Positions 1 to 64,000 of a DNA stretch of 64,000 bases are shown piece by piece. The notes under the pieces were generated by a model, which saw nothing but the letters and a program-made list of their open reading frames with translations, was not told the origin of the DNA and did not search any database. Where the stretch lies: the NCBI GenBank assembly GCA_964187785.1, contig OZ076412.1, positions 46,686,001-46,750,000 on the forward strand, written 5' to 3'. A program made the translations under genes and the position numbers. This DNA comes from Amphiscolops sp. MND2022. Taxonomy: Eukaryota. Numbering within the stretch: position 1 is the stretch's first letter; each line of letters opens with the position of its first letter.

Positions 1-319
1 CTAGGCACTCTAGAGGCTCTTTCTTGTACTGTTTCATAAGATGAACGAGTTGAACGAAATCAAAAACTTTGTGAATGTGTCTGAAGAACTGTTTCTATTT
101 CAGAAAAAGCTAATTTTTGAGGTCAACTGATTGTTTTTTGCAGCATTAAAAGGATGAAGAATTGTTGTTATAGAGTTCTAATTCGTTCAAAGTTGGTTCT
201 GTGGTACCTTAATGCTCAAAAACTAAAAGTCTGCGTTTTATTACTCTCAATCCCAATTGTTGAAATAAGTATTCACTTGTATATTTTTGGGCATGGCAGT
301 AATGGCGATCGTTTTGCAG

Positions 320-433
320 GTACTAATGGAGATGGTAGGATCCAAAAACTACGACCTTCAAGAAAACGCCGCCCAGTGTCTTGGCAACATTCGGAGACTT
401 GCCATGTGTAACGAGAAGGCCAAATACAAATGA
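320..433 (+). CDS. ODAD2: Terminal coding exon of an ODAD2/ARMC4-like outer dynein arm docking armadillo-repeat protein
   Basis: Acceptor ttttgcag ends at 319. The exon reads VLMEMVGSKNYDLQENAAQCLGNIRRLAMCNEKAKYK* (TGA 431-433), closely resembling the ARMC4 C-terminus as I recall it ([37 protein letters not shown]). AATAAA at 589-594. Upstream exons lie outside the window. Confidence 0.8.
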   Translation, partial: VLMEMVGSKNYDLQENAAQCLGNIRRLAMCNEKAKYK

Positions 434-699
434 TTATTTCACCCCATTTCTCAAACTCTTAAAATCATTCATTCAAAATCTATCACATAGTGAAGTTGAT
501 CTCTAAGCTTGTAAATAGTTCTTTTTAAAAGATTCAATCAAAAATATCTTTTTAATTCAGAAGTTGAGCAAGAAATGTAGTGCAGTCGAATAAAAAAGAG
601 GCAGCGCTTTTTGAACTTCTGTTTCGTCAGTCGATGTCGGACGACAGAAAATAGAATGAGGAAAAGCAGCTGCGACAATGTCATACTTCAAAGTAGTAT

Positions 700-1252
700 T
701 TTTAGTCGGCGCATTTTAGTAGAAAATGTGCCCGACTATTACAGTGGGTAGTTTTTTTTAGACACGAAAGTTCCACTTTTTGGTTCATTTGTTCAACAAC
801 CTCAAACCTCAACAACTTCAAACCTCAACAACTCAAACCTCAGAAGCGCGTCCAAAACGAAAAGAAAAAACAAAACAGACGTCCACAACCTCGAAAACAC
901 ACTAAAGATCCCACCTTAGCCTCACTTTTTTTCGGCACTATGCGACTTTTTTTGAAATTTTTTGGATTGCACCAGAGGGTCCCCCTTCATTTGTTTCGAT
1001 ATTTTGCAACACAATGGATGTCAAAAAATTGCAAAGGGTCCCCCCTTTTACATTTTTCGGCACTGTGACACTGTTCAAAAATCTCATTTGAAAATTTTTT
1101 TTTGGGAATTTTTTTCATGTCTCCAAAGGGTCCCCCCTTCAATTTTTGTAAAATTTTTTGCAACCAGCTGGAGTTTCACAAAGCCCGAAGGGTCCCCCTT
1201 TTAAATTTTGAGCCTTAGATATGGCGCCGACTTTGGCCGTTCTCGGCTTGTT
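700..1252. mobile_element. Non-autonomous Helentron/HINE-like dispersed repeat, copy 1 (reverse orientation to the 61.7 kb copy)
   Basis: Hairpin tagtcggcgc...gcccgacta at 703-738 at one end; gccgttctcggcttgtt at the other. Internal ggtccccc and cggcactatgcgact motifs are shared with copies at ~4.0, 16.2, 17.6 and 61.3-62.3 kb. Confidence 0.6.
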
Positions 1253-1949
1253 CAAAGAAGTTCTGCTTAAATTTTCGCTACCTACTAGCATTCCAATTGC
1301 CTAAAATGAATTCTTGAATGTTCTGTTGAAACTTTCGAATCAAAGAAAGCAATGTTCTTAAACGACGATAAGACGATATGGTCATTGTCCAGAAGACCAA
1401 TGAATCATATCCCGAGGAACAAACCTAAACAAAACTAAACCTTAAGGAAAAAGCCCGACTATCACTGAAAATAGTCTTCAAGATGAAGCTTACTAACGAG
1501 TTTTATAGCCCGACTGTAAACTATGAGCAGGCCACTGAAATTGAGAAGTTTTTACGAGAAGGGTCTAACATTGGAAACTGTTAACGAAGTCAACTCGCGG
1601 TTTGTCAAGGTAATTAAAGAGACTACAATGAACACAGGTGCACTACAATTTATACAGAACAAAAATCGAAATGCAATTCATGGTTTGACGATGAGTATGG
1701 TTTGACGAACGCAGCGGTCAGAATTTGGGAGAAAATATAGAAAATCAATAATAGATGGCAACGACGAAGATCACAAGGTCGCCTTTTGGTACTATAAAAA
1801 TTTCTGGATACAAAGAAATTGGCGACTTCTGAAAAAATAATCTAGAACCTAGGAACAAACTGACCCTAAAAACTACTGGACATCACTGAAAAGCTTTTTT
1901 TCAAAACGAAGAAAGTGTACGGTTTGAAAAGATTTTTAGAACATCTCAA

Positions 1950-3250
1950 GAAGCTTAACAGTGTCTCAACCCCCAGCTAATATGATTGTAACATATCATT
2001 TGAAGTTATTGATTACTCCAATCTGAATAAAACCATTTCGCTCAATGAAATAAAGTGTATACTGAAGCAAATTCGTAATGGTAAGTCAGCTGGTCATGAT
2101 GATGCCAACGAGTCTATCATGAATCTTTTAACACTTTGTTTCAATAAGCTTCTAAAAAGTGGCGTTCTTCCTGATGACTGGGCCCTCTCCATCTTGCGTT
2201 TTCTCTATACATAGGGGATAGGAAAAACGCGGGTTTATAGAGGTATATCACTCTCCAGTTATCTGTCAGGTATTCACGTCTTTCATTGCCGACCGAATTC
2301 AACACTACCTGGGAAATAAACAGCTCCTTGGTCGGGAGCAAGAGGGATTCAGGGAACATGTAGGAGTTTTGTTCACGCTTTTGTTTTACACACAATAATA
2401 TTGACGTACCTAACGAATAAAGAGACTATATGTAACATTAGTTGATTGAGAAAACACCTGCAATCGTGGTGAGCACCCTTTGCTCTGGGAAAACTTGGAG
2501 ACTATCATAATAATGGTTAAATTCTTGGTGATAATGCTCAAAGACTGAACCCTGCATGGATGCTAACGGATCGCGTTTATTTTTGTAAGCTGACGATACT
2601 CTACTTTTTTAGTGAGAATGAAACTTTTTTGCAAAATGCTCTTGAAGCAGTATTAGATTACTGCTGAAAAATTTTGCGCAATAGTATAGACAAAATCAGT
2701 TGTATGAGTTTTTCTCGTGGTAAAGTCAGAAAAACTACATCGATCACAGCTCATTGCCAGTCGATCGAGAGAGTTGACATGTTTTGTTACCTAGTTATAA
2801 TCTTCAGGTAAAATAATACTTTCAAGTCTGCGATTAAAGACGACATAGATAGGGCTAGGAAAGCTCTGTTCAGAATGGAAATATTGCTTTGTATATTGGA
2901 AAATAAACTTGATCTTCAGATCGAAACACGTCTACCTTTGTTCGATTCTGTAGAATCACCAATTCTTTTTTATAGATGCGAACTACGGGGCTCCGAGAAT
3001 TTGGTTCAAATTGGTTTTTCACAGAATTTTTTTTCGACGCATTTCAAAATCAATAAATATTTGTCCAATGCAATGGTTTATGAAGAAAATGGTTTATGCG
3101 AATGGTTTATGGTGTTTTATGTCTGAAACGAGCGGTCAACTTTTTAAAAACTAAATCAAATCAGATAAAATGTTATCATGTGGAATTAGCCTTTGGTTAA
3201 ACAACTGCAAAGTTGTCATGCCATGGCAGTCAATAATAAGATAACCTTAT
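1950..3250 (+). mobile_element. Degenerate non-LTR (LINE, L2/CR1-like) reverse transcriptase relic
   Basis: Broken frames give PFSLNEIKCILKQIRNGKSAGHDD (~2030-2100), xADDTLLF (~2590) and LDLQIETRLPLFDSVESPILFYRCELRG (2875 ORF), typical LINE RT and C-terminal motifs, with many stops and frameshifts. Confidence 0.65.
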
Positions 3251-3984
3251 AAGTTACGGGATAGCGATGGCAGAAGAATATGCATGTTGAGTCTCTGATT
3301 ACAATTTCAACAGTTTTTTAAAACAAAATTTTTAAAAGAAAAAATTTAGCTGTTAAATAATTGCGAGTGATACTTCAACTGAACTCACTATGTGAAAATT
3401 GTCGGCTACATGAGCATCGACTGGAACTCGAGCGATCTGTGAATTTATTTAGAGCGCCGAAAGGGGAAACTAACCGTTTTTAGGTGTTCGTAGGCTTCTT
3501 TATCATCTGTTACTATGGTGATACGGAAACATTTGATTAAAACGTGTCCCCTATGCGGGTCCAATGGTGTTCCGGACGAGTACCAACCATGTTTTATCGA
3601 AGTGTAGGCGCGTAAGCGCTAAACGCCGGCAGTTTTTGCCAAATTATTACTTTACTCAACCTAATTCAATAAAGTATGACCAGCTAATGAATACGTCTGA
3701 TGGAACTCTTCTGATAAACACGCCAAAGCCTCTCCGTTCCTTTTTAAGTTGTTTCATCAGTATTGATGAATTTTTCTAAGCTGCGATTTGAACGCCTTCG
3801 GGCAACAAATTTCATTAAGTTTCTCTCTCATATTTAGTTTTTTAATCTAGTTACTAGTTTTTGTCGGCCTCATTCAGAATAATCACCTTTCGGTGCACAT
3901 CGTCCACTTTTACTATGAATACTCAGTACTGGATTTTAAACGCATGCATAGCCTCTAACAAAACATATAAAACCATTCCATAGC

Positions 3985-4471
3985 ATAAAGGTCCCCCTTT
4001 CAATTTTTCGGCACTATGAGTCTTTCCTCCTTTTTTGGCTTTCTTAGATTTTTCCCGAAAGATTTCCAATGTCTCCAAATGGTCTTCCTTCAGTTTTGTG
4101 ATTTTTTGCAACAAAACGGATTTTGAAAAATCCTAATAGTTCCCTTTTTTCCTATTTGCGGCATAGTGAGATTTTTGGATGAGTTTGTTTCAATACTATC
4201 CAAATTGTTGAGGTAAAATCTACAGTAAAGCGCTAAATCCGAATTGTTGACGTTTTATCCGAAATATATTGCGTTTTACTGAAGAGGAGGCAGAGCTTCA
4301 AAACCAAGCACTCGCATTTGTCACAGCACACTTTCTCCGAACTTCTGAAACGTTTTTTGAACATGAAAGGCACTCTTTGGTCCTCGTAAAAACGTCCCGG
4401 GCATTTTTTGAAACTTTTGTGTTTCTTGAGCTTTAGGTATAGCGCCGACTTCAGACGTTCCCCGCCTTGTT
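3985..4471. mobile_element. Diverged copy of the HINE-like repeat family
   Basis: ggtccccctttc, cggcactatgag and the terminal gcgccgacttcagacgttccccgccttgtt match the ends of the other copies. Confidence 0.5.
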
Positions 4472-4479
4472 AGATAAAC

Positions 4480-5545
4480 TGCTGCCCGGCGTAATGTATT
4501 TTGAAACTCTTGTCAAGAATCTTGCAAAATACTGGGTCATTATACTGAGTCATAATACTCTGGATCCAAGAACAAAATACATTGCCAGATCTTGCCAACA
4601 TTCTCAAGAGAAACTTGATCATATAAAACGCATTAATACAATTGTTTTCAAGACGAAAAATTTTTCCACAAAATCCGAGATTCATCAAAAAATCCAAGAT
4701 TTCCGTTTACAACAGCCCACTGCAGAAAAAAACTGATCCAAAATTTTTTGGGAAAGGTCACTGGAGACAAGTACTATAAGCTCCAGTCCTGTGATGAAAG
4801 AATGAAACCGCTGTTTGGTAATGAAGTTTGGAACGCCTATTGAGTTTGCGATATTCTCAAAAACGGTCAAATGATAGAAACAAAAGTTTCTTGGATTTTT
4901 GTCTAGTTTACATTCATCTAATTTTGGAAGCCTTAAAACGGATACGAGACATTTTTGTAAATGATATTTTTACATAGAGAATTTTGGAAATTCAGTTGCG
5001 CAGAGTCTAAATTAGGAGCGGCAGCTGGTCATTATTTACTTTTTAATATTGTGCAAGGTGCCCGCCCATCATTCACTAATTACACTCGAAAAGTTTTAGT
5101 ACCCTTGAGTGTACATGTAAAAAGAATATCACCAATCTATCACCGGTCTTTAATCTATACCCAATCTTAATACATGTACCTGAATTAATTCAGTGGATAT
5201 CATCGATTTTCTTTGAACATCATTGCACTGTCAAACTTTGAGCCACTTAGTATTTACCTGATGTAAATACTAAGTGGCTCAAAGTTTGACAGTGCAATCA
5301 GTGGACAGCGATGAACCGGTTGATGAACAAAAACTAATCAAAACTGGAAAAATTTTTGTAACTTGGTATGCAAACCAAATATTACATAGAGATGCATTGA
5401 AAACTAATTTCCTCAATATTCGTCTTAGAACTTTCAAGCAAACACGAACGGAAACTAGATTAAACTTTGAGAAACTTTTGTCTGAGACATTTCTTTTGAA
5501 TATCAATAGTTTCCGAGATATGGGCAGAAAAATTAGATGGTCCAA
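4480..5545 (-). mobile_element. Very decayed LINE RT relic
   Basis: Only faint motif echoes (FNLVSVRVCLKVLRRIL ~ YRPISLL...KVLERI; ANSIGVP ~ SGVPQG). No intact frame. Confidence 0.3.
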
Positions 5546-5561
5546 ACATTATCAATTAGGG

Positions 5562-6370
5562 CCCATGTTGAGTTTTCCTTGAGAATCTGTAAAGATCTGT
5601 GAGCCAATTTTCCTTGAGGATCTGTAAAGATCGTGCCACTGCTACGTAAGGACAACTGCAGATCTGCAAGGATCTTTACAGAAGTTCAAAGATTTTCTGT
5701 ACAGATTTCTCAGGAAATTTTTTCCGGAACTTTTAGTGAAACTATGCATTTCATTTTTTAGCTTCTTCGGTAGATATTTTTGCTGACCAAGGCTCAGTCA
5801 GTTGAAACTCTCCATCACTCAAAATTCTTGAGCAGGAAATGTTGTCCCCATCACGGTAATATTGGTGTCTGGGGAATGTTCGGTGTTGGTTATACACTGT
5901 AATTTATCCATTTCACTTGAACTTTCCAGTAGTGGTTTTTCAACTTTGAGAGGCTCGTTTGCCATATTGACTTCGTTTTGACGGATGAGATTTGACATGT
6001 GACAACCTTCTGGGTTGGTAGAGGTGTTGATAGAGTGCTGTGGTTGTAATATTTCGGGAACATGGTTTGCTGGAGTGGTTTTAGTAATTGCTGGAAACTC
6101 GGAATACATTATAGTAATTTATTGGTATGGTTAATTTTCAACAAATCCTGGAATATCTGCAAGGATCTGTACAGATCTGTACAGATTCGCACAGAAACTT
6201 TTTTAAAACTTCAAATAAAAGGCGTGTTTTTTTTTCGTAGAGCACTTTTTAACCAACTAATTTCTTTTTCGAAAACTGAATTTATGACTATTCAATTTTC
6301 GAACAATCCTGGAATATCTGTCAGGATCTGTGCAGATCTGTACAGATTCGCACGGAGTGCTCAACATGGG
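5562..6370. mobile_element. MITE with CCC...GGG termini and subterminal agatctgt repeats (CMC/EnSpm-like)
   Basis: cccatgttgag (5562-5572) / ctcaacatggg (6360-6370), extending into ~40 bp imperfect TIRs. Repeated (g)atctgtaaagatc / agatctgtacagatt units near both ends; gg(g) on both flanks. Confidence 0.6.
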
Positions 6371-6619
6371 GGGTTCCATTCTTTTATCACAGGACTGTAT
6401 AGCATGGAACAAATTACAGCGCAGTATGATTCATTATAATAAATAGTATACCCAGGCAATTCACTTGATTTACTGTACAAGAGACTAAAAGGACAGGTAA
6501 ATCCTTTTGACGTATGGCCGATTAGAAAACAAGCGGCCTCTAATTAAGAAGTGGCGACTGTAAAACTAAGGTGCTTTTGAGCTGAATATTACAGTTTCAA
6601 ATAAAGAATGCTTAATTAA

Positions 6620-8215
6620 TAATTTATTTATTGACGATATAAAGTTACATAGTAAAATGTCAAATAAATAAACGTCAAAAGGACGAAAAAAGAGCTTTTC
6701 AGCTCGACATTTAAGTTTTCGCCCTGAGAACCAACTTTACATCTCAAAGAAATCTATTTAGAATCCTTGATTTGGCGATCTGAGAATCTGAGGTCTAAAA
6801 GTAGATACTGAAGACTTCAGAATTGTTTGAGATAAAATTGATAGCAATGTTTGTAATGAGACTTTTAACTGACAATTCTGACAAAGTTTTCAAGTTATTG
6901 GGTATTAGGTCAAGAGTACGTAACCAATTGTATGTTCTAACGATTGTGTTCTTCAAGGAACGCCGTTGGAGGATAGTTCGGGAGTAAGTTATTGCTAAAA
7001 GACCTTTTGCCTTTCTCCGAGTGTTCACATCGGCCGGAATGTAATTACCGGATACAAAATCGAACGGCGACTTGCCTCTAAGCTGCCTGAACAATTCTCG
7101 CACAAGCTCAACAACATAAAGTTCATGAACAGTTAGGATATTGTGTCTTTCATATATATTCTGTAGAGAATCACATCGCTTTTTATAAAAAATTGCCCTT
7201 AGTATTCTTCTCTGAGCTTTTTCAATCATTTCAAGATTAGTCTTTGCTGTACCGCCATAAACCATCAGAGCATATGTTATTATTGGTTTTGCCATTGTTT
7301 TATAAAACATTAGTAAGCATCTGGTGGGAAACCTTTCTCTTATGTTATACATCAGGCCACAGAATTTATTCAATTTTTTTTGTCACGTAGTTAATATGGT
7401 CTTTAAAATTGAGTTTTGTATCAATTTGTACACCAAGATACTTGCAGTGTCCTTTCAATGGTAGTTCTGTATCGAAGGCATCGTTAGGGAGGGGTTGTGC
7501 ACGGCCAAACCCGACGGTTTCGCATTTGTCTACATTAACGGTCAGTTTGTTAGTGACAAGCCACTTTCTAATGCGTTGAATATCGCTTGTAATTCCATGT
7601 GATGAATTACGATCAAGGTTATATACAGTTGTATCATCAGCGAATAGAGTTGTTTTACTCTGGAGACAATTCTTGGGGAGGTCATTAATATAGATGAGAA
7701 AGAGAAAAGGGCCTAGCACGGAGCCTTGTGGAACTCCGCACGTTATTGACTGCAGGCTTGATTCATTCGCTTTCACTTGCACGAATTGTTTTCTTTCTGT
7801 TAAATAGTGTCTTATTATATTGAGTACCGGCTCTAAACCCATATCTGTAGAGCTTCTCCAAAAGAATTGAGTGGTCTAGTGTATCGAAAGCTTTCTTTAG
7901 ATCAATGAAGCATGCAATTCCCGAGCCCCGCTTGTCTATTTCATTTCTGATGTAATCTGTAACTTCAGCTATAGCATGAGAACAGCTTCGTTTGCTACGA
8001 AAACCAAACTGATTAGACGAGAATAGGTTATTTTTTGTGAAAAAGCTGTTCATTTGTTTCAGTAGAACTTTTTCAATCACTTTGCCTATTGGACTCAATA
8101 TGCTGATGGGTCTGTAATTTTCAGGCTGAGTTTTGTCACCTTTTTTGAATATTGGGACAACTTTAGCTATTTTGAGTTGCCTGGGAAAGCATTCTGCTCT
8201 AATGCTTCATTGTAT
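6620..8215 (-). mobile_element. 5'-truncated LINE (CR1/L2/Crack-like) with frameshifted RT
   Basis: ORFs 7763-8098, 7366-7842 and 6795-7373 give ENYRPISIL, QFGFR, FIDLKKAFDT, GVPQGSVLGPFLFLIYIND, LFADD, YLGVQID and YKTMAKPIITYALMVYG. AT-rich tail with minus-strand AATAAA near 6625. Confidence 0.9.
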
Positions 8216-9020
8216 GGCCTGACATCCACAGAAAAAACATCTAGATCATGAAACGTCATGTAGTGATGTACGAAAACAGTTCAGTCATAAAATGACCATA
8301 CAAGAAAAAAGATTAAAATCAAAGATTAAGTAGTTGAACCGTTTTGTAGCATCTTATAGTTTGCGTGAACAAACCCGTGCTGGCACTCCACTGCAAACCA
8401 CCAGTGGAACACCAGTGAGCACCGGTGGAGGCAATTTTGAATCATCAGTCTCTATTTCTGCCAGTCGCCAATTGTGCTCCAAAAGCTGCAGATACCACTT
8501 TGGTGGTCCACCGGCTGATTGTCAACTCGTCAACATCTTCAACAGTGATCTCTGGTTCCACTGTCAACTGATGCAGACGAAAGTCATTACTATTCGAAAC
8601 TTTTCTCAAAACTAAACTTAATTGTACTACATTTTTATTGCTTTTTATTGGGAAACTTGTAAGCCATACAATGATAAACCATATATAAAAACATTTGACA
8701 TAGCATGAGCATAAAAAGTTTTTTTATTCCTTGCAAGTTTTTAGTTCCATATAAGGAAATATTGGATGAATTAAATGTTAGATCAACCCGGAGAACAAGA
8801 CTCTTCCACTTCCTCGTGTATGATAACTTAGCTTTTAAAGCACATAAGATACACTTAACGTTTGGCTGTTTTTTTTTCGCTTCACGTTTCACTGTTTTTC
8901 GAAAGCGTCATCTTGACCGAACATGAAACAACGTAGATAGTGTTGTGATTATTTAGCAGTAATGTGACAATCAGTTCAAGTTACTTTGCTAACAAACATT
9001 TGAGTTCAGGTTGTTTATAC

Positions 9021-9200
9021 CCTAGTCGAGATTGCTTGATCTTCTTACATGCTGCATGGTAACATGCAGGCTAATTGTTTTTTTTTACAAAACATGAAAA
9101 ATTCAGAGAGCATGCATGGAAAATTTTTGTAAAAGTTCCAAGCAGTTTGTAAAATGCTTTAAGCATATTTTTCCAAGCAGTTTACAGATTTTCTTTTAAA
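9021..9200. mobile_element. Left end of the CCCTAG-TIR MITE family (same family as 30546-31104)
   Basis: ccctagtcgagattgcttga..acatgctgcatgg.aacatgcaggctaatt is near-identical to 30546 onward. Confidence 0.55.
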
Positions 9201-9786
9201 AAAATAGGAAGCAAGTAAACCAAAGCTCAGATCGATCTTCGACCTGCAACAAACGTGGAAACTTTCTCTTCATCTTGAAACCTATTGTATTTCATCAAAA
9301 AATCAATCCAATGGAAAAAATCAATTCAATTATTACAAAATGAGACGAATAAACACAAAAAAGACAGTTCAGAAGCATACAAATTTTTTTATCACATCAT
9401 ACAAAGGCCAAAACTTTGATTATACTCATTCAAACACGTTCAATGGTTACTGGTGTTCTTTTTAGCTCGTTGTGTGATTGCTTTGATCTATACAGAGCAG
9501 CGTGATCACGGAAAGTATGGAAGTAAAAAAATTAACTGTAAATATCTAAAGGTGAAGGTGTGATGATCATATTTTACCTGCAATCATGGAAACAATTTGG
9601 TACGAGTAAAGATTTTAATTGAAGTTGTCTCAACGTCGAAAGACGTTTCAACGAAATGCCTTCTAAAAGGCGTCAAAAGAAGACAGCCACGAAATTACTC
9701 CTGACAGATGCATTGACTGATATCGAAACAAAAGATATATGAACAACATAAAGATATGAACAACAAAAGATATATAAAACAAAAGA

Positions 9787-10320
9787 TATTGATAGCTCTT
9801 TAGATTTGCAGAATGACAGCATCCATCTGTCCACCAATATCCCTAATCATCCTGTAGTTAACTTCTTCCATCTAAATTTCTTATTTTATTAGCATTTTAA
9901 TCGTCTTTTGAAAGGTTTTGTCTTTCCAACGGGAACTACCAGTCTCTCTAGTTGTGAAAAAACACACGTTCTGTTCTCTTGTGACGAAACATCTCGCCAC
10001 AAATTATCGTGATGTATCATGTTTTGAACTAGGGCCTTCGACAGATAGAAGACGAACTGAAGAATATAACCAATAGGAGAACAGGAAAATGCCACAACGA
10101 TAATTTGTGGCGAGATATTTCTTCACAAGAGAACAGAACGTGTGTTTTTTCACAACTAGAGAGACTGGTAGTTCCCGTTGGAAAGACAAAACCTTTCAAA
10201 AGACAATTAAAATGCTAGTAAAATAAGAAATTTAGATGGAAGAAGTTAACTACAGGATGATTAGGGATATTGGTGGACAGATGGATGCTGTCATTCTGCA
10301 GATCTAAAGAGCTATCAATA
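9787..10320. repeat. Long inverted repeat (foldback): 224 bp arms, 86 bp spacer
   Basis: 9787-10010 is the reverse complement of 10097-10320 with only a few mismatches; both ends read TA. Confidence 0.95.
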
Positions 10321-10911
10321 GTACAACTCACAAAGCTATGATTCCTTGAATCCGAGTAACAGCGTGCGCTGCTCATGTCAGGTCGACATGGCATGCTCAT
10401 GACAGTAACTGGTGTTTGACGGTTAAGTCACATGGACTTTGCATGACGTCCAATTATATGAAAAGCCTTACAATAGGCAGTCCTTGCGCTTCCTTGAATC
10501 CGGACAACTACTGATTGTGTAAACATGAAGACACCTGTGTTGATGAAATGCAGTTTTCGTTACATAAACATGATCTAAATGGGTTTTATAGAACGGCTAA
10601 GCGTGAAGCTAGTTATCGATTAAACAGCATTGTAGTGACTTGAAAAATTCACAAGGCACAATTTTAGATTTATATTGTTTTTGATTTTTGTGAAAATTTA
10701 TCATGGCAAACTATATTTTCACGATGAAATCAGCCAAACCGCGAACTGCATAAGAAGCTGGGACACCGATGACAGTTCAAAAGGCGTTCAAGTCGTTGAT
10801 TGAACGGATATATTATGGTTCAATCCGCAATGATTCCAAAGTTAAAAGTTGGTCAGATCGCGGATTTCGGAAATAACGTCATCCGTTTCACTTAAGCGCT
10901 GTTTTAAGGTA

Positions 10912-11136
10912 TGTGACATTATCATGTATTACGTCACAATTGAGTTCAAACCATAGAGGTCATCGTTGTATTTAGACAGTCAAGTACCTGTCAGCATTTG
11001 AGTTAACACCGCTTGAACATAAATATTATTATTATAGCATAACGTTCTTTTGAAAGTAAGTTGATATAGAACAAAATAAGAATACATTGTTACAAGCTGA
11101 TTCTTCTTTACTTTACCATTACGATGATATAGAACA
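10912..11136 (+). repeat. 5' LTR of Mag-like element 1
   Basis: tgtgacatt...agaaca, repeated at 15914-16138. Confidence 0.9.
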
Positions 11137-14100
11137 TGACGCAGTCAGATTGAACAAAATGGAAAATAACAAAAACTTGGAAACAAGTTCTTCAAACTGA
11201 CAAGACTCGGAACGAAGAGCCACAAAAAGTGAGAAAACACATCAGAAGATTACCCTACCCACGTTCGAAAAGATGGGAATTCAAGAAGTCAAAGTGTGGT
11301 GGCGCATATTCACACAGTACATGAAGATGACCCAAAACATTGATCTAAATATAATGACCACCGACAGAGGAATACTGGAACAATATCGAGCAGAACTCGA
11401 ACATTGGATTGAATTGAAGACCTAGTCATATGGGCACTGGGCGAATCCGCCATCACCGAGATGACACGAACCGTTCGAGACAACGATCCGAACAGAATGG
11501 ATATCAACCAATTATATTCCTTATTCAGACAACACTTCATTCCAGAACGCAACAGTTTAACAGCCGAGCAGATTTTTCGGAATTACAAGAGAGAAAAGTG
11601 GAACAGCCGAAGACGCCTGGACACGAATTCTACAAGTAGAAAAGAACTGTGAATTCGAAAACGTGACCACTGCAGAACTAATGGACTCAAAATGTTTATC
11701 CTCGATCGGAAGATCAACGGGCGATTATGAATTAAAGAAGAAAGTACGAAAGAGTGATATGACCACTGAGACAATTACGGACCTGATACACGAGTACATG
11801 TACGACAGGTTATACGAATCAAACAACACGAACGATGGCAAAGAGATACGACACATACAAGAACAACAACACAAACGAAAATGGTCTGATAAATCCACTT
11901 AAGAAAGACTAGGGAAAAAACCGGACAGTCAAAAACCAAAATACAAAGACAACCGATGCAGACAATGCGGTGCACCTAACGGGGCAAGAATGCATAACTG
12001 CCCGGCAGAATCCGCAGAATGTCGCATTTGCAAATGAAGGGGATATTTTGAGAAGATGTGCAGATCTGTGAAAAAGATACAACACATTGAAAGAAAGACA
12101 TCATCAGCAGAAGAAGACGATTGGGAACACAACAAAATTCACGCGATAAATGGCAACCATAAGAATGTCTTCTGTAATACAACACTATTGGTTTTTGAGA
12201 GCCCAATCAAATTTATTTTAGACAGCGGATTACCAGTCACACTAATCCTAAATTGCTTATTCAACAAAACAACTGAAGTGGAACCACTAATTACCACTTA
12301 TTGAGATACCACTCACTGGACAAACCAAAGCAATGGTGAAAACAAATAAAAAGACGATAGAATTACCACAACTGATAACAAAAGCAACAACATCAACGTT
12401 TATGTGATTCGATTGGATGCAACGGCTGAGATTACAAATACACAACGTGAAATTGGTCGATTTCGGAAGAAAAACAGACCAACTGAAAAACGAATTGAAG
12501 GATCTTTTTCACAACAACAAAGAGATCAATGTCCTATCAGTTACAATCAATCTAAAAGAAGGGGCACAAATAATACAACAAAAAGGACGACCAATACCAT
12601 ACACTTGCCATAATAAGAGGCAAAAGATCTGAAACGATTGATAGAGAACGGATATCTGGGAAGAGCGACCGGAATAACTGAAGACTGTTTTGTGAGTACC
12701 GCAGTAATAACAGTAAAAAAGACAAATCAATGAAAATAGCACTAGGTTCACGAAACTTGAGCGAAGTAACAATAAAACGAAAAGAACAAATGCCAAACAT
12801 GAAAACACTAGTTTCACGAATCTGACGAAAAATATCAGAAAGAGAGGACAGTGAAATTCTGGCAACAAAACTAGATTTCGATTACGTTTGTGCATAAATG
12901 AAATTGGATGAAAAAAAGAAATCTTGGTATATTTACCGTTACGGATGGAGAGTTCACTGGCTACTACCGTTTCTTGAAAGGATTTTTTGGTCTGGCAGAT
13001 ATCCCAACAGTTTTCGAAGAACGGATCAAAATACCATTGGAATAAAAACATCCGGCATGGGTTGACGATATAACAATAGTAACGAAAGATCTGAAGAAAC
13101 ACGAAGCAGAAGTCAGAGAAACAATGTATAAACTTGGAAACACCGGAAACAGATTAAACCCAAAGAAATGTGAATACTTTAAACGAGAAACTGAATGAGT
13201 GGGACATAAGGTCGAACAACAAAGAATACGACCACTACAAGATAAACTGGAAGCAGTAACAGAAATAAACCCACAAAAAACAAAAATGAATTGAAATCTT
13301 TTTTGAGAGCAATCCAATAGCTCTTAAATTATATCGAGAATCTATCTGCAAACACCAATATCTTGGAAATCTTCTTCTGAAGAAACAAAACGAATGGAAC
13401 TGGACAGAAGAACACACCAGCGTATTCAACAAATTGAAGGAATACATAACAAAAATCCCTTGCCTAGCACACTACAATGCAAATATTGAAATTATTCTAA
13501 CAACAGGTGCCAGTACGAAAAGGTTGGGAGCAACACTGTGGCAACGACAGAAAGATGCTACTTTGAAACCGGTCGGATACGCAAGCAGGTTCTTATTTGA
13601 CACTAAGAAGAAATTTGCAATAAACGAATTGGAGCTTCTCGCAGTAGTGTGGTGACTGGAACATTTCAGACTCCACATATACGGACGACCAATCGAGTTA
13701 TTGACAGATCATCAAGCATCGGAACCAAATATTGAAGAAAAAGAGATCAAATAAAACATACAGCGCAAGATTAACACGTTGACAGACTTGTACACTTGGA
13801 CATAAAAATAAAACACATCGCTGGTAAGCATCTGGGATAAACGGATTTTCTGAGCTGATTTCCTCTGTCAAAACCAAAACCAATGGAAAATTACGACAAA
13901 GAGTACGTAATTAATTGCATAATACCACTGTTTGAGTTCATCAACACTCACGACAGCATCAAGGAGTCGAGAACGAAAGAAGTGCGAACGGACACCTCAA
14001 AGAAGTGTGAACAGAAATCCGACCAATCAGAAAGCAGATACCAAAATATACAGAAGTCAAGGGACGGTAAAAAGATCGATCGCAGTCCGTTGCTATCAAC

Positions 14101-15913
14101 TCAACAGAAAGTTTCACAACTTAACGCTATTAATCAGAAAGAAACCAGAATGGATTACAAAAAATATAAACAGTTGGAGAAAGAAGACCCAACAGCAGAA
14201 ACACTTGCCCTGACAAATAGATGGAAAAAACTGGCCAAACCGAACGATTACAAAATGAAGAATGGAGTCTGGAAGAAATTTAACCCCCCGAAATTTCACC
14301 GAAAGAACATTAAACCAATTAAAACACTTAAACCAATGGAACTACACCAAAAGATAAACAGACTCATCTGGAAAAGAATGGAACAACAAAGTAAAGATAC
14401 CCCGAAGAAAAAAGCAGACGAGAAGAATTGTTCACAGTGATTGATGAAATCAGAAACAATCCAATCCAAAACAACACGATCGAGCAAAAGACCAGTAAGG
14501 ATACGCTAACAGGAGAAACGAACGGATAACCATAGCGAAGAAACAACATCAACCAATGCAAACGACTCAATGGATGTACCGGCAATAAATTTTTAAAAGT
14601 ACCTAGGAGCGACGGGAGTTAGGTACATTCAAATGGGGCAAGCAAGTCACGTCTTCGAAAATAAGGAATGGAACTTAGAAGAAACGATAAGGCAGGCAGG
14701 CCGAGCAGAAATTTTCAACGGATCTAAAGATGATCGCAATGGAGACTACAAATGATGACAAAGTGTTAAAAACAAAAGTCTGCCAGGAACGAAAAATAAC
14801 GGCACAAATCCTAGACGAATACAAACAGAACACCAAAAATCTGTTAACACGATTAGTGCCAAGAACCTTGAGAAACTCTGTGATTACTCTACTCCATAAA
14901 GCACACCCTTCGATCAACAAGATATCACACGCTATTTTGGTGGCCAAAGATGAACAAAGAAATCCAACAAAAATGTTGGACGGATGTATACCCTGCAAAA
15001 TGACAGGTAACAACAATAAGCCTCAATTACGAATGACAGGTTAATTACTTACCACCAACCAAAAAACCAAACCAAGAAATCCACTTGGATTTCATTGGAC
15101 CAATACGATTTAAACAAAGACGATTATTCCTTTTAGTATCAATAGATCGATACAGCAGATGACCCGCAGCATACATCTGCGAAACAACTACAGGCAAAAT
15201 GCATGAACCTAAATGGTATATCACATACCATTAGAACAGGTAAAGGCACGGCCTTTACAGTAAAAGAATTTAGAGATTTTTGTAAAAACATGAAGATCAA
15301 ACTGATATACGGAACACCGCCTATACATACATCAAACGGTCTCGTGGAAAGGGGTATTAAAACGCTAAAAACTGATAAGTAACAGACGCACACAAAAATC
15401 ACCAGGATAAATCAACTTGCAAATGTACTTAGAGAAGTTGGACGAGTCAGAGGAAACACAACACAAGACCGTACTACTGAAGAGGATCCAAATGTCATAA
15501 GAGTAACCGACAAAATGGTAATACTGATTAAATAAATTGAACAAATAGAAAACACGAATCAAAACACAAATAACGAACTAATTACACGAAAATCATCAAG
15601 GAGTAAATCTGTAAATCCTATAATACGTTTGGGTAACCCAATAACACATTAATTATTGTACGAACCACAGTAAACAAGTGGGACCAGCAAAACGACCAGT
15701 TGAACAACTAGAGTAGAAGGAACCGGAGTGAAAGCGGAGATTGGCGGAGACCCACAGCCAATAAAAAAGGAGTAGAAGAAAACCGGCGACAGCAAAAGAA
15801 GAAAGAATCTGACCATTCTCAACAAAACAAATTGTCTTGTGCCAATTATCTATTTAAGTTGTCATGTAAACAATTATTTTATATATACTTATAGTACCTT
15901 CGCAAGAGGGGAA

Positions 15914-16138
15914 TGTGACATTATCACGTATTGCGTCACTATTGTGTTCAGACCATAGAGGTCATCGTTGTATTTAGACAGTCAAGTACCTGTCAGCATC
16001 TAAGTTAACACCGCTTGTACATGTATATTATTATTATAGGATAACGTTCATATGAAAGTCAGTTGACATAGAACGCGATACGAATACATTGTTGGAAGCT
16101 GATTCTCCTTTAGTTTACCATTATGATGATATAGAACA
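15914..16138 (+). repeat. 3' LTR of Mag-like element 1
   Basis: Direct repeat of 10912-11136, preceded by a polypurine tract. Confidence 0.9.
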
Positions 16139-16188
16139 ATGTAATATACGTTTTATCAGAAGATGGTAGTGTTGATAATTGAACTTGA

Positions 16189-17135
16189 AACAAGCCGGGA
16201 ACGGCCCAAGACGGCGTACCGCTCAAGGTTGAAAAAACTTTTCAAACAATCAAGGTGTTACTATTGTGAAACCCTCATCAATTTAAAGTGCCAAAAATTA
16301 CCCGAAAGGATATCTTCAAGACTCGAAAACCGTTTTTGCTTAATTGGAAACATCAAAAGGAACAATTTTTGGAACCTATTTTTTTTAAATAAGTCTCATA
16401 GTGCCGAAAAAAGAACGTAACTCTCGAATACCGCTTTTTCAAGCCCAAGACATTTGAGAAAGTGAAGGCCTAATAAAAATGTCTAAAGGTCCTTTGGTCT
16501 GGTCTTTCCTCAACTTTTGCATGCATAAAAAATTGGTGTCTGGAAAAACAACCCATAGTGCCATAAAAACTAGAAGGAGACCTTCTAAGTTCGCAGAACG
16601 CTTATTTTAACCAAAATTTTTTAACGCGGAGGGACTTAGACCAAATGAATCTTTTGTTTCAAAAAAAGTCGCGCAGTGCCGAAAAAAGCGTTAGTCTTTT
16701 GAAGAGGTATTGAGAAAGCTCTCATCACTTCCTTAGAATAAAAAACAAACAAACAAGGAGGTCACCCTCAAGACTCGGAAATCAATTTTGCTTGACAAAA
16801 AAGCTCTAAAAATAAAAAATTTGAGAAATAACTGTTTCAAAATTTGTTTTTAAAAACTTTTTTTCAACAAATTCTTCGGTACGTCGCTTTGTGAGAAAAC
16901 TCAAAGGTTCTCTATGCTCATGACGCGCTTTATTTCTGTTGAAAATTGAAGGGGGCGTCGGTAAAAAAAGTTAGATAGAAGCAGCAATGTACCGAAAAAA
17001 CCCAAAGGGAGACCCTTTGGTCCTTCATCTACCTTTGTAAGCATAAAAACTAGTTTATTGAGGGACTCGAACCCACTTATACCTGCTTCTCAGGCCATCA
17101 CCTGGTCTGGAAATCCACATTAACTACTGGGCGAA
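16189..17135. mobile_element. HINE-like family copy with an internal tRNA-like A/B-box segment
   Basis: Starts aacaagccgggaacggccc. The minus strand of 17056-17132 has a TAGTTAATGTGG A-box-like motif and a GGTTCGAGTCC B-box, but no pairing acceptor stem. Confidence 0.5.
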
Positions 17136-17590
17136 AAACTGGGCCCTCTTCCATTTAAAATGAACTTTATGATCCATTCAAAGGTAATGAAATTGGACGA
17201 AAAACAAACTTTATGACCCATTCAAGGTAATGAAAATGTTATCATGCAAAACATAGGACAAACAAGTCAAAGCAAAGAAATGGCGAAAGCATTGAAGTAA
17301 CCTGAAGAAATATCCAAAATAAACGTATACTGGAGGCCATGTTCTTGGTGAAAAAATGATTGAATCGAACTGAGAGGGAGATTTTTGCGCACTGGACTTT
17401 TGTCAAAAGGACAGTCATTAAGATAGTCTAAAATATTTGTCTCGCATTTTGTTTTGCAAACCTGCAGAAGCTTCTCATCTGTGCTTGGTGAAATGCATCA
17501 ATAATTTCGTTGTTGGAACTGCCGTTTATCTCATGTAGAAAATTTGATATCGAGGGTGGAGAGAGATTCCTATAATCTAGCTTTATCGGA

Positions 17591-18000
17591 AACAAGCCGG
17601 GAGCGGTCCAAGTCGGCTCAAAAATAGCAAAAGGACTTCAAAGTGTCAAAGTAATATCTTCTACAGTACCCAAAAAACCCAAAAATTGGACCGAATAGGC
17701 GCGCCAGGGAGAGCCTTTGAGATTTTTCATCCATTCCGTCGCAAACATTGAAGGGGACCCTTCGGTGAAACAATTTTTCGGAAAAAAGCCTCGAAACGCC
17801 AAAACCAACTGAAAAGGGGCCATTTAGTCTCGTCCAGTTTTTTATGTGATGCTAAAAAAGGAACAACTCTAATAGTTCAGTTTCCTGGGCCAAAAGGGAC
17901 AGTTTGGTGCCTAAAAAATTTGTAGAACTTTCGGTGGAACTATTTTGGTCACTTCAGGTGTATCGAAAAAAGCACTGACGAAAAGCCAGGACTGTAGTCG
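17591..18000. mobile_element. HINE-like family copy (partial)
   Basis: aacaagccgggagcggtccaagtcggctcaaaaatagcaaaaggacttcaa matches 61657 onward. Confidence 0.5.
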
Positions 18001-19155
18001 AATCTTCTCTTAAGAAAAACGCCGAGTAAAAAGGGTGTTTGGTGAGTAAGTTCGTCTTCTTCTATGGTGTACCCGCATATGCAATATTTTTCCAGTAGCT
18101 CAAAAAATTGAGCTCTCTTGAAATGACTAAGATAAAAGGAGTAATAATCAAAATTGCTTTTGATAAAGTGAGTCAAATATGGGTTTTTAACAATAAATCA
18201 CTAATAAACAAAAATGTATGGTTCAACCAACACACTAGACACGCAAAACACAACTTCTCGACATGAAGAATGATTATATCCAGCTCTCGATGCTAGCAAC
18301 AAACCAGTTTTTTCCGCTAAGGCAAGTTTCTGATCACCATCTCGAAGCTCAACATTGTAGCTCTCTAACTAGGTTGTGGCTATTCCCGTACAATCCATTC
18401 ACGCCTCAATTATATTTATTCATCGCACGTTTTCCAAGTGTTCTCATCTTTGCATTCCATCATACTTGACATTTGTATTACTGGGCGTCAGTATCCTAAG
18501 GTCGCATGCTTTTATCTTCGTGTTAACCTTTTCCTTCTATGGCATAGCGAACGCATCTAGTTATACTTCGACAAAAGAGTCTTTGCTTCCTGCCAATGAC
18601 AAATGGTTCGAAAACTTGTCTGAAGTTCACATTCCATAATAATTCAAGTCTCACAAGATATTTCCAATATCCAGACAATCGCTCAATGACCTTCACTTAC
18701 ATGTTGTACAAGTTTTCTACGCGTGCGGGGTTTTTTCTATCATTACGAGTGCGGTTGAGCTTGAATCCTCACACTTGATTGAAATGCATGAAAAATTGCG
18801 CAAATTACGCTGATTTACGTGTTTTAATGTACGTATCGTGTATCTCTAGCCTGTGATGACATCGATGTTCCCCGCAACTTTGAAGATATTTGTATTCATC
18901 CGAAATTGCTACATGCAAAGTTTTGTTGTTCTAGGGTCAAGGGTTATCGAGTTACTTGATATGCGTACGGTTTGTTTACTCAAGGCAGTTACACCCCGAA
19001 TATGTTGCGAATACAGTGCAATTCACGTCAGTCATCGAATATGTTCGCTTTTGCTGTTCGTTTGAGGTATTACAAGTCACAATCAAATGCTTCTTTTTTT
19101 GCCGGGCCGGCGCGTCTGGTCTCGCGTGCCCTAAATGAACAGTACTCTTCGCGCA

Positions 19156-19201
19156 ATGGACCGATTTATGTATCTTTCTGCATATTACTTAGGGATGGTA
19201 G
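19156..19201 (+). other. Candidate upstream (5'UTR/uORF) exon of the VWA3B-like gene; its 5' end is unknown
   Basis: Strong donor tag|GTGAGT at 19202; a matching acceptor tattttccag ends at 20650; GC-rich promoter-like stretch at ~19090-19125. Confidence 0.35.
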
Positions 19202-20735
19202 GTGAGTAACTCAGACAAGCTTCATAGTCGTCGGGTCGACTAATGACGATTTACATAATAATCGTGGTTTGTTTAAATAGCGTCCGTGCTTCTTCTACTC
19301 GTTTCTCAGTGTTCAAATAATGAACGCAAACGGCTCAGTGTTCAATGGGTTAGTTCAACATCTGTTCATTATATAATACGACCTATTGCGAGCTTTGCCG
19401 TCGAGCCCGTACAAGGTTCAAACTAGTGCACCTCCGGTGCTAATAGGCCGGTTCCTAGGTTCTGGGCGTAGTTTCAACTGTATGAGCAAGTAGCGTAACA
19501 GCTCAGGTATACGTGTGCCAAGTCTCAGATCTCTACGTTTGATAGCCTTTGAGAAAAACCGTTTCTGTGATTGAAGAATTGCCACGTTTGGTTTCCCAAA
19601 TTGGTATCGTGGAATAGTTTTGCTGAAAAGTGAAACTTGGTAAAATTTGCTCTAAGGGCGCAAATTTGTTTTAACCGATTTCAACAATTTCATTGCTGAC
19701 GTCATTGCTAATTCATATTTAAGTGGTGAACAGTATCGTCTACTGAGTAAACACCGAGTTTGCAAAATTGAGTCTTAACAAAACACGTTACAATCAGCCT
19801 TTTCAGCTGCCTTTACTAATCCGGCTCTCTAAAAACGTGACAAACACAGTTCTGTCTATCGTCTGGGCTTCGCGCAAAAAAGTGGGAATTTTGTAAAATC
19901 TAAAATTTCCATATCCCATAAGAACATTTTACAAAAGAATTCCGAAGATTGATCATGATGTTATTACAAATTATAATGTATGAATAATACTCAAGACCTC
20001 GTCCGAAGAACTAAAGATAATGTGTGGAAAATTCTACTATAATGTCTGTTATTCCATGTGCAAATCATCACATCCCATCTCAAACTTTTTCTTCAGTTCT
20101 CTGGATATTTTAATAAGTTCTAATTGTGATTAAATTGTTTTTTTTTTCTGAATAAATGTGTTATTTCTATGATTCACAGAACTTTCTTTGATGTTGTATG
20201 TTGTAGAATGCCGATTAAGCTAATTTGAACGGTTTTATCAAATGAACGTCATTTGCTCAGTATTCATACCAAGTTGTGCGTTTTTTCTGTCATCTGCTGT
20301 TCAATTATTAATCAATGCAGCTGTGTGTTCAATGTTTAATCAAATTGAGCAGAAGAAAATTCGAAACCTTTTTACGTGCTTGGCAACTATCTAAAAAAAC
20401 AGAAAGAAATGGTAGCTCCGATGTGGCGAGCGCATTCAATTCTAGTTTTCAACTGGCCGGCTGAATAAATTTTAGTGCAGCGTGATCCAGCCATAAAAGC
20501 ACGTTTTCCACGCTTGCTCGCACATATCCAAACGGCTCTTTCGGCATATCATGGATTCCTGTATTGATTTCAGCTAGCCTAAATTATCTAATTTTGGGGC
20601 TAATTAATGTTTTGTCTTTACATTTAAAAACCAATTTATTTATTTTCCAGCCATTCTTGAAACTTTGTTACAACCTGATGGTGGACCTTGTTACAACCTG
20701 ACCCCATTATCGTATTTTGGGTTGAAATTGGAAAA

Positions 20736-21412
20736 ATGATCGTCCCACAAAAAGGAAAAGCCAAGTTTGATATTGGCCACTTATCGCCTCGTGCTTTAAC
20801 GTACAGCGATGTTTCCAAATCTGCCCAACGCAAAGCCCGACCACTTATGTCATGTGATGCAGTGTGTGACGTCATGATTGGCAGTTCTGATTGGCTGAAA
20901 GTTTACGGGCTAGCAGCCAATAAGATATCACTGGAGCATATCCTGCCCGCCAGTGGCTTCAAACATAGCAATGATTACGATGACGTCATCAAGAAGAATG
21001 TCTCTTCCAAGTATGGAGAGGGTTACTTTGACAGATACTTACAAAAAGATGGCAAAGTTTACAACCTGACTGGCGATAAACAAAAAGTGCAACAATACAT
21101 TCAACAAGTGAATGCAGCTATTTCTGTGTACAAAGAAAGACTCGAATGGTTGACAAACGGGTCAAGGCGTTTTTTCGGGGTCACTCAAGAAAAAACAGTG
21201 ACAATAATTATTGACGTGCACACCCCCGATGATCAGAGATATTTTTTATTTATTTCGGCCTTGAAGGAGTTGATGCATGAACAAGTGTCGAAACTGGAGA
21301 GATTCAACTTGATCAGAACTGGTCAGGACGTGAGATGTTTCAGTGATGGTTTTGTGCCCGTGAATAATTCCAGCATCAACGCGGCCATTGAATGGATCGA
21401 TGACATGAACAG
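20736..21412 (+). CDS. VWA3B: VWA3B-like protein, coding exon 1
   Basis: SSDWLKVYGLAANKISLEHIL...DGKVYNLTG...YKERLEWLTNGSRRFFGV matches the recalled VWA3B N-terminus. Donor ag|gtggtt at 21413, phase 2. Confidence 0.85.
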
Positions 21413-22112
21413 GTGGTTATCGAAGCAGACTGGGAAAATATTAGAATAATATTTTTTTTTATTTCCACCCCCCTCCCCCAGGTACACCTTGTTTTGTATT
21501 CAACACCAAACCCCAATACGGAAACACTTTTTATTCTTGAAAGAAAACTATTGCACGAATAATAGATGGGACATGGTGAGAAAACATGGTAAGAAAACAT
21601 GTTCTAGTAGGAAACATGGTCCAAATTATTTTCTCAGAACAATATTCTCCATTTTTGAATTTTGATGGTTTTTCTCCGTGCTTCTATAAATACGAGCTTT
21701 CGAGAATTCAAAATTGGTACAAAAATAGATGAAGTAGCTGCCGATCACTATTCATTGGTTCGAATTTGCAAGGAATTGTCAAAATATATTGTCTCTTAAC
21801 TCAAAATCTGCTTTTTAATCGTTCGAATGAACCAAATATGGAAAAATTTCACCAACCGTCATCCGTTTTGACCAAATTAAAATGAAGTGAGACCAAAAGC
21901 GGTGTCTGATCAAAACCTTTTGAGAATGAATGTTTTTTAATCGCATATAAAAACTTATCGCAAGAAATTACTTACTAAAGGAAATGTTTAGCTGCAAACT
22001 TGTTTCCAAAGATAGACAAAGAGTTTTGGAATTCAAATTTTCAATTTGGGACATGTTTTGTCAAGATTCGTTTCATATTATATGTGTCTAGGCTTTGATA
22101 CCCCCATCATAG

Positions 22113-22192
22113 GTACACTCTGCAGACAACAACCTGTGTGGCTGAAGCCGTCTCCAAAGCCTTTTCCTTCGCAATTCCTTCGTCAAAATATG
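22113..22192 (+). CDS. VWA3B: VWA3B-like exon 2 (80 nt)
   Basis: catag| ... |gtaagt. Phase 2 in, phase 1 out; joins exons 1 and 3 in frame (RYTLQTTTCVAEAVSKAFSFAIPSSKYG). Confidence 0.8.
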
Positions 22193-22212
22193 GTAAGTGC
22201 TCAAAAAGTGAT

Positions 22213-22419
22213 TGTTGTATTCTAGCTCATCGATATCAAAGAGATGTTTTCATATAAACTCAACTGTATTCTAGCTTATTACCAATACTCTATGATGGGG
22301 TATCATTTGCACTAAAGTGGCAGTTATTTAATAAAAGAGCATCATAGGTTGGTATATAATAAGTACAAATTATAGACAATACGGTAGACTAATTATATAA
22401 ATTGTCTGTATTCTCTTCA
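22213..22419 (-). repeat. 3' LTR of Mag-like element 2
   Basis: Direct repeat of 28064-28267, plus 3 extra nt at the outer end. Confidence 0.9.
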
Positions 22420-22490
22420 TTCCCCCTCTCACTATTGGCTATTGTTCGGCCAATGGGGTGCTGTTCTTTTGCTGTATGGCGGTAATTCCT

Positions 22491-25400
22491 CTAATGGTCC
22501 AGTTGTTTATGGACGGATAACCGATCCTCGCTTTTGTGGTTGTCACGGTGATTGTTGGCCCGTGATGTCAATCTGTTATCCGTTGTTTGGTTTAGTTGCG
22601 GCTGTTCGTCTCCATTTCCATTTGGTTCGGTACTTCCGAGTTTAGCCTTTCGACGGTGTTTCCTGTAATCATGACATATTGGATTATTATATCTAATAAT
22701 GGGGTTGGTTTTTGTTAGCCTTTTTGATCTGCGTATTGTTTTTTCTTCGCCGTGTTTAATATCTGCTTCTAATTCGGTGCTAGAACTCAGATTGCTGGCC
22801 AGGTCTAATTCTGAATTTTCAAAGTTGTTCTCTTCCCCCGTTTTAGGGAAGGAAGTAAGATTTTTAAACACCTTACCGTTATCATGATAATGAGCCCTGA
22901 TAAAAAGCTCATCGTTCGCTTGTCTAGCGTCCTCAATAGCACGGTCGATCTCCGTGTCTGTCATGTTGGCGGCGGTAATGGTGAGTGGACCGGTATTGCT
23001 TTTTTTCCCGGTGGGATTGGTGGGGGCTTGAGTTCTGCCGGTCTCTTGTCAGCTTCAATGGTCTGCCTCGTCCGTATGTGCTCCTTTTTACCGTCGCGTT
23101 GTCTGACTGGTCCAGAGCGATAGGGCTGTTCTTCTCTACTGGTGAGGTCTCGGGCTCGATGTCTGACTCGATCACATATGCCCTCTTCTGTTTTGATGGT
23201 GATCTTGTAAACCGGGCGTCCGGTCCCCTCGGTCCAATTCCTCTGTTGTTGTTGCAGTCCTGATTAAACTCATAGATAGGTTTACTAATACATTTCTTGT
23301 GTATTACTCTACCGTTGGGCGTTGTTACGGTGTGGTTTGTTTCCGAAATAGCTTTATTCGGTTTGTTGCAATAAGCGCTTTCGAATTTAGATTTTTGGGT
23401 TTTTTTTCTGAGAAAAGGAAAGGTTGGTTACAACTCCTTTATCGTTTTTTCTTGTCTTCATCGGTAGCTGGTCGGACACACCGCCAACTCGGGCTGAATG
23501 AGTATACCTGTAAGGTATTGGGTTTCGCTAAAATAGAATCTTTAGTTAGGTTTTTTAGGTTATCCGAGTTTAGTAAGTTAGTTATTTCCGTTCTTGGTTT
23601 CCGGCCGTAATGTAGTTCGAATGCTGATTTCTTCAATTTCGTGTGGGGTGTTTTTCTCATGACGTCTAACGATAGGTCTAAGGCCTTTCCGAGCCGTTCG
23701 CCTGCCTTAATATTCGTTAAAAGGTTTTCTTTTAGTGTTCTGACTCCCCGTTCTACTAAGCCTGTGGGAGTGTGGATATACGGTGTTCCGATTATCAATT
23801 TGATGTAATGTTTTTTGCAGAAGTCTCGAAAAAGACGACCCGTGAACGCGGTTGCCTTATCTGTTCTAATTGTCTTCGGTATACCGTTCAGCTGAATAAA
23901 TTGTTCGAGAAATTTTACCGCCGTTTCTCCGTCAGTGTATTTGCAGAAACTGGCTGCCGGCTATTTGCTATACCGGTCAATGGACAGTAAGATATAGAAT
24001 CGGGGATGGTTATCTGTGATTGGTCCGATGAAATCCAATTGGATTTCTTCGTTCGGACTATTCACCGGGGGTAGGTTATTTTTTTCCGTGCTGGGTATAT
24101 AAAGTTTTATACTCATACCAGACATTTTGCAAGGGATGCAAGCTTCGCACTTCTTTTGGATTGCATCGGACATCTTTGACCACCAGAAGTGTCGGGCTGC
24201 TAAAGTCATCTTGTTGATGGCTGGATGTCCCTTGTGTAGAAGGCTGAATACTGTGGTTCGGAGGTTCTTGGGGACGATGATTCTGTGTTCCATGAAGACA
24301 AGACCGAACCGGCTTGACAGCTTCCTTTTATGCAATTGGTATTCGTCTGGTATCGTCTCATGCTGTTGTCTTTCGAGGCACACCAAAGTTTTTAGCAAAT
24401 TTGGATCGTTCGTAGTCTCGTTCATGAGCAGTTGTAGGTCCGTAGAAAAATTCTTTTCCGTCTCGCGTACTGCCTGCTCTAGATTCCAATCGTTTTTTTC
24501 TTCGGCTGAAATTCTTGGTGCGTGTCCCATCTTTACATATTGAACACTCTTTACTCCGACGTAACGTGCCCAATTTATCGCCGGTGCTCCTAGGACCGAT
24601 GGGTCTTGGTCCGTCTCGGAGTCTATTTTACCTTCTTCCATCGGAGTCGGTGCTGAAGATGGGCCAGGTCTGTCTGACTGGTGTTGTTGGACTGGGGTTG
24701 GTCGGTCCATTTCCCAGAATGGATCTACTGTCCATTGTTCGGAGTGACCGGTCTGCGGTTGGTAGCCTCCTTTGTTCTGTGGGCCAATTTTCTGTCTAAG
24801 GTCTTCTTGAGGCCAGTTGTTGATAAGTAATTGCAGCCGTTCTTCAATCTTTTTTCTCTCGTTGCGAAGGAATTTGGGCTCATGGTAGCGTTTCCATTTT
24901 CCCCGATCATGCGGGAAATCCCGGGTTTGACGATTTCTTTCCACCGGGTGGTTAACTCGGTTATTTTGGCGGCGGAGTTATATTTTGTTTCGATATTTTC
25001 TATCGTTTTGACATCCATTGTTAGTTTAGTATGCTGAATGTTATTCACGTTGTTTGAACTAGAGCGTGTGTATGTATCGCTGTAAAGGCAATCAATGGCG
25101 GTTTGTTGACGCGCGTCGTTTGTCCGTGGCTTATTGTTTGCTTTGCGTTCATTTTGCTCGGTAGCGTTTTCTGATTGGTTCAAATGGTTGCTAAAGCAAC
25201 CGTATTTGGAGATGAAGCTGTAGTGTGGTAGAATGTTGTTAATTACGTATTCTTCGTCGTATGTATTGTCCGCTTGTGGTGGTAAAACCGGACTTCTGCT
25301 TAGATAGTCCGTAAGTGCTAAGTGTTTGCCAGCTATATGGTTTACGTTGATTGTGAAATGAGCTAACCGGTCCAACCACCGTGTTAAGCGTGCGCTTTAG

Positions 25401-27990
25401 GTTTTGTTAGAGCGGTTTCGTTTAATTAGTGGCTCTAATGCTTGATGATCCGTCAAGAATTTAATTGGCTGACCGTAAATATATAAACGGAAGTGTTCTA
25501 AACCCCACACTACTGCCAATAATTCGAGTTCGTTTATCGCATTTTTTTTTCTGTATCCGATAAAAAACGACTCCCGCAACCGATAGGTTTTAAACTTCCG
25601 TTCGGTTGTTCTTGCCAAAGAGTTGCCCTAGGCCTTTGGTGCTTGCGTCGGTTGTTATTACGTTTGGGTAATCAGAATTATAGTGTGCCAGACACGGTAT
25701 TTCCGTGATTTTTTTTTCAAGTTTTCAAAGGCTAGTGTGAGTTCTTCTGTCCAGATCCAATTGTTGTTCTTTTTCAATTGCTGTCTCAAACTGTCTGTTT
25801 GGGCGGAAAGGTTGTCAATGTATTTTGATAAATACTGAATGGCTCCCAAGAATGATTTTAATTCTTTCTCGTTGTTCGGTTGTTTTGGTTCTTTTATCGC
25901 CAATAGCTTGTCTTGTAATGGTCGAATTCTGACCTGATCAATTCGGTGACCTATCCATTCAATCTCCGTTTTGAAAAATTCGGGTTTTGTTTCGCTCAAT
26001 TTATATCCGGCGTTTTCGAGTTTTGTTGGGACGTCGATCAGTTCTCTCATATGTTCTTCTTTGGAACCTTTTGTTACCACAATGATGTCGTCTAACCATG
26101 CTGGGTGTTTGTTCTCCTGTGTCTGGTCAATTTTTTCCTGAAAGATGGTCGGTATATCCGCTAACCCAAAAAATCCCTTGAGGAAACGGTAGTAACCGGT
26201 GAAATTTCCCCCCGGTCACGGCGAATATGCACAGGTTTCTGGCTGCTCTCGAGAGTTTTAGCTGACCGTATGCGTAGTCTAAATCGAATTTGGAAATCCA
26301 TATTTCGTCCGCTGGGCTATCTGCTATTTTTCTCGATATTCTTGAGATTAAGTCCTCCATGTTCGGCATTTGCGCTTTTCGTTTCACGGTTATTTCGTTG
26401 AAATTTCTTTAGTCTAATGCAATTTTTACGGACTTGTCTTTCTTTACCGTAATAACTGCTGGGCTCACAAAGCAATTCTCGTCGTTGTTATTGGCTTTTT
26501 CAATATGGCCTTGTTTTATTAGCTTTTCTATTTCTTTTTCCACCGATTGTTGTAAGTGTATCGGTATGGGTCTTCCTTTCTGCTGTATCAATTTCGCGTC
26601 TTTTTTCAGTTGTATTTTCACTTCTAGCCTGTATACTGTATGGTTTTCGTTGAACAGTTTTTTGAATTTCGTTTTCAATTTTGTTACATCCGGGTCTTCT
26701 TTTATTTGGTGTATTTGTGGAGCGGTTTTACCGGTCTCTAGTGTTATCCCCAGTTTTTCCATCCAATCCGGTCCCAGTAGGGGATTTGTTTTTCTTCGTT
26801 GTGATTAAGAGTTATAATTCCTCACGGGTTCCGTTGATTTCTACTTTCGCGGTTGTTTTCCCTTCGAATCGTATTCGGTTTTCATGTACGTCCCTGTATT
26901 CCGTTTTCAGAGGGCGTAACGGTGTTATTTTGTTGAATTGTGACTTTGATATCAGCGTTACTGGGGAACCGCTGTCTATGATGAATTTGATTGGTCGGTT
27001 GTTGACCAATGCGGTGACTGTGAAGAATTCCGGTCCATTTTTATTCGTTGGCCGGGTTGAATGTATCTTTTGTTTCACTGAATTGACTGTGTTTGGTGTC
27101 CAGTCATCTTCACCGGCGCTGCTTGTTTCGCCTTCCATTAAGTGGTTCACTTTTCTATTTAAGCGGCAGCATTTGGCAAAGTGGCCAATTTTACCACACT
27201 TTGCGTATTTCTTTCCTCTGGCGGGACATTCGTTTTTCTAGTTGTTCCTTTGTGGCTTTCGTTTTTCGTTCATTAACGTACCGGAATTTCGTTTTTCTTC
27301 TGTTTCAGGTGAGTCGTTCATTTTTTCATACATGTATTCATGTATTGCGTCAGTTATGGCTTCCACAGACATGTCACTTTTTCTGATTATCTTTTTTAAA
27401 TCATAATCACCGGTTGATTTACCGATAAGTGACAAAAATTTTGATGCTAAGAGTTCTGCTGCGGTAATTGTTTCGAATTCGCAGTTCTTTTCTACATCCA
27501 GTATCCGTTTCCATACATCTGCTGCAGTTTCGCCGTCTTCCCGTTTCAAGTCAAAGAAATCGGCTCTGCTGTGGTGTACGTTTCTTTCTGGTGTGAAATG
27601 TAGTCTGAAAAGTGTGTAGAGTTTGTATAGTGGTAGTGAGCTCGGTTCTCTTTCCCTGACCGTTTTTGTCATTTCCGTGATAGCATTTTGCCTGATTGCC
27701 CAGATAAAAATGTCTTTTATATCTGTTTCGAGTTGATCACGGTTTTGTGGTAAGATCTCTTTTCTGTTTGTCATAATTGACAAATCTATTTCCTTCGTCA
27801 TCTTTATGTATTAGACGAATTTTCTCCACCACATACTTGCATTGGTTTGGTCTTGCTTTTCTAGCGTGGGAATGGTGAGCTTTTGGGTGCAGGTCCGGTC
27901 AACCGTCCTGTTCATTGTCTCGTTCGGTAGTACTTGTCTACCTCGCTGCGTTCCCGTTGACATCTGTGTGCTTTCTCCGTCTCTCGTATT
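22491..27990 (-). pseudogene. Fragmented gag-pol of Mag-like element 2
   Basis: ORF fragments from 27811-27999 down to 22491-22964 follow gag-PR-RT-RNaseH-spacer-integrase order, with many frameshifts. Confidence 0.9.
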
Positions 27991-28063
27991 TTCTTCCATA
28001 ATGAATGGTGTCTGTTGTTTTGAGTGGTTCGTGTATAGCTTTGGGGCTATTCTGACTGCGCCA

Positions 28064-28267
28064 TGTATTCTAGCTCATCGATATCAAAGAGATGTTTTCA
28101 TATAAACTCAACTGTATTCTAGCTTATTACCAATACTCTATGATGGGGTATCATCTGCACTAAAGTGGCAGGTATTTAATCAAAGAGCATCATAGGTTGG
28201 TATATAATAAGTACAAATGATAGACAATACTGTAGACTTATTATATAAATTGTCTGTATTCTCTTCA
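28064..28267 (-). repeat. 5' LTR of Mag-like element 2
   Basis: TG..CA, directly followed on the minus strand by the PBS. Confidence 0.9.
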
Positions 28268-30545
28268 GTGATTCTCAAGTGTAACGGAAATAGCCAATTT
28301 TAGACTTACTCAAGCTTTTCCACTGGAAAAATTGAACATTGATAACGAAAGATTGTTAGTCACGACTAGAAAGAAGTGGGGTTCAGAGTTGAAACCTGGA
28401 CCGGGTCATGATTTTCTACCCGAAGCCCGGCCCGAGCCGTTTGAAAATCCTAACACAGCCCGATATTTTTGAACATTTTTAGTACCCGACGGAACTGACC
28501 GAAAACGATTGATACCCGGAAGTAAATTGTAAATGATAATCAGGTAAAATCATCAGGTAAAAATCCCATTTTTTACAACAAAATACAAAAATTCAACATC
28601 AGACAATTTTTGGCAGACATCTGGGCTCTAAGAGCTGTGCGAATAAGACCCTCTTGACTAAAATCTCCTTCATTTTGGGCAGCTGTGGAAATTATAGCCC
28701 AATTTAATGTATAAATTTTCCTTTTACTTTCGGAATTGTTATACCCTGCCCGAAACAATTTAAGCCCGCCCGGCAACATTTAATCACGTGCTTGGTTCCA
28801 ATTCTTGTGCGGTTTATATTACAATCCAAGAGTTAACAAGAAAGGAACGTCCGAAGTTGGCACCTCAGTTGAGACCCACAAAATACAGTCTCTTCAATGT
28901 TTACCAGAAATTTCGTTGTCCGAAACATCATCGTCCAAAATTTTGTCGTCGGAAATTGCATCATTAGCAATTTCGCCGCCAGGATTCCCGTTCGCACAAA
29001 ACTTTATCACACTTTAGCTCGGCTACTAAGAAACGTAATTCATTAATTTCATACTGGATCACAATACTGAAATATCACAATATTGATCGATATTGTGCAA
29101 TCTTTGAGAATTACCATCACTGATTATTATTAAGAACCATGTTTCCTAAAATTGCCCTTTGTTTCTTGTGGCTGCTCCGTCTTAGGGAAGAAGTAGTTAT
29201 GGTACACTATCAGCATTGGATTTGATGAAAAAAGCTTCAATAATTTAATTCTGACTGTTTCTGAGAATACCGTCAGTTATAACAGCCTTTTCTAAACATA
29301 GCTTCTTTGTATATCAATACTTTATTTGCAATTTTTTGAATGTATGTTGCTAAAAGAATTCAAGGCTGAAAATGTCCCGTTGTCGGGTAAGCGTCTCGTT
29401 GAGTTAAAATACCTTTGAACAAATACCTGAGCTATCGTACCTTTGAAAAAATATAATATTCAAATTCTTTTGAGTTCACCCCATTTTTCTGAGTTTAAAA
29501 CTATAACCTGGCAAATCCGAAAAAACCGCAAGGAAATTGCCCATATAGTGAAATATGTTCGGAAATTTTCAGGAAATATAGGAGTGAACTACAGTGAATC
29601 AATAAAACTTATCACGTTTCTTCACGTTTTTTCGTGAATTAAAAAGCAGTTCACAACTTCCTTAAGAGCGCCAACGAGGACCTTTATAGCCATCAATTGG
29701 CAATTTAACTTGGTAATGATAAGAAAATTTTCAGGCCACCAGCGAAAGCATTTAAAGTGTCGTTAGAGCATTCAGCCTTTACTGAGGCGGAATTACGTTC
29801 AAACCTCTCTCTCGTCGACTTGGTTGGGCATCAAACAAGTCCTTAAAATCCATGCTTAGCGGTATTCCTAGTTGACACTGCTTGAATTTTCACAAGGGTT
29901 TGTAGATTGCCAGCGAGATTTGTCATGAATTGATAAAAAATTTTACGGAATGTTTCATGCACAAAACTGAATTTTATCAAAATGCTTAAACAGGTGGGCA
30001 TTTTAAATTTGGATGCAATTTGAAGCCATGAAGTTTGGCAAGTTGTAAGATGCAATAGTTATGTTCTTAAATACGGTTGAGACTTTATCAATTTACCACT
30101 ATTTTAATGCAAATCAACTTCAGTTACGTTTTAAGGTTCAAAGTAGCGTCATCTTCAGCATGCAGTTTGACTAACGTGTTTATTCACGTTGAATACTTGA
30201 GTAAAGAAAGTGTGAACGACCACGAAGAAATTGAAACATGTTTACATTTGATTGAAACAGTGGACGACGCTGCATTCCAATCCCACAAAATTTGTCCAAG
30301 GATACTCCCGGAGTTTTCCATATTTTGTAAAAACGTTGCCTGTATGCATGAAAAAAGCCTGTTTCCGAGCGGGCGGATTCAACAAGGGACGTTCAATGAC
30401 AGAAAATAACGCGTTTGACTGAGTAAATTAAATTAAAAAGAGCAGCGGTGAGCAGTCTGACGTTCGCGACCTTGGGCAATCGCGACCTTAAGTCACTTTG
30501 AAACCACTATTGCTTGACCACTTAGCTGCAAACTTGGAACCATAG

Positions 30546-31104
30546 CCCTAGTCGAGATTGCTTGAACTTTTTACATGCTGCATGGAAACATGCAGGCTAA
30601 TTTGTTTTACAAAACATGGAAAATTCCGGGAGCCTGCATGGAAACATTTTGTAGGATTACAATGCAGCTTCCACTATTTCAATTAAAACTGAAAACATTT
30701 CCACTTCTTCACCACCGCGATCACTTTGTTTTCACGCGTAAGTTTCTCAAGTAAGTTCCTTGTGTACTTATGTAATCACCGTTAGTCAAATAGCACGCTG
30801 AATGTGACGCTACTTTGAAACTTATAATGTGACTGAAGTTTATTTGCATTGAAAGCGCGGTAAAAGTGATGACGGTCTCAGCTGCTTTCAAAATTAGAAC
30901 AGCGTCTTAATGAATCCTGCAAAACTTTGCGGCGCAAAATTGCCGCCAAATTTAGGATGCATTTTATAAGCAGCTTGATAAAATTAAATTGAATCTGTGA
31001 AGTTTTGTTGCGTGGACATTTCTTTGAGAATTTTATAAAATCATGGAAAATTAGGTGGGTAACCTACAAAAACATGTAAAAAGTTCAAGCAGTTCCAACC
31101 AGGG
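30546..31104. mobile_element. MITE with 32 bp imperfect TIRs (CCCT...AGGG; CMC/EnSpm-like)
   Basis: 30546-30577 vs 31073-31104 match at 27/32 as inverted repeats; ag on both flanks (possible 2 bp TSD). Related catgcatgg pieces at ~9.0, 56.8 and 58.6 kb. Confidence 0.6.
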
Positions 31105-31824
31105 AGATTGCTGTGGGGAGATATTATTCGCAAGGGCGCTTACTTAGAAAAGCAGAACTGCTTAATCGCCGTCTACCCCGCGGAATTGGGGAAATAAACT
31201 TTCTTCTTGCTTATCTGTTTATCGATAAACCAGCAGAAGATATTTTATCTCAAAAAATTCCGGAGCCGTGTATGCTCTGCAGCACTGCTTACAAAGTATG
31301 TTCTGCAGAACTAGAAAAAGAGGTGCCGGAAAACAGTCTGAGTGCAACAGGTTTTATTACCGTAAAACGAACGCGTCAAATTTACTCTCGCAAATATCTA
31401 CGAAACGGATTTTCCGAAAAAAATTTAAAATATGCCTCGGCGGCGATAACCTTTTTGTTGCCTGCCGGTTTGGTCTCACTGTATTATCACTTTTTTATGA
31501 TGTTTTAGCATCAGAATTTTGAAACCACATGTTTATCTCTTTTCACTCTTAAATTAAGTAAAATTATTCAATTCAACACTGATAAAAATGCTATCCACTG
31601 GGTTATGTGATCGGTTTAATTGTTTGTGTACCAGTTTCGAAAAGATCAATTGATTTTCTAATTGGTAGATTCAAGACGCTTTTCTTTTAGCGCTAACATT
31701 GAAATTAGTTAGGCAATAGTCATCAATTTGAGACCCATTTGATAATTTAAATGTGCGGTGAAATGAATGTGGGGAGAAATGAACGTGGGTCGAAATGAAT
31801 GTGGGTTGAATTGATATGGGGTGG

Positions 31825-33495
31825 TGTAAGGACTAACGTCCGGATGTTCTCTCAGGTCACAAGCGGACCTTGAGTCCTTCTTTGTCAATCTTGTATTTGT
31901 GTTCTCCCATGCGCTTCTGACTCCATCCTCATTTAAGGACGTACCCGGCTCAACGCCATGTTGACCCAAAGGCAAATTTTCTACCATATTCTGTATTTCC
32001 GGAATAATTCTCTCACTTATAGCGGAACTAATGGCCCTGGTAATCTGTGATTGCATTAGGTCCATCATAGCCTCCATCTCGCGCGACATCCTAGCATTCA
32101 TTTCACCAGATAGTGTATTGATAGACTCTATCAGTCTACTTTCCCTAACGGGTTCGTTTCTACGATCGATGTCTCTAATCTCATTTTCTTGAGATGAATT
32201 TTCTCTGTTTGGAAAGGACTGAAAGTCTCGCTGTCCCTCAGGGACATTAATTAAGCTATCAAGTTCTCTTTCTATAGAGTTGGAACTTCTCCCACCTAGC
32301 ATCACGTCCATGTTGCCGTAGTCGGACAACATATCTAATTCTCTAGATTTTCTAGACTTGGCCTTTTGTCTCCTCGTAGAAGGCATTGAAAATGTTTATC
32401 CAGGAGTAAATATGTGAATTGTTCCTGTGGACAATATAGAGCTTGGTCTACAGTAATTCTTGTACAAATCGCATAAGAGTAACTGAATATCAACCGTATT
32501 ATAAATCAACTCTTTTTACGGTCAACTTGGGCGTATTTATACTCAAGTTAGCATGACATCTGAGATTTCGTCGGTCATGCTACTAAAAATAGCACACAAG
32601 CTAAAAATAGATACAGTGAAACTATTATTAGCAACATGACATCATTTTAGACTTGTGCGGGCGGCTAGATCAAAGAGCCTTGCGAGGCCGCAGCGGGGCA
32701 TGCCGTTTGAACGGCTGAAAGGGTTTACATGTTTGAATCAACACTACATGTATACATAATCTATATGGACCTACATGGCCGATCGTCATGAGGGGCATTC
32801 TACATTCATGGGGATTAAATGATGAAACTGCATTTACTAAGAAAGCTCCGTGTATCCATCATCTAATTACGGTTATATGTATGTAGCAACACTTCATGTT
32901 CAACAGATCAACATTTTCATGTACAATTTCACATAACACTCAATTTGTCGATAGGCCGTGAAAGGCCTTACTTAAAATAATAGCATTAGGTATTCTACTG
33001 GTATATAGCAACTGGTATTTAGCAATTCTAACAATTGGACCACTTAACTCGTAAGCCGAGTCCGTCCTTATTTGCTTGTACAGTTATCAACAAACAAAGC
33101 ATAGCATCAAACAAAGCAGGCCGGTCTAATCATGTGGCCGGACTGGTCCTTTCTTGAGTAAATATATAGCTAGCAACTATGAGTGAATGAGTGAAATTAG
33201 CACTGCTGTGATTGGCCAATTTGCCGTACGCGGCCATATTAGCTATACTGAACAGGCAGCCATTTGAACACGTTTCCTTTCTGCCTGTCAGTATAACTTG
33301 CTGTCAAATATTATCACAACAAATTAAACCAAATTTACATGTATTGTAAACAGTACAAATATTATAACTAAAAGTTTTCAAACTTATTGTTAATGCATTG
33401 ACAGTTTTACTGTAGCGGCAAAGTGCCAGGTAGGGCGTTCTGTCTGCTGGCATCAATTGTGTAAAGATTGCCGTCACAGGCGGCAGCCTGAGACA
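31825..33495 (-). repeat. 3' LTR (1671 bp) of the complex Gypsy element
   Basis: Direct repeat of 44735-46401. Confidence 0.97.
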
Positions 33496-33847
33496 CTCCC
33501 CTTGGGAGTAGAAGAAAAGTGCCAATTTCCATCCCTTCAAGGAATGCCATCCTCCTCGCGTTGAATTGTTGTAACGACTCGTTGGGAACTGCGGTTTTGT
33601 GCATATAGTCAATGACTGCCTCATCTTTGATCTGTTCTACAGATTTTCCGCATACGACGCAGTCGGAATAACCAGCTAGTGATTTTGTCCCGCTTAGTCC
33701 CATTCCTTGGAAGTGTTTCGTGATAGCTTCTATGTTCTGCACAGGGTTCTGGTGTTGATAGCCATGGGCGTCACAATACATTATAGAGCCTGTAGGACAG
33801 CTTGGTCCTCTCTCATGCAGTGGCGGGGACAGAGGGGTGTCTACCAT
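33407..33847 (-). CDS. Accessory ORF-B (146 aa, Cys/His motif), overlapping the PPT and the start of the 3' LTR
   Basis: ATG-initiated; YCDAHGYQH...DCVVCG; the last 89 nt lie inside the LTR. No recognised homologue. Confidence 0.55.
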   Translation of the reverse strand: MVDTPLSPPLHERGPSCPTGSIMYCDAHGYQHQNPVQNIEAITKHFQGMGLSGTKSLAGYSDCVVCGKSVEQIKDEAVIDYMHKTAVPNESLQQFNARRMAFLEGMEIGTFLLLPRGVSQAAACDGNLYTIDASRQNALPGTLPLQ

Positions 33848-33887
33848 AGGGACTAAGTTCCTGCATAACGTAATAGGGTGACCGTCT

Positions 33888-34283
33888 CTAATCCTGTCGT
33901 CTTAATCTAATCCTGAGTATTGGTCCATTCCCTCTTCCCAAAGAGAAATAAGATGAGTCAATTAACGGTCTTGGGGTGTTCGGTCTCGTGGGCATTCCGT
34001 GGCTCGGAAGCCCAGTAGGGACAACCTCTTCAACCTCTTCCTTAGATCTTACTGCACAGGACAGGCCAGGGATGGGGATTGGTGCTGACATCTCCATTTC
34101 CACACATTTAGCCATTAGTCTAATTTCCTCGTCTTCTTCCTCTCCTTCGGACGAAAATTGCAAATCTAATACTGATGTCATACTCAAGTCGTCCATAAGT
34201 TCGTCTTCGTCGCTAGATATGATTATTACGTCGTCCCCAGCGGGCGCTGCGCCTTGGAAATCTTCGGGGTATAAGGCAGCCAT
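33888..34283 (-). CDS. Accessory ORF-A (131 aa, acidic, SIM-like motif)
   Basis: ATG-initiated; DDVIIISSDEDE motif, acidic tract and basic C-terminus. Confidence 0.55.
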   Translation of the reverse strand: MAALYPEDFQGAAPAGDDVIIISSDEDELMDDLSMTSVLDLQFSSEGEEEDEEIRLMAKCVEMEMSAPIPIPGLSCAVRSKEEVEEVVPTGLPSHGMPTRPNTPRPLIDSSYFSLGRGNGPILRIRLRRQD

Positions 34284-34382
34284 GTATCTCTCCTTTATTA
34301 TCGTTTTTGCAATTTTGAATGCAATAGGACAGTTTTAATTCGGTTTGAGTAGAGTAACTGTTTAGTTTGAAAGTTAGGAGGC

Positions 34383-34705
34383 AAATGGCGATTTTCATTT
34401 CTCAATTTCTCGATAATTTTGCTTCACATTTTCCCGGTCTTTCGTTTCCCGCATCATGTTTCATTGACGAAACTTTCAAAGATGTTCTTTGATATAGACC
34501 GCCTTCCGCTTTGTTGACCGACGATCAACTTCAGCTTGCCTAAGTCGGCAAAGAACCTTCAAGGACTTCGTCTAGTGTTTATCTCCACTTGATATCCACT
34601 TGAGAATTTCAAGAGAGGGTGATGAAGTTTTATGGCCACGCGCGGCGCATCGCCGCGACAGCCAATGGGAATCGCCCACCTGGTCCGCTTTTCAAAATGG
34701 CGGAA
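34383..34705. promoter_or_regulatory. Candidate internal (bidirectional) promoter of the Gypsy accessory region
   Basis: CpG-rich patch at ~34635-34705, CCAAT at 34662, YY1-like CAAAATGGCGG (34693-34703) and AAATGGCG (34383-34390), lying between divergent ORFs. Confidence 0.35.
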
Positions 34706-35382
34706 TTAAAAATAATAATCCAAATAAGGAAATAATAAAATAACTAAAAACAATGAAATAACTAAGGTAATAAAATAATGAAAATGCATGTTTCGAAATA
34801 TAACTAATGTGGATTTCCCTGGCAGATTCCATCCACAAAATAATTCTCATAATTGTAAAAATATTTGACATCAAATCCAGTTTGCCACGAACTCCAACTT
34901 TGCAATCACTTTCATCTTCAATTATTAGTTGTTGTATTTTCAAATTCGTATTTATCCATTATTCAGTTCACTCTCAACCTTGTAGTCTCCCAGTCACAGT
35001 TACTTGTATTTATTTGGAGCAGTTTTATACCTCTTTTTGGACTCCCAGTCTACATATCCCAATTGTGTGGAATATTCAGGCGCCGCTTATACTTCCACCC
35101 TTCCTTTGCGGGCACTTCATTTGTGTTTGTGGATTGCAGCTATCTCTTGCAGCCTACCTCCCAGACCATTCTGCCAATTTGAGTTTCCCAAGTAAGTTGT
35201 CTTTTTTGATTTTGAACTGAAATAGGCTTGATCAGGGCTCTCTTCAGATTCACGTACTTACTGTCCAATAAGACGTGTTTTCACAAGTGTTCAAATGTAT
35301 CTACTTCCGGAAGATTTTAATGCGGTAAATGGATTCGTATTCAGGAAGAATTCCGCTAAATTTTATTTCCTTTTATTTAGGA

Positions 35383-36828
35383 ATGACAACTGAAACCCAA
35401 GGCACGTCAGGCGTCACGTCAGAGGATAGCCGCCCAGAAGAATTGGATCAAGCTGTGCCAGGCAGTGTTACTACGGTCAGTGAACCTCGGCCTCCTTCCA
35501 ATTTCTCTGGCTCTAGTGCAGCCACTGAAGAAAGCCTTTCAACTTACGCTGAAAGGACGATGAAGGCTATAATTGCTCGAGACCAACCCGAGACCTCTGG
35601 AATTTCTGCCCTGCTTTCCCCACTAAATGAGCAGACTGAAGGAACCTCTGGAGGAAAAGATGTGGAGCAAAGGCGGCCTGGTACTAGTTCACAAAAAGAT
35701 TCTGAAGAGTTGCAACGCACTGGTGTGGAGAAGACCGTCTTCGGACAGGTAGAACAAGATGATACGAGGATAGTCAGCATTCCAGTCGTTGGTCGCTCGA
35801 TCGATCCCGCGCTGTACTACACTGACACGAGCGGAACTGAGGACTTGTTGGACAGCTCCGGCGTTGGTGGGCCTGTCACTCCCCAATTTAAAAACATCCC
35901 TACCCTCGTCAAAGTTCCTAGACAGAGAGGAGAGTCGACTAGTGAGGGTGAATCCTCCAATGGGCTTCCTGGGCCCAGTGACCAGCAGTCGAAGGCACCA
36001 CGACAATTTTCTGCCAGTGGGCGGACTTTGCTGCGAAAACATTTCGTAGAGAAGGACCCGATTGTGACTCCTCGGAATCACCCCGTCATCGCTCTCACCG
36101 AGAGCCAGATCCACACAGTCATGAAGACTATCTCGGACGAGACCATCTTATCTTCCTTCCACCTTATGAAATCTCTCCTCTTACAGGCCACGTCAGGGAA
36201 GGTCTTGACCAAGGAGAAGTGCAGGCACGTAGGTGGACATGCACCCGGGGGCAGACGAAGTCCCAGTAGCTCAGGAGATGAGACGACCGACGTTGATTCG
36301 CCCAATGAAGGGTACACCAGTGGTGCCTTCAACACCGACGATGAGCCCGGTAGTTTGTCTTTCTGTTTGGAGAAGGAGACTGAAGGACGTGAGTCTCTTA
36401 CCGCAACTTCTGAACAACCCCGCACCATTACAGAGAATCCAGCTGCAAGGCGAGATACATCCATGAGTCCTGGTAGTAACTACAGCATAGGGGATTATGC
36501 CCCATTATCCAGCCTCGTCTCAAAGCCTGGTAAGGCCGTGCAACAAAAGAGTCCCCCTCGTAAGCGTAGGAAATTCATGGGAAAACCGGGTAAAACTATG
36601 AAAGAAGCCTACTTTAAAGGCATCCTTTGGACAAAGACATTCGTCACAGGCCCCCTTGATCCTGCGCATAACCAGTACAAATTCTACTGTAGACTTTGCA
36701 AGAGTAACGTGTCAATTTACTCTAAGGGTGCCAGGGAAATCATAGTTCAGAGACTAACATTGACTTGTCCTATTTTAGCCACAAAGTCTCGAGTGGACAA
36801 TCCTTTCAGACGATCTGTACCCTGCTAG
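35383..36828 (+). CDS. Antisense accessory gene, part 1 (S/T/E/P-rich region, NLS, partial BED/TTF-like zinc finger)
   Basis: 499-codon open frame (35329-36828) with the likely ATG at 35383, 2 nt after acceptor ccttttatttag (35380). Contains PPRKRRK and WTKTF...KFYCRLCKSNVSIYSKGAREII. Confidence 0.7.
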   Translation: MTTETQGTSGVTSEDSRPEELDQAVPGSVTTVSEPRPPSNFSGSSAATEESLSTYAERTMKAIIARDQPETSGISALLSPLNEQTEGTSGGKDVEQRRPGTSSQKDSEELQRTGVEKTVFGQVEQDDTRIVSIPVVGRSIDPALYYTDTSGTEDLLDSSGVGGPVTPQFKNIPTLVKVPRQRGESTSEGESSNGLPGPSDQQSKAPRQFSASGRTLLRKHFVEKDPIVTPRNHPVIALTESQIHTVMKTISDETILSSFHLMKSLLLQATSGKVLTKEKCRHVGGHAPGGRRSPSSSGDETTDVDSPNEGYTSGAFNTDDEPGSLSFCLEKETEGRESLTATSEQPRTITENPAARRDTSMSPGSNYSIGDYAPLSSLVSKPGKAVQQKSPPRKRRKFMGKPGKTMKEAYFKGILWTKTFVTGPLDPAHNQYKFYCRLCKSNVSIYSKGAREIIVQRLTLTCPILATKSRVDNPFRRSVPC

Positions 36829-36987
36829 GCTGGAATTCTTCGGTCGACTGGTCCGGGATTGTAAGTAGCGTTAATAGTCTCCAGCCTGCTTACTTGATTT
36901 ATCTGACGTAATTTCGCAGTTTGTCTCTACTGTATTGGTCTGATAGCTTGACTGTCTTAGTGTCCATTTCTAGATCATTTCTGACAG

Positions 36988-38142
36988 GCTACATTTCAAG
37001 GCAACTCTCTCTGTTTAGATAACAAGTGCTTCAGTCGGAGCATGATGAAACGCAGGGACTCGGGCTTTTTCACTTTCGGAGAGTTGTGTCGTTACCTGCG
37101 GAAACTGTGCAGTCGAGCCATCCTGCCGAAGCATACCCCGGCCGATAATGACTGGTCAGGCTTGTTGCAACTTTCTTTAGATGATTGCCGAGAACTGTCT
37201 TTCCGTGATTTCCTCTCTCGCCTCAAACTGAAGTTCGATTTAGAAGCGGCCTCCGAAGCTAAAGCTAAGAAGGAGAACAGTGGAAAGAAGAACTTGACTG
37301 CCGTCCTTAGCGGGCTCACAGAGGCTGTGAGGGACACGTTCGCCGGTCAAGCACGCAGTTATATCGTGTTTGTAATTGATTCCCTTCTCAAGGACATTCG
37401 GTTGACAGCTGGCATCGTTCGCGGTCTGGGCAGTTTCGACCTCACTGTACTACAAACACAGCCAATGGAGCAGGCCTTATTTTGTTTTCGAGCTTTATTC
37501 CATAGTTTCCAAATTCGAGGATGGGTCCAGGAAAATGAGGAAAGTGAGTACCGGGAGGAATATGTTGAATTCCTCGATCATTTGCGGCATTCCTGTGGGC
37601 CTCTCAGGACTCCCGAATCCGTCCCTGACATGGTCGATTTTTTGATTTCAATGCCAGCCTTACGTAGCAGGCCTCATCTACTGCGTTTGTTCAGACTCAG
37701 CTGTTTATGCCTGACTGAGACTAGTCCTGATCTGCCGCCAATTCGTTTCCAGGGAGCTGATTCCTCTGATCCTAACTGTCGGTTGACCAATATACTTCGA
37801 CCCGCACAGTCTTATTTGGCCGTGGTACCCAATTCCGTGACTTCCTGCGTGACTGAGGCTGCCCTCACTAAGTTTCGTGATCTCGAGATGCGATTTGATT
37901 CTGGAAATGTTCCTGGGGACCCATGGGCTAATGTGGACGCTTTCGGTCAAAGCAAGTACTATAGGGCCTTGTTAACTGCCTTCAAGACACAAGGTAATGA
38001 GGTCAGTGTGAGCAGAGTTATCCGGAGTCGCTCTTCTTCTGTCGTCAACGAAGGCTCCGATTCGACTTTCCGGTCTCCTGGGAAATCCGTTAAGCTGGCT
38101 CGCGATGGAGTTATTCCGCTACAGAAGTTACCAAAACTGTGA
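36988..38142 (+). CDS. Antisense accessory gene, part 2 (helical, hAT-C-terminal-like region)
   Basis: 366 aa ORF from 37042, open upstream to acceptor tttctgacag (36987). EYREEYVEFLDHLR...VDFLISMPALRSRPHLLRLFRLSCLCL resembles the hAT dimerisation region (recollection only). Confidence 0.65.
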   Translation, partial: ATFQGNSLCLDNKCFSRSMMKRRDSGFFTFGELCRYLRKLCSRAILPKHTPADNDWSGLLQLSLDDCRELSFRDFLSRLKLKFDLEAASEAKAKKENSGKKNLTAVLSGLTEAVRDTFAGQARSYIVFVIDSLLKDIRLTAGIVRGLGSFDLTVLQTQPMEQALFCFRALFHSFQIRGWVQENEESEYREEYVEFLDHLRHSCGPLRTPESVPDMVDFLISMPALRSRPHLLRLFRLSCLCLTETSPDLPPIRFQGADSSDPNCRLTNILRPAQSYLAVVPNSVTSCVTEAALTKFRDLEMRFDSGNVPGDPWANVDAFGQSKYYRALLTAFKTQGNEVSVSRVIRSRSSSVVNEGSDSTFRSPGKSVKLARDGVIPLQKLPKL

Positions 38143-38343
38143 AGGAGTTGCAGGGAGGATCCGCTAAGCATTAAATGTACATAAAGTACATTTGTTATTC
38201 TAGACTTTGCATTTGTAAATTTCCAATTCTGTCCTCTTGTTCTAGTATTTATATAGTTAGTTTCTTTTGAGTCAAAAGGTCAGAGTAGTCCCTGTAAAAA
38301 AACATGTCTTCTTGGGCAATAACATAGATAGGGACATAATTTA

Positions 38344-41300
38344 TTATTTCTGACTAGTATCTGTATTCATCAGTATAGTTGGGGTTGGGGTTATGTCGGA
38401 GGTTATATTTCCCCCCCTAGGGCTAGAATTTTCATCAGTTTTTTCATTTGCTTTTTCATTCGATATTCCGGGCACGGTAATATCATCCCCCTCATTAAGA
38501 GAGTTTTTCGCGCCATCTAATTCATTTGTGACGTCATTCACGTTCTTTTCTGAACTAGGTGGTGTATTGCCATCATTGTGGTTATTTCGGCTAGTGGCCG
38601 TTCTCGGCTTTCCTGTTTCGCTGCTTTGTTCATCTCGCGCAGCATTCTTGTTAACGTCATGTTTGTCATGCAATATAGGTGAGTCTCGGCTAGCGGCCGT
38701 ACTCGGTCCCGCTTCATTTTCATTCATTTTGGTTCGTTCATTCAATTCGGTGACGTCATTTGCGTCTCGTGTAATTGTGCCGTCTCGGCTGGTGGCCGTC
38801 CCCGGCCTTACCGCGTTGTCATCAGCGTTGTCATAAATGACGTAATCACTAGTCGTGACACCAGCATCGCTGTCTGGTGTTTGCGATTCTTCGTCCGTAT
38901 TATCGTCTCGTCTCGGCTCGAAGACATGGTAGTCAAAATCTGCTTCCCATGAGATGGTGTATAAATCATCTTGCGGTATGATTATTTCATCATCTGGTTG
39001 CAATTTCTCTTTGGCATCTTTGTCCTCTAAAGACGTGTTAGGAACAAATTTTTTCAGGCGGATTCGGTGTAGTATCTGTGTTTTATTCGTATTTAACCGG
39101 CGGACAATGTAATTGTCGTTAGGTAATACCTTTTCAATTCGATAAGGACCGATCCAGCGATATTCTCTGAATGGTATTTTTGATCCTTGATTGTCCGCTT
39201 TAGGTTGTAGGATAAAGCAAAAATCTTGTTCACTGAGAGGAGCTGCTTTGGCCTTTCGGTCATAGTACTCCTTATATTTCAAGTAGGACTGCATAATGTT
39301 ATGCTTCGTTTTGTCAATGAGAACTTTCGTTCTCTGTTGTAATTCTTCAGCAAATTCAGTAGTCGGGAGGAAATCCTTATTAGGATTATTTCCAAGTTTA
39401 TGATCAAGAACATTATAGGGAATTCTTCCGTGAAAGACCTTGCTCGGTTCACAACCGATGCTGGAATGATAAGTTGTGTTATAATTGAGCACTGCTAGTG
39501 GCAAATATTTGTGCCATTGACGGCGATATTCCCCTGAGGCCATTTTCAAATTTGTTTTCAATGAGGCGTGAGTTCTCTCGAGTTTGCCAATTGTTTGTGG
39601 ATGTTTAGTCGTCGCATATTTTAGGGTTATTCCCAATACTTGCGTTATCTCTGCAATAATTTTTGATGTAAAAGCGGTTCCTTTGTCGGTGATGATCGTA
39701 GTTGCAAATATGAGTGCTTTGTCATGATGTCTATTAAGACCTTTGCCGTGTTAGAGGCTGTTGCCTCAACTAGCGGGTAGGCAAACAGATATCTTGAAAA
39801 GACATCTATTGCTGTCATCACTGTTTGGTAACCTCCGCTTGTTGGCAAGTTTGGGAGTAAATCGATTTGCATTGCGTCCTCTGGTCCAAGGTCCCATTCT
39901 GGCAAGTTAAGCAATTCGGGCGTTATCGTGTTGTTTGGGACCCGTTTATCTTTTGCGCAAGTTACACATCCTTCTACCCATTTTTTAACGTGTTTTGCTA
40001 TACCGGGGTAGTAGTATTTCTGTCGTATTTCTTGTAACATTTTCGATATACCCGGGTGTTTGTGCGCCGTTCCGTGTAAGGCCTGTAACAATTCTGTCAA
40101 AAGGTGTTTTGGTAAGAGAACTTGGTGATACTTGACTTGTCCAGTTTCATCATAATATTGTCGTGTGACTATTTCGTCTTTAAGGACTATTCGGTCCAAG
40201 TTGTTAAGGTAGTGTTTGTATCGGATATCTTGCTGGAGTAGTTCTTCAGAATAGTCTTCGTTCTGAATTTTGGCTTTGAGTTTGCGCAGTATAGGGTCTT
40301 TGGATTGTTCAAGTAAAATTTGATTCGTTCTGCGCATTTTTTGGGTAAAGTTCGTAATTGCATCTACTAAATTTTCAGATATTGCGTCAATTTGAATTAC
40401 GCCTTCTTGGTCGATTGGGTTAGTTCGGCTTTGTTTTTTACGCTCCCAAATTTGAGCTTCTGTCTCATCATCTTGCTCCGTGAAGAAAACCTGTTCCTCT
40501 TCAGCTACGCCTGCCGATTGGACATTGACCTCGATGGGCTTAGTCTCTATGTCTTCTCGGATTTTAAGGACTAGTTTCTCTCTGGGGTCCGTTTCCATGC
40601 GAGATAAGTAGTCAGCTGCTGTGTTGTTTTTCCCTGGTATATGTGCTATGACAAAGTTGAATTGTATTACATAGTCACATGCATTCCAGAGTGTTGGAGG
40701 GATTATCTTCGTCTGGAAGAATCTCGTGACCGATTTGTTGTCCGTTAGGATAGTAATCGGTTTAGGGGCTCCCCAGTAAATATGTCCAAATTCTTTGAAT
40801 GCGTAGTAAATTGCTAAGAATTCCTTTGCGTATATAGACATTTTGAGTTGCGATGGCGTAAACGTTTTTGAGCCATATGCAATTGGAGCGTATGATTTTT
40901 TGACAGATGAATATTTCTGGTTTGGGTCATTCTCGGTAAGTATGGCGTAGCCGGCCGCTGTGAAACTAGCGTCCGTCATCAGGACCAGTTGCTTGTTTGG
41001 CAAGGGTTGCTTCAGGGCCAATTGGCTACATTTGTCGAGGTCCCGATTGATTTCATTGAACTGTTGTATTAGTTCTGTGGTCACCAGGACTTTTTCGTCT
41101 TTTTTGAGAAGTTGAAAGAAAGGAGCTAATTTTTCAGATAATCTTGGGATATAGTTCCTGTAATAATTGAGGAAACCAAGATATCTTTGTAGAGCTTTTT
41201 TAGATTTGGGGAATTTGGTTTTTTCTAGGAAGTTGGTTATTCGCTCCTTTTGTGGTTTGACTCCCTCCGGAGTAATTGTTCTCCCCAAGAAATCGATTTC

Positions 41301-43592
41301 CGTTGCCCCAAAGTGGCATTTGTGCATTGTCAGTTTAAGGCCAGCATGCCTAATGCACTCAAAGGTTGCTTTCAAATTTTTTATGAGATGATCCGCATCA
41401 TTGGCGGCTATGCCAATGTCGTCGACATATTGGGCACATTGATCAGCTTTGATAACTTTATCGAGGTATTCCCTCATAAAACTTGAAAATGCTGATAATG
41501 CCCTGCTAAGGCCCTGGGCAAGTCGTCTATACGCAAAGGTGCGGCTTGCAAAGTTGAACGCAAGCATCTCAACGGACCTTTGGTCCGCCATTGGTAGGCA
41601 GTGATATGCTTGTGAACAGTCGAGTTTACAGAATAGTTTCTTTCCTGCCATATGTTGTGCAGCGTCCGTTAGGGTACTAACCGGATGATTGTTGTTTATA
41701 TAGTCATCCGAAATGAGGTTATTAATTTTCCTCAGGTCGACTAGTAGTCTTAGCTTCCCATTCGGCTTTTTCTGTGCGAATATGGGACTGGCGTATTTCG
41801 AAAATGGCAGTGTAGTTATTATGCCATATTTGTGTAAGAGGGCCAGTTCGACGAGTATGTCCTCTTTTAAATTGACTGGAGTTGGGAGACTTTGGCTGTA
41901 AGCAGGCGAATCGTCCTTAGGGGTCAGTTTGACCGTGAATTCTTCATTCATTCCGATGTCAAATCTGTGTCGTGCGAATATGTCATGGTATTCGACTAAA
42001 AGTGATTCGATCTTTTTGATTTCATGTTGTTGCAGCATGGAGTCTTTCCAGTCGAAATTGCCAAGGAATTTGCGGCGTGACTCATCATCATTCTGAGGAT
42101 TCAGTTGTTCAGCTTCTTGGAGGTTTCGTAATTCTTGAAGAATTCGTCGTTGGATGGGAGTTTGGGAATCTTCGTCCCCTGGGTTTTCTGACGTAGGAAA
42201 CCAGTACTGTTCATATTGGTCATTGTTCCGATTAGCCTTGAGTAGACTACTGACATAGTAGATCGCATCCTCTTCATTTTCATTGAGGAGATGCCATGTG
42301 GACACCGGGTCAATTGGTTTGACGTGTTTCATCTGTTCCGGTGTTAGTACAGAAAAGTTTGCTATGTGTAGTCCCTTTTTAAGCTTGTACGGTTGGTCTG
42401 TGAAATTGTTGATATGAACGTTAACGTTTCCATTAGTCAATGTGACTATTGCGGCACAGAATGTGATGTCGCCTTCTTCATGGAGGACATCACTGGGTTG
42501 CAACACACCTGTGACCGTGTTTTCATTGTAGATTTGGGATTTGATCTCTACTAAGGTACGGTCATTGGGTGGTATTGTGATGTCGTCAGGGTTAAGTATT
42601 GGTTCCAGTACGTTGGAGTATTTATGGTCAGCCGTTTTGAGTTGCATCGAGAAATATGGGAAATTGAGTATGCCTTGTCGCATGTCTAGTACTGTATGAT
42701 TCCTCTGGAGGAACATTAGTCCTATGATAGGGCCAGTCAGTTTTTCCATTACTATAAATATTTCGTGGAATTCAATATCTCCGACTTCGAACTTGAGTTC
42801 AACAGTGCTCTTTGGGGTTTCCAATTGTCCATTTGCGACCATAATTTGAAATGTCGGGGCAGGTCCCTCTTTGACTATGGATTGGGGCGCCAATAGGCGT
42901 ATTTTCCTGAGGTCTGCTTCCGGAATTGCGCTGGAGTGAGCTCCAGTGTCTATGAGGCCGTCTATGGTTAGTTCCCCAAAGTCCATCGGGAAATATAGCA
43001 TCCGTTTTTTGTATTTGAGTCCGAGGTTTGTGGATAATGGTATGTACGCTGGTGCTCCCTCTTTAGTTACAAGGACATGTATGAAGGCTGTCTCGTCGAG
43101 GAGGCCAGGTGTGGCCTGTGTCTCTTCTGCATGTGGCTGATCTTTGATTGCATCAAAATTTGGTTTCCACGGTTCGATAAGTGCCCGGGACAGTATGGTG
43201 TCTACAATGTCAGGGTCATCCTCATCGTCTGTTGGCGGGTAGTCATCATTCCGAAATTGTAAATTGTGTTTATCGTATAAATCATCATCCCAGTACGGGT
43301 CTTTGCCGTACTCGGGGTCGTAGTATTGGGGGTTGTAGTCTTCGACAGTTTGTAAGGGTCGGAATTGGGTTTCTGAGTCTTTAGTAAGGTTATTACGTCG
43401 ATATAGGTATGGGTGGTCACTGTGAAAAAATATATTGAGTTTGAGTACAGGCTTCCACCATCTGCTGCTGCCAGACAGTCGATGGGGTCCCTGTGATGTT
43501 CTTTTGTGATTGCTTATAAGCGATGTTAGCTGGGTCAGATATGACATATTGTCGTATCGACATTTGGTCAGAGATTTGGAGTCGTGGCAAAA
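38344..43592 (-). CDS. pol: Pol of the complex Gypsy (protease, RT, RNase H, integrase, acidic tail) with one frameshift
   Basis: LIDTGA, QYVDD, TDAS...ADYLSR, HKHPG...CVTC, IDLLP/IDVFSR, KLERTH, WIGPY. An apparent 1 bp deletion near 39704 (HSYLPTTIITDKG in the restored frame) splits the 1300 aa and 430 aa ORFs. Confidence 0.95.
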
Positions 43593-45296
43593 TTAGTTTT
43601 TTGATTCAGGTTTTTTGGAATTCGATTGGCCTGATGAGGATGTTGTGGATTTTTCATTCTTGGTGCGAGTGCCTTCGTCTTCAGAGGGCTCCGTGTCTTT
43701 GGAGGAGTCTTGTCTATTTCTTTTTGGACGAAGATGGGCACCAGCGCCACGCCAACATTTCTCTGCTGGGTGATTGGTTTTGCTGCAGGTGGGACATTCT
43801 GGATAAGTTTGTCGTTGAGGCTTCTTGCCGTCTTTGGCCTCTGATTCTTTCTTCTTTTTCAGTTTTGGACAATTTTTCCAGAAGTGGTCCTCTGCCTTGC
43901 AGTATGAGCATTGGTTATTTTTGTTGGTGTCGATGCCATTAGATAGTAAACTTCGGGATTTGTTGGACGACGAAGCCATTGTAGCAATGGGTAGGTCATC
44001 AGATTCTTCTAATGCGTTTAACTCGAGTTCCCGTTCCAGATGTGCCACAATCTCCTCGTAGGTCCCGTTTTCCAGTCGAGCCATATTTACTGATCTTTTG
44101 AGTTTTGGGGGTAATTTAGCATACAAGAGACTGTCGATCATGCTTTTGGCGTTTTCCCCAAAGGCCTTCTCGGCACCCTGGTTGAGTTCCTCAAGAAAAT
44201 CGGGTAGTTTCATCGTGTTGGGATCAAAGATGAGCCTATGCCACTTATGTTTAGCTGTGGCTTGAGACTCGGGTTTGACGTACTTTCTGCGGAATATGAC
44301 CAATACGTCTTCTAATGTTTGACGGTTCATGGAGTTTACATTTCGGAAAGTTTGCAAGGCTCCTTTCCTGAGCAGAGAATGAAAATGGTTTATTTTCATT
44401 TGTTCAGTCATGGCGGGCTGCATCTTTATCATTGTATGAAATAAGTCTTCAAACAATTCAAATTTCTCTGTTTTGCCGTCAAATGTCATGGGGTTCGTCG
44501 TGACTGGTCTAATTGTCATCGAGTGTGGTTTATTTTGGAGGTTTACCAGGACATCTGCCAATCGGTTGATAGGGTCTTGTGGCTGTTCTGCCGGAGCAGG
44601 CTCCGCTATTGGCAGAGTTGTATCCAGAGTTGTATCATGAGTGGATTCTTGTCTTTGGAGGTCTGGCTGAGAGTGAATTCGTCCTGTGAGGAATTCAGGA
44701 ATCGGCTGTTGGAGTTCGGTAGCTCCTGTCACCATGTAAGGAGTAACGTCCGGATGTTCTCTCAGGTCACAAGCGGACCTTAAGTCCTTCTTTGTCAATC
44801 TTGTATTTGTGTTCTCCCATGCGCTTCTGACTCCATCCTCATTTAAGGACGTACCCGGCTCAACGCCATGTTGACCCAAAGGCAAATTTTCTACCATATT
44901 CTGTATTTCCGGAATAATTCTCTCACTTATAGCGGAACTAATGGCCCTGGTAATCTGTGATTGCATTAGGTCCATCATAGCCTCCATCTCGCGCGACATC
45001 CTAGCATTCATTTCACCAGATAGTGTATTGATAGACTCTATCAGTCTACTTTCCCTAACGGGTTCGTTTCTACTATCGATGTCTCTAATCTCATTTTCTT
45101 GAGATGAATTTTCTCTGTTTGGAAAGGACTGAAAGTCTCGCTGTCCCTCAGGGACATTAATTAAGCTATCAAGTTCTCTTTCTATAGAGTTGGAACTTCT
45201 CCCACCTAGCATCACGTCCATGTTGCCGTAGTCGGACAACATATCTAATTCTCTAGATTTTCTAGACTTGGCCTTTTGTCTCCTCGTAGAAGGCAT
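43593..45296 (-). CDS. gag: Gag (567 aa) of the complex Gypsy, starting inside the 5' LTR
   Basis: Retrotransposon gag core (FDGKTEKFELFEDLF...) and two CX2CX4HX4C knuckles (CSYCKAEDHFWKNC, CPTCSKTNHPAEKC). Confidence 0.93.
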   Translation of the reverse strand: MPSTRRQKAKSRKSRELDMLSDYGNMDVMLGGRSSNSIERELDSLINVPEGQRDFQSFPNRENSSQENEIRDIDSRNEPVRESRLIESINTLSGEMNARMSREMEAMMDLMQSQITRAISSAISERIIPEIQNMVENLPLGQHGVEPGTSLNEDGVRSAWENTNTRLTKKDLRSACDLREHPDVTPYMVTGATELQQPIPEFLTGRIHSQPDLQRQESTHDTTLDTTLPIAEPAPAEQPQDPINRLADVLVNLQNKPHSMTIRPVTTNPMTFDGKTEKFELFEDLFHTMIKMQPAMTEQMKINHFHSLLRKGALQTFRNVNSMNRQTLEDVLVIFRRKYVKPESQATAKHKWHRLIFDPNTMKLPDFLEELNQGAEKAFGENAKSMIDSLLYAKLPPKLKRSVNMARLENGTYEEIVAHLERELELNALEESDDLPIATMASSSNKSRSLLSNGIDTNKNNQCSYCKAEDHFWKNCPKLKKKKESEAKDGKKPQRQTYPECPTCSKTNHPAEKCWRGAGAHLRPKRNRQDSSKDTEPSEDEGTRTKNEKSTTSSSGQSNSKKPESKN

Positions 45297-46401
45297 TGAA
45301 AATGTTTATCCAGGAGTAAATATGTGAATTGTTCCTGTGGACAATATAGAGCTTGGTCTACAGTAATTCTTGTACAAATCGCATAAGAGTAACTGAATAT
45401 CAACCGTATTATAAATCAACTCTTTTTACGGCCAACTTGGGCGTATTTATACTCAAGTTAGCATGACATCTGAGATTTCGTCGGTCATGCTACTAAAAAT
45501 AGCACACAAGCTAAAAATAGATACAGTGAAACTATTATTAGCAACATGACATCATTTTAGACTTGTGCGGGCGGCTAGATCAAAGAGCCTTGCGAGGCCG
45601 CAGCGGGGCATGCCGTTTGAACGGCTGAAAGGGTTTACATGTTTGAATCAACACTACATGTATACATAATCTATATGGACCTACATGGCCGATCGTCATG
45701 AGGGGCATTCTACATTCATGGGGATTAAATGATGAAACTGCATTTACTAAGAAAGCTCCGTGTATCCATCATCTAATTACGGTTATATGTATGTAGCAAC
45801 ACTTCATGTTCAACAGATCAACATTTTCATGTACAATTTCAGATAACACTCAATGTGTCAATAGGCCGTGAAAGGCCTTACTTAAAATAATAGCAACAGG
45901 TATTCTACTGGTATATAGCAACTGGTATTTAGCAATTCTAACAATTGGACCACTTAACTCGTAAGCCGAGTCCGTCCTTATTTGCTTGTACAGTTATCAA
46001 CAAACAAAGCATAGCATCAAAGCAGGCCGGTCTAATCATGTGGCCGGACTGGTCCTTTCTTGAGTAAATATATAGCTAGCAACTATGAGTGAATGAGTGA
46101 AATTAGCACTGCTGTGATTGGCCAATTTGCCGTACGCGGCCATATTAGCTATACTGAACAGGCAGCCATTTGAACACGTTTCCTTTCTGCCTGTCAGTAT
46201 AACTTGCTATCAAATATTATCACAACAAATTAAACCAAATTTACATGTATTGTAAACAGTACAAATATTATAACTAAAAGTTTTCAAACTTATTGTTAAT
46301 GCATTGACAGTTTTACTGTAGCGGCAAAGTGCCAGGTAGGGCGTTCTGTCTGCTGGCATCAATTGTGTAAAGATTGCCGTCACAGGCGGCAGCCTGCGAC
46401 A
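44735..46401 (-). repeat. 5' LTR (1667 bp) of the complex Gypsy element
   Basis: TGTCGCAGG...TTACA, followed directly by the PBS. Confidence 0.97.
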
Positions 46402-47245
46402 GGTGGAATGAGTTTGGGCTGAAATAAACACACACCTTGAACCATTGAAGGCGTGAAAAGTATTTTAGAGTTGTAGTTACTCTTGCTCTTACTCTTGCGA
46501 TGTATGGCACGTAAGGTATAAGTGCTCAACAAAGTGACTTCATAATATGATTTTTTTGCCTTTCAATTCGTTAGCAGTGATTTTTATATTTTGCGGATAT
46601 TTTTCAAAATTATGTCACCGACAATGCGTACTGGAACAAAAGTTTTTGAAACTCAGAAGTGAGACGTGTTAGTTAATTAATCGGAGAAATAGCACATGAC
46701 GTTTAGTTGACTTATGGTTTAAAAATTAAAATGTGTTTTTTGAATATTATACCAAATTGCCACGGTTTCTAGACCAAAGTTGCCTTGATTTCAGATATTA
46801 TTCCCTGTATCCGTGGTCTCTACATTCTATTACTGATCGAAATTACCCAGAATTCGGATCTAAATTGTGCATCTAAAGAGTTTTAATTGAGCAGCTAAAG
46901 ACCGAATTTTTATACCGAATTGCCACGATTTTGAAGGAGACTAGTTAGAGTTTTCTAGATCTAAGAAACAAATTTCATGCCGTAGGTACTGTTCAAACCA
47001 TCGGTGGCCACTGGTGGTCACAGCAAAAGCTGCAGATGCCACCGGAGGAACTTCAGTGGTGACCATCGGTAGACTGCGACTTGGTTACAACCCGGGCCAC
47101 AAATGGTCAAATAAAAACAAATATTTAATATCTTTAATGTACAACAAACTAATGTACGAATAAAAATTAAGAACTAATTATATTAAAAAGAGAAAATGAT
47201 TTCAACTGGTATGATTATTCCTGAAAAAGTGTCTTTGTTGAACAG

Positions 47246-47491
47246 GAGTGTATCTTTTCACGGAAAACGGGGCTACTGATGGGGCGAGAGAGCTGCTGAA
47301 GAGCAAAGTGACTGAATTCGGTTACCCCCTTCACACAGTGTCTTACAACAGCACAGACGAACACACAATCAAATTCCTTAGGGGGCTTTCCCAATGCTGC
47401 AGAGGTGGACGCTTTCATGCCTTTAGTGTCACCGAAACCGACGTTGACCCTTTGACTGGAGAGGTCAGCTATTATGGAGGGACACCGTCAG
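47246..47491 (+). CDS. VWA3B: VWA3B-like exon 3
   Basis: ttgaacag| ... tcag|gttatt, phase 1/1. VYLFT...PLHTVSYN...TIKFLRGLS...GRFHAFS (VWA-like). Confidence 0.85.
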
Positions 47492-48344
47492 GTTATTATT
47501 GCGTAAAATTTGCTTTCTGTCAGTGTTCTTGTTATGCGGTTCATCCGTCCTGACCTCATATATTTGAATCAAACGGTTTTTTTACAAAATTTGCCAAGCA
47601 CCAAATTTATATTTAACTTCAAGGGTGTTACCCATAGAATTCAACTCACATAAATTTAGCTTCGTGCGATTTGTATTTGTGGAGATTTCTGGACTTTTTT
47701 AGTTGGACCCCAAGGACCTCAACCCCAAGGACCTCATAATGACCTAAAAATGACCCAAAAAAGACCCCAAAAATGAGAAAATTTGCAAAAGTGTCCAATT
47801 TTTACGTTTTATTGCAAATTTTGTCATTTCTTTGATAAAAATCGTAGATTAGAATGTTGAAAAGCTTCAACAAGGCAAGAATTAGTTGTCCAGTAGTCGT
47901 TTATGATTGAAGAGACAAATGCAGTTTTTCTGGAAAGAAAGAGACCTAAAAATGACAAAAAACTATGAATTTTCCAATTTTCAAAGTTTTTATGCATTTT
48001 TTGTTAAAGTTTCGACAGACTTCGAGGATTGGAATGTTTTAGGGGGTCAACAAGGAAAAGGTTGGTTGTCCAGTAAATAATTGAAGAGATAATTGCAATA
48101 TTCTGAATGAAAAAATTTCAAACCGACACCGAAAATGACAAAAAACTCAAAATTTTCCAATTTTAAAGGTTTTATGCATTTTGCCCCAATTGTTTGACAG
48201 ACTTTGTGGATTGGAACGTTAGAAAGGGTCCACAAAGGAAGAATGTGTTGTCCAATAGGCTTAGAAAAAATATAAATGCAGTTTTTCAAACTGACATCGA
48301 AGTATACAAAATTTCAAAAAATTCCCAATTTTCACTATTTTTGT

Positions 48345-51300
48345 TCAATTTTTGACAAAAGATCGATCGATTTCGTGGACTAAAATGTTAAAACGCCTAA
48401 GACATTTGTGTTGTTTCAATGAGCTTTCATCACTAGATCAGTTCAATTTGTAAAAGGAAAATGCCTCAAATTGACCCTGAATTGCCAAAAGTTTTGAAGT
48501 TTTTGTTGTTTTCGATTCAATTTCTGTACAACTTCCTAAAGATTTCGTTGTACGTTCCAACACGATCAACTCAACGAAAGAACGGGCAATGCATAACTTT
48601 TTTTGAAGAGAACATTGCATTGTTTGTGTTCAAATACACTTCAGAATGTGTCCAAAGCAGTCGAAAAATTTCAAAAACTTAGTTTTTGTGCAACTTGAGT
48701 ACTTTTTGAATCGATTTGGAGTGAGACTAATGGCAGATGTTCAACAAGAAGACTGAAATCATAATCCAGTTGGTTTTTAAACGAGTATTTGCAGACTTCG
48801 GTTGGAAAATAGCTCGAAATTGACCACAAAATGTCGAAATTGTGGAAAGTTTTGTTGATTTCCGAAATTTTCAGTGAATTTTTTCTTGAGATTATAAAAT
48901 TTTGATAAAAGTTTGGTGGAGACTAGGAAACCACTTTTTCACCAACAGGAATCATAAAAAATTCAGTTTTTCGAACTTCCGGGAAAAGTTTTACAATGGG
49001 GAAAGATGTTTCAACTCGCAAAACTACTTTCTTCAAGCCGAAATCAGCTATAAAGCAAAGGGGTGCTCTATGACCAATTGAAAGTATCGGAAAGACGCAC
49101 AGAGCCGAGAAAACTGAAATTAGGTAATTTCCACAATCAAAAAGGAACTTTCGAAAAGAGACAGATAGTAAAATTAAGTACGACGCACGTTTTTCAAAAA
49201 TTCGCTGGGTTTATGGGCACAAAGTGACACAAATATTGCAAAAGTGACAATTTTCAAATTGTTTTACATTTTTAGGCCGTTTTTTTTCTAGAATTTTTGA
49301 GCTACTTGCTGAAAAAAATGGTTTTAAAATCTAAACAATGACTATTCCTGGTATCTTTCAGTGGGCAATGTTAGGAGATTACTGTAATTTTTTGTTAGAA
49401 TGGCCTCAAAAACAACCAAAAATCCATGAAACAACAAAAAAGCGCGTTGTTTGACAAACTATTTCCGATTTTCGTTCAAACCACAAAAATTTTTGAAAAA
49501 TAGAACATTCAATGACCTCTGCGTTGAAACAATAAGATATTTAAAACGAAATTGGGTAAAAAGTGTCATGAAGTTCATCGAGGTTACCACAAAAGTCTCA
49601 AAGTTCCTGAACTTTCAATTTTTGACAAAAGATCGATCGATTTCGTGGACTAAAATGTTAAAACGTCTAATACATTTGTGTAGTTTCAATGAGCTTTCAT
49701 CACTAGATCAGTTCAATTTGTAATAGAAAAATGCCTCAAATTGACCCTGAATTGCCAAAAGTTTTGAAGTTTTTCTTGTTTTCGATTCAATTTCTGTACA
49801 ACTTCCTAAAGATTTCGTTGTACGTTCCAACACGATCAACTCAACGAAAGACGGGCAATGCATAACTTTTTGTGAAGAGAACATTGCATTGTTTGTGTTC
49901 AAATACACTTCAGAATGTGACCAAAGCAGTCGAAAAATTTCAACAACTTAGTTTTTGTGCAACTTGTGTACTTTTTGAATCGATTTGGAGTCAGACTAAT
50001 GGCAGATGTTCAACAAAGACTGAAATCATCATCCAGTTGGTTTTTAAACGAGTATTTGCAGACTTCGGTTAGAAAATGGCTCGAAATTGACCACAAAATG
50101 TCGAAATTGTGGAAAGTTTTGTTGATTCCCGAAATTTTTAGTGAATTTTTTCTTGAGATTATAAAATTTTGATAAAAATTTGGTTGAGACTAGGAAACCA
50201 TTTTTTCACCAACAGGAATCATAAAAAATTCAGTTTTTCGAACTTCCGGGAAAAGTTTTACAATGGGGAAAGATGTTTCAACTCGCAAAACTACTTTCTT
50301 CAAGCCGAAATCAGCTATAAAGCAAAGGGGTGCTCTATGACCAATTGAAAGTATCGGAAAGACGCACAGAGCCGAGAAAACTGAAATTAGGTAATTTCCA
50401 CAATCAAAAAGAAACTTTCGAAAAGAGACAGATAGTAAAATTAAGTACGACGCACGTTTTTCAAAAATTTGCTGGGTTTATGGTCACATAGTGACACAAA
50501 TATTGCAAAAGTGACAATTTTCAAATTGTTTTACATTTTTAGGCCGTTTTTTTCTAGAATTTTTGAGCTACTTGCTGAAAAAAATGGTTTTAAAATCTAA
50601 ACAATGACTATTCCTGGTATCTTTCAGTGGGCAATGTTAGGAGATTACTGTAATTTTTTGTTAGTATGGCCTCAAAAACAACCAAAAATCCATGAAACAA
50701 CAAAAAAGCGCATTGTTTGACAAACTATTTCCAATTTTCGTCCAAACCACAAAAATTTTTGAAAAATAGAACATTCAATGACCTCTGCGTTGAAACAATA
50801 AGATATTTAAAACGAAATTGGGTAAAAAGTGCCATGAAGTTCATCGAGGTTACCACAAAAGTCTCAAAGTTCCTGAACTTTCAATTTTTGACAAAAGATC
50901 GATCGATTTCGTGGACTAAAATGTTAAAACGCCTAATACATTTGTGTTGTTTCAATGAGCTTTCATCACTAGATCAGTTCAATTTGTAATAGAAAAATGC
51001 CTCAAATTGACCCTGAATTGCCAAAAGTTTTGAAGTTTTTGTTGTTTTCGATTCAATTTCTGTACAACTTCCTAAAGATTTCGTTGTACGTTCCAACACG
51101 ATCAACTCAACGAAAGACGGGCAATGCATAACTTTTTGTGAAGAGAACATTGCATTGTTTGTGTTCAAATACACTTCAGAATGTGACCAAAGCAGTCGAA
51201 AAATTTCAACAACTTAGTTTTTGTGCAACTTGTGTACTTTTTGAATCGATTTGGAGTCAGACTAATGGCAGATGTTCAACAAAGAAGACTGAAATCATCA

Positions 51301-53418
51301 TCCAGTTGGTTTTTAAACGAGTATTTGCAGACTTCGGTTAGAAAATAGCTCGAAATTGACCACAAAATGTCGAAATTGTGGAAAGTTTTGTTGATTCCCG
51401 AATTTTTTAGTGAATTTTTTCTTGAGATTATAAAATTTTGATAAAAATTTGGTTGAGACTAGGAAACCATTTTTTCACCAACAGGAATCATAAAAAATTC
51501 AGTTTTTCGAACTTCCGGGAAAAGTTTTACAATGGGGAAAGATGTTTCAACTCGCAAAACTACTTTCTTCAAGCCGAAATCAGCTATAAAGCAAAGGGGT
51601 GCTCTATGACCAATTGAAAGTATCGGAAAGACGCACAGAGCCGAGAAAACTGAAATTAGGTAATTTCCACAATCAAAAAGAAACTTTCGAAAAGAGACAG
51701 ATAGTAAAATTAAGTACGACGCACGTTTTTCAAAAATTTGCTGGGTTTATGGTCACATAGTGACACAAATATTGCAAAAGTGACAATTTTCAAATTGTTT
51801 TACATTTTTAGGCCGTTTTTTTCTAGAATTTTTGAGCTACTTGCTGAAAAAAATGGTTTTAAAATCTAAACAATGACTATTCCTGGTATCTTTCAGTGGG
51901 CAATGTTAGGAGATTACTGTAATTTTTTGTTAGTATGGCCTCAAAAACAACCAAAAATCCATGAAACAACAAAAAAGCGCGTTGTTTGACAAACTATTTC
52001 CAATTTTCGTCCAAACCACAAAAATTTTTGAAAAATAGAACATTCAATGACCTCTGCGTTGAAACAATAAGATATTTAAAACGAAATTGGGTAAAAAGTG
52101 CCATGAAGTTCATCGAGGTTACCACAAAAGTCTCAAAGTTCCTGAACTTTCAATTTTTGACAAAAGATCGATCGATTTCGTGGACTAAAATGTTAAAACG
52201 CCTAATACATTTGTGTTGTTTCAATGAGCTTTCATCACTAGATCAGTTCAATTTGTAATAGAAAAATGCCTCAAATTGACCCTGAATTGCCAAAAGTTTT
52301 GAAGTTTTTGTTGTTTTCGATTCAATTTCTGTACAACTTCCTAAAGATTTCGTTGTACGTTCCAACACGATCAACTCAACGAAAGACGGGCAATGCATAA
52401 CTTTTTGTGAAGAGAACATTGCATTGTTTGTGTTCAAATACACTTCAGAATGTGACCAAAGCAGTCGAAAAATTTCAACAACTTAGTTTTTGTGCAACTT
52501 GTGTACTTTTTGAATCGATTTGGAGTCAGACTAATGGCAGATGTTCAACAAAGAAGACTGAAATCATCATCCAGTTGGTTTTTAAACGAGTATTTGCAGA
52601 CTTCGGTTAGAAAATAGCTCGAAATTGACCACAAAATGTCGAAATTGTGGAAAGTTTTGTTGATTCCCGAATTTTTTAGTGAATTTTTTCTTGAGATTAT
52701 AAAATTTTGATAAAAATTTGGTTGAGACTAGGAAACCACTTTTTCACCAACAGGAATCATAAAAAATTCAGTTTTTCGAACTTCCGGGAAAAGTTTTACA
52801 ATGGGGAAAGATGTTTCAACTCGCAAAACTACTTTCTTCAAGCCGAAATCAGCTATAAAGCAAAGGGGTGCTCTATGACCAATTGAAAGTATTGGAAAGA
52901 CGCACAGAGCCGAGAAATCTGAAATTAGGTAATTTCCACAATCAAAAAAGAAACCTTCGAAAAGAGACAGATAATAAAATTAAGTACGACGCACGTTTTT
53001 CGAAAATTTGCTGGGTTTATGGGCACAAAGTGACACAAATATTGCAAAAGTGACAATTTTCAAATTGTTTTACATTTTTAGGCCGTTTTTTTCTAGAATT
53101 TTTGAGCTACTTGCTCAAAAAAAATGGTTTTAAAATCTAAACAATGACTATTTCTGGTATCTTTCAGTGGGCAATGTTAGGAGATTGCAATTTTTTGTTA
53201 GAATGGCCTCAAAAACAACCAAAAATCCATGAAACAACAAAAAAGCGCGTTGTTTGACAAACTATTTCCATTTTTTGTCCAAACCACAAAAATTTTTGAA
53301 AAATAGAACATTCAATGACCTCTGCGTTGAAACAATAAGATATTTAAAACGCAATTGGGTAAAAAGTGTCATGAAGTTCATCGAGGTTACCACAAAAGTG
53401 TCAAAGTTTCTGAACTTT
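48345..53418. repeat. Tandem array of ~1268 bp units, about 4 copies
   Basis: Identical landmarks recur at 49451, 50717, 51986 and 53254 (offsets 1266, 1269, 1268). Related degenerate sequence flanks the array (~47750-48345 and ~53930-54050). Confidence 0.95.
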
Positions 53419-55071
53419 CGTGTATCTCGACAACATAGTCCCAATTTTGCGTCCTTTCCGAATTTTGATTTCAATAAGAAAAACCATAGGTTCATGATCG
53501 GAACGTGTAGCTATTGGTAGTCCAGTAGTGTTTCGAAGTGATATCAGACAAGTTTATTTGCACAACTTTCAAAACTTTACTTGAAAACGTAAATTTCGAC
53601 CTCATTTGTCCTATTATTAGTATTCAAAAACCTCCAAGCAAAATCACTAGATATGGAGTACACCTTCCAAAGGCAAATGTTTCGAGCTATTTCGTGGGTT
53701 AGAATGGTGTAAACATTCCGCAACATTTAAACTCGGTGTCCAATGAGCTTATTTTTGTAGAGACCCCAAGGTTGTCAAAACTATTTCCAATTTTTGACAC
53801 TTCTAGTAAATCTATGTGCAATAATATCACAGACCGCGATCGCTCAACTTTCCTAAAGTTGGAAAAGACCTAGTTTCAAGGTTTTATCTTTTTGTCAGTG
53901 CCAAAAATTACCTCAAGAAATACGCCTGAGACTAGGAAACCACTTTTTCCCCAATAGGAATTACAAAAAATTCAGTTTTTTTATTTTTTCTGTAAAGTTT
54001 TACAAACACTTTATGAGGTAACACTGAAATGAGGTAATTTCCACAATCAATAAGAAACCTCGTCAGTTCCATATGATCAAAAAAAACAAAGAAGTCACCC
54101 TAAGACTGGGGAAACTTTTTTCCTTCACCGAAGACCTCAAAAACTGAAAACTGCGAGAAGTGTTTTTCGAAAATTCTTTCAAAAAATTTCTTGCAATTTT
54201 TCTCTTTTCTTGGTGAGTCGCATAGTGCCGTGAAACGAAAAGTGGCCAGCTATCGCAGAAATATTAAATCAGGTGTTTCCTTTAAAGTGGGCTAAGATGA
54301 ATCAAAGTTTTTTTCTTCGAACTTTTTTGCGTTTTTATAGTGCATTTGCTATTCTTGAGCCTAAAATTTATGTAGTTGTAGAATAGTTTGGGGCGGAAAA
54401 TATCTCGCTGCTCAGCAAGCGTCTTGTTTAAAACAATAGTTTTGTTATAGAACGCTTGTCCGAGCATAGAAACTTGTTTTAGTAATTCCTCTTTTCTTAA
54501 CACAGTGCTAGAATGGAACAGTTCTATTTTCGTTCGATGTTGGAAAAATGGAAGAACCGGTTATCTGATATATGGGCAAATTCCTTTGTGGACCTGCTGT
54601 TGTTTCCCTGGCTGGGAAGAAAAATCTTGAAATAACCTTGCAAGATGTACATTTTAAACCGGAATTTTGAAATGTTCTGGCAAGAAATGAATCTCTTTCA
54701 ACTTAGGAATGAGAAACAGTGAATTTTTATAATAAAAACCATTTCTTCCAAGTCACAAAATTTCATTAGAAGTTGCTTTAAGAACCAGACCACAGAATTC
54801 ATAATTATCAGCAAAACAAGAGTTTTCAGTTTTACTAAGCTTTTCAATACACCGGGCCCTTTTGTTCCGCCAAACCGTTTCATTGTTGATTTATATAAAA
54901 CTTTGAAACCAGGCTCGTTTTTCAAATATCTTCTCTGCAATTCTATTCTTTCTATGAACCTTTTTTGACGAGAACAAAAAGAAAACAATTACCAACTGAG
55001 CCATTATTGACAAAAAATCAATTTAAAAAGAACATTTATTCGACGCTGTCTAGACGTTGATTGTGTTGCAG

Positions 55072-55494
55072 GATCCGGCACCCCAGAAGAGATTATGCTG
55101 ATCTGGAATGAGCTGGAAACAGCTAAGGATATTCTGTATCAACTGGAAACTATAAACAAAGAAACTGGCCCTCAAAAACCACACAAAAGACCGGCGGATA
55201 ATCCCTTCACCTCTCAGAAAGACAAAGAAAACATTCCAGCGATAGACAAAGAAGACAAAGACAATGAGGTTGGATCCTTCTTTCCTGTTCTGAGACACTC
55301 CGATATGCAATACATGGACTCCAAAACGTGGCTCCTCCAGAACGGCATCAAGACACGTGGTCTGGACTTTTACGCTTTTTTGGGAGGCGTGGCTTTCAGG
55401 CACTGCGACGGGGTCGTCAAGCAATCTCACCGCGTAGAGAAAAACTCTGTATCTCAAACTAATGTCAACGATTGGCCGGAAGAGCCAAAACCAG
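55072..55494 (+). CDS. VWA3B: VWA3B-like exon 4
   Basis: ttgcag| ... ccag|gtatga, phase 1/1. GSGTPEEIMLIWNELE...MDSKTWLLQNGIK...FRHCDGVV. Confidence 0.85.
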
Positions 55495-55907
55495 GTATGA
55501 GATTCCTAATTGAGATCTACTGTGTAGAAAATCTACGAAGTATCTTACTGTGTAGGGAGTGAAAACTTCCGAATATCTTGAGCTGATCACGAACTCGCTT
55601 ATTTAACAAGTTTCATTTTTCATAATTAAAATTTGGTAGGTTTATGGCTTATCAAGTTGTGAAAACATCTTGAACAAAGAGAATTTCACTTTATACTTTC
55701 ACATTATACCCGTGGTTCTCATTTTACACTGAGGTACACTTTTATAGATAGATTGAAAAGACAATCTTCACGAGGGCGATCTGAATATTTTTTCTTCTTT
55801 TTCAACCAGAAACAACGTCTCCATTTCAAACAAAGTGTTTTTCTAGCCGCAATTCAACTATTTTAGTCTATGGTGTAGTAAAACAGTACTTTTTATGATG
55901 GCTTCAG

Positions 55908-56166
55908 AATTTGAGATGAAGAAGACGCTGATCAATGCGAAGTACTGTGAGAAGTTTGTTCACGTGTTATGGAAAGATGGTCGCGTGAGGCACGTGCAAG
56001 TGACTGGAAAAATGTTTCGGGAGTACGAGAACAAGATGAACACCCTGCTTAAGGCACTCAACACACGCATCAACTGGCTATGTCAGGGTAGTCGTGAGTT
56101 GTTTGGCACTATCTGCGAGGAGAAGGTATATATCCTCATCGACACAAGTGCTTCCATGGAATCCAG
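55908..56166 (+). CDS. VWA3B: VWA3B-like exon 5
   Basis: cttcag| ... ccag|gttagt, phase 1/2. INAKYCEKFVHVLWKDG...VYILIDTSASM (MIDAS-like DxSxS). Confidence 0.88.
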
Positions 56167-56509
56167 GTTAGTTCCTAGCTCCCCAATTCCAAGATGCGGC
56201 TTTTGTGCCTCTATGAGCCAGCACTCTTCCGGATAGAGTCACACCAAAATATGTTACCAAAGTGCTACTAAGTGGCCAAGGAAAGGCATACCTTTCGAAG
56301 CTGGGCTTTTCTAGATGCTTTCTTGTAAGCTAACGTAGTTGTGGTGTGTAAAAACGGTTTATCCTAATCTTCAGAAAGTGTCAAGTTGATGTATTTTGAA
56401 AAATTTGATAAAGTATAATGATTTTAACCTTTTCTTTCCGGACTCATTTCTGAATGGAAGCAAAGATTCATTATCTTCTGTAATGTTTAACATTTGTGTT
56501 CTGCTTCAG

Positions 56510-56672
56510 GCTAAAAATGGTGAAGGACAAACTGTACCAGCTGATGCAGGAACAGTTGCGACATAAGGTCATGTTCAACATTGTAGCATTTGACTCTCAT
56601 GTCAAACCCTGGAGAGATGCACTGGTGAATGTGACCGAGACTCATCTGCGACAAGCTTGGGATTGGGTCAAG
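56510..56672 (+). CDS. VWA3B: VWA3B-like exon 6
   Basis: cttcag| ... aag|gtcaga, phase 2/0. LKMVKDKL...QEQLRHKVMFNIVAFD. Confidence 0.85.
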
Positions 56673-57237
56673 GTCAGAATTAATCAGTACCGGTCATATA
56701 ACACTTCTTAGTCTCTTGGTGATCATCACTGGAACACATATCTCTTCACATGATAAGATTCTTCTGGGGTGCTTATTCATTATCGATAGACTTGAAAAAT
56801 CAAAATGTTCAGTATCGAAGCATGTATGTTTCCTGAATTTTCCATGTTCTGTGAAAAAAAGCCTTCATGCTTCCATGTAGCATGTAAAAAATTCAAGCAT
56901 TCTCGAGTAGGATCCTAAATGACAATTTTTGAATGAAGTCAAAACTCGCTGTTTTATTTGGCATTCTTTCTCTGGAGGTACATCAAGTCCTTCCTTTTTG
57001 GCATTTGTGAAAATCTGCCGCTAGTTGAATAGTGTTTCTCCAACTGATTTGTAGTAAAACTTTTAACTACAGTGAACTTTCTCCGTCTTTTTCATAAATT
57101 CTCAATGAACTTTATTTTGAATATATATAGCATAATAATTTATGGTTGAGATTTCATTGTGCATCTTCATTGTTTGTCATACCTCTATTTGAGATTGTAC
57201 CAAAACAAAAATCCTTTTTTGCGCATCCTTGGTTTAG

Positions 57238-57519
57238 GACGTGGAAACCGGGGGTTCCACAAACACCCTGGGGGCTTTGAAGATGGCGCTGGGAGACCAC
57301 AATACCCAAGCAGTGTACCTCCTCTCTGACGGGAGGCCCGACCAGCTGCCCAAGTCTATCTACGCACAGGCGTGTCTGCACCCCCGGGTACCTGTTCACA
57401 CCATCTCCTTTAACTGTCACGACAAGGACGCCAACATCTTCCTCAAGGAACTGGCCGAGATCAGTCGAGGACGATTCCACATTTACCACGATTCAAGGGC
57501 TCATTCTGATCTACCCAAA
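57238..57519 (+). CDS. VWA3B: VWA3B-like exon 7
   Basis: ggtttag| ... aaa|gtaaaa, phase 0/0. GSTNTLGALK...YLLSDGRPDQ...HTISFN. Confidence 0.88.
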
Positions 57520-58013
57520 GTAAAATTAACCCTATTTTGACACAGAACTACTCTGAATTAGACAACAATAGGCGAATAAAACAATATATATATTGCGTAT
57601 ATAATGTGGCACATATATATTTTTTCCACGATGGGAAATTTTAGGCACGATGGGAAATTTTAGTAACCGAAGAAATTGTGAGAAATCGAAACTATTCAAG
57701 ATCTTATTATGCTGCAAAGTGCTTGCTAAAGAGAAAAAATTGAAAAATAATAGTTCCACTAAAATGGATTGAAAACATAAACCTTTTTTTGGAAGGAAAT
57801 CCTTTGACACAATTTTGTTTAATAAATGTTTTCAATCATATAGGATACGCATATCGTTCGTCACTAATTCTGGAGATTCAGTTATTTGAAGACTATTTAT
57901 GAATATTTTCTAGGCGCTTGAAATATGTTTTTCTAGGCTTTATAAAAATATCAACATTTTGCGTATTCTCACATCGCTACAATCAGTAACCTTGATTTGA
58001 CTATTTGTTCCAG

Positions 58014-58254
58014 GGCTTCCAGAGCGAAGATTTATCTCTGCTTAAAAAGGAGGCTGACGAGGCGAAGCAGAGCCTTCGTTTGGTTGCAAAGTTGAGGGCC
58101 GAATGTGCCGCCCACGAATGGTCTCTGGACTCAAAAAGCAGCAACGCTAAGTTGTCCAGAAGTCTCTCGGGGTCAGCAACTGCCAGACCATACAGTGCCA
58201 GCCCCAGGAAGGGTCCCACCTCCGATTCATCCAGTAGTGGTGGATTTAGAAAAG
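58014..58254 (+). CDS. VWA3B: VWA3B-like exon 8 (3' boundary uncertain)
   Basis: tttgttccag| phase 0; QSEDLSLLKKE matches the recalled NEDLTLLVKE. All candidate donors are phase 1; best is aag|gttcga. Confidence 0.7.
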
Positions 58255-59199
58255 GTTCGAAGAAAAGGCCTCGGGCTTGATTCTTCTTTAATTATCCTCA
58301 AACCTTCTGAATAAACTTAAAATTTTAACCTGATGGTAGCAAAGGTTATAAAATTGAAATTAGTTTTGGTTTTTTCAGTTTTGATCACAAGGCATTTTTT
58401 GGCGTATACGCTCCGTATATCGATGGCAGCTCAAATTGGTTAGGTTTTGAACGGACAGAGGCCTAAAAAAACTTATCAAAATCCGTAACTGTCTCCACTG
58501 CTGGATTCCATTGAAAAGAGAGATATTTATCTGTTATTCTTATCTCCCATGAATCTGTACACCTTTTTCCGTAAACCTTTCAGGATTTTTGAGAATTTGA
58601 ATTTCATGAATGGATCATGCATGGAACTTGCATGGAACATGTAATTCCATGCTAATAAGAGAATGCCCATATACATAGACCATGCATGGAATTCGCATTG
58701 ACCATGCATGGATCATACATGGAAGCATGACTGATCAACAAAGGTACTTCTTCTTTGGTAGTGAGTGGTATCTTAAGGCCGGATGTTACAAAAAATAAGT
58801 TTACAAAAACCTTAACAGTTTGCACTCGGTCGTGTCCCATGGGTCCGATTTTGACTTTATTTTGACATTCGAGGGTGGTTACGACATCGTGTCAATCACA
58901 ATCAACTGATTGTCTTCATGACAACGTAGTACCTGTACAATACTATTTACGTTGAGACTGAATGCTAATCTAATTACTTGTTTTTTACCCTTTATAGCAT
59001 TCAGAATAGATTGTCAGCAATCTTTCACATTTCAAGTATTTCAGAATTTACCCATTACAACATTGCACAGTCATGAAACCAAGGGAGAACACAAAATCAA
59101 CTGAAAGGACAAGTTCCTAAAAAGGCGAAAGTTTCGGAAAAGGAAACACGAAAAACGAAAAGACGCAAAAAACATCTCGTTGCCCACATTCCGCAAAGG

Positions 59200-60700
59200 C
59201 GGAATCGAGAAAACCAAGTTACGGTGGCAGAGATTCATACAGTATATCAGAATGACCCAATCTACTGATTCAAACGATGTTAGTGACAAAGCGATCTGGA
59301 GCACATTGGATCAATGATTTTTTCATTGGGAGAATCAACTTTAACGGAAACGACAAGAACCGTTAGGGACAACGATCCAAACAAAATGGACAAAAAACTT
59401 ACTTTGTTCGCAGTTCCGCCTACACTTCATACCAAAGCAGACTTCTTCGGGACAACAAGAATATAGAACGACACAGCCGATGACCCAGAGGCACACACAC
59501 TACAAGTGGAATAAAAAGTGGCACGCATGCTACGAGTGGAAATTTGAGAATGTCATATTGCAGAACTGATGGCATCAAAATGTTCATCCCTGATAAGCAG
59601 ATCGACCGGTTAACCAAACTGGACAAGGCAACACGTATGCCACGCAAAATTGGCAGAGTGCAGGAACTTTAAGCGAAAAGGATGTCATGAAAAGTTAAGT
59701 AGATCACTGAAAAGAGTACTTCGAAAAAAGACGTCATCGAGGGACGAAGACAACTTAATTCAAACAATGAGCAGCGACAAAACGAAGAAGGGATTCTACC
59801 TCGCAACACTATTGGTCAAAAACGTGCCAAACAAATTCATTATTGACAGCGGATCATCACTTAAATTACTACCAAACTGTGTTTTTTTCAACAAATATCT
59901 CAATTGGAACCATTTAACACCACTTATGGATGCGCAGGTAATCACGAAATCGAATTCACGGGACAAATAAAAGCATGCGTCAATATACGAAAGTAACAGT
60001 TGACCGGTTGTTAATTATAACAAATGCAAAGACGTCGCCGCTATTTGGATTGAATTGGATGGAATTGCTGGAAATAAATCTGAACATGAAGAACGACACA
60101 ATACAAATCTATAACCTATAGCTGGATATTACGGAGAACAAAATCATCAACCTCCAATAATGATTTCGAAGATCTCCAATAAAGATTTCCAATAATGATC
60201 GCAACAAAGAAATAAAAATATTTAATAAAGGTAAAACTAGAAAAAGGAGCACAAGTTTTACAACAGAAGGGGCTTCCAATCTCAACATACTTTTAGGACC
60301 AAGTGGCAAAGGATTAAAACGCCTAATAGTACGGGCATTTGTGAAAAGCAACCGAAATACAGATTGCTTTGTGAGCCCCACAGTAATAACTATAAACAAA
60401 AATAATTTGGGAAAAATTGCACTCTTCTCAGGTAAATTAAACGAAGTAGCGATAAAAAGAAAAGCACAAACGCCAAACATGGACTTATGCACAAATGCCA
60501 CACAAAGGTGAAATTTTAGCTACAATACTGGATTCTGGCTATGCATTTGGGCAAACAAAACTAAACGATAAGGCAAAAATCTTTCAATATTGAAACCAGA
60601 TCATTTGGCATTTTTTGTTTTCGTACTGTTTTTCCTCAAAAATTTCAGGTGTTTTCAAAAGCATATAAATGGTACGAAATAATTTCTTGTCGCTGAACTC
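59200..60700 (+). mobile_element. Highly decayed internal relic of the same Mag-like family
   Basis: RTVRDNDPNKMD, KFIIDSGSSL, FVSPTVIT and KRKAQTPNM match elements 1 and 2. No LTRs found. Confidence 0.75.
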
Positions 60701-60759
60701 TATACAAATAATGATTTCCCATATCCCCTGTTGTCTCTTCATGTAGTTACATAATCCAG

Positions 60760-60932
60760 GGCCTGCGCGCAAGTACAGACTGATAGACCCACAGAAGGAG
60801 ATGCAGGAAATGAGCGAGACAGACTCTCCTAGATTGCAACTGATGAGGAAGACTATTGAGACCATGACTCAGTACAACATGGAAAACCAGGAAGCTTCCG
60901 GCGCTTCGACAGGGATGCTCAAAATAAATAAT
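60760..60932 (+). CDS. Candidate additional VWA3B-like linker exon
   Basis: GC-richer open frame GPARKYRLIDPQKEMQEMSETDSPRLQLMRKTIETMTQYNMENQEASGASTG. Phase-1 acceptor aatccag is compatible with exon 8; the donor and onward phase are unresolved. Confidence 0.4.
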
Positions 60933-61280
60933 GTATATGACAATAATGTATATATAATTCAATATAGTATATAATAAATAACGTATAGATAAATAACGTA
61001 TATATGAAAGTAAAACTACCTGAATAGACAAATAATAATACCATGCTATCTTCCACACGGGTATGTGCCTTCGCGTAGTTTCTTCAAAAACTTTTGTTTA
61101 TCATTACAGTTTGAGTGTACTGACGGTCGTGGTTCGGACAGAAAATTCGACCATTTAAGAAACACTTTAAATTTAATACTTCTCCCCTTGTGTTTATCTT
61201 AGTCCTGGTTTCACTTTGGTTCCGTGCAGATGAATCATGTCCTGATTTTGCTATAAAAGTTCAACTACAAAACTCATAGT

Positions 61281-62260
61281 AACAAGCCGGGAACGGCCCA
61301 AGTCGGCGCCATATCTAAGTCTAAAAAAAGCAAAAGGACTTCAAGGTGTCAAGTATTCTCTTCTACAGTACCCGCATGAAAAAGAAATTGAAAAAAAATT
61401 GGGACACTTTTTTTCGAATTTTTTTTGGTCTCCGGTAAGTCGCATAGTGCCGAAAAATATAAAAAGGGGCCCTTTAGGAGTTTTTGAACATCCATTCTTT
61501 TCCAAAATAGAAAAAAAAAGAAACAAGGGACCCTTTGGAGACCTAATTAACCTCTATGCCAAGTGCCACTAGAAGTAGTGTGGCAGTTAGTGTTAGTGCA
61601 AGTCAGCTTATAAAGCTTATAAAATCTGTCACTTCGTTGGTCTTAAAAAAAAGAAAAACAAACCGGGAACGGCCCAAGTCGGCGCCATATCTAAGGCTCA
61701 AAAATAGCAAAAGGACTTCAATGTGTAAATTATTCTCTTCTACAGTACCCGTGTGAGGAAAAAATTGAAAATTCCGAATTTTTTTTGAATTTTTTTTCGA
61801 TTTTTTTTGGTCTCCGGCAAGTCGCATAGTGCCGAAAAATGTAAAAGGGGGGCCTTTGGGAGTTTCTGAACATCCATTGTTTTGCAAAATAGGAAAAAAA
61901 ATGAAGGGGACCCTTCGGAGACATTTGAAAAATATGCGGAAAAAAAGTCTCACAGGGTCGAAAAAACGTGCACAAAAAATTTTTGGTCATGGGTGGTACT
62001 CGAACTCACGTCCTTCTGCTTGGCAAACATCAAAAACTGTCCTAATTACCCTCTATGCTAAGTGGCAGTAGAAGTTACAAATGTGGCAGTTAGTGGACGC
62101 AGCTTATAAAGCTTATGAAATCTGTCAGTTCGTTGGTCTTAAAAAAAGAAAAAAGAAGAAAAGTCACTACTGCAGTCTGCGTTTTTCTTCGAAAAACGCC
62201 GACTAAAAAAGAAAAGTCACTGCTATAGTCGGCGTTTTCTACGAAAAGCGCCGACTAAAA
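61281..62260. mobile_element. Two head-to-tail HINE-like copies (61281-61656 partial; 61657-62260 complete)
   Basis: aacaa plus a GCCG-GGAA-CGGC stem-loop at one end; subterminal IR AGTCGGCGC (61677-61685) / GCGCCGACT (62248-62256), the latter inside a 13 bp-stem hairpin (62226-62257). Confidence 0.65.
61984..62066 (-). pseudogene. tRNA-Gly(GCC)-derived segment inside the HINE-like element
   Basis: Minus strand TAGCATAGAGGG (A-box-like)...TGCCAAGCAGAAGGACGTGAGTTCGAGTACCACCCATGACCA resembles the 3' half of tRNA-Gly-GCC and ends in CCA. No intact cloverleaf. Confidence 0.5.
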
Positions 62261-62423
62261 ATAAATTTGTAATTTGTTCTTTTTTGATAAATACGACCCA
62301 ATGCGCGTAATCAGAGGTAAAGCAGAAAATCATGTGTTATATACAAACAAATACTATACACTTTAACTTGTAATGAACGTTTTAACTGGATTACGGTTTT
62401 GAGAATCCCTGTGGCACGAGCAG

Positions 62424-63138
62424 ATAGAACCGCCACTTCGGACGCTGAAATTCCTGGAACTGCTCGGGAAACTTGGCTTTTGGAGGAAACCCAAAGACTT
62501 TTCCAGAACCAGAGGCAAAGACGGAATGAAGCTCTGAAAAGTGCCAGTGAACTATTAAATCAAATTGAAACCTCGCGGAACCAAGATTCGAGAAAAAGTT
62601 TCAGAAAAACATCAGACGGCATGTCATTGAGACAGTGGATTAAAGCAAATGGCTTAGTTACCAAAAGATTGACGATAATAGATGCCTTGTCAAAAACATT
62701 GATAACGCAAAGACCTATGTTTGTTCCTTCGATTGACAAAGTTGTTCTGTCTAGAGTTTTTGACGATATTCTGCCTATATCGTACGCCACCACGCGGCAG
62801 AAAAATGAAATCCATCTAGTCAACCCAGCGGCCGTGGACTTGAAAGCTTATGAGTCACAACTTACCGAAACCATTCAGAGCTATTACGAAAAATTGGATC
62901 GTTGCATATGGGATAGTTTTCCCTCGTCAGAAAGAGAAGGCTACAATAACATAGCGCCCAACTGGGAAACAGATCGATTGGCTATTCTAGAATCTCTTCA
63001 ACGGTGCAACTGGCCTATAAGCAGGGAAGATATTCGTCTTGTTGACGATGAGATTGAATTGGGCAAAAAATTTTTACAGCAATCAATTGATCTCAGGTTA
63101 TGTGGCCAATCATCGATGAATCAACCAGACACGTCTAG
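62424..63138 (+). CDS. VWA3B: VWA3B-like large exon (5' boundary uncertain, 62404-62428)
   Basis: WIKANGLVTKRLTIIDALS...SRVFDDILP...LVNPAAVDLKAY...NWPISREDI matches the recalled VWA3B C-terminal DUF region. Donor ag|gtaagt, phase 2. Confidence 0.85.
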
Positions 63139-63485
63139 GTAAGTTTTTACGTCTTGTTTTTATAGAAGGAAGTTTTCTTTTTTGCCCATCTTTAGGTCAC
63201 TGGAAATAGGAAAAGAAAACTAAAGTTGAAAAAAAACTACTTAATGTTGATTCAGATAATTTTAAACTGCAAAGTCGCGTCAATCCATTCCTATTTGGAA
63301 CGACTTTAGAACATTTCATTTTATTTTGTCATGGGAACAGTGAAATCGTGACTATTATTGTCCATTTTGAAATTCCTTATTTCAAAAATAATTATTTTAT
63401 TTTAAATTATTTTATAAAAATTTTGAATTATTTCATTCAGTTTTTGATGTCAATCAAGATACTATTCTAGGTGATAGTTTTCTAG

Positions 63486-63527
63486 TGTTTTTTAAAGTGT
63501 TACTCGCGAGTAACACTTTAAAAAACA
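63486..63527. repeat. Perfect 42 bp palindrome with no loop
   Basis: tgttttttaaagtgttactcg|cgagtaacactttaaaaaaca, checked base by base. Confidence 0.95.
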
Positions 63528-63714
63528 ATCGCGATTGAACCATTGTAATAAAAATTCTATCAGAGTTGTTTGCAGCAAATTTCGAACTTAAGCACACCAT
63601 TGAAGTCGATCTTTGCTGTAATCAATTTAGATAGAAAATGAAGTAATTAGAATAATCTAATGATTGATTTTTTCGAAGTTTGTTTCTCATTGGGTTGCAA
63701 TATTTCTACTCTAG

Positions 63715-64000
63715 AACTTCATCCCCCAGAAAATCAGCTTGCAGTACCCCCAGGAGAACCAACCGAAGTTCCGAAAAGCCGTCCCCTCGGGTGGGAAAAC
63801 AAGTACCTAGAGCGAAATCTAGCAATGCCCAGAGATCGAAACAGCCAGTGATGCAGGAAGTAACCGCAAAAGTGGAACTTTCCCAAGACGAAATCAATTT
63901 GGTTCATTTCTACCGGCAGAAGATGCGTCAAAACTCTCTCAACGTAAAATCTGTTCCTGGCTTCAGACCTAGCTCCAGTGTGAAGAAAGAACGGAAGGAG
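63715..64000 (+). CDS. VWA3B: VWA3B-like next exon (incomplete; runs off the window)
   Basis: ctactctag| phase 2 matches the 63138 donor. The frame RTSSPRKSACSTPRR...SSVKKERKE stays open to base 64000. Confidence 0.7.

Follow-up and report, generated by a model that had tools for sequence, protein, structure and literature searches.

Antisense accessory genes, such as those of Retand and Grande, and spliced antisense genes, such as hbz of HTLV-1, were known before in LTR elements, as far as the available portions of the reports show. Spliced antisense transcripts are described for HTLV-1 hbz, for APH-2/3/4 and for BLV AS1/AS2 in the accessible part of PMC10186651. Since the hbz transcript is both antisense and spliced, its intron persists in the provirus. 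For the plant elements, the accessible texts of PMC11963269 and PMC7264820 report that gene23 of Grande is transcribed from a promoter of its own and that its product is nuclear, while TRP28 (PF04195) carries the label "transposase 28" and is described as confined to flowering plants; one of these two papers calls for a search for spliced antisense transcripts.

The locus described here lies in a window of 64,000 nucleotides from Amphiscolops sp. MND2022 (contig OZ076412.1, positions 46,686,001 to 46,750,000). A Ty3/gypsy LTR retrotransposon with TG...CA ends occupies 31825-46401 on the minus strand, flanked by a 5-bp target-site duplication, GGTGG, at 31820-31824 and 46402-46406; a 5-bp duplication was also found in 9/10 of the closest siblings. 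Its 5' LTR (44735-46401, minus, 1,667 bp) and 3' LTR (31825-33495, minus, 1,671 bp) are 99.1% identical. A short purine tract (33496-33503) precedes the 3' LTR, and TGGTGACAGGAG follows the LTR without a gap in 13 of 14 elements. The gag frame (43593-45305, minus) starts about 560 nt within the 5' LTR and reads through a PBS-like site that starts at 44734; its matches to DUF1759 and Retrotrans_gag are weak and below the cut-off. Pol (38344-43592, minus) encodes protease, dUTPase, RT, RNase H and integrase and has a frameshift near 39700 in the window copy. The order in the Pfam scan, gag followed by protease-RT-RNase H-integrase, is as in Ty3/gypsy. A further sense frame without a Pfam match, ORF3 (33407-34334, minus), has its end inside the 3' LTR; it is about 297 aa long in siblings and split over two frames in the window copy. 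The window element is a Ty3/gypsy LTR retrotransposon in which an antisense gene separates pol from the 3' LTR, and this map bears out an initial annotation that had placed splice signals antisense within an LTR retrotransposon.

Comparison across the family predicts that the antisense gene has six exons and five introns and encodes about 1,210 aa. The window copy is broken. It lacks 1,243 nt that are present in 29/29 siblings, and the deletion, with its junction at 36744/36745 on the plus strand, took the rest of exon 2, introns 2 and 3, exons 3 and 4 and the 5' part of intron 4. On the plus strand, exon 1 ends at 35191 and is followed by intron 1 (35192-35380, 189 nt), which is unusually conserved and contains the palindrome CTTCCGGAAG (35304-35313) and an in-frame ATG at 35329. 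The remaining part of exon 2 (35381-36744), with an ATG at 35383, encodes a long low-complexity N-terminus, a basic patch and the first half of a C2H2 BED-like finger. Then come the 3' remnant of intron 4 (36745-36778, acceptor TTTTAG ending at 36778), exon 5 (36779-36860; 82 nt, or 27 codons plus 1 nt, reading ...EFFGRLVRD), intron 5 (36861-37018, 158 nt, phase 1) and exon 6 (37019-38174, 384 codons in siblings), which in the window copy has a frameshift near its end and a stop at 38142. The family stop codon TAA at 38172-38174 overlaps a 9-bp hairpin/palindrome (38172-38194), both sides of which are changed in another clade. The antisense gene and sense ORF3 stand head to head across a spacer (34340-35191) whose motifs (CCAAT, YY1-like and CACGAACTC) keep the same order across families. 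This conservation suggests that the spacer is a likely internal promoter of the antisense gene.

The initial annotation had read this gene with two introns, where the family has five; the window copy is shorter by the 1,243 nt deleted from it. Its GTAAGT at 35192, TTTAG ending at 35380, ATG at 35383 and second GTAAGT at 36861 are all in the sequence, and intron 1 and the 36861 donor are kept in siblings and distant families. The proposed second acceptor at 36987 is not: AG occurs at that position in 0/24 distant elements, and the conserved acceptor ends at 37018. A phase-0 join to ...VDWSGI fails as well, because the ATG frame ends in a stop at 36826 and does not match the frame of VDWSGI (1,478 nt, remainder 2). 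The ATTAAA at 38170-38175, formerly taken for a polyadenylation signal, is not supported as such because it overlaps the family stop and the hexamer is lost in the sister subfamily. Comparison with siblings and distant families speaks against both the two-intron model and a four-intron model with a 327-nt exon 4 and a 36987-type acceptor. The four-intron model does leave the frame open in the subfamily of the window copy and in its sister subfamily, where the 36987-type acceptor may be used for a minor alternative splice.

In 36/36 loci extended to about 17 kb the gene is antisense and directly behind the pol C-terminus, and it is kept in every lineage sampled. The dN/dS values of 0.12, 0.03, 0.04 and 0.04 indicate that the antisense gene is under purifying selection. 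It evolves far faster than RT, with 33% identity between deep clades versus 76-88%. The RT tree and the exon-6 tree, the latter a quick tree, have the same deep clades; one lineage (L039 type) has swapped its antisense module, so that co-inheritance of the gene with RT is not strict. A free-standing donor was not found when the distant homolog P0126 served as query, which gave only 31-36% matches, and the six loci extended from this search were LTR-borne again. In the search for longer homologs, the matches listed (in one listing the best 120 of 411) were all relatives without Pfam domains.

The reading favored here, with a confidence moderately above even, is that the antisense strand of a gypsy lineage bears a six-exon gene maintained by purifying selection; the gene was likely taken up once from a hAT element and likely encodes a catalytically dead, DNA-binding nuclear regulator. 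In the proposed sequence of events, an intron-containing hAT element would have landed between pol and the 3' LTR in antisense orientation, and its ends would have been lost afterwards; placed this way, its introns and poly(A) signal would have no effect on the genomic RNA. Full-length elements have since been copied with their introns retained, as comparison of the copies shows. An internal promoter facing away from ORF3 would then drive a transcript spliced to encode about 1,210 aa, and a second start within intron 1 probably provides an alternative N-terminus. The protein would have kept the BED-like finger and the transposase scaffold while losing the DDE aspartates, and would act in trans by binding DNA, with conserved motifs of the element itself as the most likely sites, thereby tuning transcription or opposing silencing. 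Two lineages precisely lack one intron each, which was likely lost when spliced antisense mRNA recombined with the element in the course of reverse transcription. A bolder version, in which a class I element domesticated a class II transposase and an entire gypsy lineage employs a dead five-intron hAT gene for its own sequence-specific regulation or to counter silencing, through binding to intron-1 and promoter motifs, with the lineage also recording RT-mediated precise intron loss, is put forward tentatively and at somewhat less than even confidence. The same spliced, hAT-derived gene could instead serve the replication cycle and not transcription, its protein acting as a capsid or integration-complex partner, as a target-site tether or in RNA export. 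Transposase scaffolds multimerise on DNA, which would suit such work, and so would retention in every sampled lineage under purifying selection. Retroviral accessory proteins act in such steps, according to the accessible text of PMC7264820. The divergence of the gene, far faster than that of RT, fits a role in conflict or binding specificity at least as well, and a replication-cycle function is considered unlikely.

Capture of a hAT gene, on which the regulatory reading builds, was approached through structure models folded in two pieces, both of low confidence (pLDDT 51 and 67). For the finger-plus-core model, Hermes chains took Foldseek ranks 1-4 (best E 6e-4). VIA-align laid model residues 199-321 onto Hermes 143-268 (Z 6.2, rmsd 4.0, 113 aligned), and for the exon 6 model Hermes came top of 48,161 chains in VIA (Z 5.7, rmsd 3.5, 85 aligned, Hermes 426-567), Z-scores of 5.7-6.7 being in the range given by common arrangements. 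Exon 6 is all-helical in its model, its middle best matching the C-terminal part of the Hermes transposase, and the Hermes matches of both halves, weak to moderate in score, are colinear in order. Foldseek and Atlas searches of exon 6 yielded nothing significant. A separate Atlas search listed as neighbors FAM200/ZBED5/GTF2IRD2/DUF4371 clusters at 0.76-0.77, values below 0.9 being leads only. The C-x2-C and H-x5-H pairs are invariant in 16/16 sequences, and zf-BED reached no better than E 0.35, in 2/31 sequences, failing the Pfam cut-off. PDB sequence searches gave no match. A single capture from a hAT DNA transposon is the likely origin of the antisense gene. Were the spliced gene real but of other origin, either a gene taken from the host or some other protein with a C2H2 finger and an RNase H fold, it would be natural that Pfam scans of exons and alignments found no hAT family above the cut-off, and that retroviral integrases fit the bare RNase H core with Z 7.1-7.5, equal to or above Hermes. 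However, Hermes alone extends the match over the helical region preceding the core, it also tops the separately modelled C-terminal exon in colinear order, and Atlas points to hAT-derived families, all of which makes an origin outside hAT quite improbable.

Active hAT transposase has the catalytic residues D180/D248/E572, as given in the accessible text of PMC6027215. Equivalents of this triad were not found in the antisense protein: the core exon holds no invariant Asp among 16 sequences, and exon-6 positions 244-256 hold no conserved Glu (at most 22/43). The likely catalytic sites carry Glu or Ala on strand 1 and Ser or Thr on strand 4, these positions having been assigned from hAT motifs and range-level alignments, not residue by residue. 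The introns and the hAT-like domain order would be expected equally from a nested hAT DNA transposon, still active or merely hitch-hiking, that is no accessory gene at all. Yet a scan of 20 loci, 14 of them with a downstream anchor, found no conserved TIR pair with an 8-bp duplication (best match 5/8, with positions varying between families); this result, the core without a conserved Asp, the identical place within the element at all 36 extended loci and the agreement of the deep trees leave a nested transposon highly improbable.

Splicing of the antisense gene was assessed in 26 elements (protein identity 33-71%) by predicting intron ends from nothing but the protein alignment. GT-AG was found at 91/96 intron boundaries, compared with 5/1,152 in the slid control. 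Position and phase of the introns are constant in the 26 elements, and length varies between 66 and 190 nt. Intron 4 is missing precisely in 24/24 callable family-C loci, in a survey whose family labels are unreliable for the divergent clade and from which one intron-5 call (L087) was left out; the boundary test in the 26 elements repeats this survey cleanly. Intron 5 is missing precisely in L169 and L171. Precise loss of one intron each in two lineages fixes the junctions. The intron-1 ATG comparison, in which 27/32 loci were called, showed that 18/18 loci without an ATG behind the intron-1 acceptor have one in frame 3-15 codons further upstream, in exon 1, and showed no such exon-1 ATG at 8/9 loci that have one behind the acceptor. 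On this comparative evidence the antisense gene is predicted to be spliced, with GT-AG at conserved positions and phases and with exons in frame. Comparison gives strong support to the central claim of the initial annotation, namely that a gene with introns sits antisense in an LTR retrotransposon and that its introns are copied along with it. Established retroelement biology implies that antisense introns would stay unspliced in the genomic RNA, and all the data agree with this. As a natural example of antisense-intron survival the locus fits, but it is not the first, in view of the spliced HTLV-1 and BLV transcripts mentioned above (PMC10186651). Chance splice signals in separate unspliced ORFs, to which an in-frame, stop-free intron 2 in some families (L085, L165) would correspond, have virtually no chance of being the explanation against the GT-AG counts, the precise intron absence in two lineages and the freely varying intron lengths. 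Neither the likely hAT-transposase origin nor the precise intron losses had been noticed in the first reading.

Transposase domestication is known for host genomes, and here the "host" is likely another mobile element. An LTR retrotransposon can apparently hold a full multi-exon gene long-term if it is antisense. Such cargo is easily missed, since ORF-based annotation sees only fragments. Many near-identical copies together with lineages differing by a single intron constitute a natural test system for mRNA-mediated intron loss, and the same lineages bear on the role of antisense accessory genes in LTR elements. In the literature covered, mostly open-access, no LTR retrotransposon is described as having an antisense gene that contains introns and derives from hAT, nor any gypsy lineage as having such a gene with five introns.

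Among described systems, plant Retand, Grande and RIRE2 (TRP28, gene23) are alike in being gypsy elements whose lineages share an antisense ORF located after pol and before the 3' LTR (PMC11963269, PMC7264820). The word "intron" is absent from the main texts of both papers, and Pfam scans of the antisense-gene exons gave no match to PF04195. Bdelloid ORF3 elements and planarian Burro likewise have extra coding capacity after pol and a dUTPase between protease and RT, whereas their accessible descriptions include no antisense multi-exon cargo (PMC6431247, PMC5408684), and neither "intron" nor "transposase" occurs in the available text of PMC5408684. With hAT transposases (Hermes) and the domesticated ZBED, FAM200, GTF2IRD2, ZNF862 and DAYSLEEPER, the gypsy gene is predicted to have in common the hAT order of BED-like finger, helical region, RNase H-like core, helical insertion and C-terminal region, as laid out in the accessible part of PMC6027215. 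It differs from the domesticated genes in having apparently been domesticated by a retrotransposon and not by the host, and from hAT in having no conserved ends, no conserved core Asp, a divergence too great for Pfam matches and about 400 extra low-complexity N-terminal residues.

HTLV-1 hbz resembles the gypsy gene in being antisense, spliced and located in an LTR retroelement. Its spliced and unspliced forms differ at the N-terminus according to the accessible text of PMC10186651, and intron 1 here likely allows the same. In contrast, the 3' LTR drives hbz, whose product is a 31-kDa bZIP protein, whereas the gypsy gene occupies a 4-kb segment of its own with five introns, encodes about 1,210 aa, likely has an internal promoter and a transposase ancestry, and resides in a gypsy element. 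Engineered retrotransposition-indicator cassettes rely on the strand asymmetry of splicing. Their intron lies in the sense of the element and is removed during retrotransposition, whereas the introns of the gypsy gene follow the sense of the antisense gene itself and are retained, which makes the two arrangements opposite.

The two 1.67-kb direct repeats at 31825-33495 and 44735-46401 were found 99.1% identical by self-comparison. They begin with TG and end in CA, are flanked by the 5-bp duplication GGTGG, and bound a minus-strand element coding for gag and for pol with protease, dUTPase, RT, RNase H and integrase. The element is a Ty3/gypsy LTR retrotransposon. Between its pol stop and 3' LTR lie the plus-strand gene that an initial annotation had described as intron-containing and antisense, and an additional sense frame, ORF3. 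ORF3 (about 297 aa; window 33407-34334, minus strand; 1792-2682 in element copy L039) stands head to head with the antisense gene and terminates within the 3' LTR; it is retained in all families at 23-55% identity and gave no Pfam match. The gag frame begins about 560 nt within the LTR (window 44735-45305, minus strand) and continues across a PBS-like site, so that the gag start is also present in the 3' LTR. Elsewhere, a unit of about 1,268 bp is present four times in tandem at 48344-53372. Two further elements, at 22216-28267 and 10908-16138, are bounded by direct repeats of 204 and 229 nt and lie on opposite strands with a mutual resemblance of about 70%; a MITE-like inverted repeat (224 nt, 98% complementary, 86 nt between arms) lies at 9787-10320.

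The window copy is damaged, and the gene structure was therefore read from its siblings, obtained by a DNA search in which 40 matches were scored among 435 candidates. A segment of 1,243 nt, present in 29 of 29 sibling loci fetched, is absent from the window at 36744/36745, and frameshifts occur in pol, in ORF3 and in the last exon of the antisense gene. In the window the ATG frame meets a stop at 36826, and it does not share the frame of the VDWSGI stretch in the initial annotation.

For 36 loci, 10 close siblings and 26 elements picked for divergence, the stretch was extended to about 17 kb. In all 36 the gene lies antisense, immediately behind the pol C-terminus, including one locus retaining just the last 12 pol residues and one with an internally deleted pol; for two, an LTR pair was not seen within the extended stretch. 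The close siblings have LTR pairs 97.6-100% identical (n=10), nine of them with a 5-bp duplication. Protein searches listed thousands of candidates in this genome, which are candidates and not copy numbers.

The family gene has six exons. For the 26 divergent elements (exon 6 identity 33-71%), intron ends were predicted solely by protein alignment to the reference exons of a single copy. The 104 positions yielded 96 called introns, 5 of zero length and 3 uncallable. GT-AG was found at 91 of the 96 predicted introns, against 5 of 1,152 in a control with both ends slid by 1-6 nt. Positions and phases are constant, although intron lengths span 66-190 nt. A wider count over 112 loci, with one miscalled locus left out, gave 107/110, 107/108, 76/78 and 102/103, many of these loci being near-identical and not independent. 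The gene is very probably spliced, and the antisense intron-containing arrangement first proposed holds. Its second intron keeps the donor at 36861 but not the acceptor at 36987, where AG occurs in 0 of 24 distant elements; the true end is 37018, in phase 1, and the intron is preceded by an 82-nt exon. In the corrected frame this exon shows 56-96% identity to other families, zero stops and differences concentrated at third positions; the frame read earlier shows 26-56% identity to seven distant families, with stops in six. The ATTAAA taken for a polyadenylation signal overlaps the family stop codon and is not supported as such. A 9-bp hairpin or palindrome at 38172-38194 also overlaps this codon, with z-scores of -1.9 to -3.3 in six copies; L171 and L173 show a two-sided change in it.

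Intron 1 was called by pattern in 27 of 32 loci, so its GT-AG ends provide no independent test; the start codons do. All 18 loci without an ATG behind the acceptor have one in exon 1 instead, in frame and 3-15 codons upstream; of the 9 loci with an ATG behind the acceptor, 8 lack this exon 1 ATG. Intron 1 is conserved at 65-81%, versus 34-61% for the other introns, and 26 of 27 loci have an ATG in frame within it. The 17 codons that follow have 4, 8 and 12 variable columns by codon position (14 representatives), mostly third. Together, this ATG and the third-position variation make a second, unspliced N-terminus likely. Within intron 1 (window 35192-35380), GGAAG/CTTCC motifs recur, and a CTTCCGGAAG palindrome and CACGTG-like sites are also present; these are kept across families at 33% protein identity. 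Such conserved motifs in intron 1, and others in the spacer between the antisense gene and ORF3, are candidates for promoter elements or for binding sites.

At the sequence level, two junctions are fixed by natural intron-less forms. Intron 4 is missing in 24 of 24 callable loci of family C and in L159, L163 and L165, and intron 5 in L169 and L171. Since both states are nested in the trees among intron-bearing relatives, the most economical interpretation is that each intron was precisely lost in an independent event; a spliced mRNA, having the polarity of minus-strand DNA, could act as a stray template for such loss. The database protein P0048, from a short contig, is continuous across the intron-5 position. 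The distant homologs P0056, P0114 and P0126 are uninterrupted through the intron-2 position, yet they stop where intron 3 would lie. In this genome P0126 finds matches of only 31-36%, and the family therefore likely reaches other organisms.

The summed exon lengths give a protein of about 1,210 aa, with some 400 low-complexity residues followed by a basic patch and an invariant C2H2 finger. A model of the finger and exon 3 (pLDDT 51, containing a 24-residue natural intron read-through) has a strand order of the RNase H type. Foldseek placed chains of the hAT transposase Hermes at ranks 1-4 (best E 6e-4); in VIA-align, integrases scored Z 7.1-7.5 across about 80 residues, and Hermes scored 6.0-6.7 across 101-161 residues, preceding helix included. 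For the exon-6 model (pLDDT 67), the top match among 48,161 chains was Hermes 426-567 (Z 5.7, tied with unrelated rows). A separate Atlas search listed hAT-derived clusters at 0.76-0.77. Each single signal is weak; because separate models yielded them in colinear order, an hAT origin is judged quite probable. Pfam scans of exons and alignments and PDB sequence searches gave no support for it, and neither a TIR pair nor an 8-bp duplication is conserved around the gene. Compared with the residues that Hermes requires (PMC6027215), no Asp is invariant in the core exon, and the place expected for the third catalytic residue holds no conserved Glu; the assignment of these sites is provisional.

Comparing the window's subfamily with its sister gave a dN/dS of 0.12. 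Pairs within family C gave 0.03-0.04, with dS there close to saturation, and a further two pairs were saturated. Trees of RT (28 rows) and exon 6 (29 rows, quick method) give the same deep clades, with exon 6 identity falling to 33% where RT holds 76-88%. The L039-type subfamily, which shifts position between these trees, is 76% identical to the window in pol DNA and 90-92% in the antisense module, and represents a module swap. In L039-L050 compared with window 35202-38538, pol and LTR differ, the module is shared, and one swap boundary lies within intron 1.

Prolonged retention under selection implies that the gene would benefit the element. If a DNA transposon with introns had inserted antisense, orientation, introns and ancestry would all be explained together; from a sense-oriented insertion, introns would be spliced out of the genomic RNA, and a poly(A) signal would shorten that RNA. 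Domesticated hAT proteins work as DNA-binding regulators. A finger on a dead transposase scaffold would most simply make a putative regulator of this kind, a reading held with less confidence than hAT origin or splicing.

In the literature searched, largely outside subscription papers, a spliced, hAT-derived antisense gene in an LTR element was not described. Other captured ORFs are reported in PMC6431247, PMC5408684, PMC8220671 and PMC13547354, whose accessible parts hold no gene like the present one. According to the portions available, deltaretroviruses have spliced antisense genes (PMC10186651), and plant Retand and Grande elements typically carry antisense accessory ORFs (PMC11963269, PMC7264820). 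Overall, the antisense gene is a real and well-supported feature, and related arrangements are already known.
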